In this document: piece after piece, positions 1 to 64,000 of the stretch
Layout of the letters: each line of letters opens with the position of its first letter
Position numbering within the stretch: position 1 is the first letter of the stretch
Origin: an uncultured Nitrososphaerota archaeon
Lineage (GTDB): Archaea; Thermoproteota; Methanomethylicia; Culexarchaeales; Culexmicrobiaceae
Length of the DNA stretch: 64,000 bases
Direction of reading: 5' to 3'
Assembly: GCA_964462875.1 (NCBI GenBank)
Contig: CAYWZQ010000001.1
Span: 132,910 to 196,909 of the forward strand
Translations under genes and position numbers: made by a program
Notes under the pieces: generated by a model
Databases searched by the model: none
What the model was told of the DNA's origin: nothing
What the model saw: the letters and a program-made list of their open reading frames with translations, nothing else

Positions 1-912
1 AAAGTCCTAAATGTAACATTTGAACCCTACGGTAAGGATCACGCAGCACCTGGAGGTAGTAGAGATAGTTGCGTAGCCATAGCAAGAGAGATTTTAGGAA
101 TTGAACCACCCATGGGAATGGCCTATGAATGGGTATATGTAGGAGGTAGAGCAATGTCTAGTTCAGGCGGAGTATCATTTGACTTCGATGAATGGCCTAA
201 AGTGGCAAAACCAGAAGTCCTCAAATACTGGTACTATGTATCTAAACCGCTAACCCATCTAGAGTTCAGCCCGCTAAAAATACCGCAGCTATCAGATGAG
301 TATGATAGAGCTGAAAGAGTATACTTTGGCATAGAAAAAGTTAGTGAACCGAAAATTGAGGCAAACATGAAGAGAAGCTACGAAATAGCAAATAATGAAG
401 AGCCACCAAAGGAAATGCCCATCCAAATACCATATAGATTCGCAGTGGTACTATCCCAAATAATACCCATGAAGGAAGGTTTTGGAGTAATAGCAGCCAA
501 AAAGCTCATTAAAACAGGTCATATAAGGGAAATGCCTGATCAGGAAGGAATAAAACAGATCGAAGCAATATTGAAGAGAGCTAGGTATTGGGCTGAAAAA
601 TATGCCCCGGAAAATATGAAAATTAAAATAATTGAAAAACTGCCAAGGAACATAGCGGAGAAATTAAGCAATGAAGAAAAAGAGTTTTTGAGATTACTTG
701 GGGAGAAAATTGAGGAAAAAGAATGGACTCCAGACGATTTGGAAGCTGAAATTTATCGATTAGCAAGAGAGGTCACTAAACTAGGCTCTAAAAAAGCATT
801 CAGAGCAGCATATAGAGTGCTACTTGGAAGAGATAGCGGCCCAAGACTCGCCCCATTCATACTTACATTAGATGAAAAATTCGTTGTAAAAAGGTTTAAG
901 GAGCTGGCTTAA
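1..912 (+). CDS. lysK: lysyl-tRNA synthetase class I, C-terminal part (5' end outside window)
   Basis: Frame 1 is open from nt 1 (KVLNVTFEPYGKDHAAPGGSRDS...). Class I LysRS-like KMSKS variant AMSSSGG. ORF track 112..912 is the in-window tail. Confidence 0.75.
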   Translation, partial: KVLNVTFEPYGKDHAAPGGSRDSCVAIAREILGIEPPMGMAYEWVYVGGRAMSSSGGVSFDFDEWPKVAKPEVLKYWYYVSKPLTHLEFSPLKIPQLSDEYDRAERVYFGIEKVSEPKIEANMKRSYEIANNEEPPKEMPIQIPYRFAVVLSQIIPMKEGFGVIAAKKLIKTGHIREMPDQEGIKQIEAILKRARYWAEKYAPENMKIKIIEKLPRNIAEKLSNEEKEFLRLLGEKIEEKEWTPDDLEAEIYRLAREVTKLGSKKAFRAAYRVLLGRDSGPRLAPFILTLDEKFVVKRFKELA

Positions 913-920
913 ACTAGTGT

Positions 921-1799
921 TTATCCCTTAAGCCTCTTCCTAACATCATCAATCATGCTCTTCATCAATAGCGCATCATCCTCAAGTAACGGTGACTCTG
1001 ATATTATAGTGAACTTATAATCGTTTTCAACAATTATCTCTGCCAGATAAGTGAAATCTGGGCCATGCTCCGAAGAGCTTAATGGATGATGAGCCACTTC
1101 ACCTCCACTTCCAAACTCAACTTTAGTAAAGTGACAGTGCAAGCTATTCACAACATTGCTTCCCAGCCTCCTCTCAATTTCATTTAAAATTTTGAGATAA
1201 TCGTCCTTCCCATTAATGGCACCCTGACCCCTAGCATGTATATGAGCCCAATCAATAGTTGGTAGAACCCTCTCCACTGATTCACATATCACTATTATTT
1301 CATCCAAACTCCCCAACTGCTTAACCTTACCAGTTGTCTCGGGGCTCAAGAAAACATTTTCAAGTAAGTTCTCAGACTTAGCCTCATCAACAACTTCATT
1401 TAACACGCTAATACATCTTTCAAGAGCCTCGGTTGGCTCCAATTTTCCATAGTATCCAGGATGGAAAACTACTAATTTAGCACCCATCCAATTAGCAGCC
1501 CTAATAGCATCAAGCAACCTCTTCTTACTTGAAGCAAGTGTTGACTCATCAGTTGAGCACAGGTTTATGTAGTAGGGTGCATGAATTGAAAGCTCTATAT
1601 CCAGTTCTCTAGCATTCTTACCTAATAACCTGGCCCTCTCCTCATTAATTCTAACTCCTCTAACTGCCTGATACTCATATGCATTTAAACCAATTTCAGA
1701 TAAAAATTTAGGGACATTCTCCTGCTTACCCTTAAACTTCACCGGTTTACCTGCCGGTCCAAATCTCAATTTATTAACCAAGCATGCCCCCAAAATCAA
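921..1799 (-). CDS. nfo: endonuclease IV (AP endonuclease family 2, TIM-barrel)
   Basis: HAPYYINL, FHPG, metal-binding His/Asp/Glu pattern of the Nfo family. 292 aa. Confidence 0.7.
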   Translation of the reverse strand: MILGACLVNKLRFGPAGKPVKFKGKQENVPKFLSEIGLNAYEYQAVRGVRINEERARLLGKNARELDIELSIHAPYYINLCSTDESTLASSKKRLLDAIRAANWMGAKLVVFHPGYYGKLEPTEALERCISVLNEVVDEAKSENLLENVFLSPETTGKVKQLGSLDEIIVICESVERVLPTIDWAHIHARGQGAINGKDDYLKILNEIERRLGSNVVNSLHCHFTKVEFGSGGEVAHHPLSSSEHGPDFTYLAEIIVENDYKFTIISESPLLEDDALLMKSMIDDVRKRLKG

Positions 1800-2491
1800 A
1801 GAGACTTAACTGGAAATTTAACCTTAACTACTACACCATTAACATCAGATAATACAGCAAAAACCATCAGCGGCTTAAAAGCGAGATCCCTACATAAAGC
1901 AGTTAAAGCAGATGAACCAAACCTAGCAATCTCCAGCCCAGATAGCTTAATCCAAGATGTATTCACAAGTGCAGACATCTCCATTAAGGTGAAGTTTACG
2001 GGTTCACCGTTAAGTAGACCCCTGAAAACCACAATCAAGGTTCGATTAAACCAACTCGCATTGACCACTTCAACTTTAAACTCGTATCTCATGCACTTAG
2101 ATAAATTGAAGTCAACACTACTAAACCTCGCAACCAGCACCGCGTAAGTGGATGAAACAGTATCATTCCAATTAAAGTACACTTCACCACTCCACTCAAA
2201 AGATACTCCCTGCCTCACCGCCAATAATGAACGCTCAATCACACCTTGAAATGCAATAAGCTTCCTATGAAAAATCGCTCGACAACCACTCCTAGAGGCC
2301 ATAGCCAAAACCTTTACAAATAACTTAGACAGGCAATTGCTGAGATTAATAGCCACTAATGCATTTGAAGAATCAACATCTTCAAAACTTAAGGGCTGGA
2401 CAGCAAGTACTCCAGCAATCAACATAACTGATATCAAGACTAGAGATGCCAGAGCAAAGAACTGGGCTCTATCTCTCAATTCTCCTTGCAA
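1796..2491 (-). CDS. hypothetical secreted/membrane protein with N-terminal hydrophobic anchor and many N-glycosylation sequons
   Basis: N-terminus RAQFFALASLVLISVMLIAGVLAV. Last gene of a 4-gene minus-strand cluster. Overlaps the upstream gene by about 22 nt. Confidence 0.4.
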   Translation of the reverse strand: MQGELRDRAQFFALASLVLISVMLIAGVLAVQPLSFEDVDSSNALVAINLSNCLSKLFVKVLAMASRSGCRAIFHRKLIAFQGVIERSLLAVRQGVSFEWSGEVYFNWNDTVSSTYAVLVARFSSVDFNLSKCMRYEFKVEVVNASWFNRTLIVVFRGLLNGEPVNFTLMEMSALVNTSWIKLSGLEIARFGSSALTALCRDLAFKPLMVFAVLSDVNGVVVKVKFPVKSL

Positions 2492-2870
2492 AAACTCTCA
2501 CCTCATATATTGATGAGTCCTCAGCTATAGTCAAATACGCCAATTCAATTTCAGGCCTACTGCAAGAACCTATGGAGAAAGCATGTCCATCCTCATCCAA
2601 AACCACAATCCTAACTTCATACTCTTCACCCAGAAGCAAGCATACAATACTATGTAATTCACTTAAGTCCAGCCTACTCAACAAATCACTTAAAATGCCC
2701 ATCTCATCTAACTCCATAATTGATGAGAGCAAAGCATACTTCAGCTCGTACTTCTCAATATCAAGCCCCTCCACTGTAATGCAATAAAACTTCAATGCCA
2801 AAACCACTGAGATCAGTACGAAAAATAATGATAGGAGCGATTCCAATACTTGAAGCTGACCTCTCTTCAA
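2469..2870 (-). CDS. putative class III signal peptide (pilin-like) protein
   Basis: MKRG|QLQVLESLLSLFFVLISVVLAL: short basic N-terminus, Gly, then a 20-aa hydrophobic stretch with Glu at +6. Sits near the PibD gene. Confidence 0.35.
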   Translation of the reverse strand: MKRGQLQVLESLLSLFFVLISVVLALKFYCITVEGLDIEKYELKYALLSSIMELDEMGILSDLLSRLDLSELHSIVCLLLGEEYEVRIVVLDEDGHAFSIGSCSRPEIELAYLTIAEDSSIYEVRVFARRIER

Positions 2871-3334
2871 AGCCTTCCATCAGCCTCCTCAACATAGACT
2901 CGAACAATATATGGTTCCCCATTCATCGAAACCAATCTAAACGTGCTGGCGGCATTATTCTCATCAACATCACCTAACTCAATGAGCCTATTACTCGGGT
3001 TAAAAAGCTCCTCAATCACAATTTTCACTCTATAATTCTCCGGTACATCAAGCATCTTTAATAGCCGTTTATAGCCCATCAATTTAAGCTCAAGTAGCTT
3101 GCTCATCGAAATCCGATAGAGATGAACTCTATGCACTAGCCCAACATTGATGCTCGATGAAAAGCTCATGTATGAGCATAGCTCCTCAATGATTCTAATT
3201 GCCAGATACTCTTCACGAGCTTTAGTTAATATTGAATTGGTATGAGAAAGCTGTAGAGAAATCGTGGATACTACCACCATTAAGGCCAAAAGCATTATTG
3301 AAAAAGCTGAGATAAAATCAAGCTCACTAGACAT
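2867..3334 (-). CDS. hypothetical membrane-anchored protein (pilin-like cluster)
   Basis: N-terminus MSSELDFISAFSIMLLALMVVVSTISL. 4-nt overlap with the downstream gene. Confidence 0.3.
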   Translation of the reverse strand: MSSELDFISAFSIMLLALMVVVSTISLQLSHTNSILTKAREEYLAIRIIEELCSYMSFSSSINVGLVHRVHLYRISMSKLLELKLMGYKRLLKMLDVPENYRVKIVIEELFNPSNRLIELGDVDENNAASTFRLVSMNGEPYIVRVYVEEADGRL

Positions 3335-3340
3335 ATACTC

Positions 3341-3694
3341 TCACCCACTGCTTAACCGGATAATTAAACCTGTATTGCACATTTTCATGAAAACCTTCAC
3401 CTCGCCAGTAGAGCTTAAGCATGAACCACTAGCCTCATCAACCGGTACTTGAATTACAATTGATGAAAGAATCGCGTAATTTAATCTGCTAACCTTAAGC
3501 ATTAGCATGCCGCTTTTAGTTGAAGAAATACTAATTACATAGGGTTCATTACCTGCCAAATGAGGTACTTTAACTATAAATGATACCGACTCTATGGACC
3601 CATCATGCAATAACATTGAATAAACCCTGCAAATTATTGATGAAAACCTAGCGCACAATAAATCGGCAACTCTATGAGCAGAAATTTCGTTCAA
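3341..3694 (-). CDS. hypothetical protein (pilin-like cluster); may extend upstream to about 3790
   Basis: Track ORF starts at TTG. The in-frame upstream sequence encodes SRIKVVAYSVLLAISLIATLVISG but has no canonical start. Confidence 0.3.
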   Translation of the reverse strand: MNEISAHRVADLLCARFSSIICRVYSMLLHDGSIESVSFIVKVPHLAGNEPYVISISSTKSGMLMLKVSRLNYAILSSIVIQVPVDEASGSCLSSTGEVKVFMKMCNTGLIIRLSSG

Positions 3695-3832
3695 TCCCCT
3701 ACCCAGTTCACGTAATGTTCCACTAATAACTAAGGTGGCAATAAGCGAAATAGCTAGTAAAACACTGTAAGCAACAACTTTAATTCTACTCCCACCATAA
3801 GAGATGCCTAAGCACTATTTAAAGCCACGCCA

Positions 3833-4000
3833 CTATGAAATTGGGAACTCCTCACCACATCTTGGACACTTTACATAGCCACATGAACCAGTCACTGAAG
3901 ATGGACATCCTGCACAGGCAAAGGCTCTAGCATATGATAAGTCAAATGTAAATCCACACTTAGGACACGTAATCCTCTGCTTACTAAACCTGAACTTCAC
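3833..4000 (-). CDS. small zinc-ribbon protein (55 aa), not in ORF track
   Basis: GTG start. VKFRFSKQRITCPKCGF...CAGCP...CPRCGEEFPIS. Two CPxCG knuckles. Confidence 0.4.
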   Translation of the reverse strand: MKFRFSKQRITCPKCGFTFDLSYARAFACAGCPSSVTGSCGYVKCPRCGEEFPIS

Positions 4001-4088
4001 GACTCACACCCCATGGCAGCCATTATAGTGCAACTCCAAACCACAAGTATGATAGTGGAGCAATGTAATTTATATCTTTCAGGGAACA

Positions 4089-4925
4089 GTGAAGAATGGA
4101 GGGATGACCATTAAATTTGAAGCCGAAAGCACACTACATATGATCAGAATAGCAACATCAATAACCTGCCTCGCATATGCCTCATGGAGTGACTGGAGAA
4201 CAAGAGAAGTTAGCGATTATGTGTGGATAGTAATGGTGCTTATAGGTGCTGCAATTCTATTTACTGAATGGATCTTCAAGCTCATACCTCCAGAAACATA
4301 CTACATGGTGGCAGCATCAATTGCATCATCATTTGCCATTGGATTTTCCCTCTTCTACCTAGATCTCTTTGGCGGAGCTGATGCAAAGGCAATTATGTCC
4401 CTAAGCATACTCTTTCCATTAAATGATAAAACACTGCTCCCCTACCTCAAATTAATGAATCCCATTCTCCCCATCTCAACATTCAATAATTCAGTATTGA
4501 TAGCATCGCTGACATCAATTGCAATATTAGTGAAAAATATCGCTGATATCATTAAGGGATGCAAGCTATTCGAAGATATTGAAGAAGAAAGTCCATTAAA
4601 GAAAATGCTAATACTCTTCTCAAGTTATAGAGTTCGAGCTGAAGACTTAAAGCACAAGAAGTTCATCTACCCTATCGAGGAAATATCGGTAGAAAGTGGG
4701 AAAATCAAAAGGAAAATTAGAGTTAGAGTTGGAGTATCAGGTGGAGAAGAAAGGCTCTCCCACCTAATTAAACTCGTTGACAGCGGAATTTTAAGAGGAT
4801 ATGTGTGGGTCACTCCAGGGCTACCCATGATGATATTCATGCTGGCCGGCCTAATCATCTCAATACTACTCGGAGACCTGATCATGGCACTAATGCTTGA
4901 AGTAAGAAAACTAACATCACCCTAA
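4089..4925 (+). CDS. pibD: prepilin/preflagellin peptidase (A24 family, PibD/FlaK-like)
   Basis: Two catalytic Asp motifs, SWSDWRTREVSD and FGGADAKA. Polytopic membrane protein, 278 aa. Confidence 0.7.
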   Translation: MKNGGMTIKFEAESTLHMIRIATSITCLAYASWSDWRTREVSDYVWIVMVLIGAAILFTEWIFKLIPPETYYMVAASIASSFAIGFSLFYLDLFGGADAKAIMSLSILFPLNDKTLLPYLKLMNPILPISTFNNSVLIASLTSIAILVKNIADIIKGCKLFEDIEEESPLKKMLILFSSYRVRAEDLKHKKFIYPIEEISVESGKIKRKIRVRVGVSGGEERLSHLIKLVDSGILRGYVWVTPGLPMMIFMLAGLIISILLGDLIMALMLEVRKLTSP

Positions 4926-5410
4926 CGAGAATTTCCAAAAACCATTACAACCGGATTGAGGCCGAGCATTTCATAAGAATCTCTCACGATTCCCATGACT
5001 TGATACGCAGTTAATTTCGGATAATAGTGGAGATGGCTTACACATCTACAATCAGTACAACCAAAACCCCTAATTGGAACTGCAAATGGACTTCTAGTCA
5101 ACAATTCAGCAATTCTGCACTCATACTTCAAATCAGTTCTCGCAGCTACTATACCAAAAACATGTGAATCCTTAATCGAAGTTAAATAGTCAATATGCCA
5201 CTTAACTCGCTTTTCAAAGCTTAAATGCCTCTTAACGCGGTAATATATGGCGTGCCTTGAAGGGCCCAATGCGGAGCCAGTATAGCTATAAATTCCATGA
5301 ATCAGATGCAATCTACCAAGACTACCAACATGCAAATATACTTCACGCTTCAATGAAATGATCAGCGTATATGTACCTTTACCCAGCTCCCTAAGCAAAT
5401 GCACCGACAT
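4922..5410 (-). CDS. GIY-YIG-like nuclease family protein (DUF123-like)
   Basis: HGIYSYTGSALG and GTYTLIISL motifs. Cys cluster GCTDCRC. Confidence 0.4.
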   Translation of the reverse strand: MSVHLLRELGKGTYTLIISLKREVYLHVGSLGRLHLIHGIYSYTGSALGPSRHAIYYRVKRHLSFEKRVKWHIDYLTSIKDSHVFGIVAARTDLKYECRIAELLTRSPFAVPIRGFGCTDCRCVSHLHYYPKLTAYQVMGIVRDSYEMLGLNPVVMVFGNSR

Positions 5411-5507
5411 TCAGATAAAACTATAACTTGCAAAACAAAATATTTAGATTGGCTATGAGGAAGAACTCGGGTACTGAGCGCTAAGTGATGATAAAAGAAG
5501 CTGAGCC

Positions 5508-5588
5508 AGCAGCGCAGCTATGATTAAGGGTCAAAGCACCGATAGAATTGTGAAATGAAGAAGCCGCTACGTCATGAGCTGCGCTGCT
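5508..5588. repeat. perfect 12-bp inverted repeat (AGCAGCGCAGCT / AGCTGCGCTGCT) enclosing a 57-nt loop
   Basis: Arms at 5508..5519 and 5577..5588. The right arm overlaps the stop codon of the 5587..5802 gene. Confidence 0.6.
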
Positions 5589-5802
5589 ACCTAACCTTCT
5601 CCTTCGGCCTCCGCCACAACAGCCTAGTGGGAGTGTTCTTAATGATCTCATAAACTTGATCCCACGTTAAACCATATTTCCTGGCAAGCTCATCCATTGA
5701 AATAGTGTAGTGAGCCCACTCATAGACTATCATGTGCTTAATATCATCAGATACAGCTTCAACACCACTTTTCTCCACGCTCTCACGCTTGCGCCTACTC
5801 AA
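5587..5802 (-). CDS. small HTH-like hypothetical protein
   Basis: 71 aa, basic termini. ISMDELARKYGLTWDQVYEII resembles an HTH. Confidence 0.3.
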   Translation of the reverse strand: MSRRKRESVEKSGVEAVSDDIKHMIVYEWAHYTISMDELARKYGLTWDQVYEIIKNTPTRLLWRRPKEKVR

Positions 5803-5868
5803 AATATCACCGAAGCAGAATTCCAGAGAAACAGATAAATATTTTACTTAGGGTAAGCAGTCTAAGTT

Positions 5869-5997
5869 ATGACCATGAAGTGCCCCAAGTGTGGAGCTAA
5901 GTTGCCAAAGAAATATGAAAGAAAGGGAGGCAAAGTTAAGGTAATACGCTACTTACCATGCAGCAAGTGCGGCTTCACATTTAGTAGTGCTAAATAG
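5869..5997 (+). CDS. small zinc-ribbon protein (42 aa), not in ORF track
   Basis: MTMKCPKCGAKLPKKYERKGGKVKVIRYLPCSKCGFTFSSAK. CPKCG...CSKCG. Confidence 0.35.
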   Translation: MTMKCPKCGAKLPKKYERKGGKVKVIRYLPCSKCGFTFSSAK

Positions 5998-6271
5998 CCT
6001 TGCCAATAAGCTCGCCCACTGCAAATCCAGGCTTCACTAATACAATTTTTATCTTAACCCTATCACCAGGCCTAGTATTAGGCACAAAAATTACGTAGCC
6101 CCTTATCTTAGCTACACCATCACCTCTACGACTCAAACCCTCAATCACAACCGTCACCTCATCACCTATAGAAACTGGCTTAGGCTTAAAGTATGCAGGC
6201 TTAATTCTGCTTCCACCATGAAACCTCCTAGAAAAACTGCCACGCCTATCATTTGACTTGCCAGAGCTCAT
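5990..6271 (-). CDS. TRAM domain protein
   Basis: GDEVTVVIEGLSRRGDGVAKIRGYVIFVPNTRPGDRVKIKI. Typical TRAM OB-fold signature. Confidence 0.6.
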   Translation of the reverse strand: MSSGKSNDRRGSFSRRFHGGSRIKPAYFKPKPVSIGDEVTVVIEGLSRRGDGVAKIRGYVIFVPNTRPGDRVKIKIVLVKPGFAVGELIGKAI

Positions 6272-6394
6272 TAACCCATCTCCAAGTTATTTGATTTCAA
6301 ATACTATGCAGAGAGTATTTAAGGATTTCGAGGCGGCGAAAACTACACAATACTTAAATAATGCGGATGAATGGATAAACACGCCATTTGAGAG

Positions 6395-6712
6395 GTGCAG
6401 TCAATGGCAAAGCCAATATCAATAATAATGGTGATAGCAGACTGGGAAAAGGCAAGTAGCTATGTAAAGGAAGTTTGCCGTAAAGTAGCTGAGGAAGTAG
6501 GCATAGAGCTTGAGGAGAGAAAGGAAGATTATGACTTCCTATGCGAGCATGGAGTGAGAAATGAATATGGAGGCATAGACATACCCCAGGTATTCATAAA
6601 GTATGATAATGGGGAAATAAAGTACGTTATGTCAAGAGTTCCATTGACATCAGATGGAAAACCAGACCTAGAAGCTGCAGAGAAAATGCTAAGGGAAGCA
6701 TTAGGAGGATAA
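6395..6712 (+). CDS. hypothetical protein
   Basis: 105-aa ORF. No family recognised. Confidence 0.3.
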   Translation: MQSMAKPISIIMVIADWEKASSYVKEVCRKVAEEVGIELEERKEDYDFLCEHGVRNEYGGIDIPQVFIKYDNGEIKYVMSRVPLTSDGKPDLEAAEKMLREALGG

Positions 6713-6720
6713 AGAAGACC

Positions 6721-7140
6721 ATGAAGGAAAAAATAGCAGTAATAGCATCAGAAAATGGTAAGGCAAAAATCCTTGAAGAACACGAAGGCAATATAAGCGA
6801 AATAGTTAGACACATTGCGAGAAAAGCCCTTGAAATATGGGATAATGAAAAATCCGACTTCATAATTATAAGAGATAGGTATCCAGTTGAAATAAATCTA
6901 CCAATAACAAAGGATGAATATGAAGTCTATTCAAAGTACAATTTGAGGCGGACAAGCTCAAAAACAGCCCTATTCGAACTACCAGTCTACATAATATCCT
7001 ACGATAATGAGTGGAGAGAGGAAAACTACAAGGATTATAAAGTGCTAATCGTGGTGCCAAATGTTGGAGACAACATAATTAAGGAAATCATCAATTGGGC
7101 AGCAGAAATGACTCTGGAAAACGAAGAAGATAATATTTAA
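6721..7140 (+). CDS. hypothetical protein
   Basis: 139-aa ORF immediately downstream of 6395..6712. Confidence 0.3.
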   Translation: MKEKIAVIASENGKAKILEEHEGNISEIVRHIARKALEIWDNEKSDFIIIRDRYPVEINLPITKDEYEVYSKYNLRRTSSKTALFELPVYIISYDNEWREENYKDYKVLIVVPNVGDNIIKEIINWAAEMTLENEEDNI

Positions 7141-7523
7141 CCAAAAATCCACCAGCGCCTCTTCTTTTTACCCATCTTCTTCTTCCTAGCCTCCTTAAGA
7201 GCACGCTCCTTTTGCTTTTCTATTTCAACTAATTCCTCAATTCTCCTAATCAACTGCTCAACAGCATCCCTATCATGAAATAGGGCGACAATTTCATCAA
7301 CCACTGGATGCTGAATATAGGCCTTAACGAAGGGTATCACGTACACAATAGACAGTTCAGCACCAACCCATGCAAGAGGCTTAATAGTCTCCAAAAACAT
7401 TATGGCAGGAGTCTCCAAGCCCCTCTTAACTATTTCAGTAGCTATTTTATCTATCAATTGCTTCTTACGTTCAGGAGATAGCTCAAGAGCTTCAGGTGAA
7501 AACATAATTCCACCATCTTTCAC
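7137..7523 (-). CDS. hypothetical protein with basic C-terminal tail
   Basis: 128 aa. Ends KKKMGKKKRRWWIFG. Confidence 0.3.
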   Translation of the reverse strand: MKDGGIMFSPEALELSPERKKQLIDKIATEIVKRGLETPAIMFLETIKPLAWVGAELSIVYVIPFVKAYIQHPVVDEIVALFHDRDAVEQLIRRIEELVEIEKQKERALKEARKKKMGKKKRRWWIFG

Positions 7524-7572
7524 TAAAATATGCTAGCATGAGACAATTAAATTTATTCCTCCAATCAGCAAC

Positions 7573-8466
7573 TTAGGTGAACGATAATAGGCTTTTCGCC
7601 TTAGTATCAATTTCACGTCTATACTTAGCTATCAACTCCGGATAGTTCTCGACAGTTTGCATATTCTCCTCCAAGCACTTCAAGTACAGCTCTCCCGCTT
7701 TAGAATGAAGATTGGATAATGCCTCGTGAAGACGCTTCCCTATCTCAACTGCACTACTACAAGTTGGCGAGCATGGTATGAAGCCGCTCACAAAATAAGC
7801 ATATATACTTGGGGAACCGCCAGTTAGCTTTAACTCTTTAATTTGCCTCGAAGCCCTCTCCTCAACATAAACATTAGAACTCCTATCCTCAGCATATCTA
7901 TTAACACAGCACTCCGGATAGCCCAGAACCTTTCCAAGCTCAGCAACATAGCTCTTGGATAGCTCCTCGGGGTAAACTAGCAATGAGGGTGGAAGAGTTA
8001 GAGGCCTCATTGCCAATATGGCCCTCCTAATTTCCCGCCTAACTTTAAAAAGCTCCTTTAACTTCTTATGAATGCTTGAATCCCTGAATAAAAACACTTC
8101 ATAAATGCTTGGTCTAACCTCCTCAACAACCAATTTCAATCCAAATAGCTTCGCCCACTCTTCATGTGCCTTAAAGATTTCAGACTTGAAAACATACTTT
8201 TTGAAGAGCTTCCTAATCTTATTCCTGAGCTTAACTATCATTTCACCTCTTAAACTCAAGTCCCTAGTACTCATGATAAGCAATAAATCCTTCTTGCACT
8301 CCTCATCAATCATTTTACCAATTTCACTTGCATTTGGAAGCTCAGCGGGAATAGTGAAAAATGAGCAAGGCCTAACTTCAAGGTACACCGATAAATAGTC
8401 TTCAAGCTTAACTTTAGTGAGCATTCTACGATCATTAATAAAGTCCTCTATTATACCCATCAGCAC
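7573..8466 (-). CDS. hypothetical protein with GYPECC / CSPTC cysteine motifs
   Basis: 297 aa, conserved-looking GYPECCVNRY motif. Family not securely recognised. Confidence 0.3.
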   Translation of the reverse strand: MLMGIIEDFINDRRMLTKVKLEDYLSVYLEVRPCSFFTIPAELPNASEIGKMIDEECKKDLLLIMSTRDLSLRGEMIVKLRNKIRKLFKKYVFKSEIFKAHEEWAKLFGLKLVVEEVRPSIYEVFLFRDSSIHKKLKELFKVRREIRRAILAMRPLTLPPSLLVYPEELSKSYVAELGKVLGYPECCVNRYAEDRSSNVYVEERASRQIKELKLTGGSPSIYAYFVSGFIPCSPTCSSAVEIGKRLHEALSNLHSKAGELYLKCLEENMQTVENYPELIAKYRREIDTKAKSLLSFT

Positions 8467-8538
8467 ATCACCTTATCTCAGAGACCAAGTTAAATAAGCG
8501 ATAATTTCACTAATAAGGGTTGAGGAAGTAGATGAACC

Positions 8539-8916
8539 ATGAAGAAGCGGAGCAGAATGCCCTCATTTGAAGAGTACTTTGCAGGCTCCATGCTGGCCAA
8601 TGCACCTGGCTGGGCTACAATAGCACTAATGTCCTATCTATATGAAATAGCCCTAATAGGCGAGGAGCTAATTCAAATAGCACTCCTATTTAGCTATGGA
8701 ATTGGCGGCATAATTGGAGCATATCTCGTTGCCAATAAAGCCTATAGAGATAGATTTCGAGTTGGAATAGAAGTGGGCCTCGCAGCATTCATAATAAACA
8801 TGATATTTACAGCCATAGTATTGACATCAATTCCAACACTACACTCCCTTATAGGTTTAGTTGTTGGAGGAGCAATAGGCGGAGTAATATCCGCAAGAAA
8901 ACTTAAGGAACAATAG
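8539..8916 (+). CDS. small membrane protein
   Basis: 125 aa with 3-4 hydrophobic helices and Gly-rich segments. Confidence 0.3.
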   Translation: MKKRSRMPSFEEYFAGSMLANAPGWATIALMSYLYEIALIGEELIQIALLFSYGIGGIIGAYLVANKAYRDRFRVGIEVGLAAFIINMIFTAIVLTSIPTLHSLIGLVVGGAIGGVISARKLKEQ

Positions 8917-8928
8917 CATAAGGAATCT

Positions 8929-11571
8929 CTACCATCGCCTTCTAAAGAAGGAGTCCAAACTCGTGACACCAAGTATTTCATCGAAGTTTATGCCTATAGC
9001 TTCAAGCACTTGCCTGAAAATCGTCTCCATATGGCTCAAGTACTTGCCAACATCTATCTCATCTATCCTAGCTAGCTGAACAGGTTTAACTCCGGGTTCA
9101 CCCTTAACCTTAACATATGAAATTATGTCTCCAGCTCCAAGCTTCTTACCATACCTCTCAAGTAGCCTAGCAGCCTTAACGTGTTGTGGAGTAGTTTTTA
9201 TGTACTGGTTTAAGGGTTTGGAAAGCTTAACTCTAAACGCCAATTCATCAAGCGAAAGCCTATGGTCCCTCAGCTTCCTATAGCAGTCCTGAGCTATAGC
9301 CCTTATCTTCTCCTTAGCCTTCTCAAAGTCTTCAGGAGACTTCACTTCACTTAAAACCTTCACAACATTATTAAATGCAGTTTTCAGAAACTCCGGAGTA
9401 TTCCTCTTCTTACCAACCAACCCCTTAATATCCACTGAACCATCCTCAAATACACCCAAATAGTTCTTCTTAAGCCCTGAGAAAGTCACATACCGATATA
9501 CCTTGTCAACATCTAAATCAATCCTAAACTCCCTTCTAGCCCATTCAACAAGTGCTTTAATTTGCTCCTCACTAGGCTTATAAAGAAATATGCTATCAGT
9601 ATCTCCATATAAGACTTCAACCCCAACCTCCCTAGCCTTCTCAATGGCCTTTGAAATTATGTATCTTCCAAGTGCAGTTGTACTTTCAGCCACTGGTGGG
9701 CAGTAGAGTGGAAAAGCTTCATTACCCATTACACCATAGCTGGCGTTCAATATTACCTTCAAGCCCTGCTGAACAACAGAGTACCAGCTTCTCGTAGCTT
9801 CATCTAGGCTCTTATTCTTAGACATGGGCTTAAACCAGTACACTCTAATATTCCTCAACATGCCTATCAATGTTGATGAAATTCCAAGCTTTTTCCTACA
9901 AACCCAGTGCGGTAGATCTGGAACCCTATTATCCCTACACTCCTTGTGGGGGCAATTTATGGTCTCATAAGACAGATTCCATCGATATAAGACCGATGGA
10001 TATAGGCTTGCGAAGTCCAGAACCGTGACATTGAAATATGCTCCGGGCTTCGGCTCAATAACTATGGCACCCATGTACTTTTTACCCTTAATTATAGCTC
10101 TAGTAACTGCCCCACCCTTAATAGCTAATATGTCCTCCCTCTCAGGTATCAAGTAGTTTCTCTTCCTATGCTCAAAGTAGAGCATATTCTTAATCCAACC
10201 TGAAACACCCTGCCTAGTTACATCTTCCATTGAAAGCTTAGATATCCTCATGAGCAAAATTATGAGCTTCATCACCAAGTCCTTGTCAAACGTTGTTAAT
10301 GACAGTGTTAAGTAGGCATCCCTAAAGCAGTAGGATGCAAGCTCAAAGTAGGTTAGCTCTGCAATAAGCCGATCTAATGGTATCTTACTTATACCTAGAA
10401 GTGCATGTGCAATAGCATCTAAAGTCACATCCTTATACTTATTCCCAAATGCATATACCTGAACGGACTTATTGGAGAAGAATCTGTATAAGTCTATGTG
10501 AATACCAGTAACTATGTGCGTCGACTGCCTACCCAAAATTATTGGAATCTCCCTTCGAGGAATACCAAGCCTAGTAGCCCTATACCTCAAATACCTCAAG
10601 TCAAATTGATCACCATTAAAAGTGAGTATTATGGGGTAGGATGTCATGAGCTTGAAGGTCTCGAGAATCATTTGCCTCTCATCATCAAAGAAAAGCACCT
10701 CAACATCACTTGGCAATGATTCTTTAGATCCATACTCCAAATCACCCCTCTTAAGTAGGAAAACCCTCTTCAATCCATCTGAAGCAGCAAAGGCTACACA
10801 TATTACTGGATACTTAGCCTCTGATGGCTCAGGTATCCTATCCGGTTCAGGAGTATAAACTTCTATATCCAGTGCAAGCCTAGGAATATTGGGTGCAGGA
10901 CATAGAAATACTGGAAGCCACTCGTCAAGCATTCTAATAACTTCTTCAGGTTCACCCTCAAAGAACTTCAAAATCCTACTCTTAACATCCTGGGGGACCT
11001 CGTATGGTACGGGCTTTAAATCACCATCCTCAATTTTATAGAAGAGACCTGGAATGAGCTGCCTATCATAAATATAGCAGTTGTGATACTTTATCTTGGC
11101 CTCCCAAGCCTTAGGCAGAAGCTCCCTTATGCTCTTAGGGCTACCTCCAATTGATAATGGGTCCTCAGCAATTATCTTTGACATCTTAACAACTCTATCA
11201 CTCAATGGATCATATTTCTCAACAACTTCAATACGCCTATAACCGGGATGAGTTACCACTGGTAATTTCTTAATTTTCTCGGGAGGCAGATCTGATAGAC
11301 AGTATGGTTTATGACCGGTATTATCATACCAAAAATATATCTTCCTTTTCTCGGGATCATAGAGCTTGCAGAGAGCCTTACCCTTAGAACCATCATATGA
11401 AACTGAAAGCAATATGCATGGACCAGTATTATATGGCTGCTCAACTTCAAAGGGTATTGTCTCTATAACCTCAACTTCCTCTTCTTCAACCTCCTCTTCC
11501 TCACCCTCCCACTCAAACTTCAATTTAGTCTGCCTATACTTCCTAGACCTCTTCATAACCCCCTCCACCAC
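8929..11571 (-). CDS. polB: DNA polymerase, family B
   Basis: ALDIEVYT (Exo I), YGDTDS (motif C), KKRY-like region. 880 aa with acidic N-terminus. Confidence 0.85.
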   Translation of the reverse strand: MVEGVMKRSRKYRQTKLKFEWEGEEEEVEEEEVEVIETIPFEVEQPYNTGPCILLSVSYDGSKGKALCKLYDPEKRKIYFWYDNTGHKPYCLSDLPPEKIKKLPVVTHPGYRRIEVVEKYDPLSDRVVKMSKIIAEDPLSIGGSPKSIRELLPKAWEAKIKYHNCYIYDRQLIPGLFYKIEDGDLKPVPYEVPQDVKSRILKFFEGEPEEVIRMLDEWLPVFLCPAPNIPRLALDIEVYTPEPDRIPEPSEAKYPVICVAFAASDGLKRVFLLKRGDLEYGSKESLPSDVEVLFFDDERQMILETFKLMTSYPIILTFNGDQFDLRYLRYRATRLGIPRREIPIILGRQSTHIVTGIHIDLYRFFSNKSVQVYAFGNKYKDVTLDAIAHALLGISKIPLDRLIAELTYFELASYCFRDAYLTLSLTTFDKDLVMKLIILLMRISKLSMEDVTRQGVSGWIKNMLYFEHRKRNYLIPEREDILAIKGGAVTRAIIKGKKYMGAIVIEPKPGAYFNVTVLDFASLYPSVLYRWNLSYETINCPHKECRDNRVPDLPHWVCRKKLGISSTLIGMLRNIRVYWFKPMSKNKSLDEATRSWYSVVQQGLKVILNASYGVMGNEAFPLYCPPVAESTTALGRYIISKAIEKAREVGVEVLYGDTDSIFLYKPSEEQIKALVEWARREFRIDLDVDKVYRYVTFSGLKKNYLGVFEDGSVDIKGLVGKKRNTPEFLKTAFNNVVKVLSEVKSPEDFEKAKEKIRAIAQDCYRKLRDHRLSLDELAFRVKLSKPLNQYIKTTPQHVKAARLLERYGKKLGAGDIISYVKVKGEPGVKPVQLARIDEIDVGKYLSHMETIFRQVLEAIGINFDEILGVTSLDSFFRRRW

Positions 11572-11777
11572 TTCTCAAACATTCTATCCTTCTTAGACGC
11601 CTTCTTATACATCTTATAATGCTTCTCGCAGAGATAGATCCTCCTAGAACTCGAATCCTTAACCTCCAAGTTAAGCTTAGCCAAATACCTTAACGCCTCA
11701 CTTGAAGCCAAAGATCTAACTGCATGCTCGCTACAACCAACTATACTACACACTTGCCCCTTCCTAACCTTACCCAA
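11553..11777 (-). CDS. small zinc-finger protein overlapping the polB start
   Basis: 74 aa. CSIVGC...CEKHY (C2-CH). Overlaps polB by 19 nt. Confidence 0.35.
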   Translation of the reverse strand: MGKVRKGQVCSIVGCSEHAVRSLASSEALRYLAKLNLEVKDSSSRRIYLCEKHYKMYKKASKKDRMFEKWWRGL

Positions 11778-11840
11778 AGCAATCGCCCAATTAAAAGTCT
11801 ACAACAACATTATTAAAAACAGCGCTCAACCTTGAATATG

Positions 11841-11917
11841 GGGCCCGTAGCTCAGCTGGATAGAGCGCCGGCCTCCGGAGCCGGAGGTCCCGGGTTCAAA
11901 TCCCGGCGGGCCCGCCA
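11841..11917 (+). tRNA. tRNA-Arg (anticodon CCG), CCA encoded
   Basis: GGGCCCG acceptor stem, anticodon arm CCGGC-CUCCGGA-GCCGG, T arm CCGGG-UUCAAAU-CCCGG, encoded CCA. Confidence 0.85.
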
Positions 11918-12337
11918 CTTAAATATCCCCTATATAAGTACTTCTTCTGGTGCCCCCGATAAGTTTTATACTTATGGAACTGCCCCCAGACCATGAGGAA
12001 CCTTGGGACAATTAGGATACTGTGTTCTGGAAGAATAGCAGGCTCACGAGGTGCTACAGCAGCTATATGAGCAGTATGGTAGTGTACGGAAGTCGCCCAA
12101 ATGCTTGGTGTAAGTAAGAGCACTCTACATAGATGCCTAACATGTTATTGTTTATCTTCTGCTTCTAGCTTCCTTACCTCTATTTTCACGTAGCCTGCAC
12201 CATGGGATTTGAAAACGCCAAGTCTTCTAATAAATTTAAGTCTTTCTATTACTAGCTCGCTTATTATTCTCTCTGGATTTCTCCACTCCGTATTCTCTTT
12301 GAGCCATAGGTCTCCTAGCGTTGGACCCTTTAATGGT

Positions 12338-12520
12338 CTAGGCTCTCCTAGCTTGACCCAAGCTAGCTATACCCTTCTCATAGAGCCTTAACGCTAGTTC
12401 TATCCTTAGCCTCTCCTCGAGCTCGCCAGGAGGAACTCGTAGGTTCGCTGGTACCTCAGTAATAACTCGTCTAACACTAGCCTTAACCACCCTTGTCCCC
12501 TCAATGAACACTATACGCAT
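12338..12520 (-). pseudogene. UPF0175-family antitoxin-like fragment (C-terminally truncated)
   Basis: ...ELALRLYEKGIASLGQARRA then stop. Paralog of 14028..14318 but lacks the C-terminal half. Confidence 0.35.
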
Positions 12521-13066
12521 ATTAAGACTATTAATCCCTAGCCACCTCGTAAACGAATCATACTTTTAACAATACTCAATCCATGAACTAGCTGTCCCGT
12601 ATACTAGAAAACGGGTATGAAAAACATACCTAACTGTCCCATTTATCATCAACTTGTGGGATGTTTCCTTATAAGGGCCAGCCTATGAGACCGGAGGTTT
12701 GCTTTGGTAATGGTTTCAGCGGACATGGAATTATAATTACTTTTGGTATTCGCTTTTGTTTTCTCTGAGCGAATGCATTTTAGGATATGGGGAGAGTTAA
12801 GAGGCTCCGTAAACCATAAAACTATATGGTAGAGGAATATGCCTAGTGGCGTTATGAGACTTTGTATATTAAAAATGCTGTTAAAGAACTTATTCGGATC
12901 TAAGAGAGTAAGTGTATCTAGAGGGTACGATGATATATTTAATACAGTATTTTGAGTGAGCAAGGAGAATATACTAGAGGAGGTTTTCAGGGAGAAGGAG
13001 TGGTTCCTAGCTGAAGTAAAGAGTTATGAGATACGATTACTAATAATTTGGAATGAGGTGTAGTTT

Positions 13067-13381
13067 TTGAGTGAAAATATTGTGGTTGTTGAACTTGATA
13101 AGAGGACTATTAGCTTGCTTACTAGAGTTCTTAATAATGAGTATAAGAGACTTCAGCTAGAGTTACGGATAACGGAGGAGAAAATCAAGAGGTTTGAAGA
13201 TAAGTACGGCATGAGTAGTAGTGAGTTCTTAGAGAGGTATGCTCGCGGCAAACTGGGTGACGAAGAGGAGTATATGGAATGGTATGGTGAGCTAAAGTTC
13301 CTAGAGAGGATCCGCGAGGAATTAGAGGAGCTGAAGAATATTGCGGATAGGGTATCTGGAAAAATACGTAACAAGGGTTGA
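13067..13381 (+). CDS. coiled-coil hypothetical protein (upstream partner of the TumE-like gene)
   Basis: TTG start, 104 aa. Overlaps the downstream gene. Confidence 0.35.
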   Translation: MSENIVVVELDKRTISLLTRVLNNEYKRLQLELRITEEKIKRFEDKYGMSSSEFLERYARGKLGDEEEYMEWYGELKFLERIREELEELKNIADRVSGKIRNKG

Positions 13382-13736
13382 AGAAAAACTAAGGGAGCTG
13401 GAGCCTCTAATTTCATCTTCCCAAATATGTATTGAGCGTAGATCCCTCAATAGAATCGTATTAAGAGGTATTATCGTCTTCATAGATGGATCTTCACTTC
13501 ATTTTCTAGAATACGTTCTAGAAGAAGATAATAGGCTGTTAAGAGTCTCCTATCGGTTCCACTATATCAAGCAAGATGGATCGCTAGTCTTCAGATATGA
13601 TAATGCCCCACATCACCCAGAGCTTCCAACGTTCCCACACCATAAACACTTACCTGGAAACAAGACTGTCCCCTCCGGTGAGAAAAGCTTAATTGATGTA
13701 CTGGATGAGATAGGGGAAATTATTTCTAAGGAATAA
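13341..13736 (+). CDS. TumE/DUF6516-like protein (putative toxin-antitoxin component)
   Basis: Signature RYDNAPHHPELPTFPHHKHLPG recalled from the TumE family. Precise start uncertain. Confidence 0.4.
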   Translation: MRIGYLEKYVTRVEEKLRELEPLISSSQICIERRSLNRIVLRGIIVFIDGSSLHFLEYVLEEDNRLLRVSYRFHYIKQDGSLVFRYDNAPHHPELPTFPHHKHLPGNKTVPSGEKSLIDVLDEIGEIISKE

Positions 13737-13876
13737 TGAGTGAGATGCCTAGCAAGGAATGCATTGTCAGTATTACTTCTCAAGTAATAAATAGAACAAT
13801 TCATAAACTATCATTGCCCACTTATTCTTAATGATGATGATTATTACAATTTGGCCTCTATTCGTGAAACCAAGCC

Positions 13877-14035
13877 TTAAACAGCTGCCCATATACTAGA
13901 TAATGGGTATGAATTCCTATCGGATCTGTCCCGATTTACCACGACCCCTGACAACATACTCGTCAAGCCTATCTCCGCAAGTGCTATGATGGCACTAGAG
14001 TTTACTGCAATGCAACAAGTAGACCAGCTACTCAA
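13877..14035 (-). pseudogene. truncated DUF3368 (PIN-like) toxin remnant downstream of UPF0175
   Basis: TTG start overlapping the UPF0175 stop. MSSWSTCCIAVNSSAIIALAEIGLTSML... stops after 52 aa (full length is about 150 aa). Confidence 0.3.
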
Positions 14036-14318
14036 TTCCTAGTTCCTCTCGGAGCTCCTCATCATTATAAGGGTAGGCCGTTATCCCTCTTCTCTGCAGC
14101 TCTAAGATGAAGTCGTAGAGGCTCAGCTCGGCTGCACGCTCAACACTAACAATTCCGCGGACAAAGAGGTCTATAGCATAGGCTAGCTTAACGACCCGCC
14201 TCTTCACCTCTTTAGCAACCTCACTAGCAACCGCATCCAATGGTGGAGAATAATATTTAGGATTTGAAGCGATAGCAGCTAGTACCTCTCTTAATGCCTT
14301 CTCCATCATGTTCATCAC
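14028..14318 (-). CDS. UPF0175 family protein (antitoxin-like)
   Basis: C-terminal VSVERAAELSLYDFILELQRRGITAYPYNDEELREELG matches the UPF0175 pattern. Confidence 0.55.
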   Translation of the reverse strand: MMNMMEKALREVLAAIASNPKYYSPPLDAVASEVAKEVKRRVVKLAYAIDLFVRGIVSVERAAELSLYDFILELQRRGITAYPYNDEELREELGIE

Positions 14319-14568
14319 TGCCTAGACCCTTACAATTTGGTGTATATATCTTACAAGGTTTAAGATTACCTTCTCAGTAAATAGCTATGTAGCTAACATG
14401 ATTCTACATTTAGCCGGTCTACTTATATTTGAACAGCCAATAAAAATGAATGTTCTTGAAAATCTCTCTGCATAATTTTAGCTAATAGAGAACCCTTCGT
14501 GTTCAATTCTTTTACACATGTACTCATATTTCCTCAGGTTATATCTGCTCAATAATTCCTTTTTGAAA

Positions 14569-16113
14569 TTAAAAGAGCATTAGAAACATCGGTGTTGGTA
14601 TGTAGATCATGTCATTACGCAGTCTTAATATATCTCGCGTTAGAACTATCTTACCTTTTTCAGGAACTATATGTGAAGGAGCTCCTCGATACTTTGATTC
14701 AATGATGAATCTATATTGAGCGTTTCCTTTCACAACACATAAGACGAAATCCGTTTCTTGCATTCCTTCTCTTGCTGGTCTATACATTAGAACTCTTTCA
14801 TATTCAACGCTTGGTATATGTTCGAATAACTGTTGAGCTAAAAGAAGATGAGCTGCTACGACACTCTCAACTAAATGACCTTTAAAGCTCGAGTCCCCAA
14901 CTATTTTCTTCGAATACTCAAATGGGTCGGGAATATTGTTGAGATATGAATATAATGCATGATATATGAATGGGTCTAGAACATAGTTCTTAGGCTTTCC
15001 TTGATAATTGGGTTTACAGCTACCATTTTCCCTCTCCTCTGGGTATGCAAAGAAGAATGTCCATGTAGTTCTAAGATAGTCCAGGTAACTTCTTAAACCA
15101 AAACGCCCTTTAGGTCTGGCATCTTCATTGCGACCAATAACCTCAGGTCGACATAGATCCAGAAGACCTGCAATCCTCTTAGGTTCTAAGAGAAAAGCTA
15201 GCACTCTTTTCAAATTCTCTGAGTCTAAACCAGCCTTCTCAGAATCCTTGACAAGTAGTTCCGCTACATCAACATAAAACTCTTTACTTATGTATTCATT
15301 CTTATAATATTCATCTATAGCTTTAGGATAGCCCCCGTGAATCAAGTATTCTTCGAACACTGTTTGGAGAAGTTGGAAATACTCGTCATATATTCTCCGG
15401 AAAGCCTCCGGAATTCTTCCTCGAGCAAGCTCCTTTAGTATCTCGAATCTTATTCTAGGAGTTCTAAGCTTGCGTAATGATAGGAACGAATCTATTTCCC
15501 GCCTAAGTGCTTCAACTACTTCTGCAAATCGTAATGGAACGTGAACTAGATTCCCTCCAAGGTTGAAGAGTTGTGCCAATCTGCCTTGCCTACCTCTTAG
15601 CTTACTAGCAGCCTCTGCCAAGTCCATAGAGTGACTACCAGCAGACACAATCTTCATACGCCCACTTTCAATTAAACCCATGTCATAGAGATTTTTCAGC
15701 GCTTGAGCCCATCCAGGATACATGGATGCTTCATCGAGAAAAACATACTTATCATTATTACTTGACATAGCTATGACTTCAAGAATCTCAATCAGTCTTA
15801 TATCTACCAGCCCTTCGTAGTCGAGTGAAATATAAAATATTGATTGAGGATTCACATTCTTTTCCTCGATGAGATACCTTATGAGGAGTTTAATTAATGT
15901 AGATTTACCTGCACGTCTAGGTCCCCGTATTGTGATTATACCATATGCACCCAGCTCAGCTATGTAACGTCTTAGATGGTAATAGAGTCTGGGTTCACGT
16001 CTAAGCATTGAATTGTAGAAGTTCTGAAGCAACGGGTCACGTTTATACCAGTACTTGTCTATCCACCAAGGATTATATTGCTTTAAAAGTTTCCTAAGTT
16101 CCCCGATGTTCAA
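14569..16113 (-). CDS. AAA+ ATPase, COG1373 / DUF4143 family
   Basis: N-terminal NPWW motif, Walker A GPRRAGKST, Walker B VFLDE. 514 aa. Confidence 0.7.
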   Translation of the reverse strand: MNIGELRKLLKQYNPWWIDKYWYKRDPLLQNFYNSMLRREPRLYYHLRRYIAELGAYGIITIRGPRRAGKSTLIKLLIRYLIEEKNVNPQSIFYISLDYEGLVDIRLIEILEVIAMSSNNDKYVFLDEASMYPGWAQALKNLYDMGLIESGRMKIVSAGSHSMDLAEAASKLRGRQGRLAQLFNLGGNLVHVPLRFAEVVEALRREIDSFLSLRKLRTPRIRFEILKELARGRIPEAFRRIYDEYFQLLQTVFEEYLIHGGYPKAIDEYYKNEYISKEFYVDVAELLVKDSEKAGLDSENLKRVLAFLLEPKRIAGLLDLCRPEVIGRNEDARPKGRFGLRSYLDYLRTTWTFFFAYPEERENGSCKPNYQGKPKNYVLDPFIYHALYSYLNNIPDPFEYSKKIVGDSSFKGHLVESVVAAHLLLAQQLFEHIPSVEYERVLMYRPAREGMQETDFVLCVVKGNAQYRFIIESKYRGAPSHIVPEKGKIVLTRDILRLRNDMIYIPTPMFLMLF

Positions 16114-16370
16114 CTTTTACTACACCTCTTTGCAAGTAGGACCAAATCCTTCTCTATGCGGCCAACCTCTCGTGCCAATTGCTCATACTTCTTCTCAAGC
16201 TCTTTGATACGAGTAATAAGGTCTCCATATTCAGCCTCTCCAATGAATTCTAGAACAAGTCTCTTCACTAGAGCTGGCACCGACAAACCTTGCTGTTCAG
16301 CAATCTTTCTCAGCTTTCCATACTGCTCTTCACTAAGATAGAATTTAACTTGTTTCAACCTACTCACCAT
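16110..16370 (-). CDS. ribbon-helix-helix (CopG/Arc-like) DNA-binding protein
   Basis: 86 aa. KFYLSEEQYGKLRKIAEQQGLSVPALVKRLVLE followed by a coiled-coil tail. 4-nt overlap with the ATPase gene. Confidence 0.5.
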   Translation of the reverse strand: MVSRLKQVKFYLSEEQYGKLRKIAEQQGLSVPALVKRLVLEFIGEAEYGDLITRIKELEKKYEQLAREVGRIEKDLVLLAKRCSKS

Positions 16371-16377
16371 ATCTCTG

Positions 16378-16528
16378 GTACTTTATAGTACCTTAACAGT
16401 ACTAAAATTTAACGCTCTAGTACTACTAAGGTACTAATAACCTGACGCAAAAGCACCATATTAGCACCATTATAGTACTGATCGATTCCTAAGATAGTAC
16501 TATTAAGGTACTATGTATTAAAAAGTAC
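16378..16528. promoter_or_regulatory. array of nine GTAC-core motifs (mostly TAGTAC / GGTAC) upstream of the RHH-ATPase operon
   Basis: GTAC at 16378, 16388, 16399, 16420, 16431, 16475, 16497, 16508 and 16525. About 0.6 expected by chance in 150 bp. Confidence 0.45.
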
Positions 16529-16566
16529 CTCTTATGCCCAAGTCTTGTAGACATATTGTATTCACA

Positions 16567-16752
16567 TTAAGCTTCTTTAAAAGGATTGCCAGTCTTTATT
16601 GGTACGTTTTCATCTGCTAGGAGTCTCAGCAACTCTATAACCCTCTTTAGCGCCTTGGATGCAAACTTTAGTGCCTCATATACAGCCTCCAATGGTATCT
16701 CAAACTCCTCAGCAACCTCCTTAGACTCGCGAAGGGGTGGCAGGCAGTAAGT
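16567..16752 (-). pseudogene. fused remnant of a DUF433 antitoxin-like C-terminus and a DUF5615 PIN-like N-terminus
   Basis: ESKEVAEEFEIPLEAVYEALKFA (DUF433-like) runs into LLRLLADENVP (DUF5615-like start), then a stop. No start for the N-terminal half. Confidence 0.3.
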
Positions 16753-17043
16753 CTAGATGCTAGGGTAGAGGAGCTGAAGAAGAGGTTTGATTTCCTAGGT
16801 CTTTCTAGGGAAAACTCTTAGTTTCAAATCGGATAAGGAAAACTGCGCTTCACCTCACTTACCATAGATTATTACATCCGAATAATCCAGGAAATTAGGG
16901 AACCTATAAGCAGGCCATCATATGCTACATGGGAAGAAGCATTAAAAGTTTTATCTTAGTGCTAGAACCCCTTTGATTTAAACTACACTACTTATTCTTG
17001 CACGAGCTCATATAGGTTTACTAAGTAGATGGTGTAATGTTTA

Positions 17044-17496
17044 GTGATGACTTTGGAGATTGAGAAACTAATCATAACAGTGTTTGGCTCCTACACGGGA
17101 TTCATTAAATGGCTTCAGAACTTGTGTAGCCTCAGAACTTTCTGGACTAAAAATGTAAAGCATGTTGGCATTGCTTCAGTCAACCCATTGAAGTTAAGGA
17201 TTCTATGGAAGACTAGGCGTGGCTGTAGACAAGCATTCTTCATGATGTCTAGTAGATTTAGTCAAGTTGCTAGGTTATTGAAAGAAGCTGGGGGTAAGCA
17301 GAGCATGAAAGATAACACATGTTACATAGTCATAACGACATCTGGGCTAAACTCATGCCTTTACGATAGGCGGAGTGTTATCTATGTGTATACTAGTGAT
17401 AGTAGACTGCTTGAACCCAATCATAGTGTTGAAGTTGAGGACTACGAGAACCCCAGTGAAAGGGTCTTGAAGGAGGTTGAGACTGTGGAGGCATGA
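17044..17496 (+). CDS. hypothetical protein (doubtful)
   Basis: 150-aa ORF in AT-rich low-coding DNA. No family recognised. Confidence 0.2.
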   Translation: MMTLEIEKLIITVFGSYTGFIKWLQNLCSLRTFWTKNVKHVGIASVNPLKLRILWKTRRGCRQAFFMMSSRFSQVARLLKEAGGKQSMKDNTCYIVITTSGLNSCLYDRRSVIYVYTSDSRLLEPNHSVEVEDYENPSERVLKEVETVEA

Positions 17497-18186
17497 CTAT
17501 AAGTGATATTGTTAAGCGAATACGTCAAGAAGCCCTTAGAAGAGTTGGCGCAGAAATTCAACAACAAATACATGCTGCAAGAAACTACGTTATGCAGCTG
17601 AGACCAAGATTAGAGAAGAGACTGAAATAATTAGTAGCTATAGAGGTTACGAGAATGTAAGTACTAGGATACACATTACATACTAAACATGTTTATCTTG
17701 AAATTACACTATCATGTAATTAAAGCTTTTAATGTATACTGAAACCTAAGTTATACTGTCACGTAATATAAAACGAACATGAAAACCGCATCCATGCTTT
17801 CTATTCATACAGACACTCATAAAGTGAAATGCTCTGAGCCCACGAATTTATGAAGTTACTGTTTGGATTACTGAAGAACAAATCATCTGATTAAAATATT
17901 TATTACAACTTAGAGATCTTGTAGTAGTAAGGCAAGTATCTTGATTAGTCTAGGGTAACTACTTTCCTAGTTTCCCTGTAGATCTCCAAGTCCTCTCTGA
18001 GTTCTTATTTCTTCTTTAACTGTAGCTTATTAATATTACTTGCTAGGTTTCTCTCTTATGTTCTTCGAAAATAGAGTTTTAAAATCACATGACATATGTT
18101 ATGTTAAGTATATTAAAGAAAAATTTAAAATATGAGAAATAAATTGGGATTAGTTAAGAGAAGAAATTGCTATCGAGGAGGTTTAA

Positions 18187-18678
18187 GTGCCTTTCACACC
18201 TTTACATCTTGGACCTGCACTGGCTATAGGATTGCCCTTGAGAAAGCACATTCATACACCAACATTCATAATAGCCAATATAATCGTAGATATAGAACCT
18301 CTCATAACGCTCATATTTAATCTCAATTATCCCCTCCATGGCTATCTACATACACTTATGGGTGCATTTATCATAGGTTTAATTCTAGGTTACTTAATGC
18401 ACTTGCTAGAACGGGTACTTAGTTTATTATGGAAGAAACTACACTTAGTATGCAAGACATCCCTTAACTTGAAGGCATTCATTATAGCAGGTACTTCTGG
18501 AACCATATTACATGTTCTTATGGACTCACCGCTTTACTACGACATAAAACCCCTATACCCCATACCTATAAATCCATTTTATAATCCCAGGTTAACCGTC
18601 ATAATTTATGAGACATGCATATTCATGGGCATACTAGGACTACTATATTACTTCTACCTAATAATCAAGGGCAGTTAG
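18187..18678 (+). CDS. membrane protein, possibly DUF457-like membrane-bound metal-dependent hydrolase
   Basis: MPFTPLHLGPALAIGL..., several conserved His (HGYLHTLMG), 4-5 TM helices. Confidence 0.3.
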   Translation: MPFTPLHLGPALAIGLPLRKHIHTPTFIIANIIVDIEPLITLIFNLNYPLHGYLHTLMGAFIIGLILGYLMHLLERVLSLLWKKLHLVCKTSLNLKAFIIAGTSGTILHVLMDSPLYYDIKPLYPIPINPFYNPRLTVIIYETCIFMGILGLLYYFYLIIKGS

Positions 18679-18890
18679 GATAAAGTTTTCATATTGCTCA
18701 GCACCATTAAGATATCATTATTCAATTGAAAACCCAATTTTTATCTAACTACACTGAACATGACTTTAGCTATGTGACTATTAGAGTTGCTTAATGGGAT
18801 CTATTACGCTATTATTAATCACGTTAGCTATATTTGTTGGAGCATAGCGCATATAATCGGGGAAAGATATTGGAACTGGAAAGGTTTTTG

Positions 18891-19382
18891 TTAGGGTTCT
18901 ATATCAAAGGAAATTTCGAGGAGTTGTTTTGAAACTCTAAATCTCGTTTTCCTTATTTTGATGCAGCCTATGTATTTTGACGAGCTAGTATGTCGTTTAT
19001 TGCATGCATTTATATTCCATATACTACCATCAGTATCATAGACAATCACTATACTCAGCTCTCTAATATGCTCCGGTACTGGAAATAGATCGTAAATTAT
19101 ATTTCCATAGATCCTCTCAGCCTCATCCCTCGGAAGAACTTTAACTTCAATTTTAAGATCCTCCTCAATCTTCCTATTTGCAAGCTCCTCAATAGCTCTA
19201 ATCTCATCCGATGTTGGTTTTCGATTAAATTTAACAGTTAAGCGACCATGCTTACCATGCACATAAGTACTTGCAGTCCACATAGCATCAGAACCGAGAA
19301 CCTTGACAACAGCACCCTTAAGCACATGCAGAGCCGTATGGGTGCGCACCTCATCAGGATACACATCCACACAGCCAGACAT
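18891..19382 (-). CDS. alaX: alanyl-tRNA editing protein AlaX-S
   Basis: [20 protein letters not shown]...[13 protein letters not shown]...NACNKRHT...IKIRKTRF closely matches Pyrococcus AlaX-S. Start moved to the internal ATG; the track ORF extends to 19502 with an implausible hydrophobic leader. Confidence 0.7.
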
Positions 19383-19508
19383 AGCTCCACTAACAACGAC
19401 ATACGCTCCTTCAAATAAAAAAGTTTCCAAACCTCTATCAACAGTAAGAAGCATGGAAAGCAAAATTAACAAGTAAAGGAGAATGGCGAGCGCTGATGCC
19501 ATTAAGAT

Positions 19509-20564
19509 CTAATCTTCAACTTCCCGTTGAATACTCAAAGAATATTTATACACTAAATTCCCGTCAATCACATATAAGTCAGCATTATAATCATCAATTC
19601 TCCTCATTAGTACTGGCCTACCTAATCCCTCAGCTATTTTCCTTAAAGCATCAATACCATCAACATCAACCACCATGCTACTAGCCTCATCAATCGGAGA
19701 TCCACCAACCTCAATTAAGTAATCCCTTAAAGGCTTCACTACAGAATCAACAGTCTTCCTAGAAAACTTCCGCCTATCAGAGACGTAAATATAGGTTGCA
19801 GGGGCTAAGCAGAATAGGCCGACTCCTAAAACTACATATGAAATATTAAGCTTATTCCTAACATCTTCATTAATAATAATGCTCTTACCAGTAAGTTGCC
19901 CAGGCGCTCTATGCTCCAAATTTAAAATATTAATTACTCTATCACCAGCACCGTGTCTGAAATTTAACCTCAATGTATGATTAATTGGTAATCTAATCAT
20001 ACCATGCCTTGTAACTGATAAGGCAATTATATTGGCAATTAAAAGTAGATCGTGCTCACCCGAATACACTTCAATTTCATCCTCAATATTCCTGATTAAG
20101 GACAATAATTTACCAATATTAAAAGTAAAGTTCTCATTTATTACTACGGTATTATTACCCTTAACATTAAACTTAGGAGTAGTAAGAATAGTTTTCCTCC
20201 ACTTACCGGGGGATACTATGACCATTTTAAAGCTATAAGTTAATACTGTTGATGCAGGTTCACTAACCCTAAATGTAAAGCTATAATTTACATCAATAGA
20301 CCTAACTATGCTTAGGAAAAGTACTCCCTCGCCGGGGCCGAGCATGCTCGCATTATCATAAATTATGTTAGGAATTAAGTGAGCAACATAATTATACCGA
20401 CTGTAGCCTTCATAAGTACATAAAACACGAACTTTCTCCTCAACAACCGGCTCATTAAACAGCATTACAAGCGAAAACGCTGAAGAAGCTATCAGCGCAA
20501 TTGACAGAAGCAATAGAACTACGAACTTAATTTTATTATTTTTAGATAAAACCATGCACCTCAC
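19509..20564 (-). CDS. bitopic membrane protein (N- and C-terminal TM, extracellular glycosylated domain, cytoplasmic tail) in the TasA/SipW-like locus
   Basis: 351 aa. TM near residues 12-35 and 240-260, many N-x-S/T sequons. Confidence 0.4.
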   Translation of the reverse strand: MRCMVLSKNNKIKFVVLLLLSIALIASSAFSLVMLFNEPVVEEKVRVLCTYEGYSRYNYVAHLIPNIIYDNASMLGPGEGVLFLSIVRSIDVNYSFTFRVSEPASTVLTYSFKMVIVSPGKWRKTILTTPKFNVKGNNTVVINENFTFNIGKLLSLIRNIEDEIEVYSGEHDLLLIANIIALSVTRHGMIRLPINHTLRLNFRHGAGDRVINILNLEHRAPGQLTGKSIIINEDVRNKLNISYVVLGVGLFCLAPATYIYVSDRRKFSRKTVDSVVKPLRDYLIEVGGSPIDEASSMVVDVDGIDALRKIAEGLGRPVLMRRIDDYNADLYVIDGNLVYKYSLSIQREVED

Positions 20565-20624
20565 TCCAAAGATACATGATTAAAGGTAGAAGCAAAATTA
20601 GTATAAAAACTTTATGCAACATTT

Positions 20625-21251
20625 TCAGCCTCCCCCAATATTCCAGCTTGAAGTTTCAATAGTCACTGTGAATTTCAATTGATCAATTGAAGTACAGTTC
20701 TCAAATACAAATTTAAATAGTATTGGAAGCTTGCAATTAGGATCCAAAATTCTGGATATGAATATGCTATATGACGACTCATTTAGTGGAAACCTATATT
20801 TACCATAACTTAAATTGCTACATATCTTTTTAAAGTTAAAGCATTTACAATAACTCGTATAAGCCATATAAATCGTCATATAACCCTCATTTCCACCTAA
20901 AATCAAGTCAAATAATATACATCGAACTCTAATAGGCACAGTCCCTACATTCTTTACAATTAAGTAAAGACAGAAATAATCGCCCTCAGAAACATTATAG
21001 CACTCTACTTGAAGCATTAAATCACCAACCCTATCAACTGAACAATAAAAATTACTATTGCAACAACAGCATTTAGAACATGAATAAGCATTATAACATA
21101 TGATCTTGGAATGGGTTGAACCAACTTTTATTATACCCTGTATTTGCATAAAATCCCTCCAGCAACTATATGCAGCACCATTTATCATCAACACGATGAT
21201 CATGAAGACAAAAATGAGCAATAGTCCACGTTGTCTACCTGATCTACTCAC
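20625..21251 (-). CDS. Cys-rich SipW-cognate-type signal peptide protein (third paralog)
   Basis: Signal region LLLIFVFMIIVLMINGAAYSCWRDFMQIQG aligns with the YAHWSDRVTIQG of its neighbours. Shared KNVGTVP motif. CYNAYSCSKCCCCNSNFYC. Confidence 0.5.
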   Translation of the reverse strand: MSRSGRQRGLLLIFVFMIIVLMINGAAYSCWRDFMQIQGIIKVGSTHSKIICYNAYSCSKCCCCNSNFYCSVDRVGDLMLQVECYNVSEGDYFCLYLIVKNVGTVPIRVRCILFDLILGGNEGYMTIYMAYTSYCKCFNFKKICSNLSYGKYRFPLNESSYSIFISRILDPNCKLPILFKFVFENCTSIDQLKFTVTIETSSWNIGGG

Positions 21252-22507
21252 TTACACCACCTACCGAACTTCCTCCTCATCCTACGAGCATAATAGAAAG
21301 CTATTAGAACAGTTATCGAGGCAATAACTATTGAAAGCAAGTAATAACCATGAATAAAGCTGACAATAAATCCAATGCAGCGCTTCAAGTAAATTGAAAT
21401 CCAACCAATTTTAGGAATAACTAACAGCAACTTCCCCTTTACCTGACTCGGATGAATGGGATTGAAATCAATCACCTTATTAGCATCACCCTTAGTTATA
21501 AAACGACCACCCCTAATCTCCATAACTCTATGTAAGGTCATACCGCCATCCGAGAAATACAAAATTACATCGCCGGGCTTAATTTTGCTAGCTGGAACCT
21601 TAACAACAAGCGCTATATCGCCAACATCCATTGTCGGCCTCATACTACCACTCAAAACAACTGAAGGAAAAACACCAAGCAACCCAGTACTCAACCAAAC
21701 AGCAAAAACAAATGCCAAAACAACCACTATGAAACCAATAGGCCTATCCTTACTCCACCCACCTTTAAACTCAATTCTCAAGCCAGCACGCCTAAGAACA
21801 CTTAATGGAATAGCATTATCAATTACAATTAAACTCACAGTCGGGGCAACTACACCTATGAGCGATTCAAGACCCCAAGTCAAATCAGGGAGTATTGGCG
21901 AAAACCATTGAAACAATTTCAATGGAGCAAGATAAACTATTGAGCCTAATGGACCGGAGATAAAAGCTAAGTATGAAGCAAGCAAGTTAACTGCTAAGTC
22001 AGGAAGATATTTGGAACCTAAAAATTCAACAATTGAAAAGGGCTTAACTGGAGGATAAAGCATGCTTATTAAGGCGAAAGTTCTACTATAAAAAATAGAG
22101 ACAATTAAGATAGCTAAAATAAACTTCCTCTTGCCATAACTCCTCAAAATGCAAGACCTAGAAAATTCACTACCAATAAGAGAAGCTGAAATCATCATCA
22201 AATTGAGAATCACGTTAACTGGAGTTAACACAACTGGACTTCGACCGTACTTTGAAAATAAACCACCATCAATTTGCATTATTATTTGAAATAATGATGC
22301 CATTAAAGCAACTAATAAAACATAATTGTTAAAATTAAGTAGTAACTCTCTAAAATCACAAGACCATAAAGCTATTAAAGCTACACTTATCCAGCAAATG
22401 GATGGGAAAAAGTATGCAAAATATCCAGAAGGCTTATAGAGATACATTAAGATTTGAATTGCAATTAAAGCACAAATTAAAGGGACATTCCTATCCATGG
22501 AAAACAC
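21248..22507 (-). CDS. type I signal peptidase (S26, SipW/archaeal type) fused to an N-terminal polytopic membrane domain
   Basis: C-terminal boxes SGSMRPT, GD, HRV, GDAN. About 270-aa N-terminal multi-TM domain and a C-terminal TM. Confidence 0.6.
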   Translation of the reverse strand: MFSMDRNVPLICALIAIQILMYLYKPSGYFAYFFPSICWISVALIALWSCDFRELLLNFNNYVLLVALMASLFQIIMQIDGGLFSKYGRSPVVLTPVNVILNLMMISASLIGSEFSRSCILRSYGKRKFILAILIVSIFYSRTFALISMLYPPVKPFSIVEFLGSKYLPDLAVNLLASYLAFISGPLGSIVYLAPLKLFQWFSPILPDLTWGLESLIGVVAPTVSLIVIDNAIPLSVLRRAGLRIEFKGGWSKDRPIGFIVVVLAFVFAVWLSTGLLGVFPSVVLSGSMRPTMDVGDIALVVKVPASKIKPGDVILYFSDGGMTLHRVMEIRGGRFITKGDANKVIDFNPIHPSQVKGKLLLVIPKIGWISIYLKRCIGFIVSFIHGYYLLSIVIASITVLIAFYYARRMRRKFGRWCK

Positions 22508-22571
22508 CCCAATGGTGTTTAATGTAAAAAATAGGGAAAATAGAGGGTACTCTAAGCATCGGCTAACACTC

Positions 22572-23270
22572 CTATGCCTTATTCCACTGAACCGCCACTA
22601 CTTCAACGTATATCTTGTATGTATGGCACTCTTCTGCTTCCTGGTAGAATTCTAAGTCAATTTCACACTTATGAGTACGACACGGGTCGATCTGGTATGG
22701 CAGCTGATTTGTAACTTCAAGCCATATAACGGGTATATCAATACCTATATCGACAACTCCATTACCATTTACGTCCTCGTATAGATCCCCTATGTAATCT
22801 CCATCGGGATCATACCATAGCAATCTATATATCAAGTGACCTGTTGCATTCCTTTTTTCACCAGTTATATTGAAACCCACTAGAGATAGTGGTATTGTTC
22901 CAATATTATGCAACTTAAATGTTGTTCTAACCAAGTATTGTGGATATGCATTATCAACTACAATGACTAGTCTCTTATACCCCTTCTTTCCAGTATGTAC
23001 ATCTGTAATTTCATCTTCATACCAACTACTGCAATTGCCGACATTCTTACCTAGCCATTCCCCTTCATATATCTGTGAATTGTTCCAATAATACTCTATG
23101 CTATGTGGAGGCTCAACCCAATCGAATGCAAGAGTCAGACTTCCCATTTCAGCTGTACCTTGAATAGTAACTCTATCACTCCAGTGAGCGTAGGTAACGC
23201 CGATCACAGAGAGCACCATTATTAAAAGTAAAGAAAGGATGCCAGATTTTCGAGCGTTCATGTTCATCAC
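22572..23270 (-). CDS. TasA/camelysin-like secreted protein with SipW-cognate-class signal peptide
   Basis: ILSLLLIMVLSVIGVTYAHWSD. KLHNIGTIPLS motif. C-terminal ECHTYKIYVEVVAVQWNKA shared with the paralog. Confidence 0.55.
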   Translation of the reverse strand: MMNMNARKSGILSLLLIMVLSVIGVTYAHWSDRVTIQGTAEMGSLTLAFDWVEPPHSIEYYWNNSQIYEGEWLGKNVGNCSSWYEDEITDVHTGKKGYKRLVIVVDNAYPQYLVRTTFKLHNIGTIPLSLVGFNITGEKRNATGHLIYRLLWYDPDGDYIGDLYEDVNGNGVVDIGIDIPVIWLEVTNQLPYQIDPCRTHKCEIDLEFYQEAEECHTYKIYVEVVAVQWNKA

Positions 23271-23285
23271 CAGCCACTAGCCCGT

Positions 23286-23969
23286 CTATGCCTTATTCCA
23301 CTGTACGAAATCAAGCACCAAGCTGAATGTGTAAGTATGACACTCTTCTGCAGTTTGCTTGAAGTCTATGTCAACAACTACTGGATACTCATGGCATGGC
23401 TCAAGCTGCCAATCCTCCGGTACATAGGCAACTATCCTCACATTCATTACTTCTCCTGCTGGATCAACTAGTGCACCCTCAATTATCCATGCACCTATAG
23501 TATCGTTGTAGACCTCTATATCTACTCTAAAGGATAGATCCTCACCATCAGTTTCATCAAAACCAGAGAACGTAGTATTAACCAGTACTGCAGGTATCGT
23601 ACCAGCATTCTTCAATATAAACTCAATGTGTACATCCCATTGTGGATAAGCATTTTCAAATAACATAGTCAATTTCTTAGCAACCGTCTGTGGTGGTGTG
23701 TGATGCGTACTAGTCTCAAAATCGCTTAATGTAATAGTTGCATTTGCAACCCAAGGCTTGGATGGAGTGAAATCTTCTTCAGGAACACCATTAGTTGTCT
23801 CATAGTAAGTTAGTGAATCATTTAGAATACCTACTATAAGCTCGCCCATGTGAACGGTTCCCTCAATGGTGACAGTATCGCTCCAGTGAGCATAGGTTAC
23901 TCCGAGTACTGTTAGAGCAATTATTAGTAGTCCAAATGTGCTAAATAGACTCTTACTATTCAATATCAT
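23286..23969 (-). CDS. TasA/camelysin-like secreted protein with SipW-cognate-class signal peptide (paralog)
   Basis: LLIIALTVLGVTYAHWSD. ILKNAGTIPAVLV. C-terminal ECHTYTFSLVLDFVQWNKA. Confidence 0.55.
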   Translation of the reverse strand: MILNSKSLFSTFGLLIIALTVLGVTYAHWSDTVTIEGTVHMGELIVGILNDSLTYYETTNGVPEEDFTPSKPWVANATITLSDFETSTHHTPPQTVAKKLTMLFENAYPQWDVHIEFILKNAGTIPAVLVNTTFSGFDETDGEDLSFRVDIEVYNDTIGAWIIEGALVDPAGEVMNVRIVAYVPEDWQLEPCHEYPVVVDIDFKQTAEECHTYTFSLVLDFVQWNKA

Positions 23970-24144
23970 ATCACCTCTTATGTTCGGGCTATCATCGCCC
24001 AGGACCTACTGATCCTAGGCTTTAACGGGGGCTCCCGCTTAGTCCCCCGTGCAGGTTAGAATATGAAAATTTATTATGATTATAGATTTCGAATCAATTG
24101 ACCTGAAAATAAACCAATTGGACTAAAATATATAAAAATAAATT

Positions 24145-24492
24145 TCATTGAGGCCGCTTTAATTGCAATCGAATTAGAAGGGAATCCAGCTTTTTAAAGT
24201 CATCACTTAATCTGTATAATTTAATTTTCCTGTCACTCATGATTGAGTACTCGATTAATCCGATGTCTATGAGGTATTGGAGTTTATCTGCTGTTTTTGA
24301 ATATGATAGGCCTACTCTTCTTGCCAGCCTTCTTAAAGTTATTTCCTTACTTTTACATATTTCAACTACTATTTTAAATAGTAAGTCTTCATTGAAAACT
24401 CTTTTTGTAAGCTCCATTAGTAGTAGGGTTCGAGCATCAATTTCCCGTGAACTTAGCTCATTTATATTATGATCGGAGGGCTCGATTTTCAA
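24145..24492 (-). CDS. winged helix-turn-helix transcription regulator
   Basis: ITLRRLARRVGLSYSKTADKLQYLIDIGLIEY. Paralog of 24586..24867. Confidence 0.5.
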   Translation of the reverse strand: MKIEPSDHNINELSSREIDARTLLLMELTKRVFNEDLLFKIVVEICKSKEITLRRLARRVGLSYSKTADKLQYLIDIGLIEYSIMSDRKIKLYRLSDDFKKLDSLLIRLQLKRPQ

Positions 24493-24585
24493 TTTTTATC
24501 AAAACTAAATATTCGAATGCTTACGTTATTTAGTTCCGCTCCATTTGGGATATTATCAGACCATTTGGATGAGTGACTTATAAAC

Positions 24586-24867
24586 TCATGTTAGAATATC
24601 CCTAAGTTTTTGATATTTCTTTGAAAGTCTATAAACTTTTACCCTAGGACTTGCATAGAAATATTCCACAACTCCCTTCTCAACTAGGAAATCGAGATGC
24701 TTAGCTAAATTTGAATGCGAAATTCCCACTTTTCTAGCAAGCTCTCTTAAGCTTGCACCCTCAATTTTACATAATTCAACTATTATTCTAAATTTCACAT
24801 TATCCTTATACGTTTGCTTTAAAAATTCGACAAGCATATTTTCATAATTATGTAAATTAGAAGGCAA
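24586..24867 (-). CDS. winged helix-turn-helix transcription regulator (paralog)
   Basis: ASLRELARKVGISHSNLAKHLDFLVEKGVVEY. Confidence 0.5.
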   Translation of the reverse strand: MPSNLHNYENMLVEFLKQTYKDNVKFRIIVELCKIEGASLRELARKVGISHSNLAKHLDFLVEKGVVEYFYASPRVKVYRLSKKYQKLRDILT

Positions 24868-25210
24868 TAATGCACCTCCAAACTTTATTCAACCTGCGAA
24901 ATACTCGTACTTAAAAGGTTTATCTCTTATTACATATATATTTTTGACTAAATTTTTTCAAAAAATTTATGATAGCGAATTTAAAATTGTATAGTTTTTC
25001 ACCTAAACCATCAAGGCGCACTAATAGCCGCTCAGTGGAAATATTTGAATCCTTAGCTTTACTTCATATATTTCGTGAATTTTCATGAATTCTTGTCAGT
25101 TGCGAGAAGATTCTTCATCTTTAATCCAGAGACCGTCGTTTCATCATCCATTTAGTATAGTGGTTTGACACTTAATTTAAAATTTGCTTTTTCTCATCAA
25201 TTAATAGCTA

Positions 25211-26245
25211 TTGATGGGAGATGAAGTTGAATTGAAGTTTTTACTTATAACCTTGCCGGGACTTGAGAAGGCTATTGAAATTGAATTGAGTAGATTTGGG
25301 TTTAATGGGGAAGTGATTTCAAGAGCTAGAGCTGTTGGGGAGCTTAATGAACCAGAGAAATTGCGGACTATTGAATCTTATGCTGAAATTCTCGCTGAAG
25401 ATACTGTTAGGGATGAATCTAGAAGGGGGATTCGACTTTTAATTAGGAGAATCTTGATTGAAAATCCTGAAGTTAGAGATGCTATTGAAAATGCTAGGAC
25501 AGTTACTATTAAAGGCTCAGTGTACTGTAGATTAAAGTGCCTAGATTATAGAATGCTTGAATTAATTGCAGCTAGAGAAATTACTAGGGTTTTTAGGGGT
25601 ATATCAGTTAAGCCGAAAATGGGAGACCTGGTTTTGAGGGTTGAAATTCTAAATAATAAGCTAATAATTGCTAAGGAATTGAAATCTAGGCTTCATGAAA
25701 GAGGCTATACGAGATTCAAGCATCCAGCAATGATCAATCCATTGGCAGCATCATCAATGAGCTTATTAGCTAACATTAGTAGTAGAGACGTAATATTAGA
25801 TCCATTTTGCGGTGCTGGAACTATACCAATAGAAGCGAACTTGACATGTGGATGCGAGGCACATGGATCCGACTTAAATAGGGAATACATTAAGGGGGCA
25901 GTAATTAACTCTAAAGAAGCCAATGTGAGAAGTGGAACATGCTTCTTCATATCATCAATTAAAGACCTCAGCGTAAGAAATGCATATAATGCATTGATAA
26001 CTGATCCGCCGAGGGGCATTAGACTTAAAGTCGATAGCCTCAAAGCAATATATAGGTACCTAATTGAAGCCGCGGGCAAAGCATTATTGGATAAAGGTAA
26101 ACTGATCGTGAGTACATTAAATAGGAATGCCAAATTACTAATTAGAATAGCTGAAATGACTGGAAAATTCAACCTCACAAGTAAAGTAGATTATGTGCAG
26201 GGAGGATACTTCTGCTCAATAATAATCCTCGAATTCACATCCTAG
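25211..26245 (+). CDS. THUMP-domain tRNA (guanine-N2) methyltransferase, Trm14/TrmN-like
   Basis: THUMP N-terminal region. SAM-MTase motifs DPFCGAGTIP and LITDPPRG. Confidence 0.6.
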   Translation: MMGDEVELKFLLITLPGLEKAIEIELSRFGFNGEVISRARAVGELNEPEKLRTIESYAEILAEDTVRDESRRGIRLLIRRILIENPEVRDAIENARTVTIKGSVYCRLKCLDYRMLELIAAREITRVFRGISVKPKMGDLVLRVEILNNKLIIAKELKSRLHERGYTRFKHPAMINPLAASSMSLLANISSRDVILDPFCGAGTIPIEANLTCGCEAHGSDLNREYIKGAVINSKEANVRSGTCFFISSIKDLSVRNAYNALITDPPRGIRLKVDSLKAIYRYLIEAAGKALLDKGKLIVSTLNRNAKLLIRIAEMTGKFNLTSKVDYVQGGYFCSIIILEFTS

Positions 26246-28202
26246 ACGGAGCCTCTATCCCCATTATATCAAGTATATTTCTTAAGGCAATTCTAACAGC
26301 ATTAACTAAATGTAACCTTGCATTCCTCAGGGATCGAGGCTCAGCTTTAAGCACTGGAATTGCATCATAAAATGAATTAAATGTTAAAGCCAATCTATAG
26401 GCATAGTCAGTTAATAGTTCAACGCGAAGCGTATCTGCAGCTTCAGCAATAACTTCCGGCAGCTTCGCCACCTGTAGAATCAAGCTCCTCTCAAGCTCAT
26501 GATTTAGAAGTTTAGTGTCATAGTCCCTCGGTAACTCTTCACCGAACTTAGCGAGAATATTGCATGCCCTTGCATGTGCATACTGAATGAAGGGTGCACT
26601 ATTCCTCTCAAAATCAAGAACTCTATCCCAAGTGAAAGTGATTTTCTTGGAGGGGGAAATTGATAGGAGGGCATATCTAACAGCACCAATACCAACAACC
26701 CTACTTATCCTATCAATAACATCGGGACTTAGATGAGGAGACCTCTTAATAACTTCCTCTCTCGCCCTCTCAATAGCCTCACTTAAAATTCTATCCAAAT
26801 CAATATATCTCCCACGCCTACTAGACATTCTAAATCCGGGCATGTGCACAAGCTCATATGCATAGTGCACCATATTTACTGCCAAATCCCTTCTCCCAAG
26901 CACAGCCAATGCAACTCTCAACTGAAGCTGAGGCAGTGATTGCTCTGCACCAATGACATGAATTACCTTATCCGCATGCTCGAACTGCCATAGAGTATAT
27001 GCAATATCCCTAGTTGTATAGAGAGTTCTACCATCAGACCTCACCAGCGTTAACTTTGGAATCTCATATTTAGGGTTCACGCCCAGCTCTGACTTCAAAT
27101 CAAGGGCCCTAGCCGCCTCATTAACCTCAAATATTAAGGCACCATTCTCATACTTGACAAATGGAGTTTTCTTTAAAGCTTCAAGAACAGCTTTAACTCT
27201 ACTACTCCATACAACTTCACTTTCCCAATCCCAGCTATCGTGATGGACATTCATTTTCTCGAGGGTATCTTTGAACCCCTCAATGCATTTCTCGCACATC
27301 TCCCTGACCACTTTAACGGCATCCTCATATCCTAATTCATATCGATAATCCAAGTCGATAATTGATTGCACTGGATTTTCATCAGAATTTATTTCAGCAA
27401 GTAGCTTATCAAATAAATCGGGATCCCTCTCCCTAAGCTCATTAGCTATGGAAATCCACTCACTAAGCTCACTATTCAACCTTGCAATTTCATCTTCAAA
27501 ACCACTATCCAGAGTCTTCAATTCCTCCAATCTCTTCTTCAACTTCCAAATTTCAACGATGCAATTCGTCATTGCATAAATTAATCCAATAAAGTGGTCG
27601 GGCTTCATATCAACCTTAAAGTCCCTAACCTTACTATAGCCATATGCGGCTATAGCCACTTGGAAGCCGACATCATCAATGTAGAAGTGCGTCTTAACCT
27701 CATGACCCCTAGCCCTGAGGAGTCTAGCCAGAGTATCACCTAGAACAGCATTTCTCGCAGCACCAATATGGAGTGGATGAATTGGATTAGCACTTGTATG
27801 CTCAACAATTATCTTCATCGGTCTATCAGCCTTAAGCTTACCATACTCCACATCTAAAAGCTCGACAGACCTAAAAACCTCAGATGCAAGCTCAGAGTAG
27901 TTTAAGTAGAAGTTAACATAGCCACCGCCAGCAACCTCAACTCTCTCAATAAACCTCCAAGACCTCTCACCTATGAGATCAACAATTTTACCTGCCAAAT
28001 CCAATGGATTAAAATCAATCTTCTTCGCTACCGAAAAACATGGAAATGCCAGCTCAGCCTTAATTGCTCTTGGAGGAGTCTCCAGCTCAACCTCGAAATC
28101 CCTCAATCCAATACTTTGAAGAGCAAACTTGACAGCATCCATGCATTCACGCCTAAACAAACCGTATGGATTTCTAGCCTGCAACACCTCTCCCTCACAC
28201 AA
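26235..28202 (-). CDS. argS: arginyl-tRNA synthetase
   Basis: HIGH-region SANPIHPLHIGAARNAVLGD. 655 aa class I aaRS with an anticodon-binding C-terminus. Confidence 0.85.
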   Translation of the reverse strand: MCEGEVLQARNPYGLFRRECMDAVKFALQSIGLRDFEVELETPPRAIKAELAFPCFSVAKKIDFNPLDLAGKIVDLIGERSWRFIERVEVAGGGYVNFYLNYSELASEVFRSVELLDVEYGKLKADRPMKIIVEHTSANPIHPLHIGAARNAVLGDTLARLLRARGHEVKTHFYIDDVGFQVAIAAYGYSKVRDFKVDMKPDHFIGLIYAMTNCIVEIWKLKKRLEELKTLDSGFEDEIARLNSELSEWISIANELRERDPDLFDKLLAEINSDENPVQSIIDLDYRYELGYEDAVKVVREMCEKCIEGFKDTLEKMNVHHDSWDWESEVVWSSRVKAVLEALKKTPFVKYENGALIFEVNEAARALDLKSELGVNPKYEIPKLTLVRSDGRTLYTTRDIAYTLWQFEHADKVIHVIGAEQSLPQLQLRVALAVLGRRDLAVNMVHYAYELVHMPGFRMSSRRGRYIDLDRILSEAIERAREEVIKRSPHLSPDVIDRISRVVGIGAVRYALLSISPSKKITFTWDRVLDFERNSAPFIQYAHARACNILAKFGEELPRDYDTKLLNHELERSLILQVAKLPEVIAEAADTLRVELLTDYAYRLALTFNSFYDAIPVLKAEPRSLRNARLHLVNAVRIALRNILDIMGIEAPSRM

Positions 28203-28348
28203 TACTCAGAACATTAAGGTGAAAAGAGCATTATATTATTAACTCAAGGGAACCGCTTAGAACAAGATTGTAGAGATTAAAGTTAATTAAAATTGGAATT
28301 CGGATCTAGAATTAAAGTGAAGATGGTAAATTAAGGGAGGCAGCCTTC

Positions 28349-28660
28349 TTGAGTCATAGGAATATTGTTAATGAAATTGCATCTAAAATGTTCATTACTG
28401 ATAGGCTGAGTCAAGATGAGCTGCGCAAACTACTCACTAAGTACTATGAGAAGCTTAAGAGCCCAGAGCTAGATCCAAATGAAACCTATACAGTTACAAT
28501 TGAAGTTTCAGAGTTTGAACTCCATGCACTTGAAGACCTAGCTCACACATACATTGAAGATGAAAATAAACACGAAATGCTTCTTCACGTCCTAAGATAT
28601 TTTTGGCAAAAACTAGTAGAGGCAGTATCACACCAGGAAAGTAGCTACTCTGAAGTTTAA
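28349..28660 (+). CDS. hypothetical protein
   Basis: 103-aa ORF. Confidence 0.3.
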   Translation: MSHRNIVNEIASKMFITDRLSQDELRKLLTKYYEKLKSPELDPNETYTVTIEVSEFELHALEDLAHTYIEDENKHEMLLHVLRYFWQKLVEAVSHQESSYSEV

Positions 28661-28988
28661 AATCAATTGAAGAGTGCTCAAATCAACCAATCACATATCA
28701 ATCAGGACTAATCAGTTATTGAGAATAAGCCTTATAGGCTATGAAGCTGAGCTCTTACAAATTAATCGCTAAGTAAGCATGATGCAATTGATCTCACTAT
28801 TCACATAAAACTTCACCAATAATTAAGAGAACTACGTAATTACCCAATTGAGGAATAAGCTATAGAAAGCACAACATTAAATCTAGTACCCTATTTCCTC
28901 AAAATTACTGTAAAAGAATGAAATTTTTAACGAAATTTAGAGAAATTGTTGAATGAGTTTTAGTGCTTGCTAATTGTTTTCTATGGTT

Positions 28989-29093
28989 TGGCGGGCCCGC
29001 GGGGACTTGAACCCCGGACCTTCGGCTCCGCAGGCCGATTCGAGGTGAAGCCATTTGGCTTCACTCGCTCTATCCATGCTGAGCTACGGGCCC
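28989..29093 (-). tRNA. tRNA-Arg (anticodon GCG) with a 27-nt intron at a non-canonical position (between nt 26 and 27)
   Basis: Reverse complement GGGCCCGUAGCUCAGCAUGGAUAGAGCG[AGUGAAGCCAAAUGGCUUCACCUCGAA]UCGGCCUGCGGAGCCGAAGGUCCGGGGUUCAAGUCCCCGCGGGCCCGCCA. Anticodon loop CUGCGGA. The intron forms a GUGAAGCC/GGCUUCAC hairpin. Confidence 0.7.
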
Positions 29094-29135
29094 ACTACTA
29101 CTTGAATAAACTTCGATATTAAGTTTAGTTGGATT

Positions 29136-30011
29136 TTAAGTAATATAGTAGCCGAGCTCTCTAGCTATCTTCTTCAATCTTTCAATTCTTTTTTCAACTG
29201 GTGGGTGGGTTGAGAATAGTTCTGAGAGAGCACCTGGCCTCAATGGATTAATTATCCATAAGTGGCTTGTTGCGGGGTTAACATTCATAGTCAGCCCCAC
29301 GTTTCTTGCTTCAGTTATCTTTTTAAGTGCACTTGCAAGCTCCAGGGGTTTTCTAGTGATTCTGGCACCAACTTCATCTGCTAGGTACTCTCTTGTTCTT
29401 GAAATTGCTGCTTGAATTATTAAGGCAGCTATTGGCGCTAATATTGCGGCTAGAAGGGCTGCAGCTGCCGATTCTCCACTTCTCCTTCTCTCACTGAAAC
29501 CACCGAAATACAGGCTCCACCTACCTATATATGCGAGATAGCTGATGGCACCGGCAATTGTTGCAGCTATGGTTGCTATCAACACATCCCTATTCTTTAT
29601 GTGGGCCACTTCATGTCCAATTACAGCCTCAATCTCCTCCTCGTCGAGCAGATTTAGAAGACCCTTAGTTACTGCAACAACGCTCTTGCCGGGTCCTCTA
29701 CCAGTAGCAAATGCATTGGGAGCAGTTGAATCTATAATAGCCACTCTAGGCTTCGGTATTCCCGCCCTATTAGCCACTCTTTCAACAATTCTGTGAATCC
29801 TTGGGCTCTCCCTTGGACTCACAATTCTAGCACCAGTCATTGCAAGCACCAGTCTATCGGAGTAGAAGTATGCTATGAAGTTGAATAGAAATGCCATCAT
29901 TAGTGCAGCCTCAATAGCCCCAATAGGATTTCCAATGTAAAGGCCAATTGCATAACCGACTAGTAGGAGTAGGGAGGTCAAGATTCCTAAGAGGACGGCA
30001 ACTTTCAACAT
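29136..30011 (-). CDS. htpX: HtpX-like M48 zinc metalloprotease
   Basis: HEVAHIKNRD (HExxH). N-terminal TM helices. 291 aa. Confidence 0.75.
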   Translation of the reverse strand: MLKVAVLLGILTSLLLLVGYAIGLYIGNPIGAIEAALMMAFLFNFIAYFYSDRLVLAMTGARIVSPRESPRIHRIVERVANRAGIPKPRVAIIDSTAPNAFATGRGPGKSVVAVTKGLLNLLDEEEIEAVIGHEVAHIKNRDVLIATIAATIAGAISYLAYIGRWSLYFGGFSERRRSGESAAAALLAAILAPIAALIIQAAISRTREYLADEVGARITRKPLELASALKKITEARNVGLTMNVNPATSHLWIINPLRPGALSELFSTHPPVEKRIERLKKIARELGYYIT

Positions 30012-30060
30012 GCCTTTTTTAGCCTCCTAGAAGGGAAAAGAAGAGAGTTGGTTTAAAAAC

Positions 30061-30762
<702 letters not shown>

Positions 30763-31863
30763 CTACTCCACCTTCCTGAATCTACCCTTCAACTTCTCCA
30801 GTACTTGAGGAAGCGTTGTGTACTCCATTTCTTCAGGTCCAAGTCTATGGGGCATGAATGGGCCGTGACGCCTCAAGTAATCCGTTACTTCTAATGCAAG
30901 CCTCCTAGACCAATCAAATGCCGGATCATCAAATAAGTCAGCCGGCCCCTCTAGATGACCGTCATTAAGCTGAAATCCCAGAGCAACAACTCTTGGTGGA
31001 CCATCAAATCTCGTGCACTTGGCATCTCTCAGGGAAACTGGCATTAGAGGTCCGTGATGAGAGCCCCTCATCCAGCCAGCAACCAAGTGTGGAAAAGCGA
31101 ATGCCTCTAAAATTTCACCAACAGCAGGCAGGCCTTTTTGCGCTCTAACAATGCATACTGGATCATCCTTACCAACATATCTACCAGCAATTAGCGATAG
31201 CCTCGTAGTGCTTGCAGCAGCTGCTGGTAGGCCGTCCTTCCTATAAACCTTCGATATCACATATCTGCTTGGAGTCCCTATTAGTGCTAGAAGATCGTAC
31301 ATTTCCTCTGGACATGAAAGCTCAACCTCTAAGCCCTTAAGCACGTCAAGCACCACGAATTTGAAGCCCTGATGGAGCCTTGGATCGATAACTAGGCCAG
31401 CAGTATTAAATGGGTCTGCAAAAACCTTGAACAATGGTAGGTTCCATGCGCCCGGCTCGGTCTTATCTGCTGCAAAAACGACTATTGGATCACTTGGCCG
31501 CTCCTCAAATTCAAGCTCAGCTACACCTGGACCCATACCCCTAATGTTTCCAGAAAAGGCTTCGGCTAGGAGATCTTGGCCAGCAGCATAGAGCTTAAGA
31601 GGCTTAGAAACCTTTTCAGTAACCTCCTTAAAGGTATCCCAGGCCAATCGATGAACCTCAGAGTTGTTTTCGCCCCTTCTATGAGTCATTAGCAACTCTA
31701 AGTCGTCGCCACAATTAAACACGTAGTAATCAATTATCAACCCATTTTCCACTGCCTCACTTAACTTCTTCTTAGCAACCTCTATCTGCTTTGGATGAAC
31801 AACATGGTGACCCGCCAAGCTCCCAACATCAGCCTTTATAATACTAACAGTAATCTTAGCCAC
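30763..31863 (-). CDS. fbp: fructose-1,6-bisphosphate aldolase/phosphatase
   Basis: MAKITVSIIKADVGSLAGHH N-terminal signature. 366 aa. Confidence 0.85.
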   Translation of the reverse strand: MAKITVSIIKADVGSLAGHHVVHPKQIEVAKKKLSEAVENGLIIDYYVFNCGDDLELLMTHRRGENNSEVHRLAWDTFKEVTEKVSKPLKLYAAGQDLLAEAFSGNIRGMGPGVAELEFEERPSDPIVVFAADKTEPGAWNLPLFKVFADPFNTAGLVIDPRLHQGFKFVVLDVLKGLEVELSCPEEMYDLLALIGTPSRYVISKVYRKDGLPAAAASTTRLSLIAGRYVGKDDPVCIVRAQKGLPAVGEILEAFAFPHLVAGWMRGSHHGPLMPVSLRDAKCTRFDGPPRVVALGFQLNDGHLEGPADLFDDPAFDWSRRLALEVTDYLRRHGPFMPHRLGPEEMEYTTLPQVLEKLKGRFRKVE

Positions 31864-31943
31864 ACAACTTCACCCCATTCACAAAGCATTATTTAGAGAC
31901 TGGTATTAAGTTGGGCTTACTAGCAAATATCATTTATTGTGCG

Positions 31944-33746
31944 CTACTTCTTTTCTGGAGCATAATAGTAGTATTCGCCAATGGACTTCTGCAATCTATC
32001 AAGCCAAGAATTAGGCTTATTTACCCTCGGCCTTCCAGTTTGGGGATCCCTCCTAAACGTTACGCCAACATCCTTCAAGAACATGTTCATTCCCCTCCTC
32101 AAGCTTAAAGGCTTAGAGGCATACCCCTCAATGCCGGGCTCTCCAAGAAAAACCATTAAGCTATCAGCTATCAAGCTCTGAGCAATTAAATCGTGCTCAA
32201 CAACAAAGGCAGCTGCAGCCTTGCTCTCAACAATCCTCTTTATAGTTCTAGAAACAGCAATTCTCTGCTCGACATCAAGATAGGCGCAGGGTTCATCAAT
32301 TAAATAAATATCTGCATCCATTGAGAGGCAAGCAGCTATGGCTACTCTCTGAAGCTCACCGCCACTAAGCTCATTAACGTTCCTGTCAAGCAGATCAGCC
32401 AAATCCAGTTGATTCAGTATCTCGGTCTTAAACCATGATGAGCCATAATTACTCCCCGAAGCCCTCTTCAATAAATCTTCAACCGTACCCCTATAGCTTG
32501 GAGTCAAGTATTGGGGCTTATAGCTCACCCTTAAACCAGTACAAGGAGGAAATCCCTCATCAGGCTCAAGTATTCCAGCTAAAAGCTTTACGAAAGTTGT
32601 TTTACCAATCCCATTAGGCCCCAAAATACCCACAACTTCACCAACATGTATTTCACCGGGCTCAACTACCAGCTCAAAATCACCAAGCCTCTTAACCAAC
32701 CTACCCCACTTCAACAATATGCTCTCAGGCTTCCACTCAATTTGACTTGGAGCAACATCAAATTTAACGGGCTCCCTTCTGAAAAGAACGTTTTCATCAG
32801 GAATATAGCCATCCAAATATATGTTTATCCCAACCCTAACGCCATGCACTTTGGAAACTATGCCATAAACCCCCGGCTTCCCATAGAAAATGCATACTTG
32901 ATCTGAAATATAATCCAAAACAGCTAAGTCATGCTCAACAACAATAACATAGCAATCCTTTCTAGCCAAAGACCTAATAACCCTCGCAACACGCATTCTC
33001 TGATATACATCCAAGTAGCTTGAGGGCTCGTCGAATAGGTAGACATCAGCATTTCTAGCAGCAACAGCAGCTATGGCTACTCTCTGAAGCTCACCGCCAC
33101 TAAGCACTCTTATATCCCTACTCCATATGGAGTCAAGTTCAAGCAAATCCCTAAGCTCATCAATTACACCCCTCTCATCAACCTTCTTCAGCAGGGAACC
33201 GACCTCACCCTTAACAACCTTAGGTATTCGATCAACATACTGCGGTTTATGGAAAATCCTCAACTTACCCTCAGAAAGCTTCTGGAAATATGGTTGAAGC
33301 TCCGAACCCCTAAAGTAGCGTATTATTTCACTCCAGCTCGGCGGATCATCCCATCTCCCCAAGTTAGGCCTTATTTCGCCAGCCAATATCTTGAGGGCAG
33401 TTGTCTTACCAACAGCATTTGGACCAATTAATCCAAGAACCAAGCCCAGCTTCGGAATTGGCAGCCTATAGAGCTTAAATGCATTCGGCCCATACCTATG
33501 AGAGCACTCCTCCTCCAATTCATCTGGCAAATTAACTATCCTAATAGCCTTAAACGGACACTTCTTAACACAAATACCGCAGCCAGAACACAAAAGCTCA
33601 GCTATGACTGGCTTCCCAGTAACCTCATTAAACTCTATAGTCTTATCTCCACTTCTAACTCTAGGACAAAATCTATAGCACTCCTTATTGCAGTCCTTAG
33701 GCTTACAGCGATCCAGGTCGAGTACAGCTATTCTAACCAAGACCAA
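31944..33746 (-). CDS. ABCE1 / RNase L inhibitor-like ribosome recycling ATPase
   Basis: N-terminal Fe-S Cys clusters (CxxCxxC...CP), two ABC domains with Walker A/B and LSGGELQR. Confidence 0.9.
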   Translation of the reverse strand: MVLVRIAVLDLDRCKPKDCNKECYRFCPRVRSGDKTIEFNEVTGKPVIAELLCSGCGICVKKCPFKAIRIVNLPDELEEECSHRYGPNAFKLYRLPIPKLGLVLGLIGPNAVGKTTALKILAGEIRPNLGRWDDPPSWSEIIRYFRGSELQPYFQKLSEGKLRIFHKPQYVDRIPKVVKGEVGSLLKKVDERGVIDELRDLLELDSIWSRDIRVLSGGELQRVAIAAVAARNADVYLFDEPSSYLDVYQRMRVARVIRSLARKDCYVIVVEHDLAVLDYISDQVCIFYGKPGVYGIVSKVHGVRVGINIYLDGYIPDENVLFRREPVKFDVAPSQIEWKPESILLKWGRLVKRLGDFELVVEPGEIHVGEVVGILGPNGIGKTTFVKLLAGILEPDEGFPPCTGLRVSYKPQYLTPSYRGTVEDLLKRASGSNYGSSWFKTEILNQLDLADLLDRNVNELSGGELQRVAIAACLSMDADIYLIDEPCAYLDVEQRIAVSRTIKRIVESKAAAAFVVEHDLIAQSLIADSLMVFLGEPGIEGYASKPLSLRRGMNMFLKDVGVTFRRDPQTGRPRVNKPNSWLDRLQKSIGEYYYYAPEKK

Positions 33747-33899
33747 TCCTCCGCAAAGAATATCTTCCCGCTCAAACTATACTTCACGGGAGATGATGTA
33801 AAGGCGACGGCGAGTACATGCAGGATGACTGATGCTGTGGAAGCTGATCCCACCATCCAATAAGCTAAAGTTAACACAAAAATTTGAGAAGTTAAGAGA

Positions 33900-34181
33900 T
33901 TATGACTCACTTTCACTTTCCGACTCAGCATACGTCTCCAAGAATACCTTGTAATAATCCTCCATCAATTCCTGCTCTTCCTTAGTCCTCTTAATTGCCT
34001 TCATCTCCTCCTCACTAACAATAGTGATCTTCCTACGCTTATTCTCCTCAACGGAGTATGTCATCTTATATGAGGCTGTCGAGGTCAACTTCTTCACAGT
34101 ACCACAGCTCTTACAAACTAGAACCACTTCCCCTTCACGCCTTTCAGGTACAAGCATTCTACCGCACTTTTCACAGAACTC
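33900..34181 (-). CDS. TFS/RpoM N-terminal-like zinc-ribbon protein lacking the C-terminal TFIIS ribbon
   Basis: (M)EFCEKCGRMLVPERREGEVVLVCKSCG resembles the TFS N-terminus. Acidic C-terminus ESESESES. TTG start preferred over the track ATG at 34214. Confidence 0.4.
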   Translation of the reverse strand, partial: EFCEKCGRMLVPERREGEVVLVCKSCGTVKKLTSTASYKMTYSVEENKRRKITIVSEEEMKAIKRTKEEQELMEDYYKVFLETYAESESESES

Positions 34182-34314
34182 CAAGATTTTTCCTCCACTA
34201 ATACACAACATCACAGGGGCTTCTGCCTTAGAGTCTCAACCAGCAATCAATATTTAAACTTAGCGTTAATGAAGATGGCGGGAACCTTTTAGTAATAGCT
34301 AGACAATTATTGAT

Positions 34315-35403
34315 TTGGGTAAAATAATGCCGGGCATACCGCTGGTATTTCCATTCTCCGCAATAGTAGATCAGGAGAGAATGAAGCTTGCACTAATACT
34401 CAACGCAATAAACCCTAGAATTGGGGGAGTACTAATTAGAGGAGCAAAGGGAACTGGCAAAAGCTCGGCTGTTAGGGCACTAGCAGACTTGCTACCAGAA
34501 ATTGAAGTTGTGAAGGGATGCCCATTCAACTGCAATCCAAGAGATCCAACAAACATGTGTGAAGTATGTAGAGCGAAGTATGAGGCTGGAGAAGAACTAC
34601 CGATCGAAAAAAGAAAAATGAGGATAGTAACACTACCAATTGGCGCAACTGAAGATAGGGTTGTCGGCACACTGGACATAACTAGGGCAATAAAGGAAGG
34701 CGTAAAAGCACTTGAACCCGGATTACTAGCCGAAGCAAACCAAAACATATTATATGTCGATGAAATAAACTTGCTCCCAGACCACATAGTAGATGACATA
34801 CTTGATGCAGCGGCTTCAGGATGGAACGTAGTTGAGAGGGAAGGCATATCGGTAGCGCATCCAGCAAGATTCATACTCATTGGAACCATGAACCCAGAGG
34901 AAGGGGAACTAAGACCACAGCTCCTAGATAGAATGGCACTGCATGTCCAAGTAGACACAATATATGATAAGAAGCTGAGAATAGAAATCATGAAAAGAAA
35001 TCTGGAGTTTGAGGAAGACCCAATTGGATTCAGAGCCAAATACGCGAAGGATCAGGAAGCCTTGAGAAACAGGATAATTAGGGCAAGGCAAATACTACCC
35101 AAAGTTAAAATTCCATCAGAACTACTAGAAGTAATTGCGCGAATGTGCATCATACTCCACGTTGACGGACATAGACCGGACATAGTAATGCTGAAAACAG
35201 CTAAGGCACTAGCAGCATTTGAGGGAAGAACTGAAGTAAAGCCAGAGGACATATTGACATGCGCACACTTAACGCTAAGCCATAGAACTAGGAGGGGAGG
35301 ATTAGAAGAACCAGCAACTCCAAATCAAATTGAGGAGGCATTTAAAGAAGCACTTGAAGAAGCATTGGGTATTAAACCACAAATTTCAGCTCCTCCGACG
35401 TAA
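34315..35403 (+). CDS. ChlI/BchI-like AAA+ ATPase (Mg-chelatase subunit I family)
   Basis: [34 protein letters not shown]. Cys-rich insert CPFNCNP...CEVC. Confidence 0.65.
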
Positions 35404-36109
35404 CTTCAACTATTCTCCTAGGCTCTATTCTCTCGATAATACCATCCCTAATCCAGGCAATTCTATCACTAACATCCAGCATCTTCAAGTCGTGAGTAGC
35501 ACATAAAACTGTAACACCTCTCTCCAAGCACACGCTCTTCAATAGAGAAACTATTTTCAAACCAGTTTCCAAGTCGAGATTCCCAGTAGGCTCATCAGCC
35601 AACACTATTGAAGGATTATTTGCAAGAGCCCTAGCAATAGCAACCCTCTGCTGCTCACCGCCACTAAGCTGATCAGGCTTATGGTGAAGCCTATCACCCA
35701 ATCCAACACGCTCAAGCAAGGCTTTAGCCCTCTCAATTCGCTTTTCACGCGGAATATTTGCAAATAGCATGGGAAGCATCACATTATCGAGGGCATCTAG
35801 AAAGTCCACCAAATTAAATGTTTGAAGAATATAACCGACCTTAAAGCACCTAAACTCAGCTAATTCGGTGGGGGACATTTCACCCAAATTCCTACCATCA
35901 ACGTAAACTGCCCCCTTGGTTGGCCTATCAAGGCCGCCAATAATATTAAACAGAGTAGTCTTTCCACTCCCGCTTGGACCCATAATTGATAAATACTCGC
36001 CTCTCATCACCCTCAAATTGACCCCTTTAAGTGCATGAACAACCCAGTTCTTCATATAGTAGTATTTGTGTAGATCGACGACTTCAACCACGCAATCTGA
36101 ACTCGACAT
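35372..36109 (-). CDS. ABC transporter ATP-binding protein (orphan; LolD/MacB-like)
   Basis: [35 protein letters not shown]. Confidence 0.7.
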
Positions 36110-36181
36110 ACTAATTTCAGTGATGGATAGTTAAAATATAAGTGTGACGTAAGAGCATAGCTTAATTGTGGTGCTAGAGCC

Positions 36182-36727
36182 TTGAAAGAATTTAACTTAC
36201 TAGTGGCAACTCAAAGAGGGAGAGAAGACGACTGCATGTCCGAGCTATGGTACCTCTTAAGGGAAATCGGGGATGAAAAAGCACTCTATGATAGGTCGGG
36301 TATACCCGGACTAGTAATAGTCAAGTCATCATTAAACCCCTTTGAGGTAATTAGAAGGCTCAGGGAATTAGCTGAAGAAAGGCCCTGGGAATTCAGATAT
36401 GTACTCAAGATCACGCCAATCGAAATTGTAGTTCCAACAGACTTGGAGAAAATAAAGGAGGCTGTCGCAGAGCTAGCAAGCAAAATATCTGAAAATGAGA
36501 CATTCAGAATTACCGTAAATAAGAGAGCCACAACCCTCAGTACTCGCGAAATAATTGAGACAGCGGCATCCGTTATAAATAGGAAAGTTGACTTGAAAAA
36601 TCCGGATAAAATAGTTCAAATTGAAGTATTGGGTGGAACAACTGGAATATCCATAATAAGGCAGGGCGACATACTCTCAATAGCGAAAATAAGAGAGCAA
36701 TTTCTAAGGAGAATGAGGGGCAGATAA
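36182..36727 (+). CDS. THUMP domain protein
   Basis: 181 aa with a ferredoxin-like plus THUMP fold pattern (FRITVNKRATTLSTREI). Confidence 0.45.
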   Translation: MKEFNLLVATQRGREDDCMSELWYLLREIGDEKALYDRSGIPGLVIVKSSLNPFEVIRRLRELAEERPWEFRYVLKITPIEIVVPTDLEKIKEAVAELASKISENETFRITVNKRATTLSTREIIETAASVINRKVDLKNPDKIVQIEVLGGTTGISIIRQGDILSIAKIREQFLRRMRGR

Positions 36728-36737
36728 TAGTTTAAGG

Positions 36738-37340
36738 CTACTTATAAATGTCCAGAAGAGCACCGCGCTCAATAACTAAGCGCTCAATGGCATCCCTCAA
36801 GCTCAAATCACGTCTCATGACAGCAGAGATCTCAATATCCGAAATTCCATAAGCCATTTTAATTAAATTCACCTTCTCATCATTCAATTCTAGAATGAGT
36901 CTATCCAATCTATACTTACCCAGTAACTTCACTAAACTCTTAATAGCATTCTCAGCATGCTCCCTAGAATCGCCAATTGATATGAGGAGCACCCTATCTA
37001 GGTTCCCCCTTACCCCAACAATTTTAATTGCATCCCTTATCTGCCTTTTACCAGACAAATAAAGCAGAAGCTCTATTCCAATCTTATTACATATATTTTG
37101 ACCGGTATGAAAAGCTCTCAACGCCTTTAAAGCTGCTGATAGAACATGCCTCACCGACACTATGTAGTTTGGATTAACAGCTTGAACTACAACGTTTAAT
37201 TGCTTCTCCACTCTCTCCATGGCATTGAAAAGCTCATCAACATTCAACCCAGCATCAACTATTAAGTCAGCTAGGCAAACATACTTGACTCCAAATACTC
37301 CAGACAGCTTTTCAATAATTAAATTAGAGTTCTCAGACAA
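36738..37340 (-). CDS. probable KEOPS subunit Cgi121
   Basis: ELLLYLSGKRQIRDAIKIVG resembles the Cgi121 signature. 200 aa. Confidence 0.45.
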   Translation of the reverse strand: MSENSNLIIEKLSGVFGVKYVCLADLIVDAGLNVDELFNAMERVEKQLNVVVQAVNPNYIVSVRHVLSAALKALRAFHTGQNICNKIGIELLLYLSGKRQIRDAIKIVGVRGNLDRVLLISIGDSREHAENAIKSLVKLLGKYRLDRLILELNDEKVNLIKMAYGISDIEISAVMRRDLSLRDAIERLVIERGALLDIYK

Positions 37341-37342
37341 GA

Positions 37343-37981
37343 CTAGGCCAGCTCACTGATCACCTTTGAAGATTCAAGCTCACTAAATATTTGTGGCAAA
37401 AACTCCCTAATCAACTCCTCCTTAACACCAATATTTAGCAAGCGCTCTCTAACTTCATCGAACCCTAAACCCCTCTTAACCCACTTAATGGTCAAGCTCT
37501 TTATGGTTTCATAAGGCTCCCACGGATATATTATCCAGGCATCAGTCTCAACCATATAGTAGTCTGGAACAAAGGTTGTCCAAGGCTTAACGTGGATGGT
37601 TGCAACCCTAATTTCAGCAGCCCCCTCCTCAATTAAGTGCTTAACAGCTGCAGTTAAGCTACTCCCAGTATCAGAGACATCATCAGACACCAAAACCCTC
37701 TTTCCCCTAACACTAGTTGAAACTGGCTGTGTTATGACTGGAGTTCTAGCAACTTCCGCTACATCCTTATAGAAGACAATTCTGATACTGGCAATTTCCG
37801 GCACTTCAAGTAAATCGGATAATAACCTCGCAACAATCCATCCTCCCCTAGCAATCCCCACAATAACCTCCGGCTTAAATCCACTAGCCCTAATTTTCTT
37901 GGCCAACCCTATGATTAGCATGTGAATTTCATCCCAACTTGGAACTATGAATTTCATTCGCTCCAAAGCCAACACCAGCAC
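37343..37981 (-). CDS. purine phosphoribosyltransferase family protein
   Basis: PRPP-binding motif KRVLVSDDVSDTGSSL. IVGIARGGW. Confidence 0.6.
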   Translation of the reverse strand: MLVLALERMKFIVPSWDEIHMLIIGLAKKIRASGFKPEVIVGIARGGWIVARLLSDLLEVPEIASIRIVFYKDVAEVARTPVITQPVSTSVRGKRVLVSDDVSDTGSSLTAAVKHLIEEGAAEIRVATIHVKPWTTFVPDYYMVETDAWIIYPWEPYETIKSLTIKWVKRGLGFDEVRERLLNIGVKEELIREFLPQIFSELESSKVISELA

Positions 37982-37990
37982 TAACCGTAT

Positions 37991-38671
37991 TCAAGAAGAG
38001 CTTTTAGAGCTTTCTATGAAATTATATCCCAGCTCAAATGCCCTCAAATTAGGTTCGATGTACCTTCTAGGGATAATCATTTGAATCGACTTGACCACTG
38101 CCTCGCGATTCACTATGTCTTTGAAGAGCGCTGAGAAGACACCTGCTAAAACCACGTTTACTGAGGCAGCTAGACCAGCTTTAAGAGCAAGCTCATAGGC
38201 ATCTAGAAAGCATGCTTTACTTGAAATTCTCTCTAGAAACTTCTTAACCTCATCTAGAGAGGGAAGAAGTTCTAAGCCGAGAACCGTTGATAATGGGGGT
38301 ATTGTGCGCTCATTAACTATGACAACCGTTTTACTTGAAATGTACCTTGAAGCCCTCAATGCCTCAACGTAGTCCAGCGATATCAGTGCATCCGCCGACC
38401 CAGCCTCGATTAAAGGACTATGAACATCACTACCGAACTTAACATAGCTTTGAACCACACCTCCCCTCTGACTCATACCCAAGGTCTCACCAACCCTGAC
38501 AGAGTAGCCCATTAAGATAGCTGACTGGGCAATTATTCGGGAGAGCGTAAGTACGCCTTGACCACCAACACCGCTAATTACTAAATTGAATCGAGTCACC
38601 AAGCTACACCACCTCAATAGCACCAACTGGACATGCATAAGCACAAACGCCGCAGCCAATACATAAATCAT
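37991..38671 (-). CDS. iorB: indolepyruvate:ferredoxin oxidoreductase beta subunit
   Basis: Pyruvate/ketoisovalerate oxidoreductase gamma-type domain GVGGQGVLT. Adjacent to iorA. Confidence 0.6.
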   Translation of the reverse strand: MIYVLAAAFVLMHVQLVLLRWCSLVTRFNLVISGVGGQGVLTLSRIIAQSAILMGYSVRVGETLGMSQRGGVVQSYVKFGSDVHSPLIEAGSADALISLDYVEALRASRYISSKTVVIVNERTIPPLSTVLGLELLPSLDEVKKFLERISSKACFLDAYELALKAGLAASVNVVLAGVFSALFKDIVNREAVVKSIQMIIPRRYIEPNLRAFELGYNFIESSKSSS

Positions 38672-40454
38672 AATTGATTACTGGACCCTCAGCAGACCAT
38701 GCCATTGCTGGGCACCCTAAGCTTAGAATGCAGCTCTTACACTTAATACATCGATCATAATTCACCTTCACTTCATGAAGCTTGATACCTCTCCTTCTCG
38801 CAAGTAGAGCGCACTCCCTCCTCGACACTACGAAGAAGACACCATTCCTATTGCTCAAAGCCTCCTTAAACACTTTGATAGCTGCATCGACATCATATGG
38901 ATCTACAACTCTAACCTCCTTAACTCCAATGCCCTCAGCAACCTTGGCAATATCAATTTTCACGGCACTAGATCCATCAGCTCTCACAGCAACTCCCGGA
39001 TGAGGTTGATGGCCAGTCATGGCCGTAGTCTCATTATCTAAAACCACTACTACTACATTTAAATTGAAGTGAACCGCGTCTACTAGTGCAGGTAGACCTG
39101 CATGGAAAAACGTTGAGTCCCCAATTGTTGCAACAACGGGCTTTTCATAACCAGCATACTTCAACCCCATGGCCATGGAAATGCTGGCACCCATACAGTG
39201 CTCAGTCCATATGGCCTCGAGGGGTTTCTGAAGACTTAAAGCATAGCAACCTATATCCCCAAAAATGGGCACTTCATCTAGTTTATAGCCCAGCTCGCTA
39301 ATTGCCCTTTTAAGAGCATAATACGTAGCCCTATGGGGGCAGCCGGGACACATTGGAGGAGGCCTCGATGGAACAGAGGCCTTCTCAACCTGAGCTAAAG
39401 AGTACTCAGCATCCGAGAATTCTGCTAGGGCACGCTTAACGATCTCAATATTCAGCTCACCTTCCCTCGGTATGGGCATTCCACTCATTTTACCATGCAC
39501 TTCAATTCCGCTAAGCTTAGATGTGGTGAGCAAAGCTCTTAATCTCATTTCAATAAACGGCTCAAGCTCCTCAACAATTAGAACTTTTCTGGATGATTCC
39601 AGCTCATTAAGGAGTGTTTTATATGGTAAAGGATTTGTAATTCCAAGCTTCAGAACCTTGACGCCATTCAAGTGCATCTCCTCAATTGCCTCAATAACGT
39701 ACGTATAGGATACTCCTGATGTAACTACTAATTTCTCTCCTTCACCTATAACCTTGTTCAATGGGCATTCTTCAGCATAGAGCTCCGCAATCCTCATTTG
39801 CTCATTCAACCACTTATGCCTAATCAAGTTCCATTTCATTGAAGCACGCACATATCTTGGTAGGTCTCTTGGAAATCTCGGACTCCTAGTAATTTTCTTA
39901 ACTTCACCTAGTACAACGTCACCGGATGTGTGATTGACTCTTGTAGTCGTCCTTAATATTACTGGTAAGTGAATTTTCTCTGAGAGATCAAAAGCCCATA
40001 CTACACCGTCCTTAGCTTCCTGCGGATCTGATGGCTCGATCATTGGTAGGTTGGTTAGTAGAGCATAGAAGCGGCTATCCTGCTCAGTCTGGGTTGTATG
40101 GGGACCTGGATCATCGGCTATTAAGACCACCATTCCCCCATTAACACCACAATAGGCCGCTGACATGAGTGCATCGGAAGCCACATTGACACCTGGAGCC
40201 TTCATCGTCACCAAAGACCTTAAGCCGGCGGAGGAAGCTGCTAAGGCAACTTCAAAAGCTACCTTCTCATTAGCAAACCAATCAACTCTAATGCCAAGTT
40301 CACTAGCAACTTCAGAGAGAGCCATTATAACCTCAGATGAAGGAGTCCCCGGATAACCAGTAACAACATGAACTCCGGCCTCAATTGCCCCTCTGGCAAT
40401 AGCTTCATTTCCCATTAGAAGCACACGTGAACCAGGTTCACCGAGAAGCCTCAA
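38604..40454 (-). CDS. iorA: indolepyruvate:ferredoxin oxidoreductase alpha subunit
   Basis: TPP-binding domains plus C-terminal 2x[4Fe-4S] CIKCKSCILSLGCP...CIGCGVCAYACP. 616 aa. Confidence 0.75.
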   Translation of the reverse strand: MRLLGEPGSRVLLMGNEAIARGAIEAGVHVVTGYPGTPSSEVIMALSEVASELGIRVDWFANEKVAFEVALAASSAGLRSLVTMKAPGVNVASDALMSAAYCGVNGGMVVLIADDPGPHTTQTEQDSRFYALLTNLPMIEPSDPQEAKDGVVWAFDLSEKIHLPVILRTTTRVNHTSGDVVLGEVKKITRSPRFPRDLPRYVRASMKWNLIRHKWLNEQMRIAELYAEECPLNKVIGEGEKLVVTSGVSYTYVIEAIEEMHLNGVKVLKLGITNPLPYKTLLNELESSRKVLIVEELEPFIEMRLRALLTTSKLSGIEVHGKMSGMPIPREGELNIEIVKRALAEFSDAEYSLAQVEKASVPSRPPPMCPGCPHRATYYALKRAISELGYKLDEVPIFGDIGCYALSLQKPLEAIWTEHCMGASISMAMGLKYAGYEKPVVATIGDSTFFHAGLPALVDAVHFNLNVVVVVLDNETTAMTGHQPHPGVAVRADGSSAVKIDIAKVAEGIGVKEVRVVDPYDVDAAIKVFKEALSNRNGVFFVVSRRECALLARRRGIKLHEVKVNYDRCIKCKSCILSLGCPAMAWSAEGPVINYDLCIGCGVCAYACPVGAIEVV

Positions 40455-40474
40455 GATTCAACCTCCATTAAATT

Positions 40475-41875
40475 CTAGCTTCCAAATTTAAACTTAATTC
40501 TACCATACTCTAAAAGAGCTTTCAGTATTTTAGCCGCGATCCTAGTTGACTGAACATGAAAAATACCATTTCTATCGAGCACCTTAATGCCATCCTCAAC
40601 AACATCCCCATATAAGAAACAGGCAATCAATGGTTTTGCTGGATTAGCAGAATAGGCATCACACACAGCCTTTGCAACTTCAATTGAACTCTTAAAGCTT
40701 GGAGGAACAAATATCACTAGAACACCATCATACTCATCTGACATCAAAATTACATCCAGTACTCTGCGATACCACTCGTAATTGGCAACTGCAGTTAAGT
40801 CTATTGGATTTCTAATGGAGCAATAGCTTGGCAGAATACTCCTCAGCTTTGACATCAGCTCGCCTGATGGCTCCGGCACACTCAATCCAAGCTCCTCACA
40901 CTCATCAGTTGCCAGCACTGCTGGACCGCCGGAATTCGTTACTATTGCAATTCTCCTCCCCCTAAGTATTGGAAGCTGGGACAGGGCTTTACATGAAAAG
41001 AAGAGCTCGTCAATAGTTGAAACCTGAATTATTCCTGCCTGCTTGAAAGCGGCGTCATATATTGCTTGAGAAGTAGAAATCTTACCCGTATGCGACTGCG
41101 CAGCTCTCGCCCCAGCACTCGACCTACCAGCTTTAAGTGCTACAATAGGTTTTTTCGGCGAAATTTTCTTAGCCACTCTAATTAGATCCCGACCCCTCCT
41201 AACAACCTCAACATACATTGCTATAACCTTGGTCTCATCATCCAATCCCAAGTACTCGAGAACTTCAACCTCATCCACATCACAGGAGTTTCCGCAACTT
41301 ATGAACTTGCTAAATCCAACATTAAAAGCCCTAGCATAAGCAAATAGAACACCACCAACAGCTCCACTCTGAGAAATTAGGGAGATAGGCCCCCTAGAAA
41401 CCCTGTACTCGAGGCAGGCATGAAGATTAACAGACGAATTTATTACACCAGCACTATTTGGCCCAATAACTCTAATTCCACCCCTCCTAGCAACTTCAAC
41501 TACCTGCTTCTCAAGCTCGTAATTGCCGATCTCACTAAAACCCGCAGAAATAATTACAGCACCTCTAACACCCCTCTCAGCACACTCACTCAGCACTTGG
41601 GGCACAACCCTAGCTGGAGTACATATTACAGCTAGCTCCGGTGTCGATGGAACCTCAAGCACTGAAGTATAGACTTTAAGACCGAGAATTTCACCACCCT
41701 TCGGATTCACCGGGTAAATACGGCCTTTGAAGCCAGCCACGATCATATTCCTCAACACTTCATACCCTATCTTGCCGGGCTCACTTGAAGCACCTATTAC
41801 AGCAACACTACTTGGTTTGAGAAAACCCTCAAGCTCATGTGAACTATTCCTCAAAAGACACCTCCACCCCCTCAA
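40475..41875 (-). CDS. ADP-forming acyl-CoA synthetase (NDP-forming, alpha/CoA-binding)
   Basis: CoA-binding PSSVAVIGASSEPGKIGY. Succinyl-CoA-ligase-like fold. 466 aa. Confidence 0.7.
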   Translation of the reverse strand: MRGWRCLLRNSSHELEGFLKPSSVAVIGASSEPGKIGYEVLRNMIVAGFKGRIYPVNPKGGEILGLKVYTSVLEVPSTPELAVICTPARVVPQVLSECAERGVRGAVIISAGFSEIGNYELEKQVVEVARRGGIRVIGPNSAGVINSSVNLHACLEYRVSRGPISLISQSGAVGGVLFAYARAFNVGFSKFISCGNSCDVDEVEVLEYLGLDDETKVIAMYVEVVRRGRDLIRVAKKISPKKPIVALKAGRSSAGARAAQSHTGKISTSQAIYDAAFKQAGIIQVSTIDELFFSCKALSQLPILRGRRIAIVTNSGGPAVLATDECEELGLSVPEPSGELMSKLRSILPSYCSIRNPIDLTAVANYEWYRRVLDVILMSDEYDGVLVIFVPPSFKSSIEVAKAVCDAYSANPAKPLIACFLYGDVVEDGIKVLDRNGIFHVQSTRIAAKILKALLEYGRIKFKFGS

Positions 41876-42165
41876 CCGCCATGCACTGTTGGTAGCAAAA
41901 CTACAGTATCCCCGTCACGAACCACCGTATCCAAGCCGTCAAGAGCAGAAATCTCCACATCATTTACGAGCACGAGAATATCTGATTGAAGCTCCATAGA
42001 GCCCTGCTTGAAAAGCCTCTCCATAAGCTTATCGCTCGAAACTTCATGAAGCTTGCTAAGCACATCACGCACAGTTAATCCATCACCATCAACACTAATC
42101 TCAATTACATCTCTACCTGCAAGCCTACCTAGTGTTGCAATCAGCTTCACTTTAATAGCTGCCAT
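41872..42165 (-). CDS. MoaD/ThiS-family ubiquitin-like small protein
   Basis: Ends ...VVLLPTVHGG. Start taken at MAAIKVKL (the track ORF extends to 42201). Confidence 0.55.
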   Translation of the reverse strand: MAAIKVKLIATLGRLAGRDVIEISVDGDGLTVRDVLSKLHEVSSDKLMERLFKQGSMELQSDILVLVNDVEISALDGLDTVVRDGDTVVLLPTVHGG

Positions 42166-42166
42166 C

Positions 42167-43006
42167 TCAGACACCTTCAAAAACGTACAGGTACTCTTCA
42201 TACCTCCTACCCTTAAATACTTGAGGTGGAAGCAGTCTACCCCTTCTAGCCCTAACCAGCCTTAGAAAGAGCTCATTTGCCTCCTCGCAGTCATTGAGCA
42301 TAAGCATCCTTAGCGGAACATTAAGGGAGAGGGGTCTAAATGGAATGACGTGCCTAGTTGACTTATGTGGAAACACGCTACCTGAAAGAGCCACTCTAAC
42401 CACTTGATCCTTTGAAATCAGTGGTAAACCTATAACTGCAGTGCACTCACCCATATTCAGCTTAACAAGTGCATCCCCTTCAACCTCATATCCAATGTTA
42501 AAGCCCAGCTTCTTAAGCTCATGCTCAAGCGCTTTCATCTTCAAATGGGAATCGTAAACGCCGCTCGACTCTACTTCAACAATCTCATCCATAAGAAATA
42601 TTGCTGGAAGCCTCACCGACTCCAAGCTACTTGGTCTAGACCTAATTTGAAACTTGAAGTTAAGGTTCTTAAGGACATCATAAATGAGGGATACATCACC
42701 CTTAACAGTTCTCCACCAAGTATTCACTGCAACCCTCGGATCACTATAGTCAATGAAGCAGACAGCTATGAGCTTACAGCCAATAGCCTTGAGAGCCTCT
42801 ATTCTATGCATTCCATCAAGTACAACCATGCTATTCTCATCAACAATCACTGGATCCCTCTGAACACCCTCACGCTTAATCTGCTCAATAAGCTTTTCAA
42901 GTAATTCAGGCACGACCTCCTCATGTATATGCAGGTTTTCCAGCTTCTCGAGCTTCAGCCTCACCCTGAAATTTAATTGGCATAGCTCGTAGAAGCTCGA
43001 TGACAA
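42167..43006 (-). CDS. ParB/Srx-superfamily-like domain protein (DGxHR motif)
   Basis: VVLDGMHRIEALKAIG. 279 aa. Family not securely assigned. Confidence 0.3.
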   Translation of the reverse strand: MSSSFYELCQLNFRVRLKLEKLENLHIHEEVVPELLEKLIEQIKREGVQRDPVIVDENSMVVLDGMHRIEALKAIGCKLIAVCFIDYSDPRVAVNTWWRTVKGDVSLIYDVLKNLNFKFQIRSRPSSLESVRLPAIFLMDEIVEVESSGVYDSHLKMKALEHELKKLGFNIGYEVEGDALVKLNMGECTAVIGLPLISKDQVVRVALSGSVFPHKSTRHVIPFRPLSLNVPLRMLMLNDCEEANELFLRLVRARRGRLLPPQVFKGRRYEEYLYVFEGV

Positions 43007-43024
43007 GTACTCACCTCGCTAAAC

Positions 43025-44281
43025 TTGGTCAGTGGAGGTACATTACTTCATCAAGCTCAGCGCAGGCCAGTATCATCATCCCCAACTTTAATTTACAGCA
43101 ACTCACTTAAAAACGTGGGGCTCAAATTGAATTTCAAAAATGCCCTTCTGAAGAAAATACTCATGAAAAGCGAATTGGAGCAGAGACTTCCAATTCAATC
43201 CCTAAGAAAGGCTCGCAGCGATGGGCATGCCAGGAGGAGGCCGAGGCCATGTGGCTTAACAATTCATTCAGCCATTGGATGCCCAAATAAATGCCTATAC
43301 TGCTATATTCAGGATATGGGCTTCGACTTCATAGAGGCAAGACCATATGGACTCACAGGTGAAGAACTCGCATATGCGCTCATCCTCAACCCCTACTTCG
43401 TGCCGGGGATATGGGGAACCTTTCTCGCATTTGGAAGCATAGCCGACCCATTCAATAAAAATGTGATCGAAAAAACCCTCGAGTACTTCAATGCAATTGA
43501 AAAGCTTGGAAATCCATGCCAATTCTCAACCAAGGCATATATAAGGCCGGAAACAATTAAGAGGCTGAGCAGTATAAGGCTCCCCATAAACCCTCTCATA
43601 ACAATAGTAACTATAAAGAGAGCAAATAAACTTGAACCCAATGCACCAACAGTTGAAAGTAGATTGAAAACCATTAAAAACCTCAAAAGTGCAGGATTTA
43701 AGCCGATGCTATTTCTCAGACCAATAATACCTGGCGTAAATGATGATGAATTCGATGAAATATTTAAGGAGGCTAAGAGAGCTGGAGCAGTGGGAGCAGT
43801 AATTGGAGGATTCAGAGTAACTAAGAGAATAATTGAAAGACTTCAAAGAGCTGGATTTGACATTAAACAAATAATTAAGAGGAAGCCCAAGAAAGCAGTA
43901 TTGAGTGAAGAGCAAATTCCAATAAAAATCTCCGATCTTAAAAGGAAGGCAATTCACCAAGCAAAAAGGAGAGGCTTAATAGCATTCGCATCTGCATGTT
44001 GCGCAAATGCATATAACGCGGGAGTACCATGCCCAAATCTCTGCTGGTTAAAGGGGCAATGCACTAACTGCCCAAATAAATGTGCAGATAAAGTACCCAG
44101 CATAAGTGAAAGTGAAGTAGCCGATCTAATAAAAATGCTAACTAAAAGAAAAATTGAAGATGCTTCAGTTGAGGACTCCAAAGTAACTGTTAAGATTGGA
44201 TTCAAGATGAGCAGGAGGGAAATGGAGACTATAAAGTACGTGATACAGCTATTCACTAGGAGGAGAGTGCTTATGAGATGA
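43025..44281 (+). CDS. radical SAM protein (SplB/DNA-repair-photolyase-like)
   Basis: CPNKCLYCY (CX3CX2C). Start likely downstream of 43025. Confidence 0.5.
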   Translation: MVSGGTLLHQAQRRPVSSSPTLIYSNSLKNVGLKLNFKNALLKKILMKSELEQRLPIQSLRKARSDGHARRRPRPCGLTIHSAIGCPNKCLYCYIQDMGFDFIEARPYGLTGEELAYALILNPYFVPGIWGTFLAFGSIADPFNKNVIEKTLEYFNAIEKLGNPCQFSTKAYIRPETIKRLSSIRLPINPLITIVTIKRANKLEPNAPTVESRLKTIKNLKSAGFKPMLFLRPIIPGVNDDEFDEIFKEAKRAGAVGAVIGGFRVTKRIIERLQRAGFDIKQIIKRKPKKAVLSEEQIPIKISDLKRKAIHQAKRRGLIAFASACCANAYNAGVPCPNLCWLKGQCTNCPNKCADKVPSISESEVADLIKMLTKRKIEDASVEDSKVTVKIGFKMSRREMETIKYVIQLFTRRRVLMR

Positions 44282-44553
44282 GGAAGTTGAGAATAGAAGT
44301 TAGCGGAGATCCTGAAAATTACGCATGCATAACAGCTTACCTATGGCTTCTCGAACTTACACAAATAATAGCAGATGAATTTAATACTGAAGTAGAAGTA
44401 GAATGGAGTAAGCAAGTATATCAATTTGAGCCAACAATTCTAATTAACGGTGAAGTAGTATTTGAGGGGCTTCCAAGCGAAGCAGGATACCTCTATGAAG
44501 CCATAAAGGCATTTTTAGAGAAGAAGCTGAAAAGCCAAACCACCAACTACTAA
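44278..44553 (+). CDS. hypothetical protein
   Basis: 91 aa, 4-nt overlap with the upstream gene. Confidence 0.3.
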
Positions 44554-44804
44554 TCCTCACTTTCACCCGATTCTTCAAGCTCCTCTCGAGCCTTAGCCTG
44601 CCTCACTCTCATTTTAACCAGCCGAGTAATGTATCCAGCAACCCTATTCCTAAACCTCTTAGAAGCAATATCAGTTAGCTCGGCCACAAGCCTCTTATTA
44701 GCCTCAAAATCTAAAGTGAACTTATCAGGGTATTTTTCAAGCAGCTCTCGAGCAAGCCTCTTAACAGCACTAGGTCTCACCTTCCCCATGATCGTACCCC
44801 GCAA
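44550..44804 (-). CDS. rps17e: 30S ribosomal protein S17e
   Basis: [35 protein letters not shown]. Confidence 0.8.
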
Positions 44805-44910
44805 CTATAATCGACATTCAAACAGAGATTTAAATACTTCGCCGTGATTCAAGAACACCATGCGAAGGTATTTAACCGAAAAATAAAAAATAATTTTTGG
44901 GTGTCAAGCG

Positions 44911-45141
44911 GTGCCTGAACTCCCTTTAGCACCCGTTGATAGACTAATAAGAAAAGCTGGCGCTTATAGAGTTAGCGAAAAGGCTGCTCAAGCTCTAAGA
45001 GAAATTCTCGAGGAAATAGCTATTGAAATTTCCAGAGAGGCGATTGAACTCGCAAATCACGCTAATAGAAGAACCGTTACAGATGAGGATATTAAGCTCG
45101 CAGCGAAAAGAATTCTGAGACTAATGAGATATACTATGTAA
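44911..45141 (+). CDS. archaeal histone
   Basis: LPLAPVDRLIRKAGAYRVSEKAAQALREILEEIAIEISREAIELANHANRRTVTDEDIKLA aligns with the HMfB histone fold. Confidence 0.75.
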   Translation: MPELPLAPVDRLIRKAGAYRVSEKAAQALREILEEIAIEISREAIELANHANRRTVTDEDIKLAAKRILRLMRYTM

Positions 45142-45227
45142 ATTTTCACTAAGCCAACAACACTTAATAAGCTCTCTAGCAGAATTAAATAGAGCAGGCT
45201 AGAGCATAAACCGTAAGGTGATTAGCC

Positions 45228-45467
45228 ATGGAAATCGAAGTACCCGAAGCCAAAGTCAAACCACCAATGCTCGTTAAATACGGCAAAGTCGTTAAGCCAT
45301 GGAGGAGGGGTAGGGGATTCAGCATAGGCGAACTCAGACAGGCAGGCATCTCAATTAGCGAAGCAAGAAAACTGGGAATTAGAATCGATAAGAGAAGGAA
45401 AAGCATACATGAAGAAAACGTTCAAGCCCTAAAAGAATTCCTAGCGAAATGGGGAAATAAAAAATAG
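45228..45467 (+). CDS. rpl13e: 50S ribosomal protein L13e
   Basis: RRGRGFSIGELRQAGI motif of the eukaryote/archaeal L13e. Confidence 0.65.
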   Translation: MEIEVPEAKVKPPMLVKYGKVVKPWRRGRGFSIGELRQAGISISEARKLGIRIDKRRKSIHEENVQALKEFLAKWGNKK

Positions 45468-45492
45468 ATTCCAAACAAAGAACTATGTGAAA

Positions 45493-45604
45493 GCCGGGGT
45501 AGCCTAGTGGTAAGGCGCAGGCCTCGAGATCAAAAAGATAATGGGGCTAGAAAGCCTGTGCCCGCTCAGCGGGCTCGCGGGTTCGAATCCCGCCCCCGGC
45601 GCCA
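45493..45604 (+). tRNA. tRNA-Ser (anticodon CGA) with about 25-nt intron at the canonical 37/38 position and long variable arm
   Basis: GCCGGGG acceptor. Anticodon arm CAGGC-CUCGAG[intron]A-GCCUG. Variable arm UGCCCGCUCAGCGGGCUC. T arm GCGGG-UUCGAAU-CCCGC. CCA. Confidence 0.75.
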
Positions 45605-45862
45605 CTCCAATTCAAGTTAAATTTCCACAAGTACAGAGAGCTTCATGCACCAAGCTATACAAGTCATCCATACCAACTTCCAGTCTTAGCTGACACTAAA
45701 ACAATTCTAGATGCCTGGGAGAGCCTCCTAACAATACTACTGCAACTCAAGGCTAAGTCGACAAAAGCACTACTTTCAACCCTAATCTTTCTCCTCAAAT
45801 ACTTATAGTTGCTTAACAGTCTAACTGATTTGCCCCTGAACGTTCAATTAAATAAGCTTTAT

Positions 45863-46075
45863 TTACCACAGTGACCATTGAAACCTCAATTGCGCAGCAA
45901 CTGCAAGCATGATGGCAACCACTAGCCCAGATAGAGAAATAGTTAATAGCGGATCTACTATGAAAACTGACACAGCTAAATCAACTGAGCTGAGCTTCTT
46001 CACAATTTTAGGTCCGAAGGACCTGAACACGAATATCTCCATCTGACTGAGAGCATCAATTAGAACATAATCCAT
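45863..46075 (-). CDS. small hydrophobic hypothetical protein (doubtful)
   Basis: 70-aa ORF in low-coding DNA downstream of tRNA-Ser. Confidence 0.2.
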   Translation of the reverse strand: MDYVLIDALSQMEIFVFRSFGPKIVKKLSSVDLAVSVFIVDPLLTISLSGLVVAIMLAVAAQLRFQWSLW

Positions 46076-46288
46076 ATTTTCCCTCTCAATTCAGTTCAAT
46101 AACTCATCTACATGATCTCCAATGAGCTTCGAAGCCCGAATCATGGCGCCATTAGGCCCCAATCCCCCCTATCCATTAAATCTTGAGTAGTAAAAAATTC
46201 CTGATATCGAAGTCAGGTTTATATGGAGTGTACCTGCAACCTGGTCAAGACTTACATAGCCAATTTGGGATCCAGTGCTTGAAGATAA

Positions 46289-46357
46289 TCATTCACAGAA
46301 AGCCTTCGTTAACAATGACTTCCCAATTCCAGCTGTGCCAATGAAAACCACTAGCAT
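46289..46357 (-). pseudogene. P-loop NTPase gene fragment
   Basis: MLVVFIGTAGIGKSLLTKAFCE then stop. Walker A only. Confidence 0.25.
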
Positions 46358-46422
46358 AAAGCTTCACCCTCCAATACTGGTACCCTATAGAAGCATCAAG
46401 CTCAACAGTTAACTCTTTCCAT

Positions 46423-47802
46423 TTAAGTCTTCAATTCAATAAGCTTGCTTTTCAACTCCTCAATAACCTCGTAATAGTACTTAGAGTTCCTTAGACAGCC
46501 TGGATCTGGCCCATGGATATCCCCGAGGTATGCGAGAGCCCTCGCCCTACAGCCTCCACACACATTTTTGAAATTGCAGTTTCCACATGAACCCTTCAAT
46601 GAGCTTCTATCCCTCAAAGCTTTAAACACTTTACTGTTATTCCATATATCCGCGAAGTGCTGTTTCCTAAGATTACCAACAACTAAGTCAGGCATGAACA
46701 CGCATGGAACTACATCACCATTAGGTTGAATTGCACAATACATTCTACCAGCACCGCATCCACCTATGAACTCGGCGATCGTCTTTATGTAATTCGAAAA
46801 TGAAGTGGATCCTACATAAAAGTGCGATACAGCAGTAAATTTCCCCTCGGAAACTTCAAGCATCACTCTAGCATACTGTGGAGCAGTACAGACGACTTCA
46901 ATACCGCCCTCGATTGCGAGCCTCGAAAGCTCTTCTAGGAAAAGCTCTCGCTCCTCAGGACTTAAATCCAAATCGAGAATTTCGCGGCCTCTCCCAACTG
47001 GTATGAAGTTGAATGCAATAAACCTATTAGCACCCAGCTTCTTGGCCAACTCCACTATCCTCGGAATTTCATGAACATTAATCTTCGTGACAGTAGTTGC
47101 AATACATGTAAACAATCCCTCCTCAACGCAATTCCTTACACCCTCAATTGCAGCCTTAAATGCCCCAGGAACACCCCTAAAGCTATCGTGAACTCTTGGA
47201 TCAGCTGAATCCAGGCTTATTTCAACATATTTCACACCTGCCTCCTTAAGCTCCCTCACCACACTCCTAGTTAGAAGAGTTCCATTAGTTGCAAGTGCAA
47301 CATAAATTCCCCTCCTCGAAGCTTCATGGGCAACCCTCAATAAGTGATCTTTAACGACAAGAGGCTCCCCACCAGAGAAGGCTAAGGAAGCTATTCCCAC
47401 CTCATCCAGCTCCTCAACAACTTGAAGCTTCTCCTCCAACGTCAACTCATCACTTGAAGGCTTACCTGCACTTTGATAGCAGTGCTTACACTTTAAATTG
47501 CAAGCATTGGTGAAATTCCAGACAACAAGGAATGGAGCAAGTAAAATTTGAGGCTTAACGAGGCCAAACTCGCTTATACTGGCAAGAACATTCATTAAAC
47601 CCCTCCTAACATTGGGATCCCTCAAATACTTCTTCATCTTACTGGCCTCAACGTTAAATGCTCTAAGAGCCAAGTCAATTATTGCTGAAATCATGAAAGA
47701 ATAGAATCTGCAGGAGATCGACTTAGGCTTAGACAGGCCAGCATAGATCATTAGTGCATGCTCCAACCTTCGATAGCCACCACAAGAAGCGGACCTAGAC
47801 AT
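46423..47802 (-). CDS. radical SAM / SPASM-domain protein
   Basis: CNLKCKHCY (CX3CX2C). C-terminal Cys-rich SPASM-like CGAGRMYC...CGNCNFKNVCGGCRARA. Confidence 0.65.
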   Translation of the reverse strand: MSRSASCGGYRRLEHALMIYAGLSKPKSISCRFYSFMISAIIDLALRAFNVEASKMKKYLRDPNVRRGLMNVLASISEFGLVKPQILLAPFLVVWNFTNACNLKCKHCYQSAGKPSSDELTLEEKLQVVEELDEVGIASLAFSGGEPLVVKDHLLRVAHEASRRGIYVALATNGTLLTRSVVRELKEAGVKYVEISLDSADPRVHDSFRGVPGAFKAAIEGVRNCVEEGLFTCIATTVTKINVHEIPRIVELAKKLGANRFIAFNFIPVGRGREILDLDLSPEERELFLEELSRLAIEGGIEVVCTAPQYARVMLEVSEGKFTAVSHFYVGSTSFSNYIKTIAEFIGGCGAGRMYCAIQPNGDVVPCVFMPDLVVGNLRKQHFADIWNNSKVFKALRDRSSLKGSCGNCNFKNVCGGCRARALAYLGDIHGPDPGCLRNSKYYYEVIEELKSKLIELKT

Positions 47803-47951
47803 ACCAGCCTTGAACAGTGCTCTAACAATTGATTTTTCAATTAGAGCTCTAAAAAAAGTTGAATAACTCTACTGACACTTCAATCACCAAGTAACAGTAT
47901 TAGTTGAACTAAAATATTAATATCTTGGCAGTAAGCCATAATTAAGTTGGC

Positions 47952-49157
47952 ATGGTGAAAGTACTGAGGGGAAATGTTGCAGCATTAACTGCATCATGGA
48001 TCATATTTGGAATTGGAAGTTCCATTACAACCCCATACTACCCACTATACATTAAAGCGCTGGGTGGAAGCGACTTTCATGTAGCACTAGTGATTTCTGT
48101 TAGGAGAGTAGCTGAAATACCCCTAATAATTCCCGGGGGCTATTTGGCAGACATCATTGGCAGGAGAAAACTAATAGTGACTTTAACTTGGGCAATAGCA
48201 TTCATGTTCTTCATGTATGCACTCGCCCCAAGCTGGGAGGCACTAATATTGATCGGCATCATAGAATCCCTTCTACTACTCTACAGACCAGCCCTCCACG
48301 CAATTCTCATCGACTCTCTACCACCAGATGTAAGGGCTAAGGGAGTGCTTATTTCAACTATCATGCCGAACATTCCATGGCTAATTTTCCCACCCATAGG
48401 CGGATGGCTCGCCGACAAATACGGCATACTTGGATATCGCTATGCATACATAATTGCTGGCATAGCAGGTGTGGCAGCAGCAATTCTTCGAACAAAATTT
48501 CTAAGAGAAACACTTCCAAAGCATGAGAAGAAAGAGTCGATAGCTAAAATATTCATTAATTCATATAAAAATTCAATCAGCATGATTAAGAAATCAGATA
48601 GAAAGATAAAGTACCTAATCCTGGGCAGCATACTCATAAGTGGAATCACTGTCTCCACATACACATCCTATGCCGTAGTCTTTGCCAGCGAAGTTTTAGG
48701 AATAAGCAGGGAATTGTGGGGATGGTATAATGTTTTGGGAACCATCTCATCAACCATACTGTCACTATTAGTACTACCATTCATTGACTCAGCACCAAGA
48801 AGAGCCGTCATAGTGACCTCAAGTGCAATTTACACTAGTAGCATTTACCTCTTAACATCAGGAATGGGGCAGACAACAGTTTTACTATCAGTTGTACTCT
48901 CAACCCTTGCAAGCACACTATATCATCCAGCTTGGCAGGCCTACATAGGAGATATTGTGAAGAAAGAAGAGAGAGGAAGAATAAGTGCAATCATCTCAGT
49001 AGCCACGGTTCTAGGATTTTCATGGGCAAACCTTCTCATGGGCCATCTATACTCAGCGGATCCACTACTCGCATTTAAGATGGCATTAATAGTAGGGATA
49101 ATTGAAACACTATATTGGAGCCTAGTAATAAAAGAGCCCAAAGTGAGGTTAAATTAA
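47952..49157 (+). CDS. MFS transporter
   Basis: 12 predicted TM helices. GGYLADIIGRRK-type MFS loop motif. Confidence 0.65.
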   Translation: MVKVLRGNVAALTASWIIFGIGSSITTPYYPLYIKALGGSDFHVALVISVRRVAEIPLIIPGGYLADIIGRRKLIVTLTWAIAFMFFMYALAPSWEALILIGIIESLLLLYRPALHAILIDSLPPDVRAKGVLISTIMPNIPWLIFPPIGGWLADKYGILGYRYAYIIAGIAGVAAAILRTKFLRETLPKHEKKESIAKIFINSYKNSISMIKKSDRKIKYLILGSILISGITVSTYTSYAVVFASEVLGISRELWGWYNVLGTISSTILSLLVLPFIDSAPRRAVIVTSSAIYTSSIYLLTSGMGQTTVLLSVVLSTLASTLYHPAWQAYIGDIVKKEERGRISAIISVATVLGFSWANLLMGHLYSADPLLAFKMALIVGIIETLYWSLVIKEPKVRLN

Positions 49158-49170
49158 GTGCAGTTAAACC

Positions 49171-49584
49171 CTACTTTAATGGCACATACATGCTTGATCT
49201 AGTCGCCCTGAGGCCCGGCGCACCATGAACAACCCTCTTAGTCGTTATGGAAAACTCCCCAAGATAGTGGCCAATCATTTCAGGCGTTATCTTGATGGGA
49301 AGGAATTCCTTCCCATTATAAACATGAATTGTTAATCCAACCATTTCCGGTAGTATAATCATGTCCCTACAATGAGTCTTAATGACAACCTTCTCTCCCC
49401 TCGCAATTCTCTTCTTGGCTTCCCTAATCTTCTCTAAAAGCCTTCTCTGCTGAGGAGTTAAGCCCCTCTTTAAACTCCTCCTCTGCCTAGCTGGAAGTAG
49501 CTGGATGAACTGGTCCATAGGCATTTTTAATAGCTCTTCGAGAGTGAAGCCCCTATAGGTGAATTCCCTTGGCAATTCACTCAC
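49171..49584 (-). CDS. rps19p: 30S ribosomal protein S19 (uS19)
   Basis: [34 protein letters not shown]. Confidence 0.8.
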
Positions 49585-49655
49585 CTTAATTTCTCTGGTG
49601 AAATGCTAACTATGCAACTTATAAATGTTACTTAGAATAGTTCCACTCAGAGATA

Positions 49656-50204
49656 ATGAAGTTTGAATTTGAAGTCAAAATCCCAGTTAAAGAATTGGAA
49701 AATTTGAGGAATAAGCTGGTAAGTATGGGAGCAAGAAAATTGGGCATATTTAAACAAGTAGACCTCTACTTCCAACATCCATGCAGAGACTTCAAATTAA
49801 CAGATGAAGTATTAAGGGTTAGAATGCAAAATGGAAGAACACTTCTAACATATAAGGGTCCTAGAATGAAGGGGAAGTCCAAGAGTAGACTTGAAATTCA
49901 AGTTGAAGTTTCAGATCAAAATAAAATAATATCAATTCTAAAGAGCCTAGGATTCAAGCTATCATATGAGCTAAGGAAAGTGAGGGAGCTCTGGGAAATA
50001 GGTGAAGTTAAGATAGGGCTAGACACAGTGGATAGACTAGGAAACTATGTGGAACTAGAAGTGATCAGCAATGACATTAATGAAGCAAATAGAAAGATAG
50101 ATGAGATAATAAGCAAGCTCGGCCTTGATGCAGGTAAGGTAACCGCCAAAACATATGTAGAATTGATTTTCGAGAAAATGGGAAAGCGCAAGTCAGCTAC
50201 ATAA
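49656..50204 (+). CDS. CYTH domain protein (class IV adenylate cyclase / triphosphatase-like)
   Basis: MKFEFEVKIPV start with ExExK. 182 aa with the CYTH pattern. Confidence 0.6.
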   Translation: MKFEFEVKIPVKELENLRNKLVSMGARKLGIFKQVDLYFQHPCRDFKLTDEVLRVRMQNGRTLLTYKGPRMKGKSKSRLEIQVEVSDQNKIISILKSLGFKLSYELRKVRELWEIGEVKIGLDTVDRLGNYVELEVISNDINEANRKIDEIISKLGLDAGKVTAKTYVELIFEKMGKRKSAT

Positions 50205-50237
50205 ACGGGAAAGCCAATACATATATGAGGTGAGGTC

Positions 50238-51455
50238 TTGAATTTAATCGACGAAATATATGAGAGAATCCTCAATGCATCAAACGTACTGAAAAGCGTA
50301 GTTCACGAAACACCGCTTGATAAGTCAAGAACCTTCAGCCACTGGACAGGTAGCAAGGTATACTTGAAGCTTGAAAACCTGCAGAAAACTGGTTCATTTA
50401 AGGTTAGGGGAGCCTACTATAAGATACATAGATTACTCTCGACTGGACAAGTCAAGTGTGTGGTAGCAGTTTCAGCAGGAAATCATGCACAGGGAGTTGC
50501 ATGGGCTGCATCGAAGGCAGGCATAAGATCATTAATATTCATGCCAGAATTCGCGCCAGCAGCTAAGATAAATGCAACCAAAGGATATGGAGCTGAAGTA
50601 GTACTTCACGGTAGAACACTTGAAGACTCCTATGAGAAGGCCATGGCAATGGCTGAGAAAAGCGGATACGAATTCATTCACCCATTCAATGACATGGACG
50701 TTATCGCTGGTCAAGGAACCATTGGGCTAGAAATACTAAAGCAGCTGCCAAAGACTGATGCAGTTATAGTGCCAATTGGTGGGGGAGGATTAATTTCAGG
50801 AATCGCCATAGCAATAAAGCGTAGAAAGCCTACAGTAAAGATCTTTGGGGTAGAGGCTGAAGGAGCTGCATCGATGAAGAAGAGCATTGAAATAGGCAGA
50901 ATAATTAAGCTCGAAAAAGTCGATACCATAGCAGACGGCATAGCCGTGAAGAGCCCCGGAGAACTAACATTTCAAATAGTCAAAGAATACGTCGATGATA
51001 TAGTAACAGTAGATGACTTCGAAATTTCAACTGCAATATTCAAGCTACTGGAAAGAGCAAAGGTGGTAGCTGAGCCAGCAGGAGCAGCATCAATAGCAGC
51101 ATTGCTCTCAGGGAAAATTAAGATGGAGAATAAGAACGTGGTAGCAGTAATTTCAGGCGGAAATATTGATGCATCACTTCTAGCAACAATTCTGGAGAAG
51201 AACCTGATAACTGAGGGGAGGGTTATAAGATTGCTTGTTGAATTACCGGATAAACCCGGAACATTAAAGAGAGCACTAGGAGTAATTGCAGAAGCGAGGG
51301 CAAACATAATTGATGTTTCAATAGACAGGACATCACCAAAAATCAGGCCTGGAAGAGCAACAGTACTAATTAAGGCTGAAGTACAGCACCCAAGCTACAT
51401 CAACGAAATAGTAAATAACCTTAAAAAGATAAGTTATAGCTTAAGCATTCTATGA
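50238..51455 (+). CDS. threonine dehydratase (PLP-dependent, with C-terminal ACT-like domain)
   Basis: GSFKVRGA PLP-lysine motif, GNHAQGVA, GGGGLISG. Confidence 0.8.
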   Translation: MNLIDEIYERILNASNVLKSVVHETPLDKSRTFSHWTGSKVYLKLENLQKTGSFKVRGAYYKIHRLLSTGQVKCVVAVSAGNHAQGVAWAASKAGIRSLIFMPEFAPAAKINATKGYGAEVVLHGRTLEDSYEKAMAMAEKSGYEFIHPFNDMDVIAGQGTIGLEILKQLPKTDAVIVPIGGGGLISGIAIAIKRRKPTVKIFGVEAEGAASMKKSIEIGRIIKLEKVDTIADGIAVKSPGELTFQIVKEYVDDIVTVDDFEISTAIFKLLERAKVVAEPAGAASIAALLSGKIKMENKNVVAVISGGNIDASLLATILEKNLITEGRVIRLLVELPDKPGTLKRALGVIAEARANIIDVSIDRTSPKIRPGRATVLIKAEVQHPSYINEIVNNLKKISYSLSIL

Positions 51456-51473
51456 GCATGAGGTGACTATGTT

Positions 51474-51857
51474 ATGGTTAAGGAAGCCGTATTGACGGAT
51501 AAAGCTCCAAAACCAGTTGGACCATATAGCCAAGCAATCAAAGTCGGAAACTTCCTATTTATTTCAGGGCAAATACCAATTGACCCTAAAACAGGGAAAA
51601 TAGTTGAGGGGGGCATTAGAGAGCAGACCAAGAGAGTTCTAGACAACATTAAGGCGATACTAGAGGCAGCTGGATTTAGCTTAGACGATGTCGTCAAGGT
51701 ATTCGTATTCCTCAAAGACCTCTCACTCTTCACCGAATTCAACGAAGAGTACTCCAAGTACTTTAGGGAAAAACCGCCAGCTAGATCAACAGTAGCCTGC
51801 GAAATACCTAAGGGCGCACTACTAGAGGTCTCGGTCATAGCATATAAGGGTGAATAG
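51474..51857 (+). CDS. ridA: RidA/YjgF reactive-intermediate deaminase
   Basis: [25 protein letters not shown]...ARSTVAC...EVSVIAYK. Confidence 0.75.
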
Positions 51858-52788
51858 ATTGACAAATAAGACGATCAAAACAATTCAGAGGTGGATAGCT
51901 GAAATCGATTATGATAGCATTACGCGTTTAATTAATAGAGCGCTTGAAGCAATTAGAGGTGATGAGCAAAGAGCAGCCAACCTAACAGCTGAAGGAGGAC
52001 TAGTGAAAATTAGGAGTAGGAAGGGGAGAATGCTGGTGATAGGAGATGTGCATGGAGACCTGGAAACCCTCATAAAAATACTGAAAAACGAGGATGCCAT
52101 TGAGAAGCTCGAGCAAGGCGACATGTACATAGTTTTCTTGGGAGACTACATAGATAGAGGACATGAATCACTCGAAGTAATGGCCTTAGTCCTAAACTTG
52201 AAGTGCAGCTACCCCGATAAGGTGGTTCTACTTAGGGGAAATCATGAGGGCCCGGATGATTTAATCGCGCATCCCCATACGTTCCCCTATGAACTAGCCT
52301 TGAAATTCGGAGGCAAAGCTCAAAGCCTATACTTAAAATTTAGGAAGCTATTTAACGCAATGCACCATGCAGCCATGACAAGTAACGGAATCATAATGCT
52401 ACATGGGGGAGTTCCAACAGAGGCGGAAAGCATAGATGATGTAATTAGGGCAAGAGAGCTCCATCCAGAAAAGCCCCATTTAACTGAAATTTTATGGAAT
52501 GATCCAGATGAAAGTGGAGTTAAGGGAGCCTATCCGTCACCGAGAGGAGCAGGAAAAATGTTTGGCATCGATTGCACCGAGAAGTTCTTGAAAATAGTTA
52601 ATGGGAAAATCCTGGTGCGAGGACATGAAGCAGCATTAAACGGTTACAAGATAAGCCATGAGGGAAGAATTGTAACCCTATTTTCCAGAATTGGACCACC
52701 ATATTGGAACTTGAAGGCAGCATACATAGTTTTTGATCTAGAAGATGAAGCGATAAGGGTGCGGGACTCCATAAAGCTAATTGAGTAA
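51850..52788 (+). CDS. PPP-family Ser/Thr protein phosphatase (metallophosphoesterase)
   Basis: GDVHGD, GDYIDRG and GNHE motifs. Confidence 0.7.
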
Positions 52789-52840
52789 ATAAAAGCAAAC
52801 TTTTTATAGCATGTATTTAAAGAGAGCTTAGCTTAAAATC

Positions 52841-53335
52841 ATGAAGAGAAGTGGAGTAGGGTGGAGTAAATTGCCCCGTTGGGGCTACTCAATAGTTGGC
52901 TTAGATCCGGATAGAACTGCAATAGCTAGTGGTAGGGATCTGCGTATTTCATATAAGGCTGCAGTCGAAATATGCGCATTCATTAAGGGTATGAAGCTCA
53001 CTGAAGCACAAAAATACCTTGAAGATGTGACTAGGAAGAAGAGGCCAATTCCATTTAAGAGATTTACTGGAAAAGCCGCTCACCATAGAGGAATAGAGGG
53101 ATGGCCAATAGTAAGATGGCCAGTTAAAGCTGCAAGGGAAATACTGAAGGTTTTAAAGAATGTGGAGGCAAATGCGGAGTATAAGGGATTAGACGTTGAG
53201 AAGCTAAGAATAATACACATAGTAGCTCATAAGGGTCCGAAACTCAGGAAATACATTCCCAGGGCATTTGGTAGAGCAACACCATATTTTGAACAGCTAG
53301 TTCATATTGAAGTTGCAGTAGCCGAGGAGGAGTGA
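52841..53335 (+). CDS. rpl22p: 50S ribosomal protein L22 (uL22)
   Basis: PRWGYSIVGLDPDRTAIASGRDLRISYKAAVEI. True start probably the TTG near 52871. Confidence 0.8.
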   Translation: MKRSGVGWSKLPRWGYSIVGLDPDRTAIASGRDLRISYKAAVEICAFIKGMKLTEAQKYLEDVTRKKRPIPFKRFTGKAAHHRGIEGWPIVRWPVKAAREILKVLKNVEANAEYKGLDVEKLRIIHIVAHKGPKLRKYIPRAFGRATPYFEQLVHIEVAVAEEE

Positions 53336-53982
53336 GCATGGTTAACGTTAAAAGGTACTTCATCATGGAAGGACTCAAGAGAATGGAAATAGACGAATAT
53401 TTGTCGGAAAGGCTTAGGAGAGCAGGCTATGCTGGCGTGGAAATTCAGAGAACACCATTGGGAACGAGAGTTACAATCTATGCTGAAAGACCGGGAATAG
53501 TTATTGGAAGAGGTGGAGTTAACATAAGAGAATTGGCTGAAATCCTCGAAAAGAGATTTGGAGTTGAAAACCCACAGATAGCAGTTGCCCAAGTTCAAGT
53601 ACCCGAGCTCAACGCCAAAATCATGGCTCTCAGAATTGCGAGGGCCATGGAGAGAGGCATGCACTTTAGAAGAGCTGCATTCATAGCATTGAGGCAAATA
53701 ATGGAGGCAGGGGCTAGGGGAGCTGAAATAATTATTAGTGGAAAGCTGAGGAGCGAAAGAGCAAGATATGAAAAGTTCAGGGCCGGCGAACTATTAAAGT
53801 CTGGCAAGCCCCATGAGGAGCTAGTCGACGAGGCAGTCACCTATGTAGCTCTAAAACCAGGAATATATGGTATAAAAGTGAGAATTATGCCTCCAGCTAA
53901 AACACCCGACGATATAGCGATAAAAGAAGCAGCACCCATGCCTTCAGAGGAGGGAGGAGGAGTTGCCAATACTGAGGGTTGA
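53332..53982 (+). CDS. rps3p: 30S ribosomal protein S3 (uS3)
   Basis: KH domain GIVIGRGGVNIRELAEIL. 216 aa. Confidence 0.9.
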   Translation: MSMVNVKRYFIMEGLKRMEIDEYLSERLRRAGYAGVEIQRTPLGTRVTIYAERPGIVIGRGGVNIRELAEILEKRFGVENPQIAVAQVQVPELNAKIMALRIARAMERGMHFRRAAFIALRQIMEAGARGAEIIISGKLRSERARYEKFRAGELLKSGKPHEELVDEAVTYVALKPGIYGIKVRIMPPAKTPDDIAIKEAAPMPSEEGGGVANTEG

Positions 53983-54184
53983 TGAAATAAGAAAGATGAG
54001 CCCAGAAGAGAGAATGAAGAAGCTATCAGAGCTGAGAGCAGAGCTCGCTAGGCTTAGAGCACTAGCAGCAAGTGGAGCGCCACTAGACAACCCCATGAAG
54101 ATAAGGGAAATAAGGAGAACCATAGCCAGAATACTGACCATTCAAAGGGAGGAGGAGCTTGGAATCAGGAGGAGTAGTAAATGA
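53963..54184 (+). CDS. rpl29p: 50S ribosomal protein L29 (uL29)
   Basis: LRVDEIRKMSPEERMKKLSELRAELARLR. Confidence 0.85.
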   Translation: MPILRVDEIRKMSPEERMKKLSELRAELARLRALAASGAPLDNPMKIREIRRTIARILTIQREEELGIRRSSK

Positions 54185-54465
54185 AGATCACCCCCAAAAA
54201 TCTCGTGATGCACGAACTCATAGGCCTACACGTAAAGGTGAGCAGCAGTACGCATCCAGGATATATTGGTATTGAGGGAGTAGTGGTGGATGAAACCATG
54301 AAAACCCTTCACATACTTCATAAAGGCAGAGTGAAGATAGTCCCCAAAGCATGCTCAATATTCCACTTTACACTACCAGATGGAAGCATAGTTGAAGTTG
54401 ATGGGAAAGTAATTTTAGCGAGACCTGAAGATAGAGTAAAAAGAATTCCAAGAAGGAGGTGGTGA
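54181..54465 (+). CDS. rnp1: RNase P protein component 1 (Rpp29)
   Basis: Conserved position between L29 and S17. [34 protein letters not shown]. Confidence 0.6.
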
Positions 54466-54466
54466 A

Positions 54467-54820
54467 GTGCCAGCTAGAAACATCGGAGTACCAGGAATCA
54501 AGCCACCGGAGAGAGAATGCAACGACCCGCTATGCCCATTTCACGGCCACATAAAGGTAAGGGGGAGAATAATTGAGGGAGTTGTCGTTAGTGCAAAAAT
54601 GCATAGAACGGTTATCGTGAGAAGAGACTACTTGCATTACGTACCCAAGTACAAGAGATATGAAAGGAGGAAATCCCGAATACCAGCACACAACCCGCCA
54701 TGCATAGATGCTAAGGAGGGGGATAAAGTTAAAATAATGGAGTGCAGACCACTAAGTAAGACTGTGTCATTCGTAGTAATAGCTAAAGTGGAGGAGAAGA
54801 AGGGTGGCGAAGAGAGGTAA
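54467..54820 (+). CDS. rps17p: 30S ribosomal protein S17 (uS17)
   Basis: [36 protein letters not shown]. Confidence 0.85.
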
Positions 54821-55229
54821 AGGCGCAATAGGGGTCTCATATAGGCATGGAGTGAGCCCAGGATTACCCGTGGGAGCCTACGTAAAATGCGCTGATAATA
54901 GTGGAGCAAAAGTAGTCCAAATTATAGGTGTTGTTGGAGCAAAAACCAGACTTCGCAGACTACCCCAAGCAGCTGTAGGCGACATGGTTGTAGTGTCAGT
55001 TAAAGAGGGGACACCTGAAATGAGAAGACAAGTTTTAAGAGCAGTTGTCATTAGGCAGAGAAAGCCCTATAGGAGAATGGATGGTACATGGATTCAATTT
55101 GAAGACAATGCTGTAGTAATAGTGACACCTGAAGGTGATCCAAAGGGCACGGAAATAAGGGGGCCCGTAGCCAAGGAAGCAGCCGAGAGATGGCCAAGAA
55201 TAGCAGGGCTCGCAACAATGATAATTTAG
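54804..55229 (+). CDS. rpl14p: 50S ribosomal protein L14 (uL14)
   Basis: [17 protein letters not shown]... Confidence 0.9.
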
Positions 55230-55253
55230 CTTTAGTAATGAGGTGAACATGCC

Positions 55254-55643
55254 TTGAAAACCCTATTCTGGAAAACCAAGTCGAAGAAGCCGAAAAAGCA
55301 GAGAAAAGCACTATTCAGAGCCCCATTACATAAACGAAGAAAGGTTATGTCTGCACCCCTCTCACCAGAGCTGAGAGCAAAGTATGGAAGAAGATCATTC
55401 CCCATAAGAAAGGGGGACACAGTACTAGTAATGAGGGGGGACTACGCGGGATATGAAGGGAAAGTGGTTAAAGTAGACTTGAAAAAGTATAGGATTCATG
55501 TGGAGGGTATAACTAGGAGGAAAGCTGATGGAACGGTCATCTACATCCCAATACATCCATCCAAGGTGATGATAACCAAGCTCGACCTATCAGATCCAAG
55601 GCGTAGAGAAGCACTAGAGAGAAAGCTTGTGGAGGCGAAGTGA
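55254..55643 (+). CDS. rpl24p: 50S ribosomal protein L24 (uL24)
   Basis: KOW motif [25 protein letters not shown]. Confidence 0.85.
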
Positions 55644-56415
55644 GTTGGGTAGGAAGGGACCTAAAAGGCATTTGAAAAGGTTTCCAGCACCATCATTCTG
55701 GCCCATTGAGAGGAAAGCCTATAAGTTTACTGTGCGTCCTAGTCCAGGCCCCCATCCACTTGATAGGTGCATACCATTACTGGTAGTTGTAAGAGACATA
55801 TTGGGATATGCTGAAACTGCGAGGGAGGCAAAGAAGGTTATTAAGGAAAGGCAAATTAAGATTGATGGAGTACCGAGGACAGACCATAAGTTTCCGGTTG
55901 GATTAATGGATGTAATTGAAATACCAGCTGCAAACGAATATTACAGAGTTTTACCGCATCCTCAGAAGGGAATGATACTCCATCCAATTCCACCCGAAGA
56001 AGCCACATTTAAGCTCTGCAGGATAGAGAACAAGACAACTGTTAAGGGAGGACACATACAGCTAAACCTACATGATGGACGAAACCACTTGATCAGAGTA
56101 TCAGATCCAATGAAGCCTGTTGAAGATGTTTACAAGACACTCGATGTAATTAAACTAAGCATACCAGAGCAAGAAATTCTAGACCACATAAAGTTCGAGA
56201 AGGGAGTAATAGCCATAGTAATTGGAGGAAAAAACATCGGCTTAACTGGAAGAGTAGTCGAAATTGAAAAGCGATTCGGCAGGCATAGAAGTATAGTAAC
56301 ACTTGAAGCAGCAACAAAAGACCTATTCAAGACCAGTCTCGCATATGTCTTCCCAATAGGAGTTGATAAGCCATTAATATCACTTCCAAAGGAGGCGGGA
56401 TGGATTGAAAGCTGA
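55627..56415 (+). CDS. rps4e: 30S ribosomal protein S4e
   Basis: [33 protein letters not shown]. Confidence 0.9.
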
Positions 56416-56980
56416 AGTAGAGGACATTAGAAGCGAAGAAATAAGCGGAGAATTGAAGCTGGAAAATCCCATGAGGCAAATTAGAATTGAAAAAGTAGTA
56501 GTAAACATGGGAGTTGGGCAATCAGGAGAGAAACTCGAAAAAGCCGTGAAAGTACTAGAAAGCCTAACAGGCCAAAAGCCCTCCAGAAGAAAAGCGAAAA
56601 AGACAATAAGAGAGTTCGGCATAAGGCGCGGAGAGAACATAGCATGCATGGTTACCCTTAGAAAGGAGAGAGCAATAGAGTTCCTACGCAAAGCACTAGT
56701 AGCCGTTGGTAATAGGATAAAGGCTGGAAGCTTCGATGAATATGGAAACTTCTCTTTTGGAATAAGGGAGCATATAGATATTCCCGGAACAAGATACGAC
56801 CCTGAAATAGGGATTTTCGGAATGGACATCTGCGTTTCATTTGAGAGGCCGGGTTATAGAGTTAAGAGAAGGAGAATTAAAAGAGCGAAAATCGGTAAGA
56901 ATCATAGGATTACTAGAGAAGAAGCTATGGAGTACATGAGAAAAGTATTTGGAGTAGAAATAATTGAGGAAGAAGAGTAG
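56405..56980 (+). CDS. rpl5p: 50S ribosomal protein L5 (uL5)
   Basis: [20 protein letters not shown]... Confidence 0.9.
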
Positions 56981-56991
56981 GTGGTGAATTA

Positions 56992-57156
56992 ATGGGAAAG
57001 TACAGGCCGCCAAAAGTTAGGAAATTCGGTAAGGGAGCAAGACCATGTAGAAGATGCGGATCCTATGGGCCAATAATTAGGAAGTATGGGCTAAACCTGT
57101 GCAGGCAGTGCTTTAGAGAAGTAGCGGAGAAAATTGGATTTAAAAAGTACATGTGA
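56992..57156 (+). CDS. rps14p: 30S ribosomal protein S14 type Z (uS14), 54 aa, not in ORF track
   Basis: [54 protein letters not shown]. Confidence 0.85.
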
Positions 57157-57172
57157 GGTGGTCGAGTTGACA

Positions 57173-57559
57173 ATGATGGACACGCTTGCAAATGCTCTAG
57201 CAACAATAATGAATAATGAAGTTAGAGGAAAAAGCGAATGCATAATAATGCCAGCATCAAAGCTAATAGCAAACGTGTTGAGAGTAATGCAAAGATATGG
57301 CTACATAGGTGAAATAGAGTATATAGATGATGGCAGGAGTGGAAAGATAAGAGTACAGCTATTGGGGAAAATAAATAGGTGCGGAGCAATAAAGCCGAGA
57401 TTCCCAGTAAAGCATAGGGAAATAGAGGAATGGGAAAAACAATACCTGCCAGCTAGAGACATAGGAATACTGATAATATCAACTTCAAAGGGCATAATGT
57501 CAAACAGAGAAGCTAAGCAGCAGAGAATTGGAGGAATATTATTGGCATACGTTTATTAA
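57173..57559 (+). CDS. rps8p: 30S ribosomal protein S8 (uS8)
   Basis: [25 protein letters not shown]... Start at the ATG after the S14 stop (track ORF begins at 57134). Confidence 0.85.
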
Positions 57560-57563
57560 GGTG

Positions 57564-58121
57564 ATGAAAATGCCCAAAGCATTTAAGGCACAAGCTGAAG
57601 TCGAAATCCCACCTGAAGTCGAAGTCAAAGTAGATGGTAAAAGAGTAGTCGTTAAGGGGCCAAAGGGAACTCTAGAAAGAGACTTTTCCCATGCGAGAAA
57701 TGTTTACTTGAAAATTGAAGATGGTAAAGTTATAATTGAATCCCTCTTCCCTAAGAAAAAGGATGAAGCTTTAGTTGGAACCCTGGCAGGCCATATAAAA
57801 AACATGATTAAAGGAGTAACTAAGGGATTTAGATATAAATTAAAAATCGTTTATGCTCACTTTCCAATCTCAGTTAAAGTTGAAGGAGATAAAGTTATAA
57901 TTGAAAACTTTCTTGGAGAGAAAGTTCCTCGAGTAGCCAAGATAGTTGGAGATGTTAAAGTCAAAGTTGAAGGTGATGATGTAATTGTTGAGGGAATAGA
58001 TATTGAGTCCGTAGGGCAGACAGCTGCAAATATTGAACTCGCAACGAAAATTAAGGACAAAGACCCTAGAGTCTTCCTCGACGGAATATACGTTTACTCA
58101 AGAGGAGTGATGGAAGAGTGA
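57564..58121 (+). CDS. rpl6p: 50S ribosomal protein L6 (uL6)
   Basis: [35 protein letters not shown]. Start placed after the S8 stop. Confidence 0.85.
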
Positions 58122-58525
58122 GAGAGGAGCTTAAAGAGAGGCTACTCAAGCTAAGAATGAAATTGAAGAGGAGAAAGCCAGACTTCCTCAGGCCTTGGCA
58201 CTGGAGATTAAAGAGGCTGGGAACTGCGTGGAGGAGGCCGAAAGGACTGGACGATAAGCATAGATTGAAGCGCAAAGGATATCCACCACCAGTTGAGGTG
58301 GGGTATAGGGGGCCAAGAGCTGTTAGGGGATTACATCCATCAGGCTATGAAGAGAAAATAGTTTACAACATTCACGATTTGGAGGGACTTGACCCCAAAA
58401 CACATGCAATAAGAATAGCCCATACAGTTGGCAGGAGAAAGAGAGCAGAAATTGTTAGGAGAGCTAGGGAATTGGGGTTAAAAATATTAAATCCCGGCGA
58501 GTTTCTTAGAGAAGCTGAAGAATAG
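58118..58525 (+). CDS. rpl32e: 50S ribosomal protein L32e
   Basis: [23 protein letters not shown]. Confidence 0.85.
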
Positions 58526-58531
58526 CGGGGA

Positions 58532-58990
58532 ATGATAGGCATGCCAATGACGCTGAGAACTGTGCGCAGGCTTGCAGCAGACATATTGAAAGTTGGGGAA
58601 AATAGGGTATGGATAGATCCAGAAAACCTGGACAGAGTAGCTGAGGTAATGACTAGAGAGGAAGTGAGAGCACTAATAAAGCAGGGAATAATTAGAGCTA
58701 AGCCAGTTAAAGGAATAAGCAGGGCCAGAATTAGGAAAAGGAAACTTCAGAAGAAGAGAGGAAGAAGAAGGGGGCCGGGAAGCAGGAAGGGGCCTGCAAT
58801 CGATAGGAAGAGACTTTGGATAATGAAAGTAAGAGCCCAAAGAAAATTTCTGAGACTCCTAAGGAAAAGGAGAATAATAACCAAAAGAGTTTACAGGAAG
58901 CTTTACATGATGGTTAAGGGCGGGGCATTTGACAGCGTATCCCAGTTGAAGGCATATATTAGGGAGCACGGACTGGCAAGGAGGAGATAG
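58532..58990 (+). CDS. rpl19e: 50S ribosomal protein L19e
   Basis: [26 protein letters not shown]. Confidence 0.85.
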
Positions 58991-58991
58991 C

Positions 58992-59588
58992 ATGGCCAGG
59001 GGACCAAGATACAAGGTGCCATTTAGAAGAAGAAGAGAGGGCAAGACAAATTACAGAAAAAGATTGAAATTGATACTCTCAGGAAAGCCGAGGCTAGTTG
59101 CCAGAAAGACATTAAACCACATAATAGCTCAAGTAGTCGAAGCGAGAGTTGAGGGAGATCATGTATTAGTGGCAGCACACTCAAGCGAGCTTAGAAAGTT
59201 CGGTTGGCTAGCATCATGCGACAACACTCCAGCCGCCTACCTAACAGGCCTACTCGCAGGGTATAGGGCACTTAAAGCAGGAATAAAAGAAGCAATACTG
59301 GATATTGGACTTCACAGGCCAACCAGGGGAGCCAGAGTATTCGCAGTATTAAAGGGAGCTGTGGATGCAGGGCTCAAGGTACCTTATTCAGAAGAAATAC
59401 TTCCAAGCGAAGACAGAATTAGGGGAGAACATATAGCAAACTACGCCAAAATACTTAAAGATACGGATCCACTAAAGTACGAAAGACACTTCTCACAATA
59501 CCTGAAAAGGGGACTCTTACCGGAAGAACTTCCAAATCACTTTGAAATAGTTAGGGAGAAGATAACTAAGCTATTTAAGGAGGTATGA
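58992..59588 (+). CDS. rpl18p: 50S ribosomal protein L18 (uL18)
   Basis: [35 protein letters not shown]. Confidence 0.85.
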
Positions 59589-60217
59589 ACTTGAGTAGTG
59601 CTTCAAGCTATGAAATTGAGGAGTGGATTCCCAGAACGACTCTCGGTAGGCTAGTTAAGGAGGGGAAGATAACATCAATCTATCAAATATATGCAGCAAA
59701 CATGCCAATAATGGAGCCGCAAATAATTGATGTACTAGTTCCAGACCTCAAGCACGAAATACTTGACATAAGCATAGTGCAAAAGCAAACCGATGCCGGT
59801 GAAATGAGTAGGTTTAAGGTTGCAGTCGTCGTTGGGAATGAAGATGGGTTGGTTGGAATTGGAACTGCAAAAGCTAGGCAGCTTAGATTCGCCATAAATA
59901 AGGCCATAGAGAATGCCAAGCTCAACGTAATTCCCGTAAGAAGAGGATGCGGTAGCTGGGAGTGTTCGTGCAATAGGCCCCACAGCGTACCATTTAGAGT
60001 TACAGGTAAAAGTGGGAGTGTCGAAATAACACTTATACCTGCCCCCAGGGGTGTAGGGCTCGTAGCAGGAGATACTGCTAAGCTAGTATTGAAAATGGCT
60101 GGAATACAAGATGTGTGGACTAGAACAAAGGGCGAAACAAGAACAACTCTAAACTTTGCCAAGGCAACTTATGAAGCATTAAAGAAAACCTACAAGTTCA
60201 AGCTAATAGGAGTTTGA
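59585..60217 (+). CDS. rps5p: 30S ribosomal protein S5 (uS5)
   Basis: [22 protein letters not shown]. Confidence 0.9.
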
Positions 60218-60696
60218 TGAAATTGCCGAGGCTAATGGCAGTCATTAGAATTAGAGGAAGAGTTGGTGTTAGAAGAGAAGCAAAAGACACCCTAAAAATG
60301 CTCAGATTACATAGAAAACACCATGCAGTAATAATTGATGATAGACCAAGCTACAAGGGTATGCTAAAGAAAGTAGCAGACTACGTTACTTGGGGAGAAA
60401 TAACTCCTGAAACATTGGCATTACTCCTAAGAAAAAGGGGTGAACTTTCGGGAGGTAAAAAGCTCACAGATGAATATGTCAAGGAGAAACTGGGATTAAG
60501 CGGAATTAATGAACTTGCAAAGGCAATATTTGAAGGAAAACTAACTCTAAAAGATGTACCAGGCCTAAAACCAGTATTCAGACTTCACCCACCAAAAGGT
60601 GGATTTAAGGGAAGCACAAAAAAGCACTATAAGGCCGGTGGAGAACTAGGCTATAGGGGAATAGCCATAAATGATTTAATTAAGAGAATGTGCTAA
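60214..60696 (+). CDS. rpl30p: 50S ribosomal protein L30 (uL30)
   Basis: [34 protein letters not shown]. Confidence 0.85.
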
Positions 60697-60921
60697 AACG
60701 CTTAAACCGAGCACTCAAATAAATTTCTCCTAAACTTCTCACCTTAAAGATCAGTTGAGCACTTAAAATTAATTTTCCAAATTCATCACGGAGCCGCGAA
60801 CCCGAAAAACTAATTCATGGGGAGGCAGAAAATTGATAGCAAGATTTAAGAATGACGTTTTAGAGGTGAAATTAAGAAGTTGAAGTGAGCTGACAGGGAG
60901 AAGTATTGGGAGTGAAAACTC

Positions 60922-61362
60922 ATGGTCGTTAGGAGGAGGAAGAAAATTAGGAAGTATAGGGGGAGCAGAACCTGCGGATGGGGAAGAACTGGACAGCATA
61001 GGGGTAGGGGGTTAAAGGGAGGATTTGGAAAAGCAGGTAGGCATAAGCACCTGTGGACATGGGTTGTAAAATATGCACCAGACTACTTCGGCAAGCATGG
61101 ATTTAAAACTCCACCAAGCATTAAACCGCAAATTAAACCCATAAACGTCGGCCAACTAGATGAACTGGCAGGTGAACTTGCTTCAAAAGGTTTAGCTAAA
61201 ATTGAGGAGGGAAAGATAGTAATAGATGTCTTAAAGCTCGGCTATAATAGAGTACTTGGATCGGGTAAAGTGACTAAGCCCCTAAAAATCATTGCACCAT
61301 ATATTTCAAAGAAAGCTGAAGCCAAAATAGTTCAGGCCGGAGGAGAAGTAATAAAATTATAG
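60922..61362 (+). CDS. rpl15p: 50S ribosomal protein L15 (uL15)
   Basis: KYRGSRTCGWGRTGQHRGRGLKGGFGKAGRHKH. Confidence 0.85.
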   Translation: MVVRRRKKIRKYRGSRTCGWGRTGQHRGRGLKGGFGKAGRHKHLWTWVVKYAPDYFGKHGFKTPPSIKPQIKPINVGQLDELAGELASKGLAKIEEGKIVIDVLKLGYNRVLGSGKVTKPLKIIAPYISKKAEAKIVQAGGEVIKL

Positions 61363-61401
61363 GATTCACGGCCAATATTTACTTGGTCAACATAAAGCCT
61401 A

Positions 61402-62826
61402 GTGGAGAGGACAACATTGAGGTTGCTAGATGCATTAGAGCCAATAATTAGAGTACTACCAGAAGTTTCCAGGCCGGAGAGAAAGCTTACATTAAGAGAA
61501 AGAATGATTTGGACAGCTGTAGTTCTAACGATATATCTTGTCATGAGTGAAATCCCGCTTTACGGGATAACGAGAGGTGTTGGATATGACCCATTCCTTT
61601 ACATGAGAATACTTTTCGCGGCAAAAAGAGGAACATTAATGGAGCTTGGCATAGGCCCAATAGTTACTGCAGGCCTCATAATGCAGCTACTTGTGGGCTC
61701 CAGGATCCTGGAGCTAGACTTCAATGATCCAAGAGATAGGGCACTCTTCACAGGAGCACAAAAGCTAATGGCACTAATTTGGGGTGGAATTCAGTCAATA
61801 GCCTACATTTTAGGTGGAGCATTTGGCCCACTACCTTTAGATGCAGCACTCCTAGTTTTCGTGCAGCTAATGATAGCCACGCTAATAGTCATGTTACTAG
61901 ACGAAATGGTGCAAAAGGGCTGGGGTTTAGGAAGTGGAGTAAGCCTATTCATAGCAGTAGGTATTGCTCAACAAATTATTTGGCAATCATTCTCACCACT
62001 TCTAGCTAGGGATGGAAAGTATCTTGGAGCAGTGCTCGCATTCATTCAATCACTAGTGAGCGGTGAAGAACTCATTAAAGCGCTAATTAGAACTGGAAAT
62101 CTACCGAGCATGGCCGGACTACTTACAACACTAGCAATATTCATATTGGTAATATACTTGGAGGGCATGAGGATAGAGGTCCCAGTAGCATTTGCAAAGT
62201 ATCGCGGAATAAGAGCTAAAATACCCTTAAAATTCCTCTATGTATCAAATATACCGATAATATTCACTTCAATGCTATTCGTCGACATAAAAATAATATC
62301 GCTACTACTATGGAGGCAGTTTAACCCGGAAAACGCAAATATGCTCTTAAACTGGCTTGGAATGTTCAATGCATCAGACAATAGCCCTATAGGTGGACTA
62401 GCATACTACGTAACGCCTCCAATTGGATTAGCTTCAGCAATGAGAGACCCCCTCCACTCACTAATATACAGCTTACTAGTACTACTTTCATCGGTGTTCT
62501 TCGCAGTAATATGGGTTGAAGCTGCAGGATTAAGCGCTAGAGATCAGGCACAACAGCTCGTTAGAGCGGGACTTCAAATTCCAGGATTCAGGAGCTCCCC
62601 GAGGATCATTGAGAGATTACTCGACAGATATATTCCAGTACTGACCGTGCTGAGCGGTGTAATTGTAGCGTTAATTGCGGCTATAGCAGATGTAGTTGGA
62701 GCACTGGGATCAGGTATGGGAGTGCTCCTAATGGTTGGAATAATCTACCAGTACTGGAGCATATTAACGCAAGAGCAAATAGAGGAATTATACCCAATGG
62801 TTAGAAGGATAATGGGCGAGAGGTGA
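61402..62826 (+). CDS. secY: preprotein translocase subunit SecY
   Basis: 474 aa, 10 TM helices. Conserved position after L15. Confidence 0.9.
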   Translation: MERTTLRLLDALEPIIRVLPEVSRPERKLTLRERMIWTAVVLTIYLVMSEIPLYGITRGVGYDPFLYMRILFAAKRGTLMELGIGPIVTAGLIMQLLVGSRILELDFNDPRDRALFTGAQKLMALIWGGIQSIAYILGGAFGPLPLDAALLVFVQLMIATLIVMLLDEMVQKGWGLGSGVSLFIAVGIAQQIIWQSFSPLLARDGKYLGAVLAFIQSLVSGEELIKALIRTGNLPSMAGLLTTLAIFILVIYLEGMRIEVPVAFAKYRGIRAKIPLKFLYVSNIPIIFTSMLFVDIKIISLLLWRQFNPENANMLLNWLGMFNASDNSPIGGLAYYVTPPIGLASAMRDPLHSLIYSLLVLLSSVFFAVIWVEAAGLSARDQAQQLVRAGLQIPGFRSSPRIIERLLDRYIPVLTVLSGVIVALIAAIADVVGALGSGMGVLLMVGIIYQYWSILTQEQIEELYPMVRRIMGER

Positions 62827-62897
62827 ACAATATTTTTATCCAAAAACTACTTAATAGATGAGCTAACTAAACATGCAAGGCATGCGAGCGTGAAGAC

Positions 62898-63395
62898 ATG
62901 TTCGAGGGAGTAGTTGATTGGCTTAAGAATCTTCTAGGACCATTCAGATATCCACCTCTATCCACCATATCAGTCCTAATAATAAGCATAGCTGTTGGAT
63001 TAATTACAATAGCAGTGAACTACCTATTATTAGACGTTGAGAAGCTGAAGAACTATGCAGCTGAAATATCTGAGTGGAAGAGGGAGATGAGACAAGCCCT
63101 AGCTAGCGGAGACAGAAAGAAGCTCGTGAAGTTGAGAAAGAGAGAACCATATATAAGGAAAATTGAGACAGAACTCATGGCTGAGAGATTTAAGCCCTCA
63201 CTCATATACATGATCCCACTATGGATATTCTTCATAATATTTGCAGGAGTATTCTCAACAGAAGTTGGATATGTAGCCAAGCTACCCTTCTCACTCCCAT
63301 TCGTAGGAGATAGGGCGAGCTTCGTTACTTGGTACATTATATGTTCAATTCTCACGCTTCCAATAATGCAGAAAATATTTAAGCTCACATTCTGA
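62898..63395 (+). CDS. DUF106-family membrane protein (archaeal YidC/Oxa1/EMC3-like)
   Basis: 3 TM helices plus a coiled-coil. Conserved position between secY and L34e/cmk. Confidence 0.55.
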   Translation: MFEGVVDWLKNLLGPFRYPPLSTISVLIISIAVGLITIAVNYLLLDVEKLKNYAAEISEWKREMRQALASGDRKKLVKLRKREPYIRKIETELMAERFKPSLIYMIPLWIFFIIFAGVFSTEVGYVAKLPFSLPFVGDRASFVTWYIICSILTLPIMQKIFKLTF

Positions 63396-63407
63396 AGGTG
63401 AGATAAC

Positions 63408-63695
63408 ATGCCGAGGCCAGCTCATAGATCGAGAAGCTTGAGGAGAAGGTATGTCAGGACTCCAGGTGGAAGAGTAGTAATACATTACTTCAAGAAGAGG
63501 CCAAATCCAGCTAGATGCGCACTATGTAAGAGAGAACTTCATGGAGTGCCCAGACTCAGACCATCAAAGCTCAGGCAACTACCCAAAAGCTTGAGAAGAC
63601 CAACAAGACCATTCGGCGGAAACCTCTGCCCAAAATGCCTTGAAAAGCTACTTAAGAAAGCTGTTAGGGAGGCTATAGTTCAAGTTGAAGCGTAA
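63408..63695 (+). CDS. rpl34e: 50S ribosomal protein L34e
   Basis: PRPAHRSRSLRRRYVRTPGGRVVIHYFKKRP...CALCKREL...CPKC. Confidence 0.8.
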   Translation: MPRPAHRSRSLRRRYVRTPGGRVVIHYFKKRPNPARCALCKRELHGVPRLRPSKLRQLPKSLRRPTRPFGGNLCPKCLEKLLKKAVREAIVQVEA

Positions 63696-64000
63696 ACCCG
63701 TCATAACAGTTAGTGGGCCACCTGGCTCCGGAAAAACAACATATGCAAAGAAAATAGCTGAAGTATTTGGCTTGAGATACTTTTCAACTGGAAGGTACTT
63801 TAGAGAGCTTGCAATTAAGCAGGGAATGTCACTTAAAAAATTCCACTTGAAAGCCGAGAAGGACAGCAAAATAGACTATGAAGTTGATAGAAAAGCCCTT
63901 GAAGAGGCTAAGAAGGGGGGAGTAGTCCTAGACGGACACTTAACAGGATGGACAGCTAAGGACTATGCAGATATAAAAATATATTTGACCGCCCCACTTC
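63685..64000 (+). CDS. cmk: cytidylate kinase, archaeal type (3' end outside window)
   Basis: TTG start. (M)KRKPVITVSGPPGSGKTTYAKKIAEVFGLRYFSTG. Confidence 0.7.
   Translation, partial: MKRKPVITVSGPPGSGKTTYAKKIAEVFGLRYFSTGRYFRELAIKQGMSLKKFHLKAEKDSKIDYEVDRKALEEAKKGGVVLDGHLTGWTAKDYADIKIYLTAPL

Follow-up and report, generated by a model that had tools for sequence, protein, structure and literature searches.

Directly behind a tRNA-Arg(CCG) gene, the 64,000-nucleotide stretch of archaeal DNA analysed here (the window) carries about 5 kb of broken toxin-antitoxin (TA) and accessory genes, which raises the question of whether these genes were inserted and, if so, by what kind of element. An initial annotation, made from the sequence alone, saw in them the eroded remains of an old element integrated at a tRNA gene, or of a defence/TA island there. 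That reading is supported here and refined to a row of small cassettes: we put the probability that the region is an eroded tandem array of small non-autonomous integrative cassettes at tRNA-Arg(CCG) at roughly 0.6, and the cassette looks to be of a type undescribed so far. Independent assemblies (L002 and L086) match the window.

Synteny at the tRNA-Arg(CCG) gene

The tRNA gene ahead of the island was confirmed by ARAGORN and Rfam, and the comparison with relatives that the initial annotation had proposed favoured insertion. In the closest relative (L003), whose PolB is 86% identical to that of the window, homology ends at 11922, 5 nt past the tRNA, and returns at 19544; the site holds one RHH-PaREP1/HEPN gene in 1.2 kb, against 7.6 kb in the window. 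In all three relatives compared (L003, L004 and L005) homology breaks off at 11917-11922, and three different cargos follow the tRNA, L004 having other genes and a truncated tyrosine integrase at the same tRNA, and L005 a 3.5-kb stretch bordered by a partial tRNA copy. The island genes are absent from all 80 PolB loci fetched from other genomes. Like a genomic island, the region begins where a tRNA gene ends (3′) and is missing in close relatives; on these comparisons we regard it as a real insertion. A metagenome scan with the 74-aa zinc-ribbon gene adjoining the tRNA returned two loci only, neither of them new, and an exact-protein look-up of that gene led to a second sample in which the island begins identically, and to no variant lacking the island. 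The features of the region are as follows.

11841-11917 (+): tRNA-Arg(CCG), array anchor (Rfam 70.9 bits)
11918-12574: cassette 1 remnant, chimeric (HTH_50-like pseudogene plus UPF0175 half)
about 12039-12193 (+): HTH_50-like pseudogene, frameshifted (PF18024 E 2e-8 after frameshift repair)
12338-12520 (-): UPF0175 antitoxin gene, N-terminal half (PF03683 E 7e-9, profile 4-41/75 only)
12575-12728 (+): repeat unit U1 (nhmmer; alignment to other units)
about 12729-13867 (+): cassette 2, TumA/TumE, genes at 13067-13736
13067-13381 (+): TumA, intact (NCBIfam TumA 2.6e-10)
13341-13736 (+): TumE, intact (Pfam TumE PF20126 6e-25; NCBIfam TumE 7e-22)
13868-13937 (+): repeat unit U2, first ~70 nt of arm only (nhmmer, blastn)
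13942-14318 (-): UPF0175 and PIN fragment, whole stretch
about 13950-14035 (-): DUF3368 PIN toxin fragment, ~28 codons, cut off at U2 (alignment to L096)
14028-14318 (-): UPF0175 antitoxin gene, intact, 96 aa (PF03683 E 8e-11)
14569-16514 (-): RHH and AAA_14/DUF4143 ATPase module, discrete (Pfam, PADLOC, repeats)
14569-16113 (-): ATPase (AAA_14 E 6e-23; DUF4143 E 5e-8)
16110-16370 (-): RHH (RHH_7 E 2e-7)
16527-16752 (-): DUF433/DUF5615 cassette remnant (homologues, tblastn)
17044-17496 (+): truncated gene, N-terminal 142 residues of a ~250-aa GNAT-family protein (homologues, tblastn)
17497-19508: rest of the segment missing in L003
within 17497-19508: 45-aa ORF
17631-18186: 556 nt at 30% G+C
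18187-18678 (+): membrane protein, 163 aa
18891-19502 (-): AlaX-like editing protein (NCBIfam alaS/AlaXM editing-domain models)

Erosion goes on past 17043, where the truncated gene at 17044-17496 has 12 matches in a representative search. Its full-length relatives measure 246-259 aa and carry the GNAT domain in their C-terminal half (residues ~145-240 in P0094, P0097 and P0099); tblastn found residues 1-142 only in the window, the acetyltransferase half being absent. The variable segment possibly extends to 19508; 17497-19508, which may be island cargo or ancestral flank, has no homology to L003, L004 or L005, and a profile search of this part found no repeat units of the kind described below.

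That the region is native and was lost in the relatives is a reading to which we give almost no credence, even though base composition showed no anomaly (G+C 40.0% in the island, 41.3% in the whole window). About 1.8 kb within 11918-17043 is non-coding, close to the 2 kb first estimated, but its AT-richness is only mild (37% G+C). The distal membrane protein and AlaX-like genes bear no insertion mark, and in L019, a Bathyarchaeota MAG, a distant homologue of the former (36% identity) lies 2.5 kb away from PolB. Against a native origin stand the exact break at the tRNA 3′ end with three cargos in three relatives, the att-like units in the island, and the same cassettes at other tRNA-Arg genes in other genomes; for 11918-16752 these refute it, a refutation that does not cover 17497-19508.

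Gene remnants and the RHH-ATPase module

All five gene remnants named in the initial annotation proved real by Pfam, NCBIfam and homologue alignments. The truncated UPF0175 copy, a partial PF03683 match, follows the 93-aa homologue that L096 retains intact over residues 1-49, at 90% identity, and then ends. At the nucleotide level 12345-12651 is 88% identical to L096 4673-4367, the match stopping at 12345; the L096 counterpart is an intact UPF0175-DUF3368 pair, and the PIN gene is absent from this first copy in the window. The second UPF0175 gene is intact and is followed by a truncated DUF3368 PIN gene within a 52-aa ORF (13877-14035, minus strand), which has no match in Pfam and whose residues 9-28 align to the N-terminus of the intact L096 DUF3368 PIN protein (BLASTP E 7e-4 and 7e-3 against L096 DUF3368 N-termini). 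Neither copy of the UPF0175-DUF3368 pair in the window has both genes intact.

The TumE/DUF6516-like pair was identified as TumE and TumA by Pfam, NCBIfam and PADLOC, where it also matches PDC-M44A/B. The small TumA gene stands ahead of the DUF6516/TumE toxin domain, as in the TumE-TumA family, and the two genes overlap by 41 nt. The PF20126 match lies above the Pfam cut-off; unlike reference TumE-TumA, the window pair scores under the NCBIfam equivalog cut-offs (TumE 77.6 bits, cut-off 90; TumA 40.3 bits, cut-off 100). The family has been validated experimentally, neutralisation of TumE toxicity by its partner having been shown in E. coli for proteobacterial members only (PMC10584680). The cassette has 80-81% nucleotide identity to those of L087/L091 and L096, and 83% protein identity.

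The fused DUF433/DUF5615 remnant was recovered by homologue search and tblastn. Its DUF433 part (16636-16719, minus strand) corresponds to residues 45-72 and is 96% identical to intact DUF433 proteins, and tblastn with the intact L096 pair placed residues 1-35 of DUF5615 at 16527-16632, joined to DUF433 by a frameshift; the rest of both genes is missing. A homologue search with the DUF433 remnant returned 18 DUF433 proteins (86-96% identity, E down to 2e-7), and the stretch has 80-83% nucleotide identity to L087, L096 and L097. A second TumA-like remnant at about 16745-16820 (+), hinted at by 16-23-nt repeats, gained no support from tblastn. Three cassettes of the window recur in arrays elsewhere, at 80-88% nucleotide identity. 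Like the type II TA families TumE-TumA, UPF0175-DUF3368 (PIN) and DUF433-DUF5615 (PIN-like), they have the expected order, sizes and overlaps; unlike these families, two of the three other pairs here are truncated.

The RHH plus ATPase operon, likewise annotated correctly, matches RHH_7, AAA_14 and DUF4143. Three copies of the palindrome TAGTAC-N7-GTACTA at 16385-16514 are likely operators. In L098 the two-gene module and its upstream repeats are 80% identical to the window, with limits exactly at 14569-16514, and in L099 the module is 74% identical. The ATPase matches PADLOC PDC-S01 (E 7e-21, model positions 24-305 of 412), PDC families being candidates only, without demonstrated defence function. 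Related RHH-ATPase operons stand among TA pairs, Mrr and pAgo genes.

A repeat unit with a tRNA-Arg 3′ part, and arrays on other contigs

Searches of the window for a tRNA duplicate with up to three mismatches, by repeat finding and by blastn-short picked up nothing except another tRNA gene, the intron-bearing Arg(GCG); it took a profile to reveal the decayed copy in the window. An nhmmer profile built from L087 copies only, with the window left out, located U1 at 12584-12698 (E 4.5e-15), and U1 was aligned to 11 units from three other contigs. Its arm of ~100 nt contains two TGTCCC motifs, GGGAT(G) in inverted orientation and a TATA-like CTTATAAG. Behind the arm, at about 12676-12728, the tRNA-Arg 3′ part is present as a decayed copy, which corrects the earlier statement that no att duplication was seen. 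Aligned to the tRNA half, the decayed half has a score of 3; random windows average -16.4 ± 4.7, and only 3 of 3000 reach that score. The copy stands inside the island, and no such copy turned up at the outer border, whose position is not defined. U2 was found with the same profile (E 7e-11) and with an arm-only profile (E 5e-12), and matches units of L087, L093 and L096 by blastn; its hairpin part and tRNA-like core have been lost by deletion. Only these two units are detectable in the window and nothing past 13937 is bounded by units, so that other routes may have brought in the RHH-ATPase module, the GNAT fragment and the AlaX-like region.

On four other contig sets, intact arrays are divided by a unit of ~150 nt into cassettes of 1.0-2.2 kb. 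The unit consists of an arm of ~90-100 nt, conserved across distant hosts, and a ~50-nt copy of the tRNA-Arg 3′ part. In the arm, TGTCCC/GGGACA motifs occur at three spaced positions, together with a TATA-like TATTTAAG; the sequence from the anticodon stem to the CCA end (11864-11918 in the window) is copied into every unit, as judged by nhmmer with the core part of the unit profile. Among themselves the units are 63-95% identical over 140-160 nt. It is very improbable that the unit is a functional RNA or expression signal (a tRNA-like RNA, a 3′-half gene or a promoter/terminator block) and not a recombination site. A TATA-like box does lie ~10 nt upstream of the core, and the two least decayed units score 30.6 and 33.4 bits with the Rfam tRNA model, just over its threshold of 29; real tRNAs, however, score 64-74 bits, the units have no 5′ half, cores decay freely, as in U1, and genes point either way relative to the unit. 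RNAalifold predicted only a 6-bp hairpin in the arm, with little variation and almost no covariation, and folding of the arm is therefore no more than putative. Rfam at a permissive threshold found only tRNA-likeness in L096. One partial tRNA copy is called as a tRNA in L091 by ARAGORN and Rfam, and another in L096 by Rfam.

The five arrays hold 3-7 units each and all stem from metagenome assemblies, with independent assemblies concordant for L087 (JGI and NCBI) and L088/L091 (ENA) and for L093 (NCBI) and L094 (ENA). Their cargo comprises TumA/TumE, UPF0175/DUF3368, DUF433/DUF5615, AF2212/PIN and similar pairs, whose genes face either direction, and unit orientation within arrays is strictly uniform, as in the seven units of L091. 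In L096, tRNA-Arg(TCG) is followed by four cassettes, each closed by a unit, and then a core gene. In L093 (MAG S9B2_HD70, whose PolB is only 54% identical to that of the window) the order is tRNA-Arg(CCG), DUF433/DUF5615, unit, MJ0235-like/TumE, unit, a pair of 79 and 111 aa, and a core gene. L092 has TA pairs beside tRNA-Arg(CCG) and no detectable units.

Cassettes are common to several arrays in differing orders, and one cassette recurs with the same limits beside different neighbours: TumA/TumE is 80-81% identical in the window, L091 and L096, its neighbours differing in L091. The DUF433 stretch is 84% identical in L093. The TCG-anchored L096 array has inner units with CCG-type cores, which we count as movement between loci. 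L089 and L091 are 94-98% identical save for one cassette and one unit (L091 4968-6184), so that an array of small cassettes differs between strains, as in integrons and CALINs; the junction falls in the terminal ~22 nt of the tRNA-like core, within shared identity.

The arrays might be real and yet have been built and reshuffled solely by host homologous recombination between the ~150-nt repeats, the core serving as a homology patch. This could explain the one-cassette polymorphism and the shuffling without a dedicated enzyme, and is consistent with the identity among units, with a junction in shared identity and with the failure to find a recombinase at the array loci. We nevertheless consider it quite unlikely: conservation of the TGTCCC/GGGACA arm across distant hosts suggests protein binding and not neutral homology, orientation is strictly uniform, and a first insertion into an empty tRNA gene would still need a circular donor with a core.

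Integrase searches, related systems and a proposed mechanism

The initial annotation had seen no integrase, and this held in Pfam annotation within ±10 kb and in a motif scan of the 64 kb. At the array loci, too, neither precomputed Pfam annotation nor Pfam scans of the sequences nor the motif scan revealed an integrase; for tyrosine recombinases, the motif scan of the window and array loci gave false positives only, L004 excepted, and a homologue search with the L004 integrase fragment returned only itself. A candidate integrase remnant at 16527-16752 (PF16795 E 0.013; BLASTP to the L004 fragment E 0.04) was rejected, the stretch being 86-96% identical to DUF433 proteins; against PDB and NCBIfam it gave generic helix-turn-helix or coiled-coil matches only. 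Four scans of viral contigs with the unit junction, arm and tRNA core gave no matches, one pattern fitting a variant core only. These searches revealed neither a recombinase nor any circular form or replicon bearing attP.

An alternative is that conventional elements with an integrase of their own, one or a few proviruses or plasmids, integrated into the tRNA gene and then decayed until only the addictive TA genes and att scars remained. Archaeal tandem integration of tyrosine-recombinase elements into tRNA genes, with later integrase loss, is documented (review PMC8371274; examples PMC6563490), a truncated tyrosine integrase survives at this tRNA in L004, and truncations are many in the window. 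We hold such decay to be unlikely, because none of the five arrays retains an integrase fragment, cassette size is uniform (1.0-2.2 kb), one cassette keeps fixed limits beside different neighbours, and the same arm stands beside the core in all units, which unrelated elements decaying independently would not leave. The idea of gene capture following integrase loss reportedly goes back to She et al. in 2001.

A tandem array of cassettes in the window resembles both tRNA tandem integration and integron arrays. As in archaeal serial integration, insertion takes place in the 3′ part of a tRNA gene, which recurs as direct repeats at the borders, several insertions occur at one tRNA and the integrase may be missing; those elements are, however, multi-gene, 2.6-98 kb long and integrase-defined (PMC6563490), whereas here 1-2 kb hold a TA-like pair only, one conserved arm recurs in all units and no array has an integrase remnant. 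Integrons and CALINs are bacterial and archaeal cassette arrays with attC sites (PMC9668308, PMC7923331); they share with our arrays the arrangement of small cassettes in rows, mostly with one operon per cassette, a single recombination site at one cassette end and shuffling between arrays, and CALINs also the lack of an integrase beside the array. Unlike them, our arrays are anchored in a tRNA gene and show no IntI or attI, nor any tyrosine recombinase in the window or array loci, and the unit is a tRNA-derived direct repeat with a 6-bp hairpin and not the long imperfect palindrome with R and L boxes of attC, a distinction drawn by consensus and RNAalifold. TA cassettes are frequent in chromosomal integrons too. 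CIMEs are integrase-less att-flanked elements that accrete beside ICEs and IMEs in Firmicutes. Our cassettes are likewise att-flanked, without recombination genes of their own, in tandem at one site and presumably mobilised in trans, but CIMEs belong to bacteria, arise by decay of ICEs or IMEs, exceed our cassettes in size and carry varied cargo, and have no shared unit of arm and tRNA half.

Under the favoured reading of an eroded cassette array, each cassette would be 1-2 kb with one TA-like gene pair in either orientation and a ~150-nt attachment unit at its end. In a site-specific reaction, the tRNA-like core of a circular cassette would cross over with the 3′ part of the tRNA gene, restoring the tRNA and leaving arm and core at the cassette's far end, with a putative recombinase acting in trans. 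Repeated events would stack cassettes, the newest adjoining the tRNA, and recombination between cores would remove or move single cassettes; addictive TA pairs may favour cassette retention. The array in the window would be old, with the U1 core decayed, the U2 core lost and three toxin or antitoxin genes truncated, and later disrupted by deletions and by the 1.95-kb RHH-ATPase module, which would have taken the place of the DNA between U2 and DUF5615. What remains intact is TumA/TumE, one orphan UPF0175 gene and the RHH-ATPase operon. Short of even odds, and only tentatively, we suggest an undescribed class of mobile element in hot-vent Thermoproteota: a minimal, integrase-less TA cassette with a protein-binding arm and a tRNA-Arg 3′ half, which a recombinase acting in trans would insert serially into tRNA-Arg genes, giving arrays that would serve TA and defence genes as integrons do and move between distant archaea.

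Alone, the window is a worn copy, unremarkable without comparison. Better-preserved arrays occur in other hot-vent archaea, with cassettes gained or lost singly and no integrase gene nearby. Partial tRNA copies in such arrays can be annotated as tRNA genes, a practical warning. Three features make the proposal testable: a putative recombinase-binding arm marked by TGTCCC repeats, a crossover region that one junction puts in the last ~22 nt of the core, and a unit profile usable over all archaeal genomes. Archaeal genomes are rich in toxin-antitoxin pairs whose spread is poorly understood. The arrays point to a tangible means of transfer, in the form of cassettes that possess a defined recombination site, accumulate at a tRNA gene and pass singly from lineage to lineage.

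The locus downstream of tRNA-Arg(CCG)

The window comes from an archaeal metagenome-assembled genome (MAG), and its sequence was also found in ENA ERZ27248328 contig k141_230903, in Logan SRR7051321 and in an NCBI contig. The initial annotation had proposed that an integrated element or toxin-antitoxin (TA) island, now eroded, lies at tRNA-Arg(CCG), in 11918-17043. Comparison with relatives supports this proposal, as homology to the window breaks between 11917 and 11922 in each of the three nearest genomes by PolB identity (L003, 86%; L004, C. cathedralense, 84%; L005, C. thermophilum, 73%), Candidatus Culexmicrobium MAGs among them. Alignable nucleotide sequence in L003 covers 5367-11922, stopping 5 bases beyond the tRNA, and picks up again at 19544, where a conserved 351-aa gene ends; the gap holds 1.2 kb in L003, with one RHH-PaREP1/HEPN gene. 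In L004 the break at 11918 is followed by 4.5 kb of other genes with a truncated tyrosine integrase at the end (PF00589, E 8.5e-10), and in L005 the break falls at 11917, with a partial tRNA copy in the same orientation 3.5 kb away. None of the window's island genes was found in 80 PolB loci fetched from other genomes, and the tRNA-proximal part of the island was identical in a second sample (L086). Sequence comparison marks the 3′ end of tRNA-Arg(CCG) as an insertion site.

Features of the locus in the window
8929-11571, minus strand: PolB, first in the local gene order
11553-11777, minus strand: 74-aa zinc-ribbon gene, between PolB and the tRNA
11841-11917, plus strand: tRNA-Arg(CCG)
12338-12520, minus strand: truncated UPF0175 antitoxin, N-terminal half (Pfam profile positions 4-41 of 75)
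13067-13381, plus strand: TumA, paired with TumE
13341-13736, plus strand: TumE, paired with TumA
14028-14318, minus strand: UPF0175, intact
14569-16113, minus strand: AAA_14/DUF4143 ATPase
16110-16370, minus strand: RHH gene
16527-16752, minus strand: DUF433/DUF5615 remnant, from a search of a large protein collection
17044-17496: truncated GNAT-family gene

All five gene remnants reported previously were matched by domain or homologue searches. The truncated UPF0175 shares 90% identity with an intact 93-aa homologue over that protein's residues 1-49, and TumA/TumE belongs to a family of translation-targeting TA systems (PMC10584680). A 52-aa ORF after the intact UPF0175 had no match in Pfam, and its residues 9-28 align to the N-terminus of a DUF3368 PIN protein (E 7e-4). 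The fused DUF433/DUF5615 remnant was borne out by 86-96% identity to DUF433 proteins of 79-85 aa at their C-terminus, with a frameshift into residues 1-35 of the partner DUF5615; the same identity rules out an archaeal integrase remnant, to which this stretch had a weak match. Non-coding DNA within 11918-17043 sums to ~1.8 kb, against ~2 kb first estimated, and its AT-richness is only slight (37% G+C, against 40% for the island and 41% for the window). Erosion extends past 17043: the GNAT-family gene covers only residues 1-142 of a protein whose full length is ~250 aa.

The L004 recombinase fragment (L004:4969-5418), at the distal end of the variable region next to the tRNA, covers PF00589 profile positions 76-158 of 172 and has a single matching cluster in a collection of 5.8 billion proteins. 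Beyond the island, the window and L003 share a conserved cluster (19509-23400) encoding the 351-aa protein, which has a weak DUF5305 match, followed by proteins of ~208, 416 and 231 aa with hydrophobic N-terminal segments. Relative to this cluster the L004 and L005 neighbourhoods are rearranged, with ArgRS and a UPF0020 methyltransferase in between.

Cassette arrays and their repeat unit

The lead to better-preserved arrays was a locus encoding an intact DUF433 homologue (L087; full contig L091), which carries DUF433/DUF5615 together with TumA/TumE, the latter 81% identical at the DNA level to the window's pair. This contig repeats the 3′ ~50 nt of tRNA-Arg seven times in direct orientation, with a conserved ~90-nt element in front of every copy. 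Successive copies are spaced 1.0-2.2 kb apart and enclose one gene pair in either orientation. We refer to the ~150-nt repeat of arm and tRNA-like core as the unit, to a 1-2 kb segment with a TA-like gene pair closed by one unit as a cassette, and to a row of cassettes as an array. Further arrays were found on other contigs, including L096 and L093, the latter from MAG S9B2_HD70, which has a PolB just 54% identical to that of the window. The arrays agree between independent assemblies.

Cassettes of L087/L091 and order of the L096 and L093 arrays
L087/L091: 79-aa gene and PIN_2
L087/L091: TumA and TumE
L087/L091, two copies: DUF5678 and aspartyl-protease-like gene
L087/L091: AF2212-like and PIN, with Rce1-like gene
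L087/L091: DUF433 and DUF5615
L096, from the anchor end: tRNA-Arg(TCG), GNAT gene, UPF0175+DUF3368, unit, tRNA_edit with DUF3368+UPF0175, unit
L096, continued: TumA+TumE, unit, DUF5615+DUF433, unit, glycosyltransferase gene
L093: tRNA-Arg(CCG), DUF433/DUF5615, unit, MJ0235-like+TumE, unit, 79+111-aa pair, core gene

A nucleotide profile built from the L087 copies alone was scanned against the window and matched at 12584-12698 (U1, E 4.5e-15) and 13874-13941 (U2, E 7e-11). U1, refined to 12575-12728, comprises a complete arm and a decayed tRNA half, whose alignment to the true tRNA half beats 2997 of 3000 random windows; the initial annotation, in which no att duplication was found by eye, is corrected on this point. 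In U2, refined to 13868-13937, the arm survives only in its first part, and the scan found no unit past 13937 in the window. The consensus of 12 units from 4 contigs contains TGTCCC twice, an inverted GGGACA and a TATA-like TATTTAAG, after which follows tRNA sequence from the anticodon stem through the CCA end. Fold prediction gave a 6-bp hairpin only, with almost no covariation.

The freshest units are called as tRNA: L091:9431-9508 by ARAGORN as tRNA-Arg(CCG) and by Rfam at 33.4 bits, and L096:6714-6780 by Rfam alone at 30.6 bits; genuine tRNAs score 64-74 bits on the same scale. Cassette arrays give rise to false tRNA annotations, and partial tRNA genes left behind by integration are a recognised annotation problem (PMC9897764). 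The copy bounding the 3.5-kb variable stretch in L005 (L005:6021-6070) has anticodon GCG, not CCG, lacks the conserved arm, and is an att scar of a different kind from the units.

Elsewhere in the window, a second tRNA-Arg, with anticodon GCG (28989-29083, minus strand), has ~29 nt inserted between its D arm and anticodon stem, the exact point at which the att-like core starts in the tRNA-Arg(CCG) units; it was missed by ARAGORN and by Rfam at the gathering threshold. A 109-nt tRNA (45493-45601, plus strand; Rfam 54.9 bits), also missed by ARAGORN, presumably contains an intron.

Wear and replacement in the window

Since three cassettes of L096 are matched in the same order in the window (12345-12651, 88% identity; 13016-13740, 80%; 16528-16721, 83%), the window appears to be an L096-like array in worn form. 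Of its first cassette, half an antitoxin gene survives, joined to unrelated sequence that holds a frameshifted HTH_50-like pseudogene. From mid-U2 to DUF5615 codon ~35, the sequence is replaced by 2.6 kb containing the PIN stub, the UPF0175 gene and the RHH-ATPase module. This module is discrete: a related locus (L098) is 80% identical over exactly 14569-16514, three palindromes upstream of the RHH gene included. Neighbours of related copies are TA pairs, an Mrr-type nuclease and a Piwi-domain gene.

The palindromes (TAGTAC-N7-GTACTA; 16385-16404, 16418-16436 and 16495-16514) all fall within the L098 identity block, and one sits between a TATA-like box and the start codon. They are probably operators through which the RHH protein would regulate its own expression. 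The RHH-ATPase operon of a relative (L099:14187-16621) has a Piwi-domain (pAgo) gene ~5 kb away and adjoins a Mrr_cat nuclease gene and two UPF0175-DUF3368 pairs, a typical defence-island setting.

Evidence for cassette movement and relation to known systems

Several comparisons provide evidence, at the level of sequence, that cassettes move one at a time. Contig L089 is 94-98% identical to L091 and lacks exactly one cassette and one unit (L091 4968-6184); its hybrid unit takes the arm from one neighbour and the downstream flank from the other, and the two join within the final ~22 nt of the tRNA-like core. In L091 the TumA/TumE cassette sits beside other neighbours than it does in the window and L096. 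The L096 array is anchored at a TCG tRNA, and its inner units have CCG-type cores. A dedicated, hypothetical recombination enzyme may act on the arrays. Homologous recombination between units may instead account for the reshuffling. No integrase gene or fragment was found in the window, as initially reported, or in any array locus. Neither unit nor core was found on viral contigs.

Towards the outer border, a 163-aa membrane protein gene and an AlaX-like gene (18187-19502) may belong to an ancestral flank that L003 has lost. The AlaX-like protein (18891-19502, minus strand), with HxxxH and CxxxH motifs, is of the aminoacyl-tRNA trans-editing type and lies in or beside the TA array; a YbaK-type tRNA_edit gene within an L096 cassette (L096:5323-5778) is a second trans-editing gene associated with such arrays. 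The two might counter tRNA-directed toxins.

Tandem integration at archaeal tRNA genes and integrase loss have been described (PMC8371274; PMC6563490), but the elements concerned are multi-gene and integrase-defined, whereas the arrays here consist of 1-2 kb TA cassettes without an integrase. Their cassette-array logic is shared with integrons, archaeal ones included (PMC9668308), which use IntI and attC sites, neither of which was seen in the arrays. A search of the open-access literature found no account of 1-2 kb TA cassettes arrayed with boundary units made of an arm and a tRNA half. The finer structure of the window is that of an eroded, integrase-less cassette array, and its interest rests on the family of arrays reached through it, not on the worn copy itself.

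Follow-up and report, generated by a model that had tools for sequence, protein, structure and literature searches.

Genes and subunit paralogs

The window analyzed in this study is the whole 64,000-nucleotide (64-kb) stretch of DNA from an uncultured Nitrososphaerota archaeon; it contains no rRNA gene. Seven ORFs occupy positions 19509-24867 on its minus strand, exactly where the initial annotation had placed them, and all features described below lie on this strand. Two genes for winged-helix (wHTH) regulators come first, as had been proposed. Regulator 1 (24586..24867, 93 aa) matches Pfam HTH_24 with 35.4 bits (cutoff 21.9) and has ArsR/MarR-type matches, while regulator 2 (24145..24492, 115 aa) scores 21.9 bits with HTH_24, exactly the cutoff, and 24.5 bits with HVO_A0114. 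The two regulators are paralogous (41% identity, E=1e-22). An assignment to the Lrs14 family was rejected because the model score is far under the cutoff, and thus they are called wHTH proteins only. Next come a leader RNA (23981..24052), the genes of subunits A and B, a signal peptidase I gene, the gene of a Cys-rich protein, and a DUF5305 gene.

Subunit A (23286..23969, 227 aa) is an AbpX-like protein with a signal peptide at aa 1-27 (23889-23969) and a predicted cleavage site TYA|HWSD, followed by a donor strand at about 23835-23888. Subunit B (22572..23270, 232 aa) is its paralog (36% identity; E=6.9e-64 with the subunit HMM), and the alignment places the signal, the donor strand and the C-terminal motif of B as in A. 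Gene order and analogy suggest that A is probably the major fibre subunit and B probably a second or minor one. The motifs listed in the initial annotation were all recovered in an alignment of the three paralogs: G-V-T-Y-A-H-W-S-D in both proteins of about 230 aa, N-G-A-A-Y-S-C-W-R-D in the Cys-rich one, the ensuing x-x-I-[EQ]-G and an internal N-x-G-T-[IV]-P in all three, and a C-terminal E-E-C-H-T-Y...V-Q-W-N-K-A in A and B. Among 109 homologs, W2 of the mature protein is invariant, and D4, NAYPQ, the GTI residues, two Cys and C-H-x-Y...Q-W-N are each at least 90% conserved. Since they are conserved across these homologs, the motifs are not chance features.

Profile and structure searches placed the subunits more precisely. 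The SipW-cognate signal model TIGR04088 (cutoff 19) matched A (22.7 bits) and B (19.1 bits, barely above) and gave no match for the Cys-rich protein. The expected match to the TasA/camelysin model did not materialize; Peptidase_M73 scored 15.8 and 17.2 bits, under the Pfam threshold of 22.5, and its match spans only the signal-peptide region (residues ~11-50). On the other hand, the anticipated fold was obtained. The mature subunits gave a confident all-beta model, a beta-sandwich with a free N-terminal strand, whose 18 N-terminal residues are unstructured and amphipathic in the monomer. Fold matches were found to four solved fibres of the superfamily (the Saci_0406 thread, TasA, Tafi and AbpA), and the best Foldseek match is the TasA fibre 8aur. 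The fold-search scores against fibre subunits are modest.

The Cys-rich protein (20625..21251, 208 aa) is a divergent AbpX-like paralog of A and B in the minor, 'tip' position of the locus, and its start overlaps the stop codon of the peptidase gene by 4 nt. It has 16 Cys, a SipW-like signal, a donor-strand-like N-terminus (AYS|CWRDFMQIQG) and KNVGTVP. The subunit family HMM detected it with E=5e-9, and hhalign aligned it with the subunit family in the N-terminal 114 columns only (99.75% probability, E=3e-27). An exhaustive HMMER search of 1.84 billion representatives returned 15 matches at E<=1e-3 including the query, with one close relative (43% identity) and about a dozen marginal ones, and a k-mer homolog search found only the query itself. 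The protein evolves fast. In related loci, the proteins encoded at this position have the same N-terminus and fewer Cys. By gene order and analogy, it may cap a fibre end.

The last gene encodes a membrane protein (19509..20564, 351 aa) that matches Pfam DUF5305 at residues 125-341 (31.8 bits, cutoff 29). It had been described as bitopic, but two TM segments are predicted (about aa 9-38 and 239-262). It is a putative accessory subunit of the signal peptidase, a role proposed for DUF5305 proteins in a preprint on AbpX (bioRxiv 10.64898/2026.01.04.697558; hereafter the AbpX preprint) and in the paper on haloarchaeal Tat-fimbriae (tafi).

Relationship to AbpX and the calcium question

The sole significant sequence relative of the subunits in the PDB is AbpX of Pyrodictium abyssi (phmmer with a single sequence, E=2.4e-5). 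By profile, the match reached E=1.7e-9 in two aligned stretches, which include the donor strand and the AYP...NxGTIPA core. The cryo-EM study in the AbpX preprint found donor-strand residues 2 (Trp) and 4 (acidic) to be critical for docking; the corresponding positions read H-W-S-D in A and B and C-W-R-D in the Cys-rich paralog. AbpX homologs have a pI of about 4 and about 15% Asp+Glu according to the same preprint. Mature A (pI 4.19, 16.5%) and mature B (pI 4.70, 14.7%) agree with this, while the Cys-rich paralog does not (mature pI 8.3, 7.3%). The ten-TM signal peptidase I and the DUF5305 protein also agree with the typical archaeal abpX locus, which comprises a major and a minor AbpX-like subunit, a 'tip' subunit, a signal peptidase I with ten TM helices, an accessory protein of the DUF5305 family and, in some cases, transcription factors. 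Such loci were reported from Zestosphaera, Ignisphaera, Desulfurococcus, Pyrobaculum ferrireducens and Methanosuratincola in the AbpX preprint. Thus, the nearest named family is AbpX, and not TasA proper, camelysin or AbpA. Within this protein family, filaments have been observed only for P. abyssi AbpX.

Is the assembly triggered by calcium as in AbpX? In the profile alignment, the AbpX calcium ligands D18, D46, D48 and E52 correspond to Ile, Pro, Gln and Lys of subunit A, and E142 lies beyond the aligned region. The four aligned ligands are therefore not positionally conserved, in a loop alignment that is itself uncertain, and the calcium-triggered AbpX mechanism is not simply transferable. 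This result lowers the claim of calcium dependence and leaves that of membership in the AbpX clade as it is. A donor-strand fibre of the AbpX kind that assembles without calcium, or through another ion or contact, is a serious possibility, if somewhat short of a probable one. A candidate contact would be that of the conserved His of the SVHH loop with Asp4 of the incoming strand. The lack of positional conservation of D18, D46, D48 and E52 speaks for this, as does the conservation of H62 of the mature protein in at least 90% of the family; moreover, predicted calcium coordination is frequent and not universal among the homologs in the AbpX preprint. However, the loop alignment is unreliable at such divergence, acidic clusters vary between homologs in the models of the preprint, donor-strand position 4 keeps its acidic residue in the family, and the protein matches AbpX in acidity.

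The signal peptidase and the leader RNA

The signal peptidase I (21248..22507, 419 aa) is of the archaeal/ER type (TIGR02228, 85.1 bits, cutoff 51.85). It is not the Bacillus SipW itself, since the SipW equivalog model scored 50.1 against a cutoff of 190. The boxes SGSMRPT, GD, HRV and GDAN are present as reported before, and the catalytic residues passed closer scrutiny; S288, H326, R327 and D341 do not vary among 98 homologs and align with those of SEC11A/C. The catalytic domain (aa 260-385; 21353-21730) is followed by a C-terminal TM helix. It is indeed fused to a large membrane domain (aa 1-255; 21743-22507), and hydropathy and the AF2 model indicate about nine membrane helices before the catalytic domain and about ten in total.

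The N-terminal domain shows the eight-helix CPBP/Rce1 fold, and its best structural match is SpdC, which I take to be a non-catalytic member of the CPBP family. The catalytic motifs of CPBP proteins are EExxxR, FxxxH and HxxxN. None of the 98 peptidase homologs matched a CPBP Pfam model, so the relationship to the CPBP family is one of fold. Unlike CPBP/Rce1/SpdC (Abi) proteins, the domain has neither a sequence-model match nor the catalytic Glu-Glu/His/His-Asn motifs. Only E114 and R117 are invariant in the domain among the 98 homologs. It is unlikely that the domain is an active intramembrane protease of the CPBP type that makes a second cleavage, instead of a scaffold: there is no invariant His, the conserved spacing is E-x-x-R and not EExxxR, no homolog fits the Pfam model, and the best structural match is presumably non-catalytic. 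Searches of the literature with keywords and sequence strings found no prior link of the CPBP fold to a signal peptidase. From the fold comes a concrete hypothesis, open to testing, on how fibres that assemble free of chaperones might avoid polymerizing before export.

The 5′ leader RNA (23981..24052) is conserved and pseudoknotted. It consists of P1 (CGGGGG/CCCCCG), a loop ACUA-N-GGGAG, GUUAAAG, a variable hairpin P2, and then GAUGAUAG-CCC. Its 3′ end is 11 nt upstream of the start codon of subunit A, and the spacer has a Shine-Dalgarno-like GAGGUGA. A covariance model gave 71.3 bits (E=1e-18) and this was the only good match in the 64-kb window. In the alignment of the RNA, 93.2% of the cells are paired and all six P2 pairs have changes on both sides; the observed values were reached by 0/500 shuffles. 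The class of the pseudoknot loop always goes with that of the tail (79 A/A, 25 B/B, 0 mixed). More than 100 unique instances were found, almost all upstream of genes for secreted proteins. Rfam 15 had no relevant family for 19000-25400 at E<=1 or for 23950-24160 at E<=10; the best hit was a chance 12-bit match to a frameshift hairpin, and a literature search by keywords and sequence strings found no prior description. I am confident that the leader RNA is a real, conserved and structured element that is absent from Rfam.

Several simple identities were rejected. GAUGAUAG and ACUA misfit the C/D-box and K-turn consensus, and a leader peptide starting at the AUG within GAUGAUAG would have a uORF of 3 to more than 60 codons. 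The Shine-Dalgarno sequence is unpaired in the MFE fold, unlike in a simple sequestering hairpin, and a preQ1-like element was discarded as there was no Rfam match. A scan for sigma-70 promoters and terminators, a model not applicable to archaea, gave nothing above shuffles.

A tentative reading takes the leader RNA and the membrane domain together. The RNA might represent an undescribed archaeal class of cis-regulatory element, a switch responsive to a ligand or protein, and the CPBP-like domain might be a non-catalytic donor-strand platform. If so, the RNA would co-regulate the TasA-superfamily fibre and other genes for secreted proteins, including trypsin-like proteases, in Bathyarchaeia, Culexarchaeia, Hadesarchaea and Archaeoglobales. 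It would function like the c-di-GMP riboswitches preceding bacterial pilin and protease genes, while the membrane platform would transfer the donor strand, once it is exposed, to the elongating fibre. A compact pseudoknot RNA with covariation support that stands almost only before genes for secreted proteins would be a rare archaeal case of dedicated control after transcription. Such an element also provides a handle on the regulation of the biofilm matrix and extracellular proteolysis in uncultured archaea.

Proposed assembly and comparison with known systems

Is this gene arrangement common? Related loci were anchored on the peptidase alignment (n=80). Subunit genes are found in 68 of them, and DUF5305 homologs adjoin the peptidase gene in 58. 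The order of the wHTH pair, RNA, subunits A and B, peptidase, Cys-rich protein and DUF5305 is identical in the locus of Ca. Culexmicrobium cathedralense, which has the same tandem wHTH pair upstream. In most archaeal loci, the peptidase gene comes after a pair of an A-type and a B-type gene, the same gene order occurs in many archaeal MAG loci, and in 19 fetched loci wHTH homologs flank the cluster. The five-gene core with its regulators is thus a stable and widespread module in archaea, Chloroflexota, Bacillota and Deltaproteobacteria.

The region 19509-24867 is very likely an operon that encodes an AbpX-type fibre of the extracellular matrix, within the TasA superfamily. The SipW-type signals, the all-beta model with a free N-terminal strand, the fold matches, the AbpX sequence matches and the conserved catalytic triad support this conclusion, together with processing by a dedicated archaeal/ER-type signal peptidase. 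In this respect, the initial annotation of a chromosomal operon for a TasA-like fibre was correct. Its view that the make-up is unusual and undescribed no longer holds, because the AbpX preprint of January 2026 describes this locus type and the same gene order is found in many archaeal MAGs. It is improbable that the three SipW-signal proteins are non-polymerizing monomers of the cell surface or secretome, such as a protease like camelysin, an adhesin or an accessory protein of the S-layer. Weak Peptidase_M73 matches, modest fold-search scores and filaments seen only for P. abyssi AbpX might suggest this. However, the M73 match is under the cutoff and confined to the signal peptide, conservation extends to both the W2/D4 signature and the unstructured strand at the N-terminus, the nearest solved relative AbpX is a donor-strand fibril, and fibre loci typically have several paralogous subunits along with a peptidase of their own.

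In the favoured model of a fibre operon, A, B and the Cys-rich paralog would be exported by their SipW-type signal peptides, and the dedicated signal peptidase I (Ser288/His326/Asp341) would cut after TYA, or after AYS in the Cys-rich protein. The amphipathic N-terminal strand would enter the groove left open in the beta-sandwich of the following subunit, and such donor-strand complementation is the most likely mode of polymerization. The product would be a chaperone-free fibril composed mostly of acidic A; B would be a second or minor component, and the Cys-rich protein would sit at the cap or tip. The DUF5305 protein and the CPBP-like peptidase domain probably have no catalytic function and serve as membrane scaffolds on which subunits are processed or handed over. 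Expression is probably controlled by the two paralogous wHTH proteins and the pseudoknotted leader RNA.

With AbpX (PDB 9sj2/9rhp), the locus shares an acidic mature protein, a donor strand of the form x-W-x-[DE] and a core with AYP...NxGTIP. With AbpX loci, it shares a signal peptidase I with multiple TM helices, an accessory protein of the DUF5305 family, minor and 'tip' paralogs and adjacent transcription factors. In contrast, its subunits are about 40 residues longer than AbpX, its minor subunit is extremely Cys-rich, and it has a structured leader RNA, which the AbpX preprint does not mention. The text of the preprint does not name the Culexarchaeia/Bathyarchaeia-like MAG lineage of the present locus. 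Thus, the locus carries the AbpX biomatrix system into Culexarchaeia/Bathyarchaeia-like sediment archaea, although the leader RNA and the CPBP-like fold of the peptidase outweigh the locus itself in importance.

The TasA-SipW-TapA system of Bacillus subtilis also has a SipW-type signal with an aromatic P2′ residue, an adjacent gene for a dedicated archaeal/ER-type peptidase, and a beta-sandwich subunit with donor-strand assembly, which is predicted here. On the other hand, the TasA/camelysin Pfam model stays under its threshold here, TapA is missing, the peptidase has about ten TM helices and not two, and a DUF5305 partner is present. The haloarchaeal tafi system consists of the subunits TafA/C/E, the peptidase TafD, the DUF5305 protein TafG and the regulator TafB. 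Its subunits have no detectable sequence similarity to the present ones and use Tat signals, and TafD combines four TM helices with two extracellular domains. For this system, the tafi paper provided genetic evidence that the locus-encoded signal peptidase TafD is required for pilin processing.

Gene cluster and subunits

All seven ORFs of the locus are present on the minus strand, exactly where the initial annotation placed them. Two small wHTH genes (24586-24867 and 24145-24492) are followed by the genes for two paralogs of about 230 aa, subunit A (23286-23969) and subunit B (22572-23270), and then by those for a 419-aa peptidase (21248-22507), a 208-aa Cys-rich protein (20625-21251), and a 351-aa membrane protein (19509-20564). 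The peptidase stop and the start of the Cys-rich ORF share 4 nt; from subunit A to the membrane protein, successive genes are separated by 15, 64, -4, and 60 nt. With a leader RNA included, the gene order in the window is wHTH-wHTH-RNA-A-B-peptidase-minor-DUF5305.

The motifs quoted for the three paralogs were borne out when the three were aligned. Across 109 subunit homologs, W2 of the mature protein never varies, and conservation reaches 90% or more at D4, in the NAYPQ and GTI residues, at a Cys pair, and in the C-terminal CH-Y...QWN. As judged from this alignment, the motifs are features of the family rather than chance. The anticipated profile matches were found in part: TIGR04088, the NCBIfam model of the SipW-dependent signal, scores both large paralogs above its cutoff (the second barely, 19.1 versus 19), but the Pfam TasA/camelysin model remained below threshold, with a match confined to the signal peptide. 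Among PDB sequences, the sole significant relatives of subunit A are two AbpX entries of Pyrodictium abyssi (E=2.4e-5 with the single sequence and 1.7e-9 with the family profile). The match aligns the N-terminal strand QWSETLSLSATISTGSL to xWsDtvtiegtvemGel and also spans the AYP...NxGTIPA core. Since its gene is first in order and is preceded by the leader RNA, subunit A is likely the major subunit.

Cysteine accounts for 16 of the 208 residues (7.7%) of the Cys-rich minor subunit, which includes CSKCCCCNSNFYC and has a pI of 8.3. Its Cys content is the highest among 230 matches to the subunit HMM (median 1.7%), and it is also the most Cys-rich of the window ORFs of at least 150 aa. The regions homologous to the subunit family are the signal peptide, the donor strand, and the first half of the protein (hhalign 99.75%, E=3e-27). 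Beyond this homology, the sequence is close to an orphan: when 1.84 billion representatives were searched exhaustively, a single relative at 43% identity and some dozen marginal ones came up. Proteins encoded at the equivalent position of related loci have the N-terminus and the KNxGTxP motif in common and contain fewer Cys residues, those of the closest clade still being Cys-enriched (9-11 Cys). Disulfide cross-linking, metal binding, and mineral binding are possible roles for the Cys residues. Because the donor strand is still present, the basic Cys-rich paralog could cap the open-groove end of a fibre.

Signal peptidase, DUF5305 protein, and other genes

The peptidase matches TIGR02228, the archaeal signal peptidase I model, over residues 260-385 (85.1 versus a cutoff of 51.85). 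The catalytic Ser and His, on which the initial annotation depended, are present on alignment: S288 and H326, together with R327 and D341, show no variation across 98 homologs and line up with the human SEC11A/C catalytic motifs. About nine TM helices precede the catalytic domain and one follows it, and this architecture is common to 362 homologs. The last gene of the locus encodes a protein matching Pfam DUF5305 above threshold.

Variants of both proteins were seen in related loci. Two Hadesarchaea loci (L010 2267-4120 and L012 1242-3113) have a multi-TM signal peptidase of about 610-620 aa, and the HMM of AbpX-like subunits matches these ORFs as well (E=6e-9 and 1e-13), a sign that peptidase and subunit may be fused. 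Five further proteins (P0132, P0134, P0135, P0137, and P0140) resemble them by length alone (609-615 aa); a Pfam scan of P0132 and P0134 found no extra domain. In bacterial loci from Deltaproteobacteria and Dehalococcoidia MAGs (L025, L026, L031, L034, L040, and L066), the DUF5305 homologs adjoining the peptidase reach about 530-550 aa, exceeding their archaeal counterparts by some 200 aa, and up to six tandem subunit paralogs lie 5′ of the peptidase.

An AlaX-type alanyl-tRNA editing domain protein (18891-19502, minus strand; TIGR03683 E=2e-23, AlaXM E=3e-14) is encoded 6 nt 3′ of the DUF5305 gene. Its start was probably mis-called, because the annotated N-terminus is hydrophobic, and the gene looks unrelated to the fibre locus. 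Elsewhere in the window, a 514-aa AAA_14/DUF4143 ATPase gene (14569-16370, minus strand) is overlapped by 4 nt by an upstream ORF of 86 aa with a coiled-coil-like sequence; the two may form a two-gene module. A tRNA match on the plus strand (45493-45601) spans 109 nt versus a 71-position model, suggesting that the gene contains an intron. Introns in tRNA genes are common in archaea of this group.

The leader RNA

Within the 175-nt spacer 5′ of subunit A lies a GC-rich element (23981-24052, minus strand), and other archaeal loci have it too, 5′ of their first subunit gene. Its first helix, P1, is CGGGGG/CCCCCG around the loop ACUA-N(2-8)-GGGAG; a GUUAAAG linker and a variable hairpin P2 follow, and the 3′ part is GAUGAUAG and then CCC. 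The tail CCC and the loop GGG can pair to form an H-type pseudoknot. Several lines of evidence speak for this structure. In an alignment of 28 sequences, 93.2% of cells pair, and none of 500 shuffles attained the observed values. All six P2 pairs have changed on both sides, and P1 has two compensatory changes. The loop classes GGGAG and GGGGAUnAG match the tail classes CCC and nUCCCC, respectively, in 79 and 25 sequences with no mixed case, and GGAGAU/AUCUCC is a compensatory variant.

A 35-nt mini variant, CGUGCC-GAGGGWGG-GGCACG-UUAAAUAUA-CCC, lies immediately 5′ of the Shine-Dalgarno sequence in other Bathyarchaeia loci, before AbpX-like genes (L013 4390; L020 4524; L029 4579; L030 3700 and 4558; L036 2036). 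The two copies in L030 stand ahead of two successive subunit genes, one each. Many long-form leaders of Bathyarchaeia also have a second, similar module upstream, GUGCC..GGCAC-GUUAAAUAUG-CCAUGGUC, in which pairing between loop and tail is possible.

In the window, the covariance model of this leader, R1, has a single match (71.3 bits). Further matches lie in 11 other archaeal peptidase-anchored loci (including L008 4425-4511, L009 233-301, L010 780-849, L011 4394-4456, L014 4399-4482, L016 1791-1858, L019 4586-4646, L021 12-81, L022 4405-4469, and L023 3498-3577), and none was found in the bacterial ones. When any GC-rich hairpin with GTTAAA after it was sought, 864 kb yielded 19 sites, 18 of them directly 5′ of AbpX-like genes. 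An exact-pattern scan of metagenome contigs gave at least 120 stretches; pooled with the earlier loci, these amount to at least 106 unique leader instances. Among the matches listed, 95 metagenome instances were assessable, and the next gene encodes an AbpX-like protein in 61, a TasA/camelysin-like protein in 11, a secreted trypsin-like protease in 8, and another protein with an N-terminal hydrophobic signal in 13; 93 thus have such a signal and 2 lack it. No matching family was found in Rfam 15, nor a prior description in the papers searched by sequence strings and keywords. The favoured interpretation is that the RNA serves a regulon of secreted proteins, either as a riboswitch or as a translational leader that binds protein; confidence that it is a genuine switch is fairly low. 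Three features stand out beyond the locus itself: the leader RNA, the CPBP-fold assignment of the peptidase, and the extremely Cys-rich minor subunit.

Distribution, proposed assembly, and relation to AbpX loci

A scan by peptidase alignment, using one genome per species, returned 80 loci. The archaeal ones belong to Bathyarchaeia, Thermoprotei, Culexarchaeia, Hadesarchaea, Thermoplasmata, Archaeoglobales, and Nitrososphaeria-labelled MAGs, and the bacterial ones to Chloroflexota, Bacillota, and Deltaproteobacteria. At least one gene matches the subunit HMM in 68 of the 80, and DUF5305 is present in 58. The gene order is the same in Ca. Culexmicrobium cathedralense (L008) and nearly the same in a dozen Bathyarchaeia/Thermoprotei loci. 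The nearest species representative shares 63% peptidase identity with the window.

In the proposed mechanism, the subunits would be exported by Sec, and the dedicated peptidase would cut after TYA or AYS to expose the x-W-x-D donor strand. Chaperone-free strand complementation may then polymerise them into an acidic fibril, with subunit B as a presumable second fibre subunit. From polymerisation onward, the scheme is inferred: the DUF5305 protein and the CPBP-like domain may have a scaffolding role at the membrane, and expression may be controlled by the two wHTH proteins together with the leader RNA. Work on SipW (PMC10269814) accounts for the need of a dedicated enzyme: LepB, the general peptidase of bacteria, is inefficient on substrates with an aromatic P2′, and Trp occupies P2′ in this locus. 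Genetic evidence in the tafi study indicates that a locus-encoded peptidase of such a type is needed in pilin processing, and that study already drew the link between DUF5305 and the peptidase.

The reading as a fibre operon was right, but the make-up is not undescribed as had been claimed. A preprint of January 2026 (bioRxiv 10.64898/2026.01.04.697558) reports that AbpX forms calcium-coordinated donor-strand fibrils and that its homologs are a distinct TasA-superfamily clade with an aromatic position 2, an acidic position 4, and a pI of about 4. In most archaeal abpX loci, according to the same preprint, there are genes for an AbpX-like minor subunit, a tip protein, a signal peptidase I with ten TM helices, and an accessory protein of the DUF5305 type; transcription factors occur occasionally. 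This make-up matches the present one, and the locus is therefore a further AbpX-type locus, of a kind already described. The acidic donor-strand residue of AbpX is retained in this locus, whereas the positions of its calcium ligands D18, D46, D48, and E52 are taken by Ile, Pro, Gln, and Lys in the alignment. Thus, the calcium dependence of AbpX is not directly transferable, and it is tentatively suggested, at somewhat less than even confidence, that assembly here is calcium-independent or proceeds via a different site.

Follow-up and report, generated by a model that had tools for sequence, protein, structure and literature searches.

Donor-strand fibers of the TasA/AbpX type are emerging as a biofilm scaffold that is widespread among both archaea and bacteria, and chaperone-free assembly has been described for them. 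A preprint of January 2026 (bioRxiv 10.64898/2026.01.04.697558) reported that the AbpX-dedicated signal peptidase I has ten transmembrane (TM) helices, giving them one sentence and assigning no role to the extra eight, and that mature recombinant AbpX self-assembles in vitro with Ca2+. This kind of enzyme is already reported for AbpX loci.

Two other fiber-dedicated peptidases are close enough for comparison. Bacillus subtilis SipW, encoded in tapA-sipW-tasA, is likewise an archaeal/ER-type Ser-His S26 enzyme dedicated to TasA-superfamily subunits, but it has N- and C-terminal TM helices only and lacks the eight-TM domain. TafD of the haloarchaeal and Thermococcales Tafi loci (PMC11821415, PMC12337348) is also a fiber-dedicated S26 enzyme with a DUF5305 (TafG) partner and a transcription regulator, and was shown genetically to be required for pilin processing (PMC11821415). 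It consists of an N-terminal peptidase domain and a C-terminal Ig-like domain with four TM helices, again without an eight-TM N-terminal domain.

An abpX-type fiber operon

The window analyzed here, a stretch of 64,000 nucleotides from an uncultured Nitrososphaerota archaeon, carries on its minus strand (-) a block at 19.5-24.9 kb that can be named an abpX-type fiber operon. Two of its genes encode AbpX-like fiber subunits of 227 aa (subunit 1, 23286..23969) and 232 aa (subunit 2, 22572..23270), which matched the AbpX structures in the PDB (9sj2/9rhp) at E 2.4e-5 and E 2e-3, respectively. Their N-terminal signal peptides (...GVTYA↓HWSDTVTIEGT and ...GVTYA↓HWSDRVTIQGT, the arrow marking the cut) scored 22.7 and 19.1 bits with TIGR04088 cognate_SipW (cut-off, 19), and at their C-termini the subunits read ...VQWNKA and lack a TM helix. 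A third, divergent subunit-like protein of 208 aa with 16 Cys (20625..21251) was matched by the subunit HMM at E 3e-30. Its signal peptide reads ...GAAYS↓CWRD, and its GTG start overlaps the stop codon of the peptidase gene by 4 nt (GTGA).

The gene at 19509..20564 encodes a DUF5305 (TafG-like) two-TM protein (PF17231, 31.8 bits; cut-off, 29), with two hydrophobic peaks; DUF5305 has been proposed as a putative peptidase accessory subunit both in PMC11821415 and in the AbpX preprint. Directly upstream of the subunit genes lies a winged-helix regulator (24145..24492; HTH_24 and HVO_A0114 matches), whose equivalent position is held by HTH_45 genes in the related loci L001, L004, and L047. A second winged-helix regulator (HTH_24, E 8e-9) is found at 24586..24867.

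The larger AbpX loci contain minor/tip subunits, DUF5305, and a transcription factor, as here, whereas the Pyrodictium abyssi locus is a minimal one of two genes, compared with three subunit genes and two winged-helix genes in the window. The operon differs from tapA-sipW-tasA in that it lacks TapA and has the DUF5305 gene in its place. SipW substrates have an aromatic P2' residue, as do the subunits here, and, according to PMC10269814, such a residue blocks LepB but not SipW. TafD substrates are of the DUF1102/TafA/E type and often Tat dependent, unlike the AbpX-like subunits.

The ten-helix signal peptidase and its family

The gene at 21248..22507 (-) begins with GTG and encodes a ten-TM signal peptidase I of 419 aa in one uninterrupted frame with no internal stops. 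Along the protein, an eight-TM N-terminal domain (N-domain) is followed by the TM9 anchor, the S26 ectodomain, and TM10, the ten helices being drawn from AF2 models (pLDDT, 87.6-88.6; whole-gene model, 87.6) together with hydropathy. The positive-inside rule, applied to 278 sequences, predicted a topology with both termini inside and the S26 domain outside. The initial annotation had counted about seven helices in the first 270 residues; their polytopic nature was upheld but the count was not, as eight TM helices fall within residues 1-245 and residues 256-278 are the S26 anchor.

That anchor, TM9, is encoded with a basic cytoplasmic linker (residues 246-255) at 21674..21772 and aligns to the SEC11 anchor. 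It is a canonical N-in/C-out S26 anchor helix, with W271 and G275 conserved, and the loop ahead of it is basic (mean of 6.4 K+R in 278 sequences). The S26 catalytic ectodomain (residues 279-367; 21407..21673) contains the boxes SGSMRPT (286-292, with S288), HRV (326-328, with H326), and GDANKVID (340-347, with D341 and D347). These boxes were named in the initial annotation, and a check of codon positions (S288 at 21644-21646 and H326 at 21530-21532) found them in place. Positions 21248..21406 encode the C-terminal helices (368-417), among them TM10, and a basic tail in the cytoplasm, and include the stop codon.

Residues 260-385 matched TIGR02228 sigpep_I_arch with 85.1 bits (cut-off, 51.85), and the family profile matched human SEC11C and SEC11A at E 9e-16 and 3e-15. 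S288, H326, D341, and D347 align with the SEC11 boxes, with His replacing the bacterial Lys as the general base, and are kept in 93-95% of the 278 family sequences; the figure falls below 100% because some entries are truncated or lack S26. In a Foldseek search, the full AF2 model matched SEC11A/C at E 1.8e-4 / 3.8e-4 (TMt, 0.59-0.60), and the eukaryotic signal peptidase complex (SEC11A/C with SPCS1/2/3; 7p2p, 7p2q) is the closest solved structure to the catalytic domain in both sequence and fold. The NCBIfam SipW model gave 50 bits, far under its equivalog cut-off of 190 bits, and the peptidase lacks an Ig-like domain and thereby differs from the TafD-type architecture. The C-terminal part is thus an S26B archaeal/ER-type (Ser-His-Asp) signal peptidase I, with cleavage activity predicted from its sequence and model. 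The AbpX-dedicated enzymes of P. abyssi (WP_338249487.1) and relatives (PMC12518558) are alike in their TIGR02228 type and in adjoining AbpX-like subunits, and they also have ten TM helices, the P. abyssi protein being compared by description only.

We found more than 120 homologues collinear with the peptidase, at 35-63% identity and with coverage of 90-100% of the query. The N-domain used as the sole query retrieved 446 clusters from 1.84 billion representatives at E ≤ 1e-3, of which 281 reached E ≤ 1e-10, a result well beyond chance. Both domains were present in 128 of 146 representative clusters, among the matches listed, and shared one ORF at all of the 41 genome loci surveyed (41/41), which include complete MAG chromosomes and cover five archaeal and several bacterial lineages. 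These results bear out the view that one gene genuinely joins an S26 peptidase to a polytopic domain. The initial annotation had called for a survey of whether this fusion is conserved beside SipW-cognate-type subunit genes: AbpX-like subunit genes flank the peptidase gene in 41/41 loci, archaeal and bacterial, most of which also encode DUF5305, and the gene order is identical in L001, L002, and L004. The same family includes the locus of Natronincola peptidivorans (L025) that the AbpX preprint cites. There, downstream of an ORF with both domains (N-domain, E 6e-54; S26, E 7e-38), lie subunit genes, a DUF5305 gene, and an anchor gene for an SLH protein. Two database entries, P0124 and P0153, look frameshifted past the N-domain.

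A cleavage motif, G-x-A-Y-A↓H-W-[ST]-[DE]-T, was common to 65 distinct archaeal and bacterial subunit N-termini, these being, of 123 subunit ORFs, the ones for which the Trp motif gave an anchor point; the Trp at P2' is invariant. Rosetta-stone fusions join the N-domain and S26 to a subunit (in Hadarchaeota and other entries) or to DUF5305 (P0264). The N-domain also occurs without S26 in otherwise identical loci (P0123, P0128, and P0136, the last on 7 contigs). In these proteins a linker connects it with a signal peptide like those of the substrates and with a domain that is either beta-rich or a dockerin; in P0123, the fused signal peptide has Pro at P1. A six-frame search of L047-L050 found no S26 domain. 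Such proteins indicate that the N-domain has some role without a peptidase in cis.

The eight-helix N-terminal domain

In the AF2 models, the N-domain (residues 1-245; 21773..22507) comprises eight predicted TM helices, and two beta strands of just 3-4 residues each (86-89 and 205-208) face outward. Among the polar residues of the domain, E114 and R117 alone are invariant (E-x-x-R; codons at 22157..22168), both at 100% in the 278 family sequences and predicted from hydropathy and the positive-inside rule to lie at the cytoplasmic end of TM4. N102 and Y192 are 96-98% conserved, in archaea and bacteria alike, and no conserved His, Cys, or Asp was found in residues 1-245 across the 278 sequences. 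The most conserved outer-face motifs, FGKSPxSFTP and WFSPILPDLxWG, lie in loops L3-4 and L7-8. In the latter, predicted to link TM7 to TM8 on the outer face (W201-F-S-P204-I-L206-P207-D-L-T-W211; codons at 21875..21907), P204 is invariant in the 278 sequences and L206, P207, and W211 are conserved in at least 96%.

The N-domain matches no known family by sequence or PDB fold, and the initial annotation had likewise recognized none. Pfam gave no match at E ≤ 1, nor at E ≤ 10 with 27 members, and NCBIfam gave none at E ≤ 0.1. The N-domain HMM found nothing above noise among PDB sequences at E ≤ 10, and Foldseek of the model against the PDB returned 0 matches at E ≤ 1e-3. The PDB match with the highest TM score was APH-1 (TM, 0.31; prob, 0.21), a score that for helical bundles does not rise above noise. 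Mean-field DCA for contacts of the N-domain with TM9/S26 (264 sequences; Meff, ~206) yielded artefactual top pairs, arising from gaps and alignment in TM1, the tail, and the loops.

Several more specific identities were tried and set aside. The initial annotation had drawn a loose analogy with exosortases and archaeosortases (EpsH, ArtA). It holds for the architecture, as these are likewise polytopic and encoded beside the surface proteins they would process, but not for the catalytic residues, family models, or substrate signals: the Cys/Arg/His triad is absent, no NCBIfam or Pfam family model matched, and the subunits here carry N-terminal signals, whereas those enzymes need PEP-CTERM/PGF-CTERM substrates. 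Of the motifs of the CPBP/Rce1/APH-1 clan (EExxxR, FxxxH, and HxxxN/D), only E114-x-x-R117 is found, with no conserved His and no Pfam match. A likeness to SPC25 came down to a single match at E=2, which is noise. The two 'SP' loops that come after TM3 and TM7 suggested an internal 4+4 TM duplication, but aligning the halves with hhalign gave a probability of 0.1%, and the idea was dropped.

Candidate roles of the N-terminal domain

The explanation that we favor, and regard as fairly probable, is that the gene encodes the dedicated S26B peptidase of an AbpX/TasA-superfamily fiber operon, to which a non-catalytic accessory N-domain has been joined. The analysis itself shows what the domains are, which residues are catalytic, what the topology is, how strictly the genes are linked in genomes, and which motif the substrates share. 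We infer that the enzyme cuts these three subunit precursors, and the roles of the N-domain considered below are proposed on the same footing. The three adjoining precursors would be exported by Sec with their signal peptides N-in, and the outward S26 domain, held in the membrane by TM9 and TM10, would cut after A-Y-A, exposing an N-terminus H-W-S-D-T that would correspond to the donor-strand segment in AbpX/TasA fibers. The invariant P2' Trp, a residue that general signal peptidases handle poorly, would explain why the operon has its own enzyme, as SipW serves TasA.

The most likely role of the N-domain would be that of a built-in, non-catalytic accessory scaffold recognizing AbpX precursors. 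It may recruit or orient the signal-peptide helix of the precursor next to TM9, and it may couple the enzyme to its two-TM DUF5305 partner. The outcome would be one chain and one partner resembling the multisubunit eukaryotic signal peptidase complex, with a minimal Sec11 core surrounded in each by further TM helices and by a beta-rich accessory subunit on the lumenal/extracellular side; this analogy would be a functional one, as the accessory helices of the eukaryotic complex are on separate subunits and have no sequence similarity to the N-domain. Since His, Cys, and Asp are not conserved in the N-domain and E114/R117 are predicted to be cytoplasmic, with the active site facing outward, a scaffold fits better than a second exo-facing enzyme. 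Other observations run the other way. The 100% invariance of E114/R117 is above the usual need of a pure scaffold and may point to a site of catalysis or binding; the N-domains without S26 point to a role beyond a peptidase in cis; recombinant mature AbpX self-assembles with Ca2+, so that no assembly role is strictly needed; and SipW and TafD function without such a domain.

A broader possibility, which we hold only tentatively and rate as somewhat unlikely, is that the N-domain is a new-fold membrane module and the true conserved core of AbpX-type fiber biogenesis in Archaea and Bacteria, independent of the peptidase and acting as a membrane-embedded receptor, nucleator, or anchor, or as an unrecognized enzyme that uses the cytoplasmic-face Glu/Arg pair. 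This reading was raised because N-domains without S26, fused to substrate-type signal peptides, exist.

The N-domain could be a fiber anchor or nucleation platform, its outward loops, with their tiny two-stranded sheet, taking the donor strand of the first freed subunit and thereby tethering and seeding the fiber at the membrane in a way that loosely recalls an usher or TapA. The Rosetta-stone fusions and the S26-less proteins make the docking or assembly platform that was first suggested more plausible, and both the persistence of the N-domain beside a substrate-type signal peptide in P0123, P0128, and P0136 and the placement of the strongest outer-face conservation in loops L3-4 and L7-8 argue for it. 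The S26-fold SipA of S. pyogenes (4n31, a Foldseek match) is, according to its PDB title, a pilus-polymerization factor. However, mature AbpX polymerizes alone in vitro with Ca2+ in the preprint, and an assembly role for the N-domain is therefore not strictly required; SLH or LPXTG anchors are already encoded in bacterial loci, the modeled strands are very short, and the invariant E114/R117 lie on the predicted cytoplasmic side. We consider this alternative unlikely.

It is quite improbable that the N-domain is a second enzyme, either an intramembrane hydrolase clearing signal peptides or a subunit/lipid transferase, in which E114 and R117, together with N102 and Y192, would form the active site. 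The conservation of these four residues exceeds that of many structural positions, and E-x-x-R faintly resembles motif 1 (EExxxR) of the CPBP/Rce1 glutamic intramembrane proteases, of which APH-1, the top-scoring fold match, is reportedly a distant relative. Against this, the Glu-to-Arg spacing is unlike that of CPBP, neither FxxxH nor HxxxN is present, conserved His, Cys, and Asp are lacking, and the searches of Pfam, NCBIfam, and the PDB returned nothing above noise, the APH-1 match included.

That the fusion is an artefact, with a frameshift or misassembly joining two genes, has practically no chance of being correct: P0124 and P0153 look frameshifted, but nothing in the window favors it, and the fusion stood up to the two-gene check called for at the outset, given the uninterrupted ORF, the collinear homologues, and the shared ORF at every surveyed locus.

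For the window itself, the result is mainly a gain in annotation. For the family, the peptidase is the only dedicated factor of a minimal AbpX locus, and eight of its ten TM helices, four-fifths of the membrane part, form a conserved domain with an invariant Glu/Arg pair. As candidate roles, this domain may select substrates, thin the membrane in the way that the eukaryotic signal peptidase complex does, act as an anchor, or carry out a second chemistry. If the peptidase-independent core were true, this would be the first donor-strand fiber pathway to have a polytopic inner-membrane protein dedicated to assembly. The role of the N-domain would reveal how the fibers are processed, timed, and perhaps attached to the membrane, and would also tell whether a single-chain equivalent of the multisubunit eukaryotic complex arose in prokaryotes.

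A signal peptidase I domain fused to a polytopic membrane domain

The ORF at 21248-22507 on the reverse strand is one uninterrupted frame of 419 aa with a GTG start. TIGR02228 matched its residues 260 to 385 at 85.1 bits, against a curated cutoff of 51.85, which identifies an archaeal/ER-type signal peptidase I (S26) domain, and a profile built from 86 homologues found SEC11C (E = 9e-16) and SEC11A (E = 3e-15) as the only matches among all PDB sequences. Foldseek with an AF2 model of the whole protein (pLDDT 87.6, pTM 0.79) likewise found SEC11A/C (E = 1.8e-4 and 3.8e-4; TMt, 0.59 to 0.60). The three S26 boxes named in the initial annotation proved correct at the codon level, with S288 in SGSMRPT, H326 in HRV, and D341 and D347 in GDANKVID. 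Judged from its sequence, the protein is a Ser-His-Asp enzyme of the S26B type, with an active domain predicted to face outward.

About seven helices had been counted in the first 270 residues. The AF2 model places eight within residues 1 to 245 (the N-domain), followed by a basic loop and TM9 (residues 256 to 278), which is the ordinary S26 anchor. TM10 and a basic tail lie C-terminal to the S26 ectodomain, bringing the total to ten helices. Lys and Arg counts per loop across 278 family sequences gave a clean positive-inside pattern, by which the N-terminus, L2-3, L4-5, L8-9, and the C-tail are predicted to be inside and L3-4, L5-6, L7-8, and the S26 domain outside.

The fibre locus and the spread of the fusion

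The peptidase gene belongs to a reverse-strand, codirectional cluster (19509-24867), consisting in order of two winged-helix regulators, two subunit genes (23286-23969 and 22572-23270; 227 and 232 aa), the peptidase gene itself, a third gene of subunit-like type (20625-21251) that begins with a GTG overlapping the stop codon of the peptidase (GTGA), and a DUF5305 gene (19509-20564). Subunits 1 and 2 match the solved structures 9sj2 and 9rhp of AbpX, a TasA-superfamily donor-strand fibre subunit (E = 2.4e-5 for subunit 1 and 2e-3 for subunit 2), and bear the TIGR04088 SipW-cognate signal peptide. The same gene order was found in the related loci L001, L002, and L004 and in many more. Among 123 subunit ORFs in related loci, 65 distinct N-termini allowed alignment on the Trp motif, and these have in common G-x-A-Y-A↓H-W-[ST]-[DE]-T-phi-x-phi-x-G-T-V, in which Trp is the P2' residue of an A-x-A site.

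The third subunit-like protein is unusually rich in Cys, with 16 among its 208 residues and one CCCC run. Subunits 1 and 2 have 2 and 4, and proteins encoded at the orthologous position of related loci have 1 to 11. This third protein may be a minor or tip subunit rich in disulfides. The two small, tandem winged-helix ORFs upstream of the fibre operon (24145-24492 and 24586-24867, reverse) gave HTH_24 and HVO_A0114-like matches. In related loci, one HTH_45 gene is accompanied by a divergent gene of 130 aa. Six nucleotides downstream of the DUF5305 gene, a 203-aa ORF (18891-19502, reverse) matches only the alanyl-tRNA synthetase/AlaX editing-domain region (TIGR03683 region 594-721, E = 2e-23); its context and its hydrophobic, signal-like N-terminus are odd for an AlaX-type protein. 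Elsewhere in the window, an Rfam tRNA match (45493-45601, forward; 109-nt span, 54.9 bits), uncalled by ARAGORN, is probably an intron-containing archaeal tRNA, and an overlapping reverse-strand pair (16110-16370 and 14569-16113) encodes an 86-aa protein and then a 514-aa protein with the P-loop GPRRAGKST.

Searching with the whole peptidase returned more than 120 clusters among the matches listed (35 to 63% identity, 90 to 100% query coverage), the named ones being "signal peptidase I" of Bathyarchaeota, Nitrososphaeria, and Archaeoglobales. With the N-domain alone as the query, 446 clusters among 1.84 billion representatives matched at E ≤ 1e-3. S26 was also present in 128 of the 146 new clusters among the matches listed; most of the other 18 were fragments or seemed to be frameshifted (P0124, P0153), and the 18 also included P0123, P0128, and P0136. 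When one genome of each species was scanned, 41 loci were found, and all ORFs in them were labelled with HMMs built for this analysis. They come from Bathyarchaeia, Hadarchaeota, Thermoprotei, "Ca. Culexmicrobium," and "Ca. Methanosuratincola" and, among bacteria, Chloroflexota, Clostridia (e.g., Natronincola and Geosporobacter), Syntrophomonadaceae, Peptococcales, and an actinomycete. In 41/41, the N-domain and S26 share one ORF flanked by genes for SipW-cognate-type subunits, and most have a DUF5305 gene. The fusion first noticed in the initial annotation is real and conserved, as borne out by the single ORF, the domain model match, and the relatives.

The peptidase is co-encoded and partly translationally coupled with AbpX-type precursors having a common A-Y-A↓H-W site; it always bears, or in rare cases gives place to, the eight-helix module, and DUF5305 is its usual partner. 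The gene very probably encodes a dedicated AbpX peptidase. It would remove the signal peptides from the three adjoining subunits, and this cleavage would release their N-terminal donor strands. The aromatic P2' residue would call for a dedicated archaeal-type enzyme, as with TasA and SipW (PMC10269814) and in the genetics of TafD (PMC11821415).

The N-domain and its possible roles

The statement that the N-terminal domain has no recognisable family held in every collection searched. It had no match in Pfam at E ≤ 1, nor at E ≤ 10 with 27 members, and none in NCBIfam or among PDB sequences; its confident AF2 model (pLDDT 88.6, pTM 0.87) found nothing in the PDB with Foldseek at E ≤ 1e-3, the best TM-score, 0.31 to APH-1, being at noise level. 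No internal duplication was detectable. The CPBP motifs EExxxR, FxxxH, and HxxxN are absent, as is the exosortase Cys/Arg/His triad. The earlier interpretation is supported in part: the fusion beside subunit genes is genuine, and the exosortase likeness is one of architecture only.

Natural fusions support physical coupling of these parts. An N-domain, S26, TM10, signal peptide, and subunit or tip domain are joined in Hadarchaeota (L008, L009, L010, and L015) and in the protein clusters P0014, P0046, P0106, P0130, and P0133; P0264 joins the N-domain and S26 to DUF5305, and in P0182, likely bacterial, LysM repeats come after the N-domain and S26. We tentatively favor the N-domain as a noncatalytic accessory scaffold that would dock the precursor signal-peptide helix beside TM9 and couple to DUF5305. 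In this arrangement, a single polypeptide would be the counterpart of the accessory subunits found in the eukaryotic signal peptidase complex.

A less likely role, to which two observations point, is that of a fibre anchor or nucleator. First, P0123, P0128, and P0136 lack any S26 domain; their N-domain leads through a 45- to 55-aa linker to a substrate (SipW)-type signal peptide (AYPYWTET, AYSHWTDT, and AYSIWQQN, respectively) and a beta-rich or dockerin domain. They share the wHTH and AbpX-subunit locus context (L047 for P0123, L048-L050 for P0136, the latter on seven contigs), and six-frame searches of L047-L050 found no S26 domain. Since Pro occupies the predicted P1 of P0123, its signal peptide may be uncleavable. 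Because such versions exist in these loci, the N-domain is more than an extended anchor: it is a module that can occur apart from S26 and is linked to AbpX loci. Second, the Pro/aromatic-rich motifs FGKSPxSFTP (L3-4) and WFSPILPDLxWG (L7-8) are conserved in outward loops, which the AF2 model renders as a pair of short strands.

E114, R117, and P204 are invariant (100%) in the 278 distinct sequences of the family, and conservation is at least 96% for G185, P207, L206, Y192, N102, and W211. The predicted topology places E114-x-x-R117 at the cytoplasmic membrane exit of TM4; a second enzyme acting through E114 and R117 is improbable. That the fusion is an artefact has next to no chance of being correct.

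Relation to known systems

A signal peptidase I dedicated to AbpX, with ten TM helices versus the usual two, was described in bacteria and archaea in a January 2026 preprint (bioRxiv 10.64898/2026.01.04.697558), which also proposed DUF5305 as an accessory subunit; the Natronincola peptidivorans cluster with an SLH anchor cited there is our L025, with the same fused protein. A dedicated peptidase beside abpX had already been noted (PMC12518558). SipW (2 TM) and TafD (peptidase plus Ig-like domain, 4 TM) are related in function but differ in architecture. Our literature searches found the ten-TM architecture mentioned nowhere beyond that preprint and a function of the extra eight helices stated nowhere. 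The ten-TM type has been noticed recently, and the gene described here joins it. The present analysis adds the precise limits of the domains and their topology, the residues that are invariant, the archaeal and bacterial locus survey, the substrate motif, the lack of a known fold in the PDB, and the S26-less variants.
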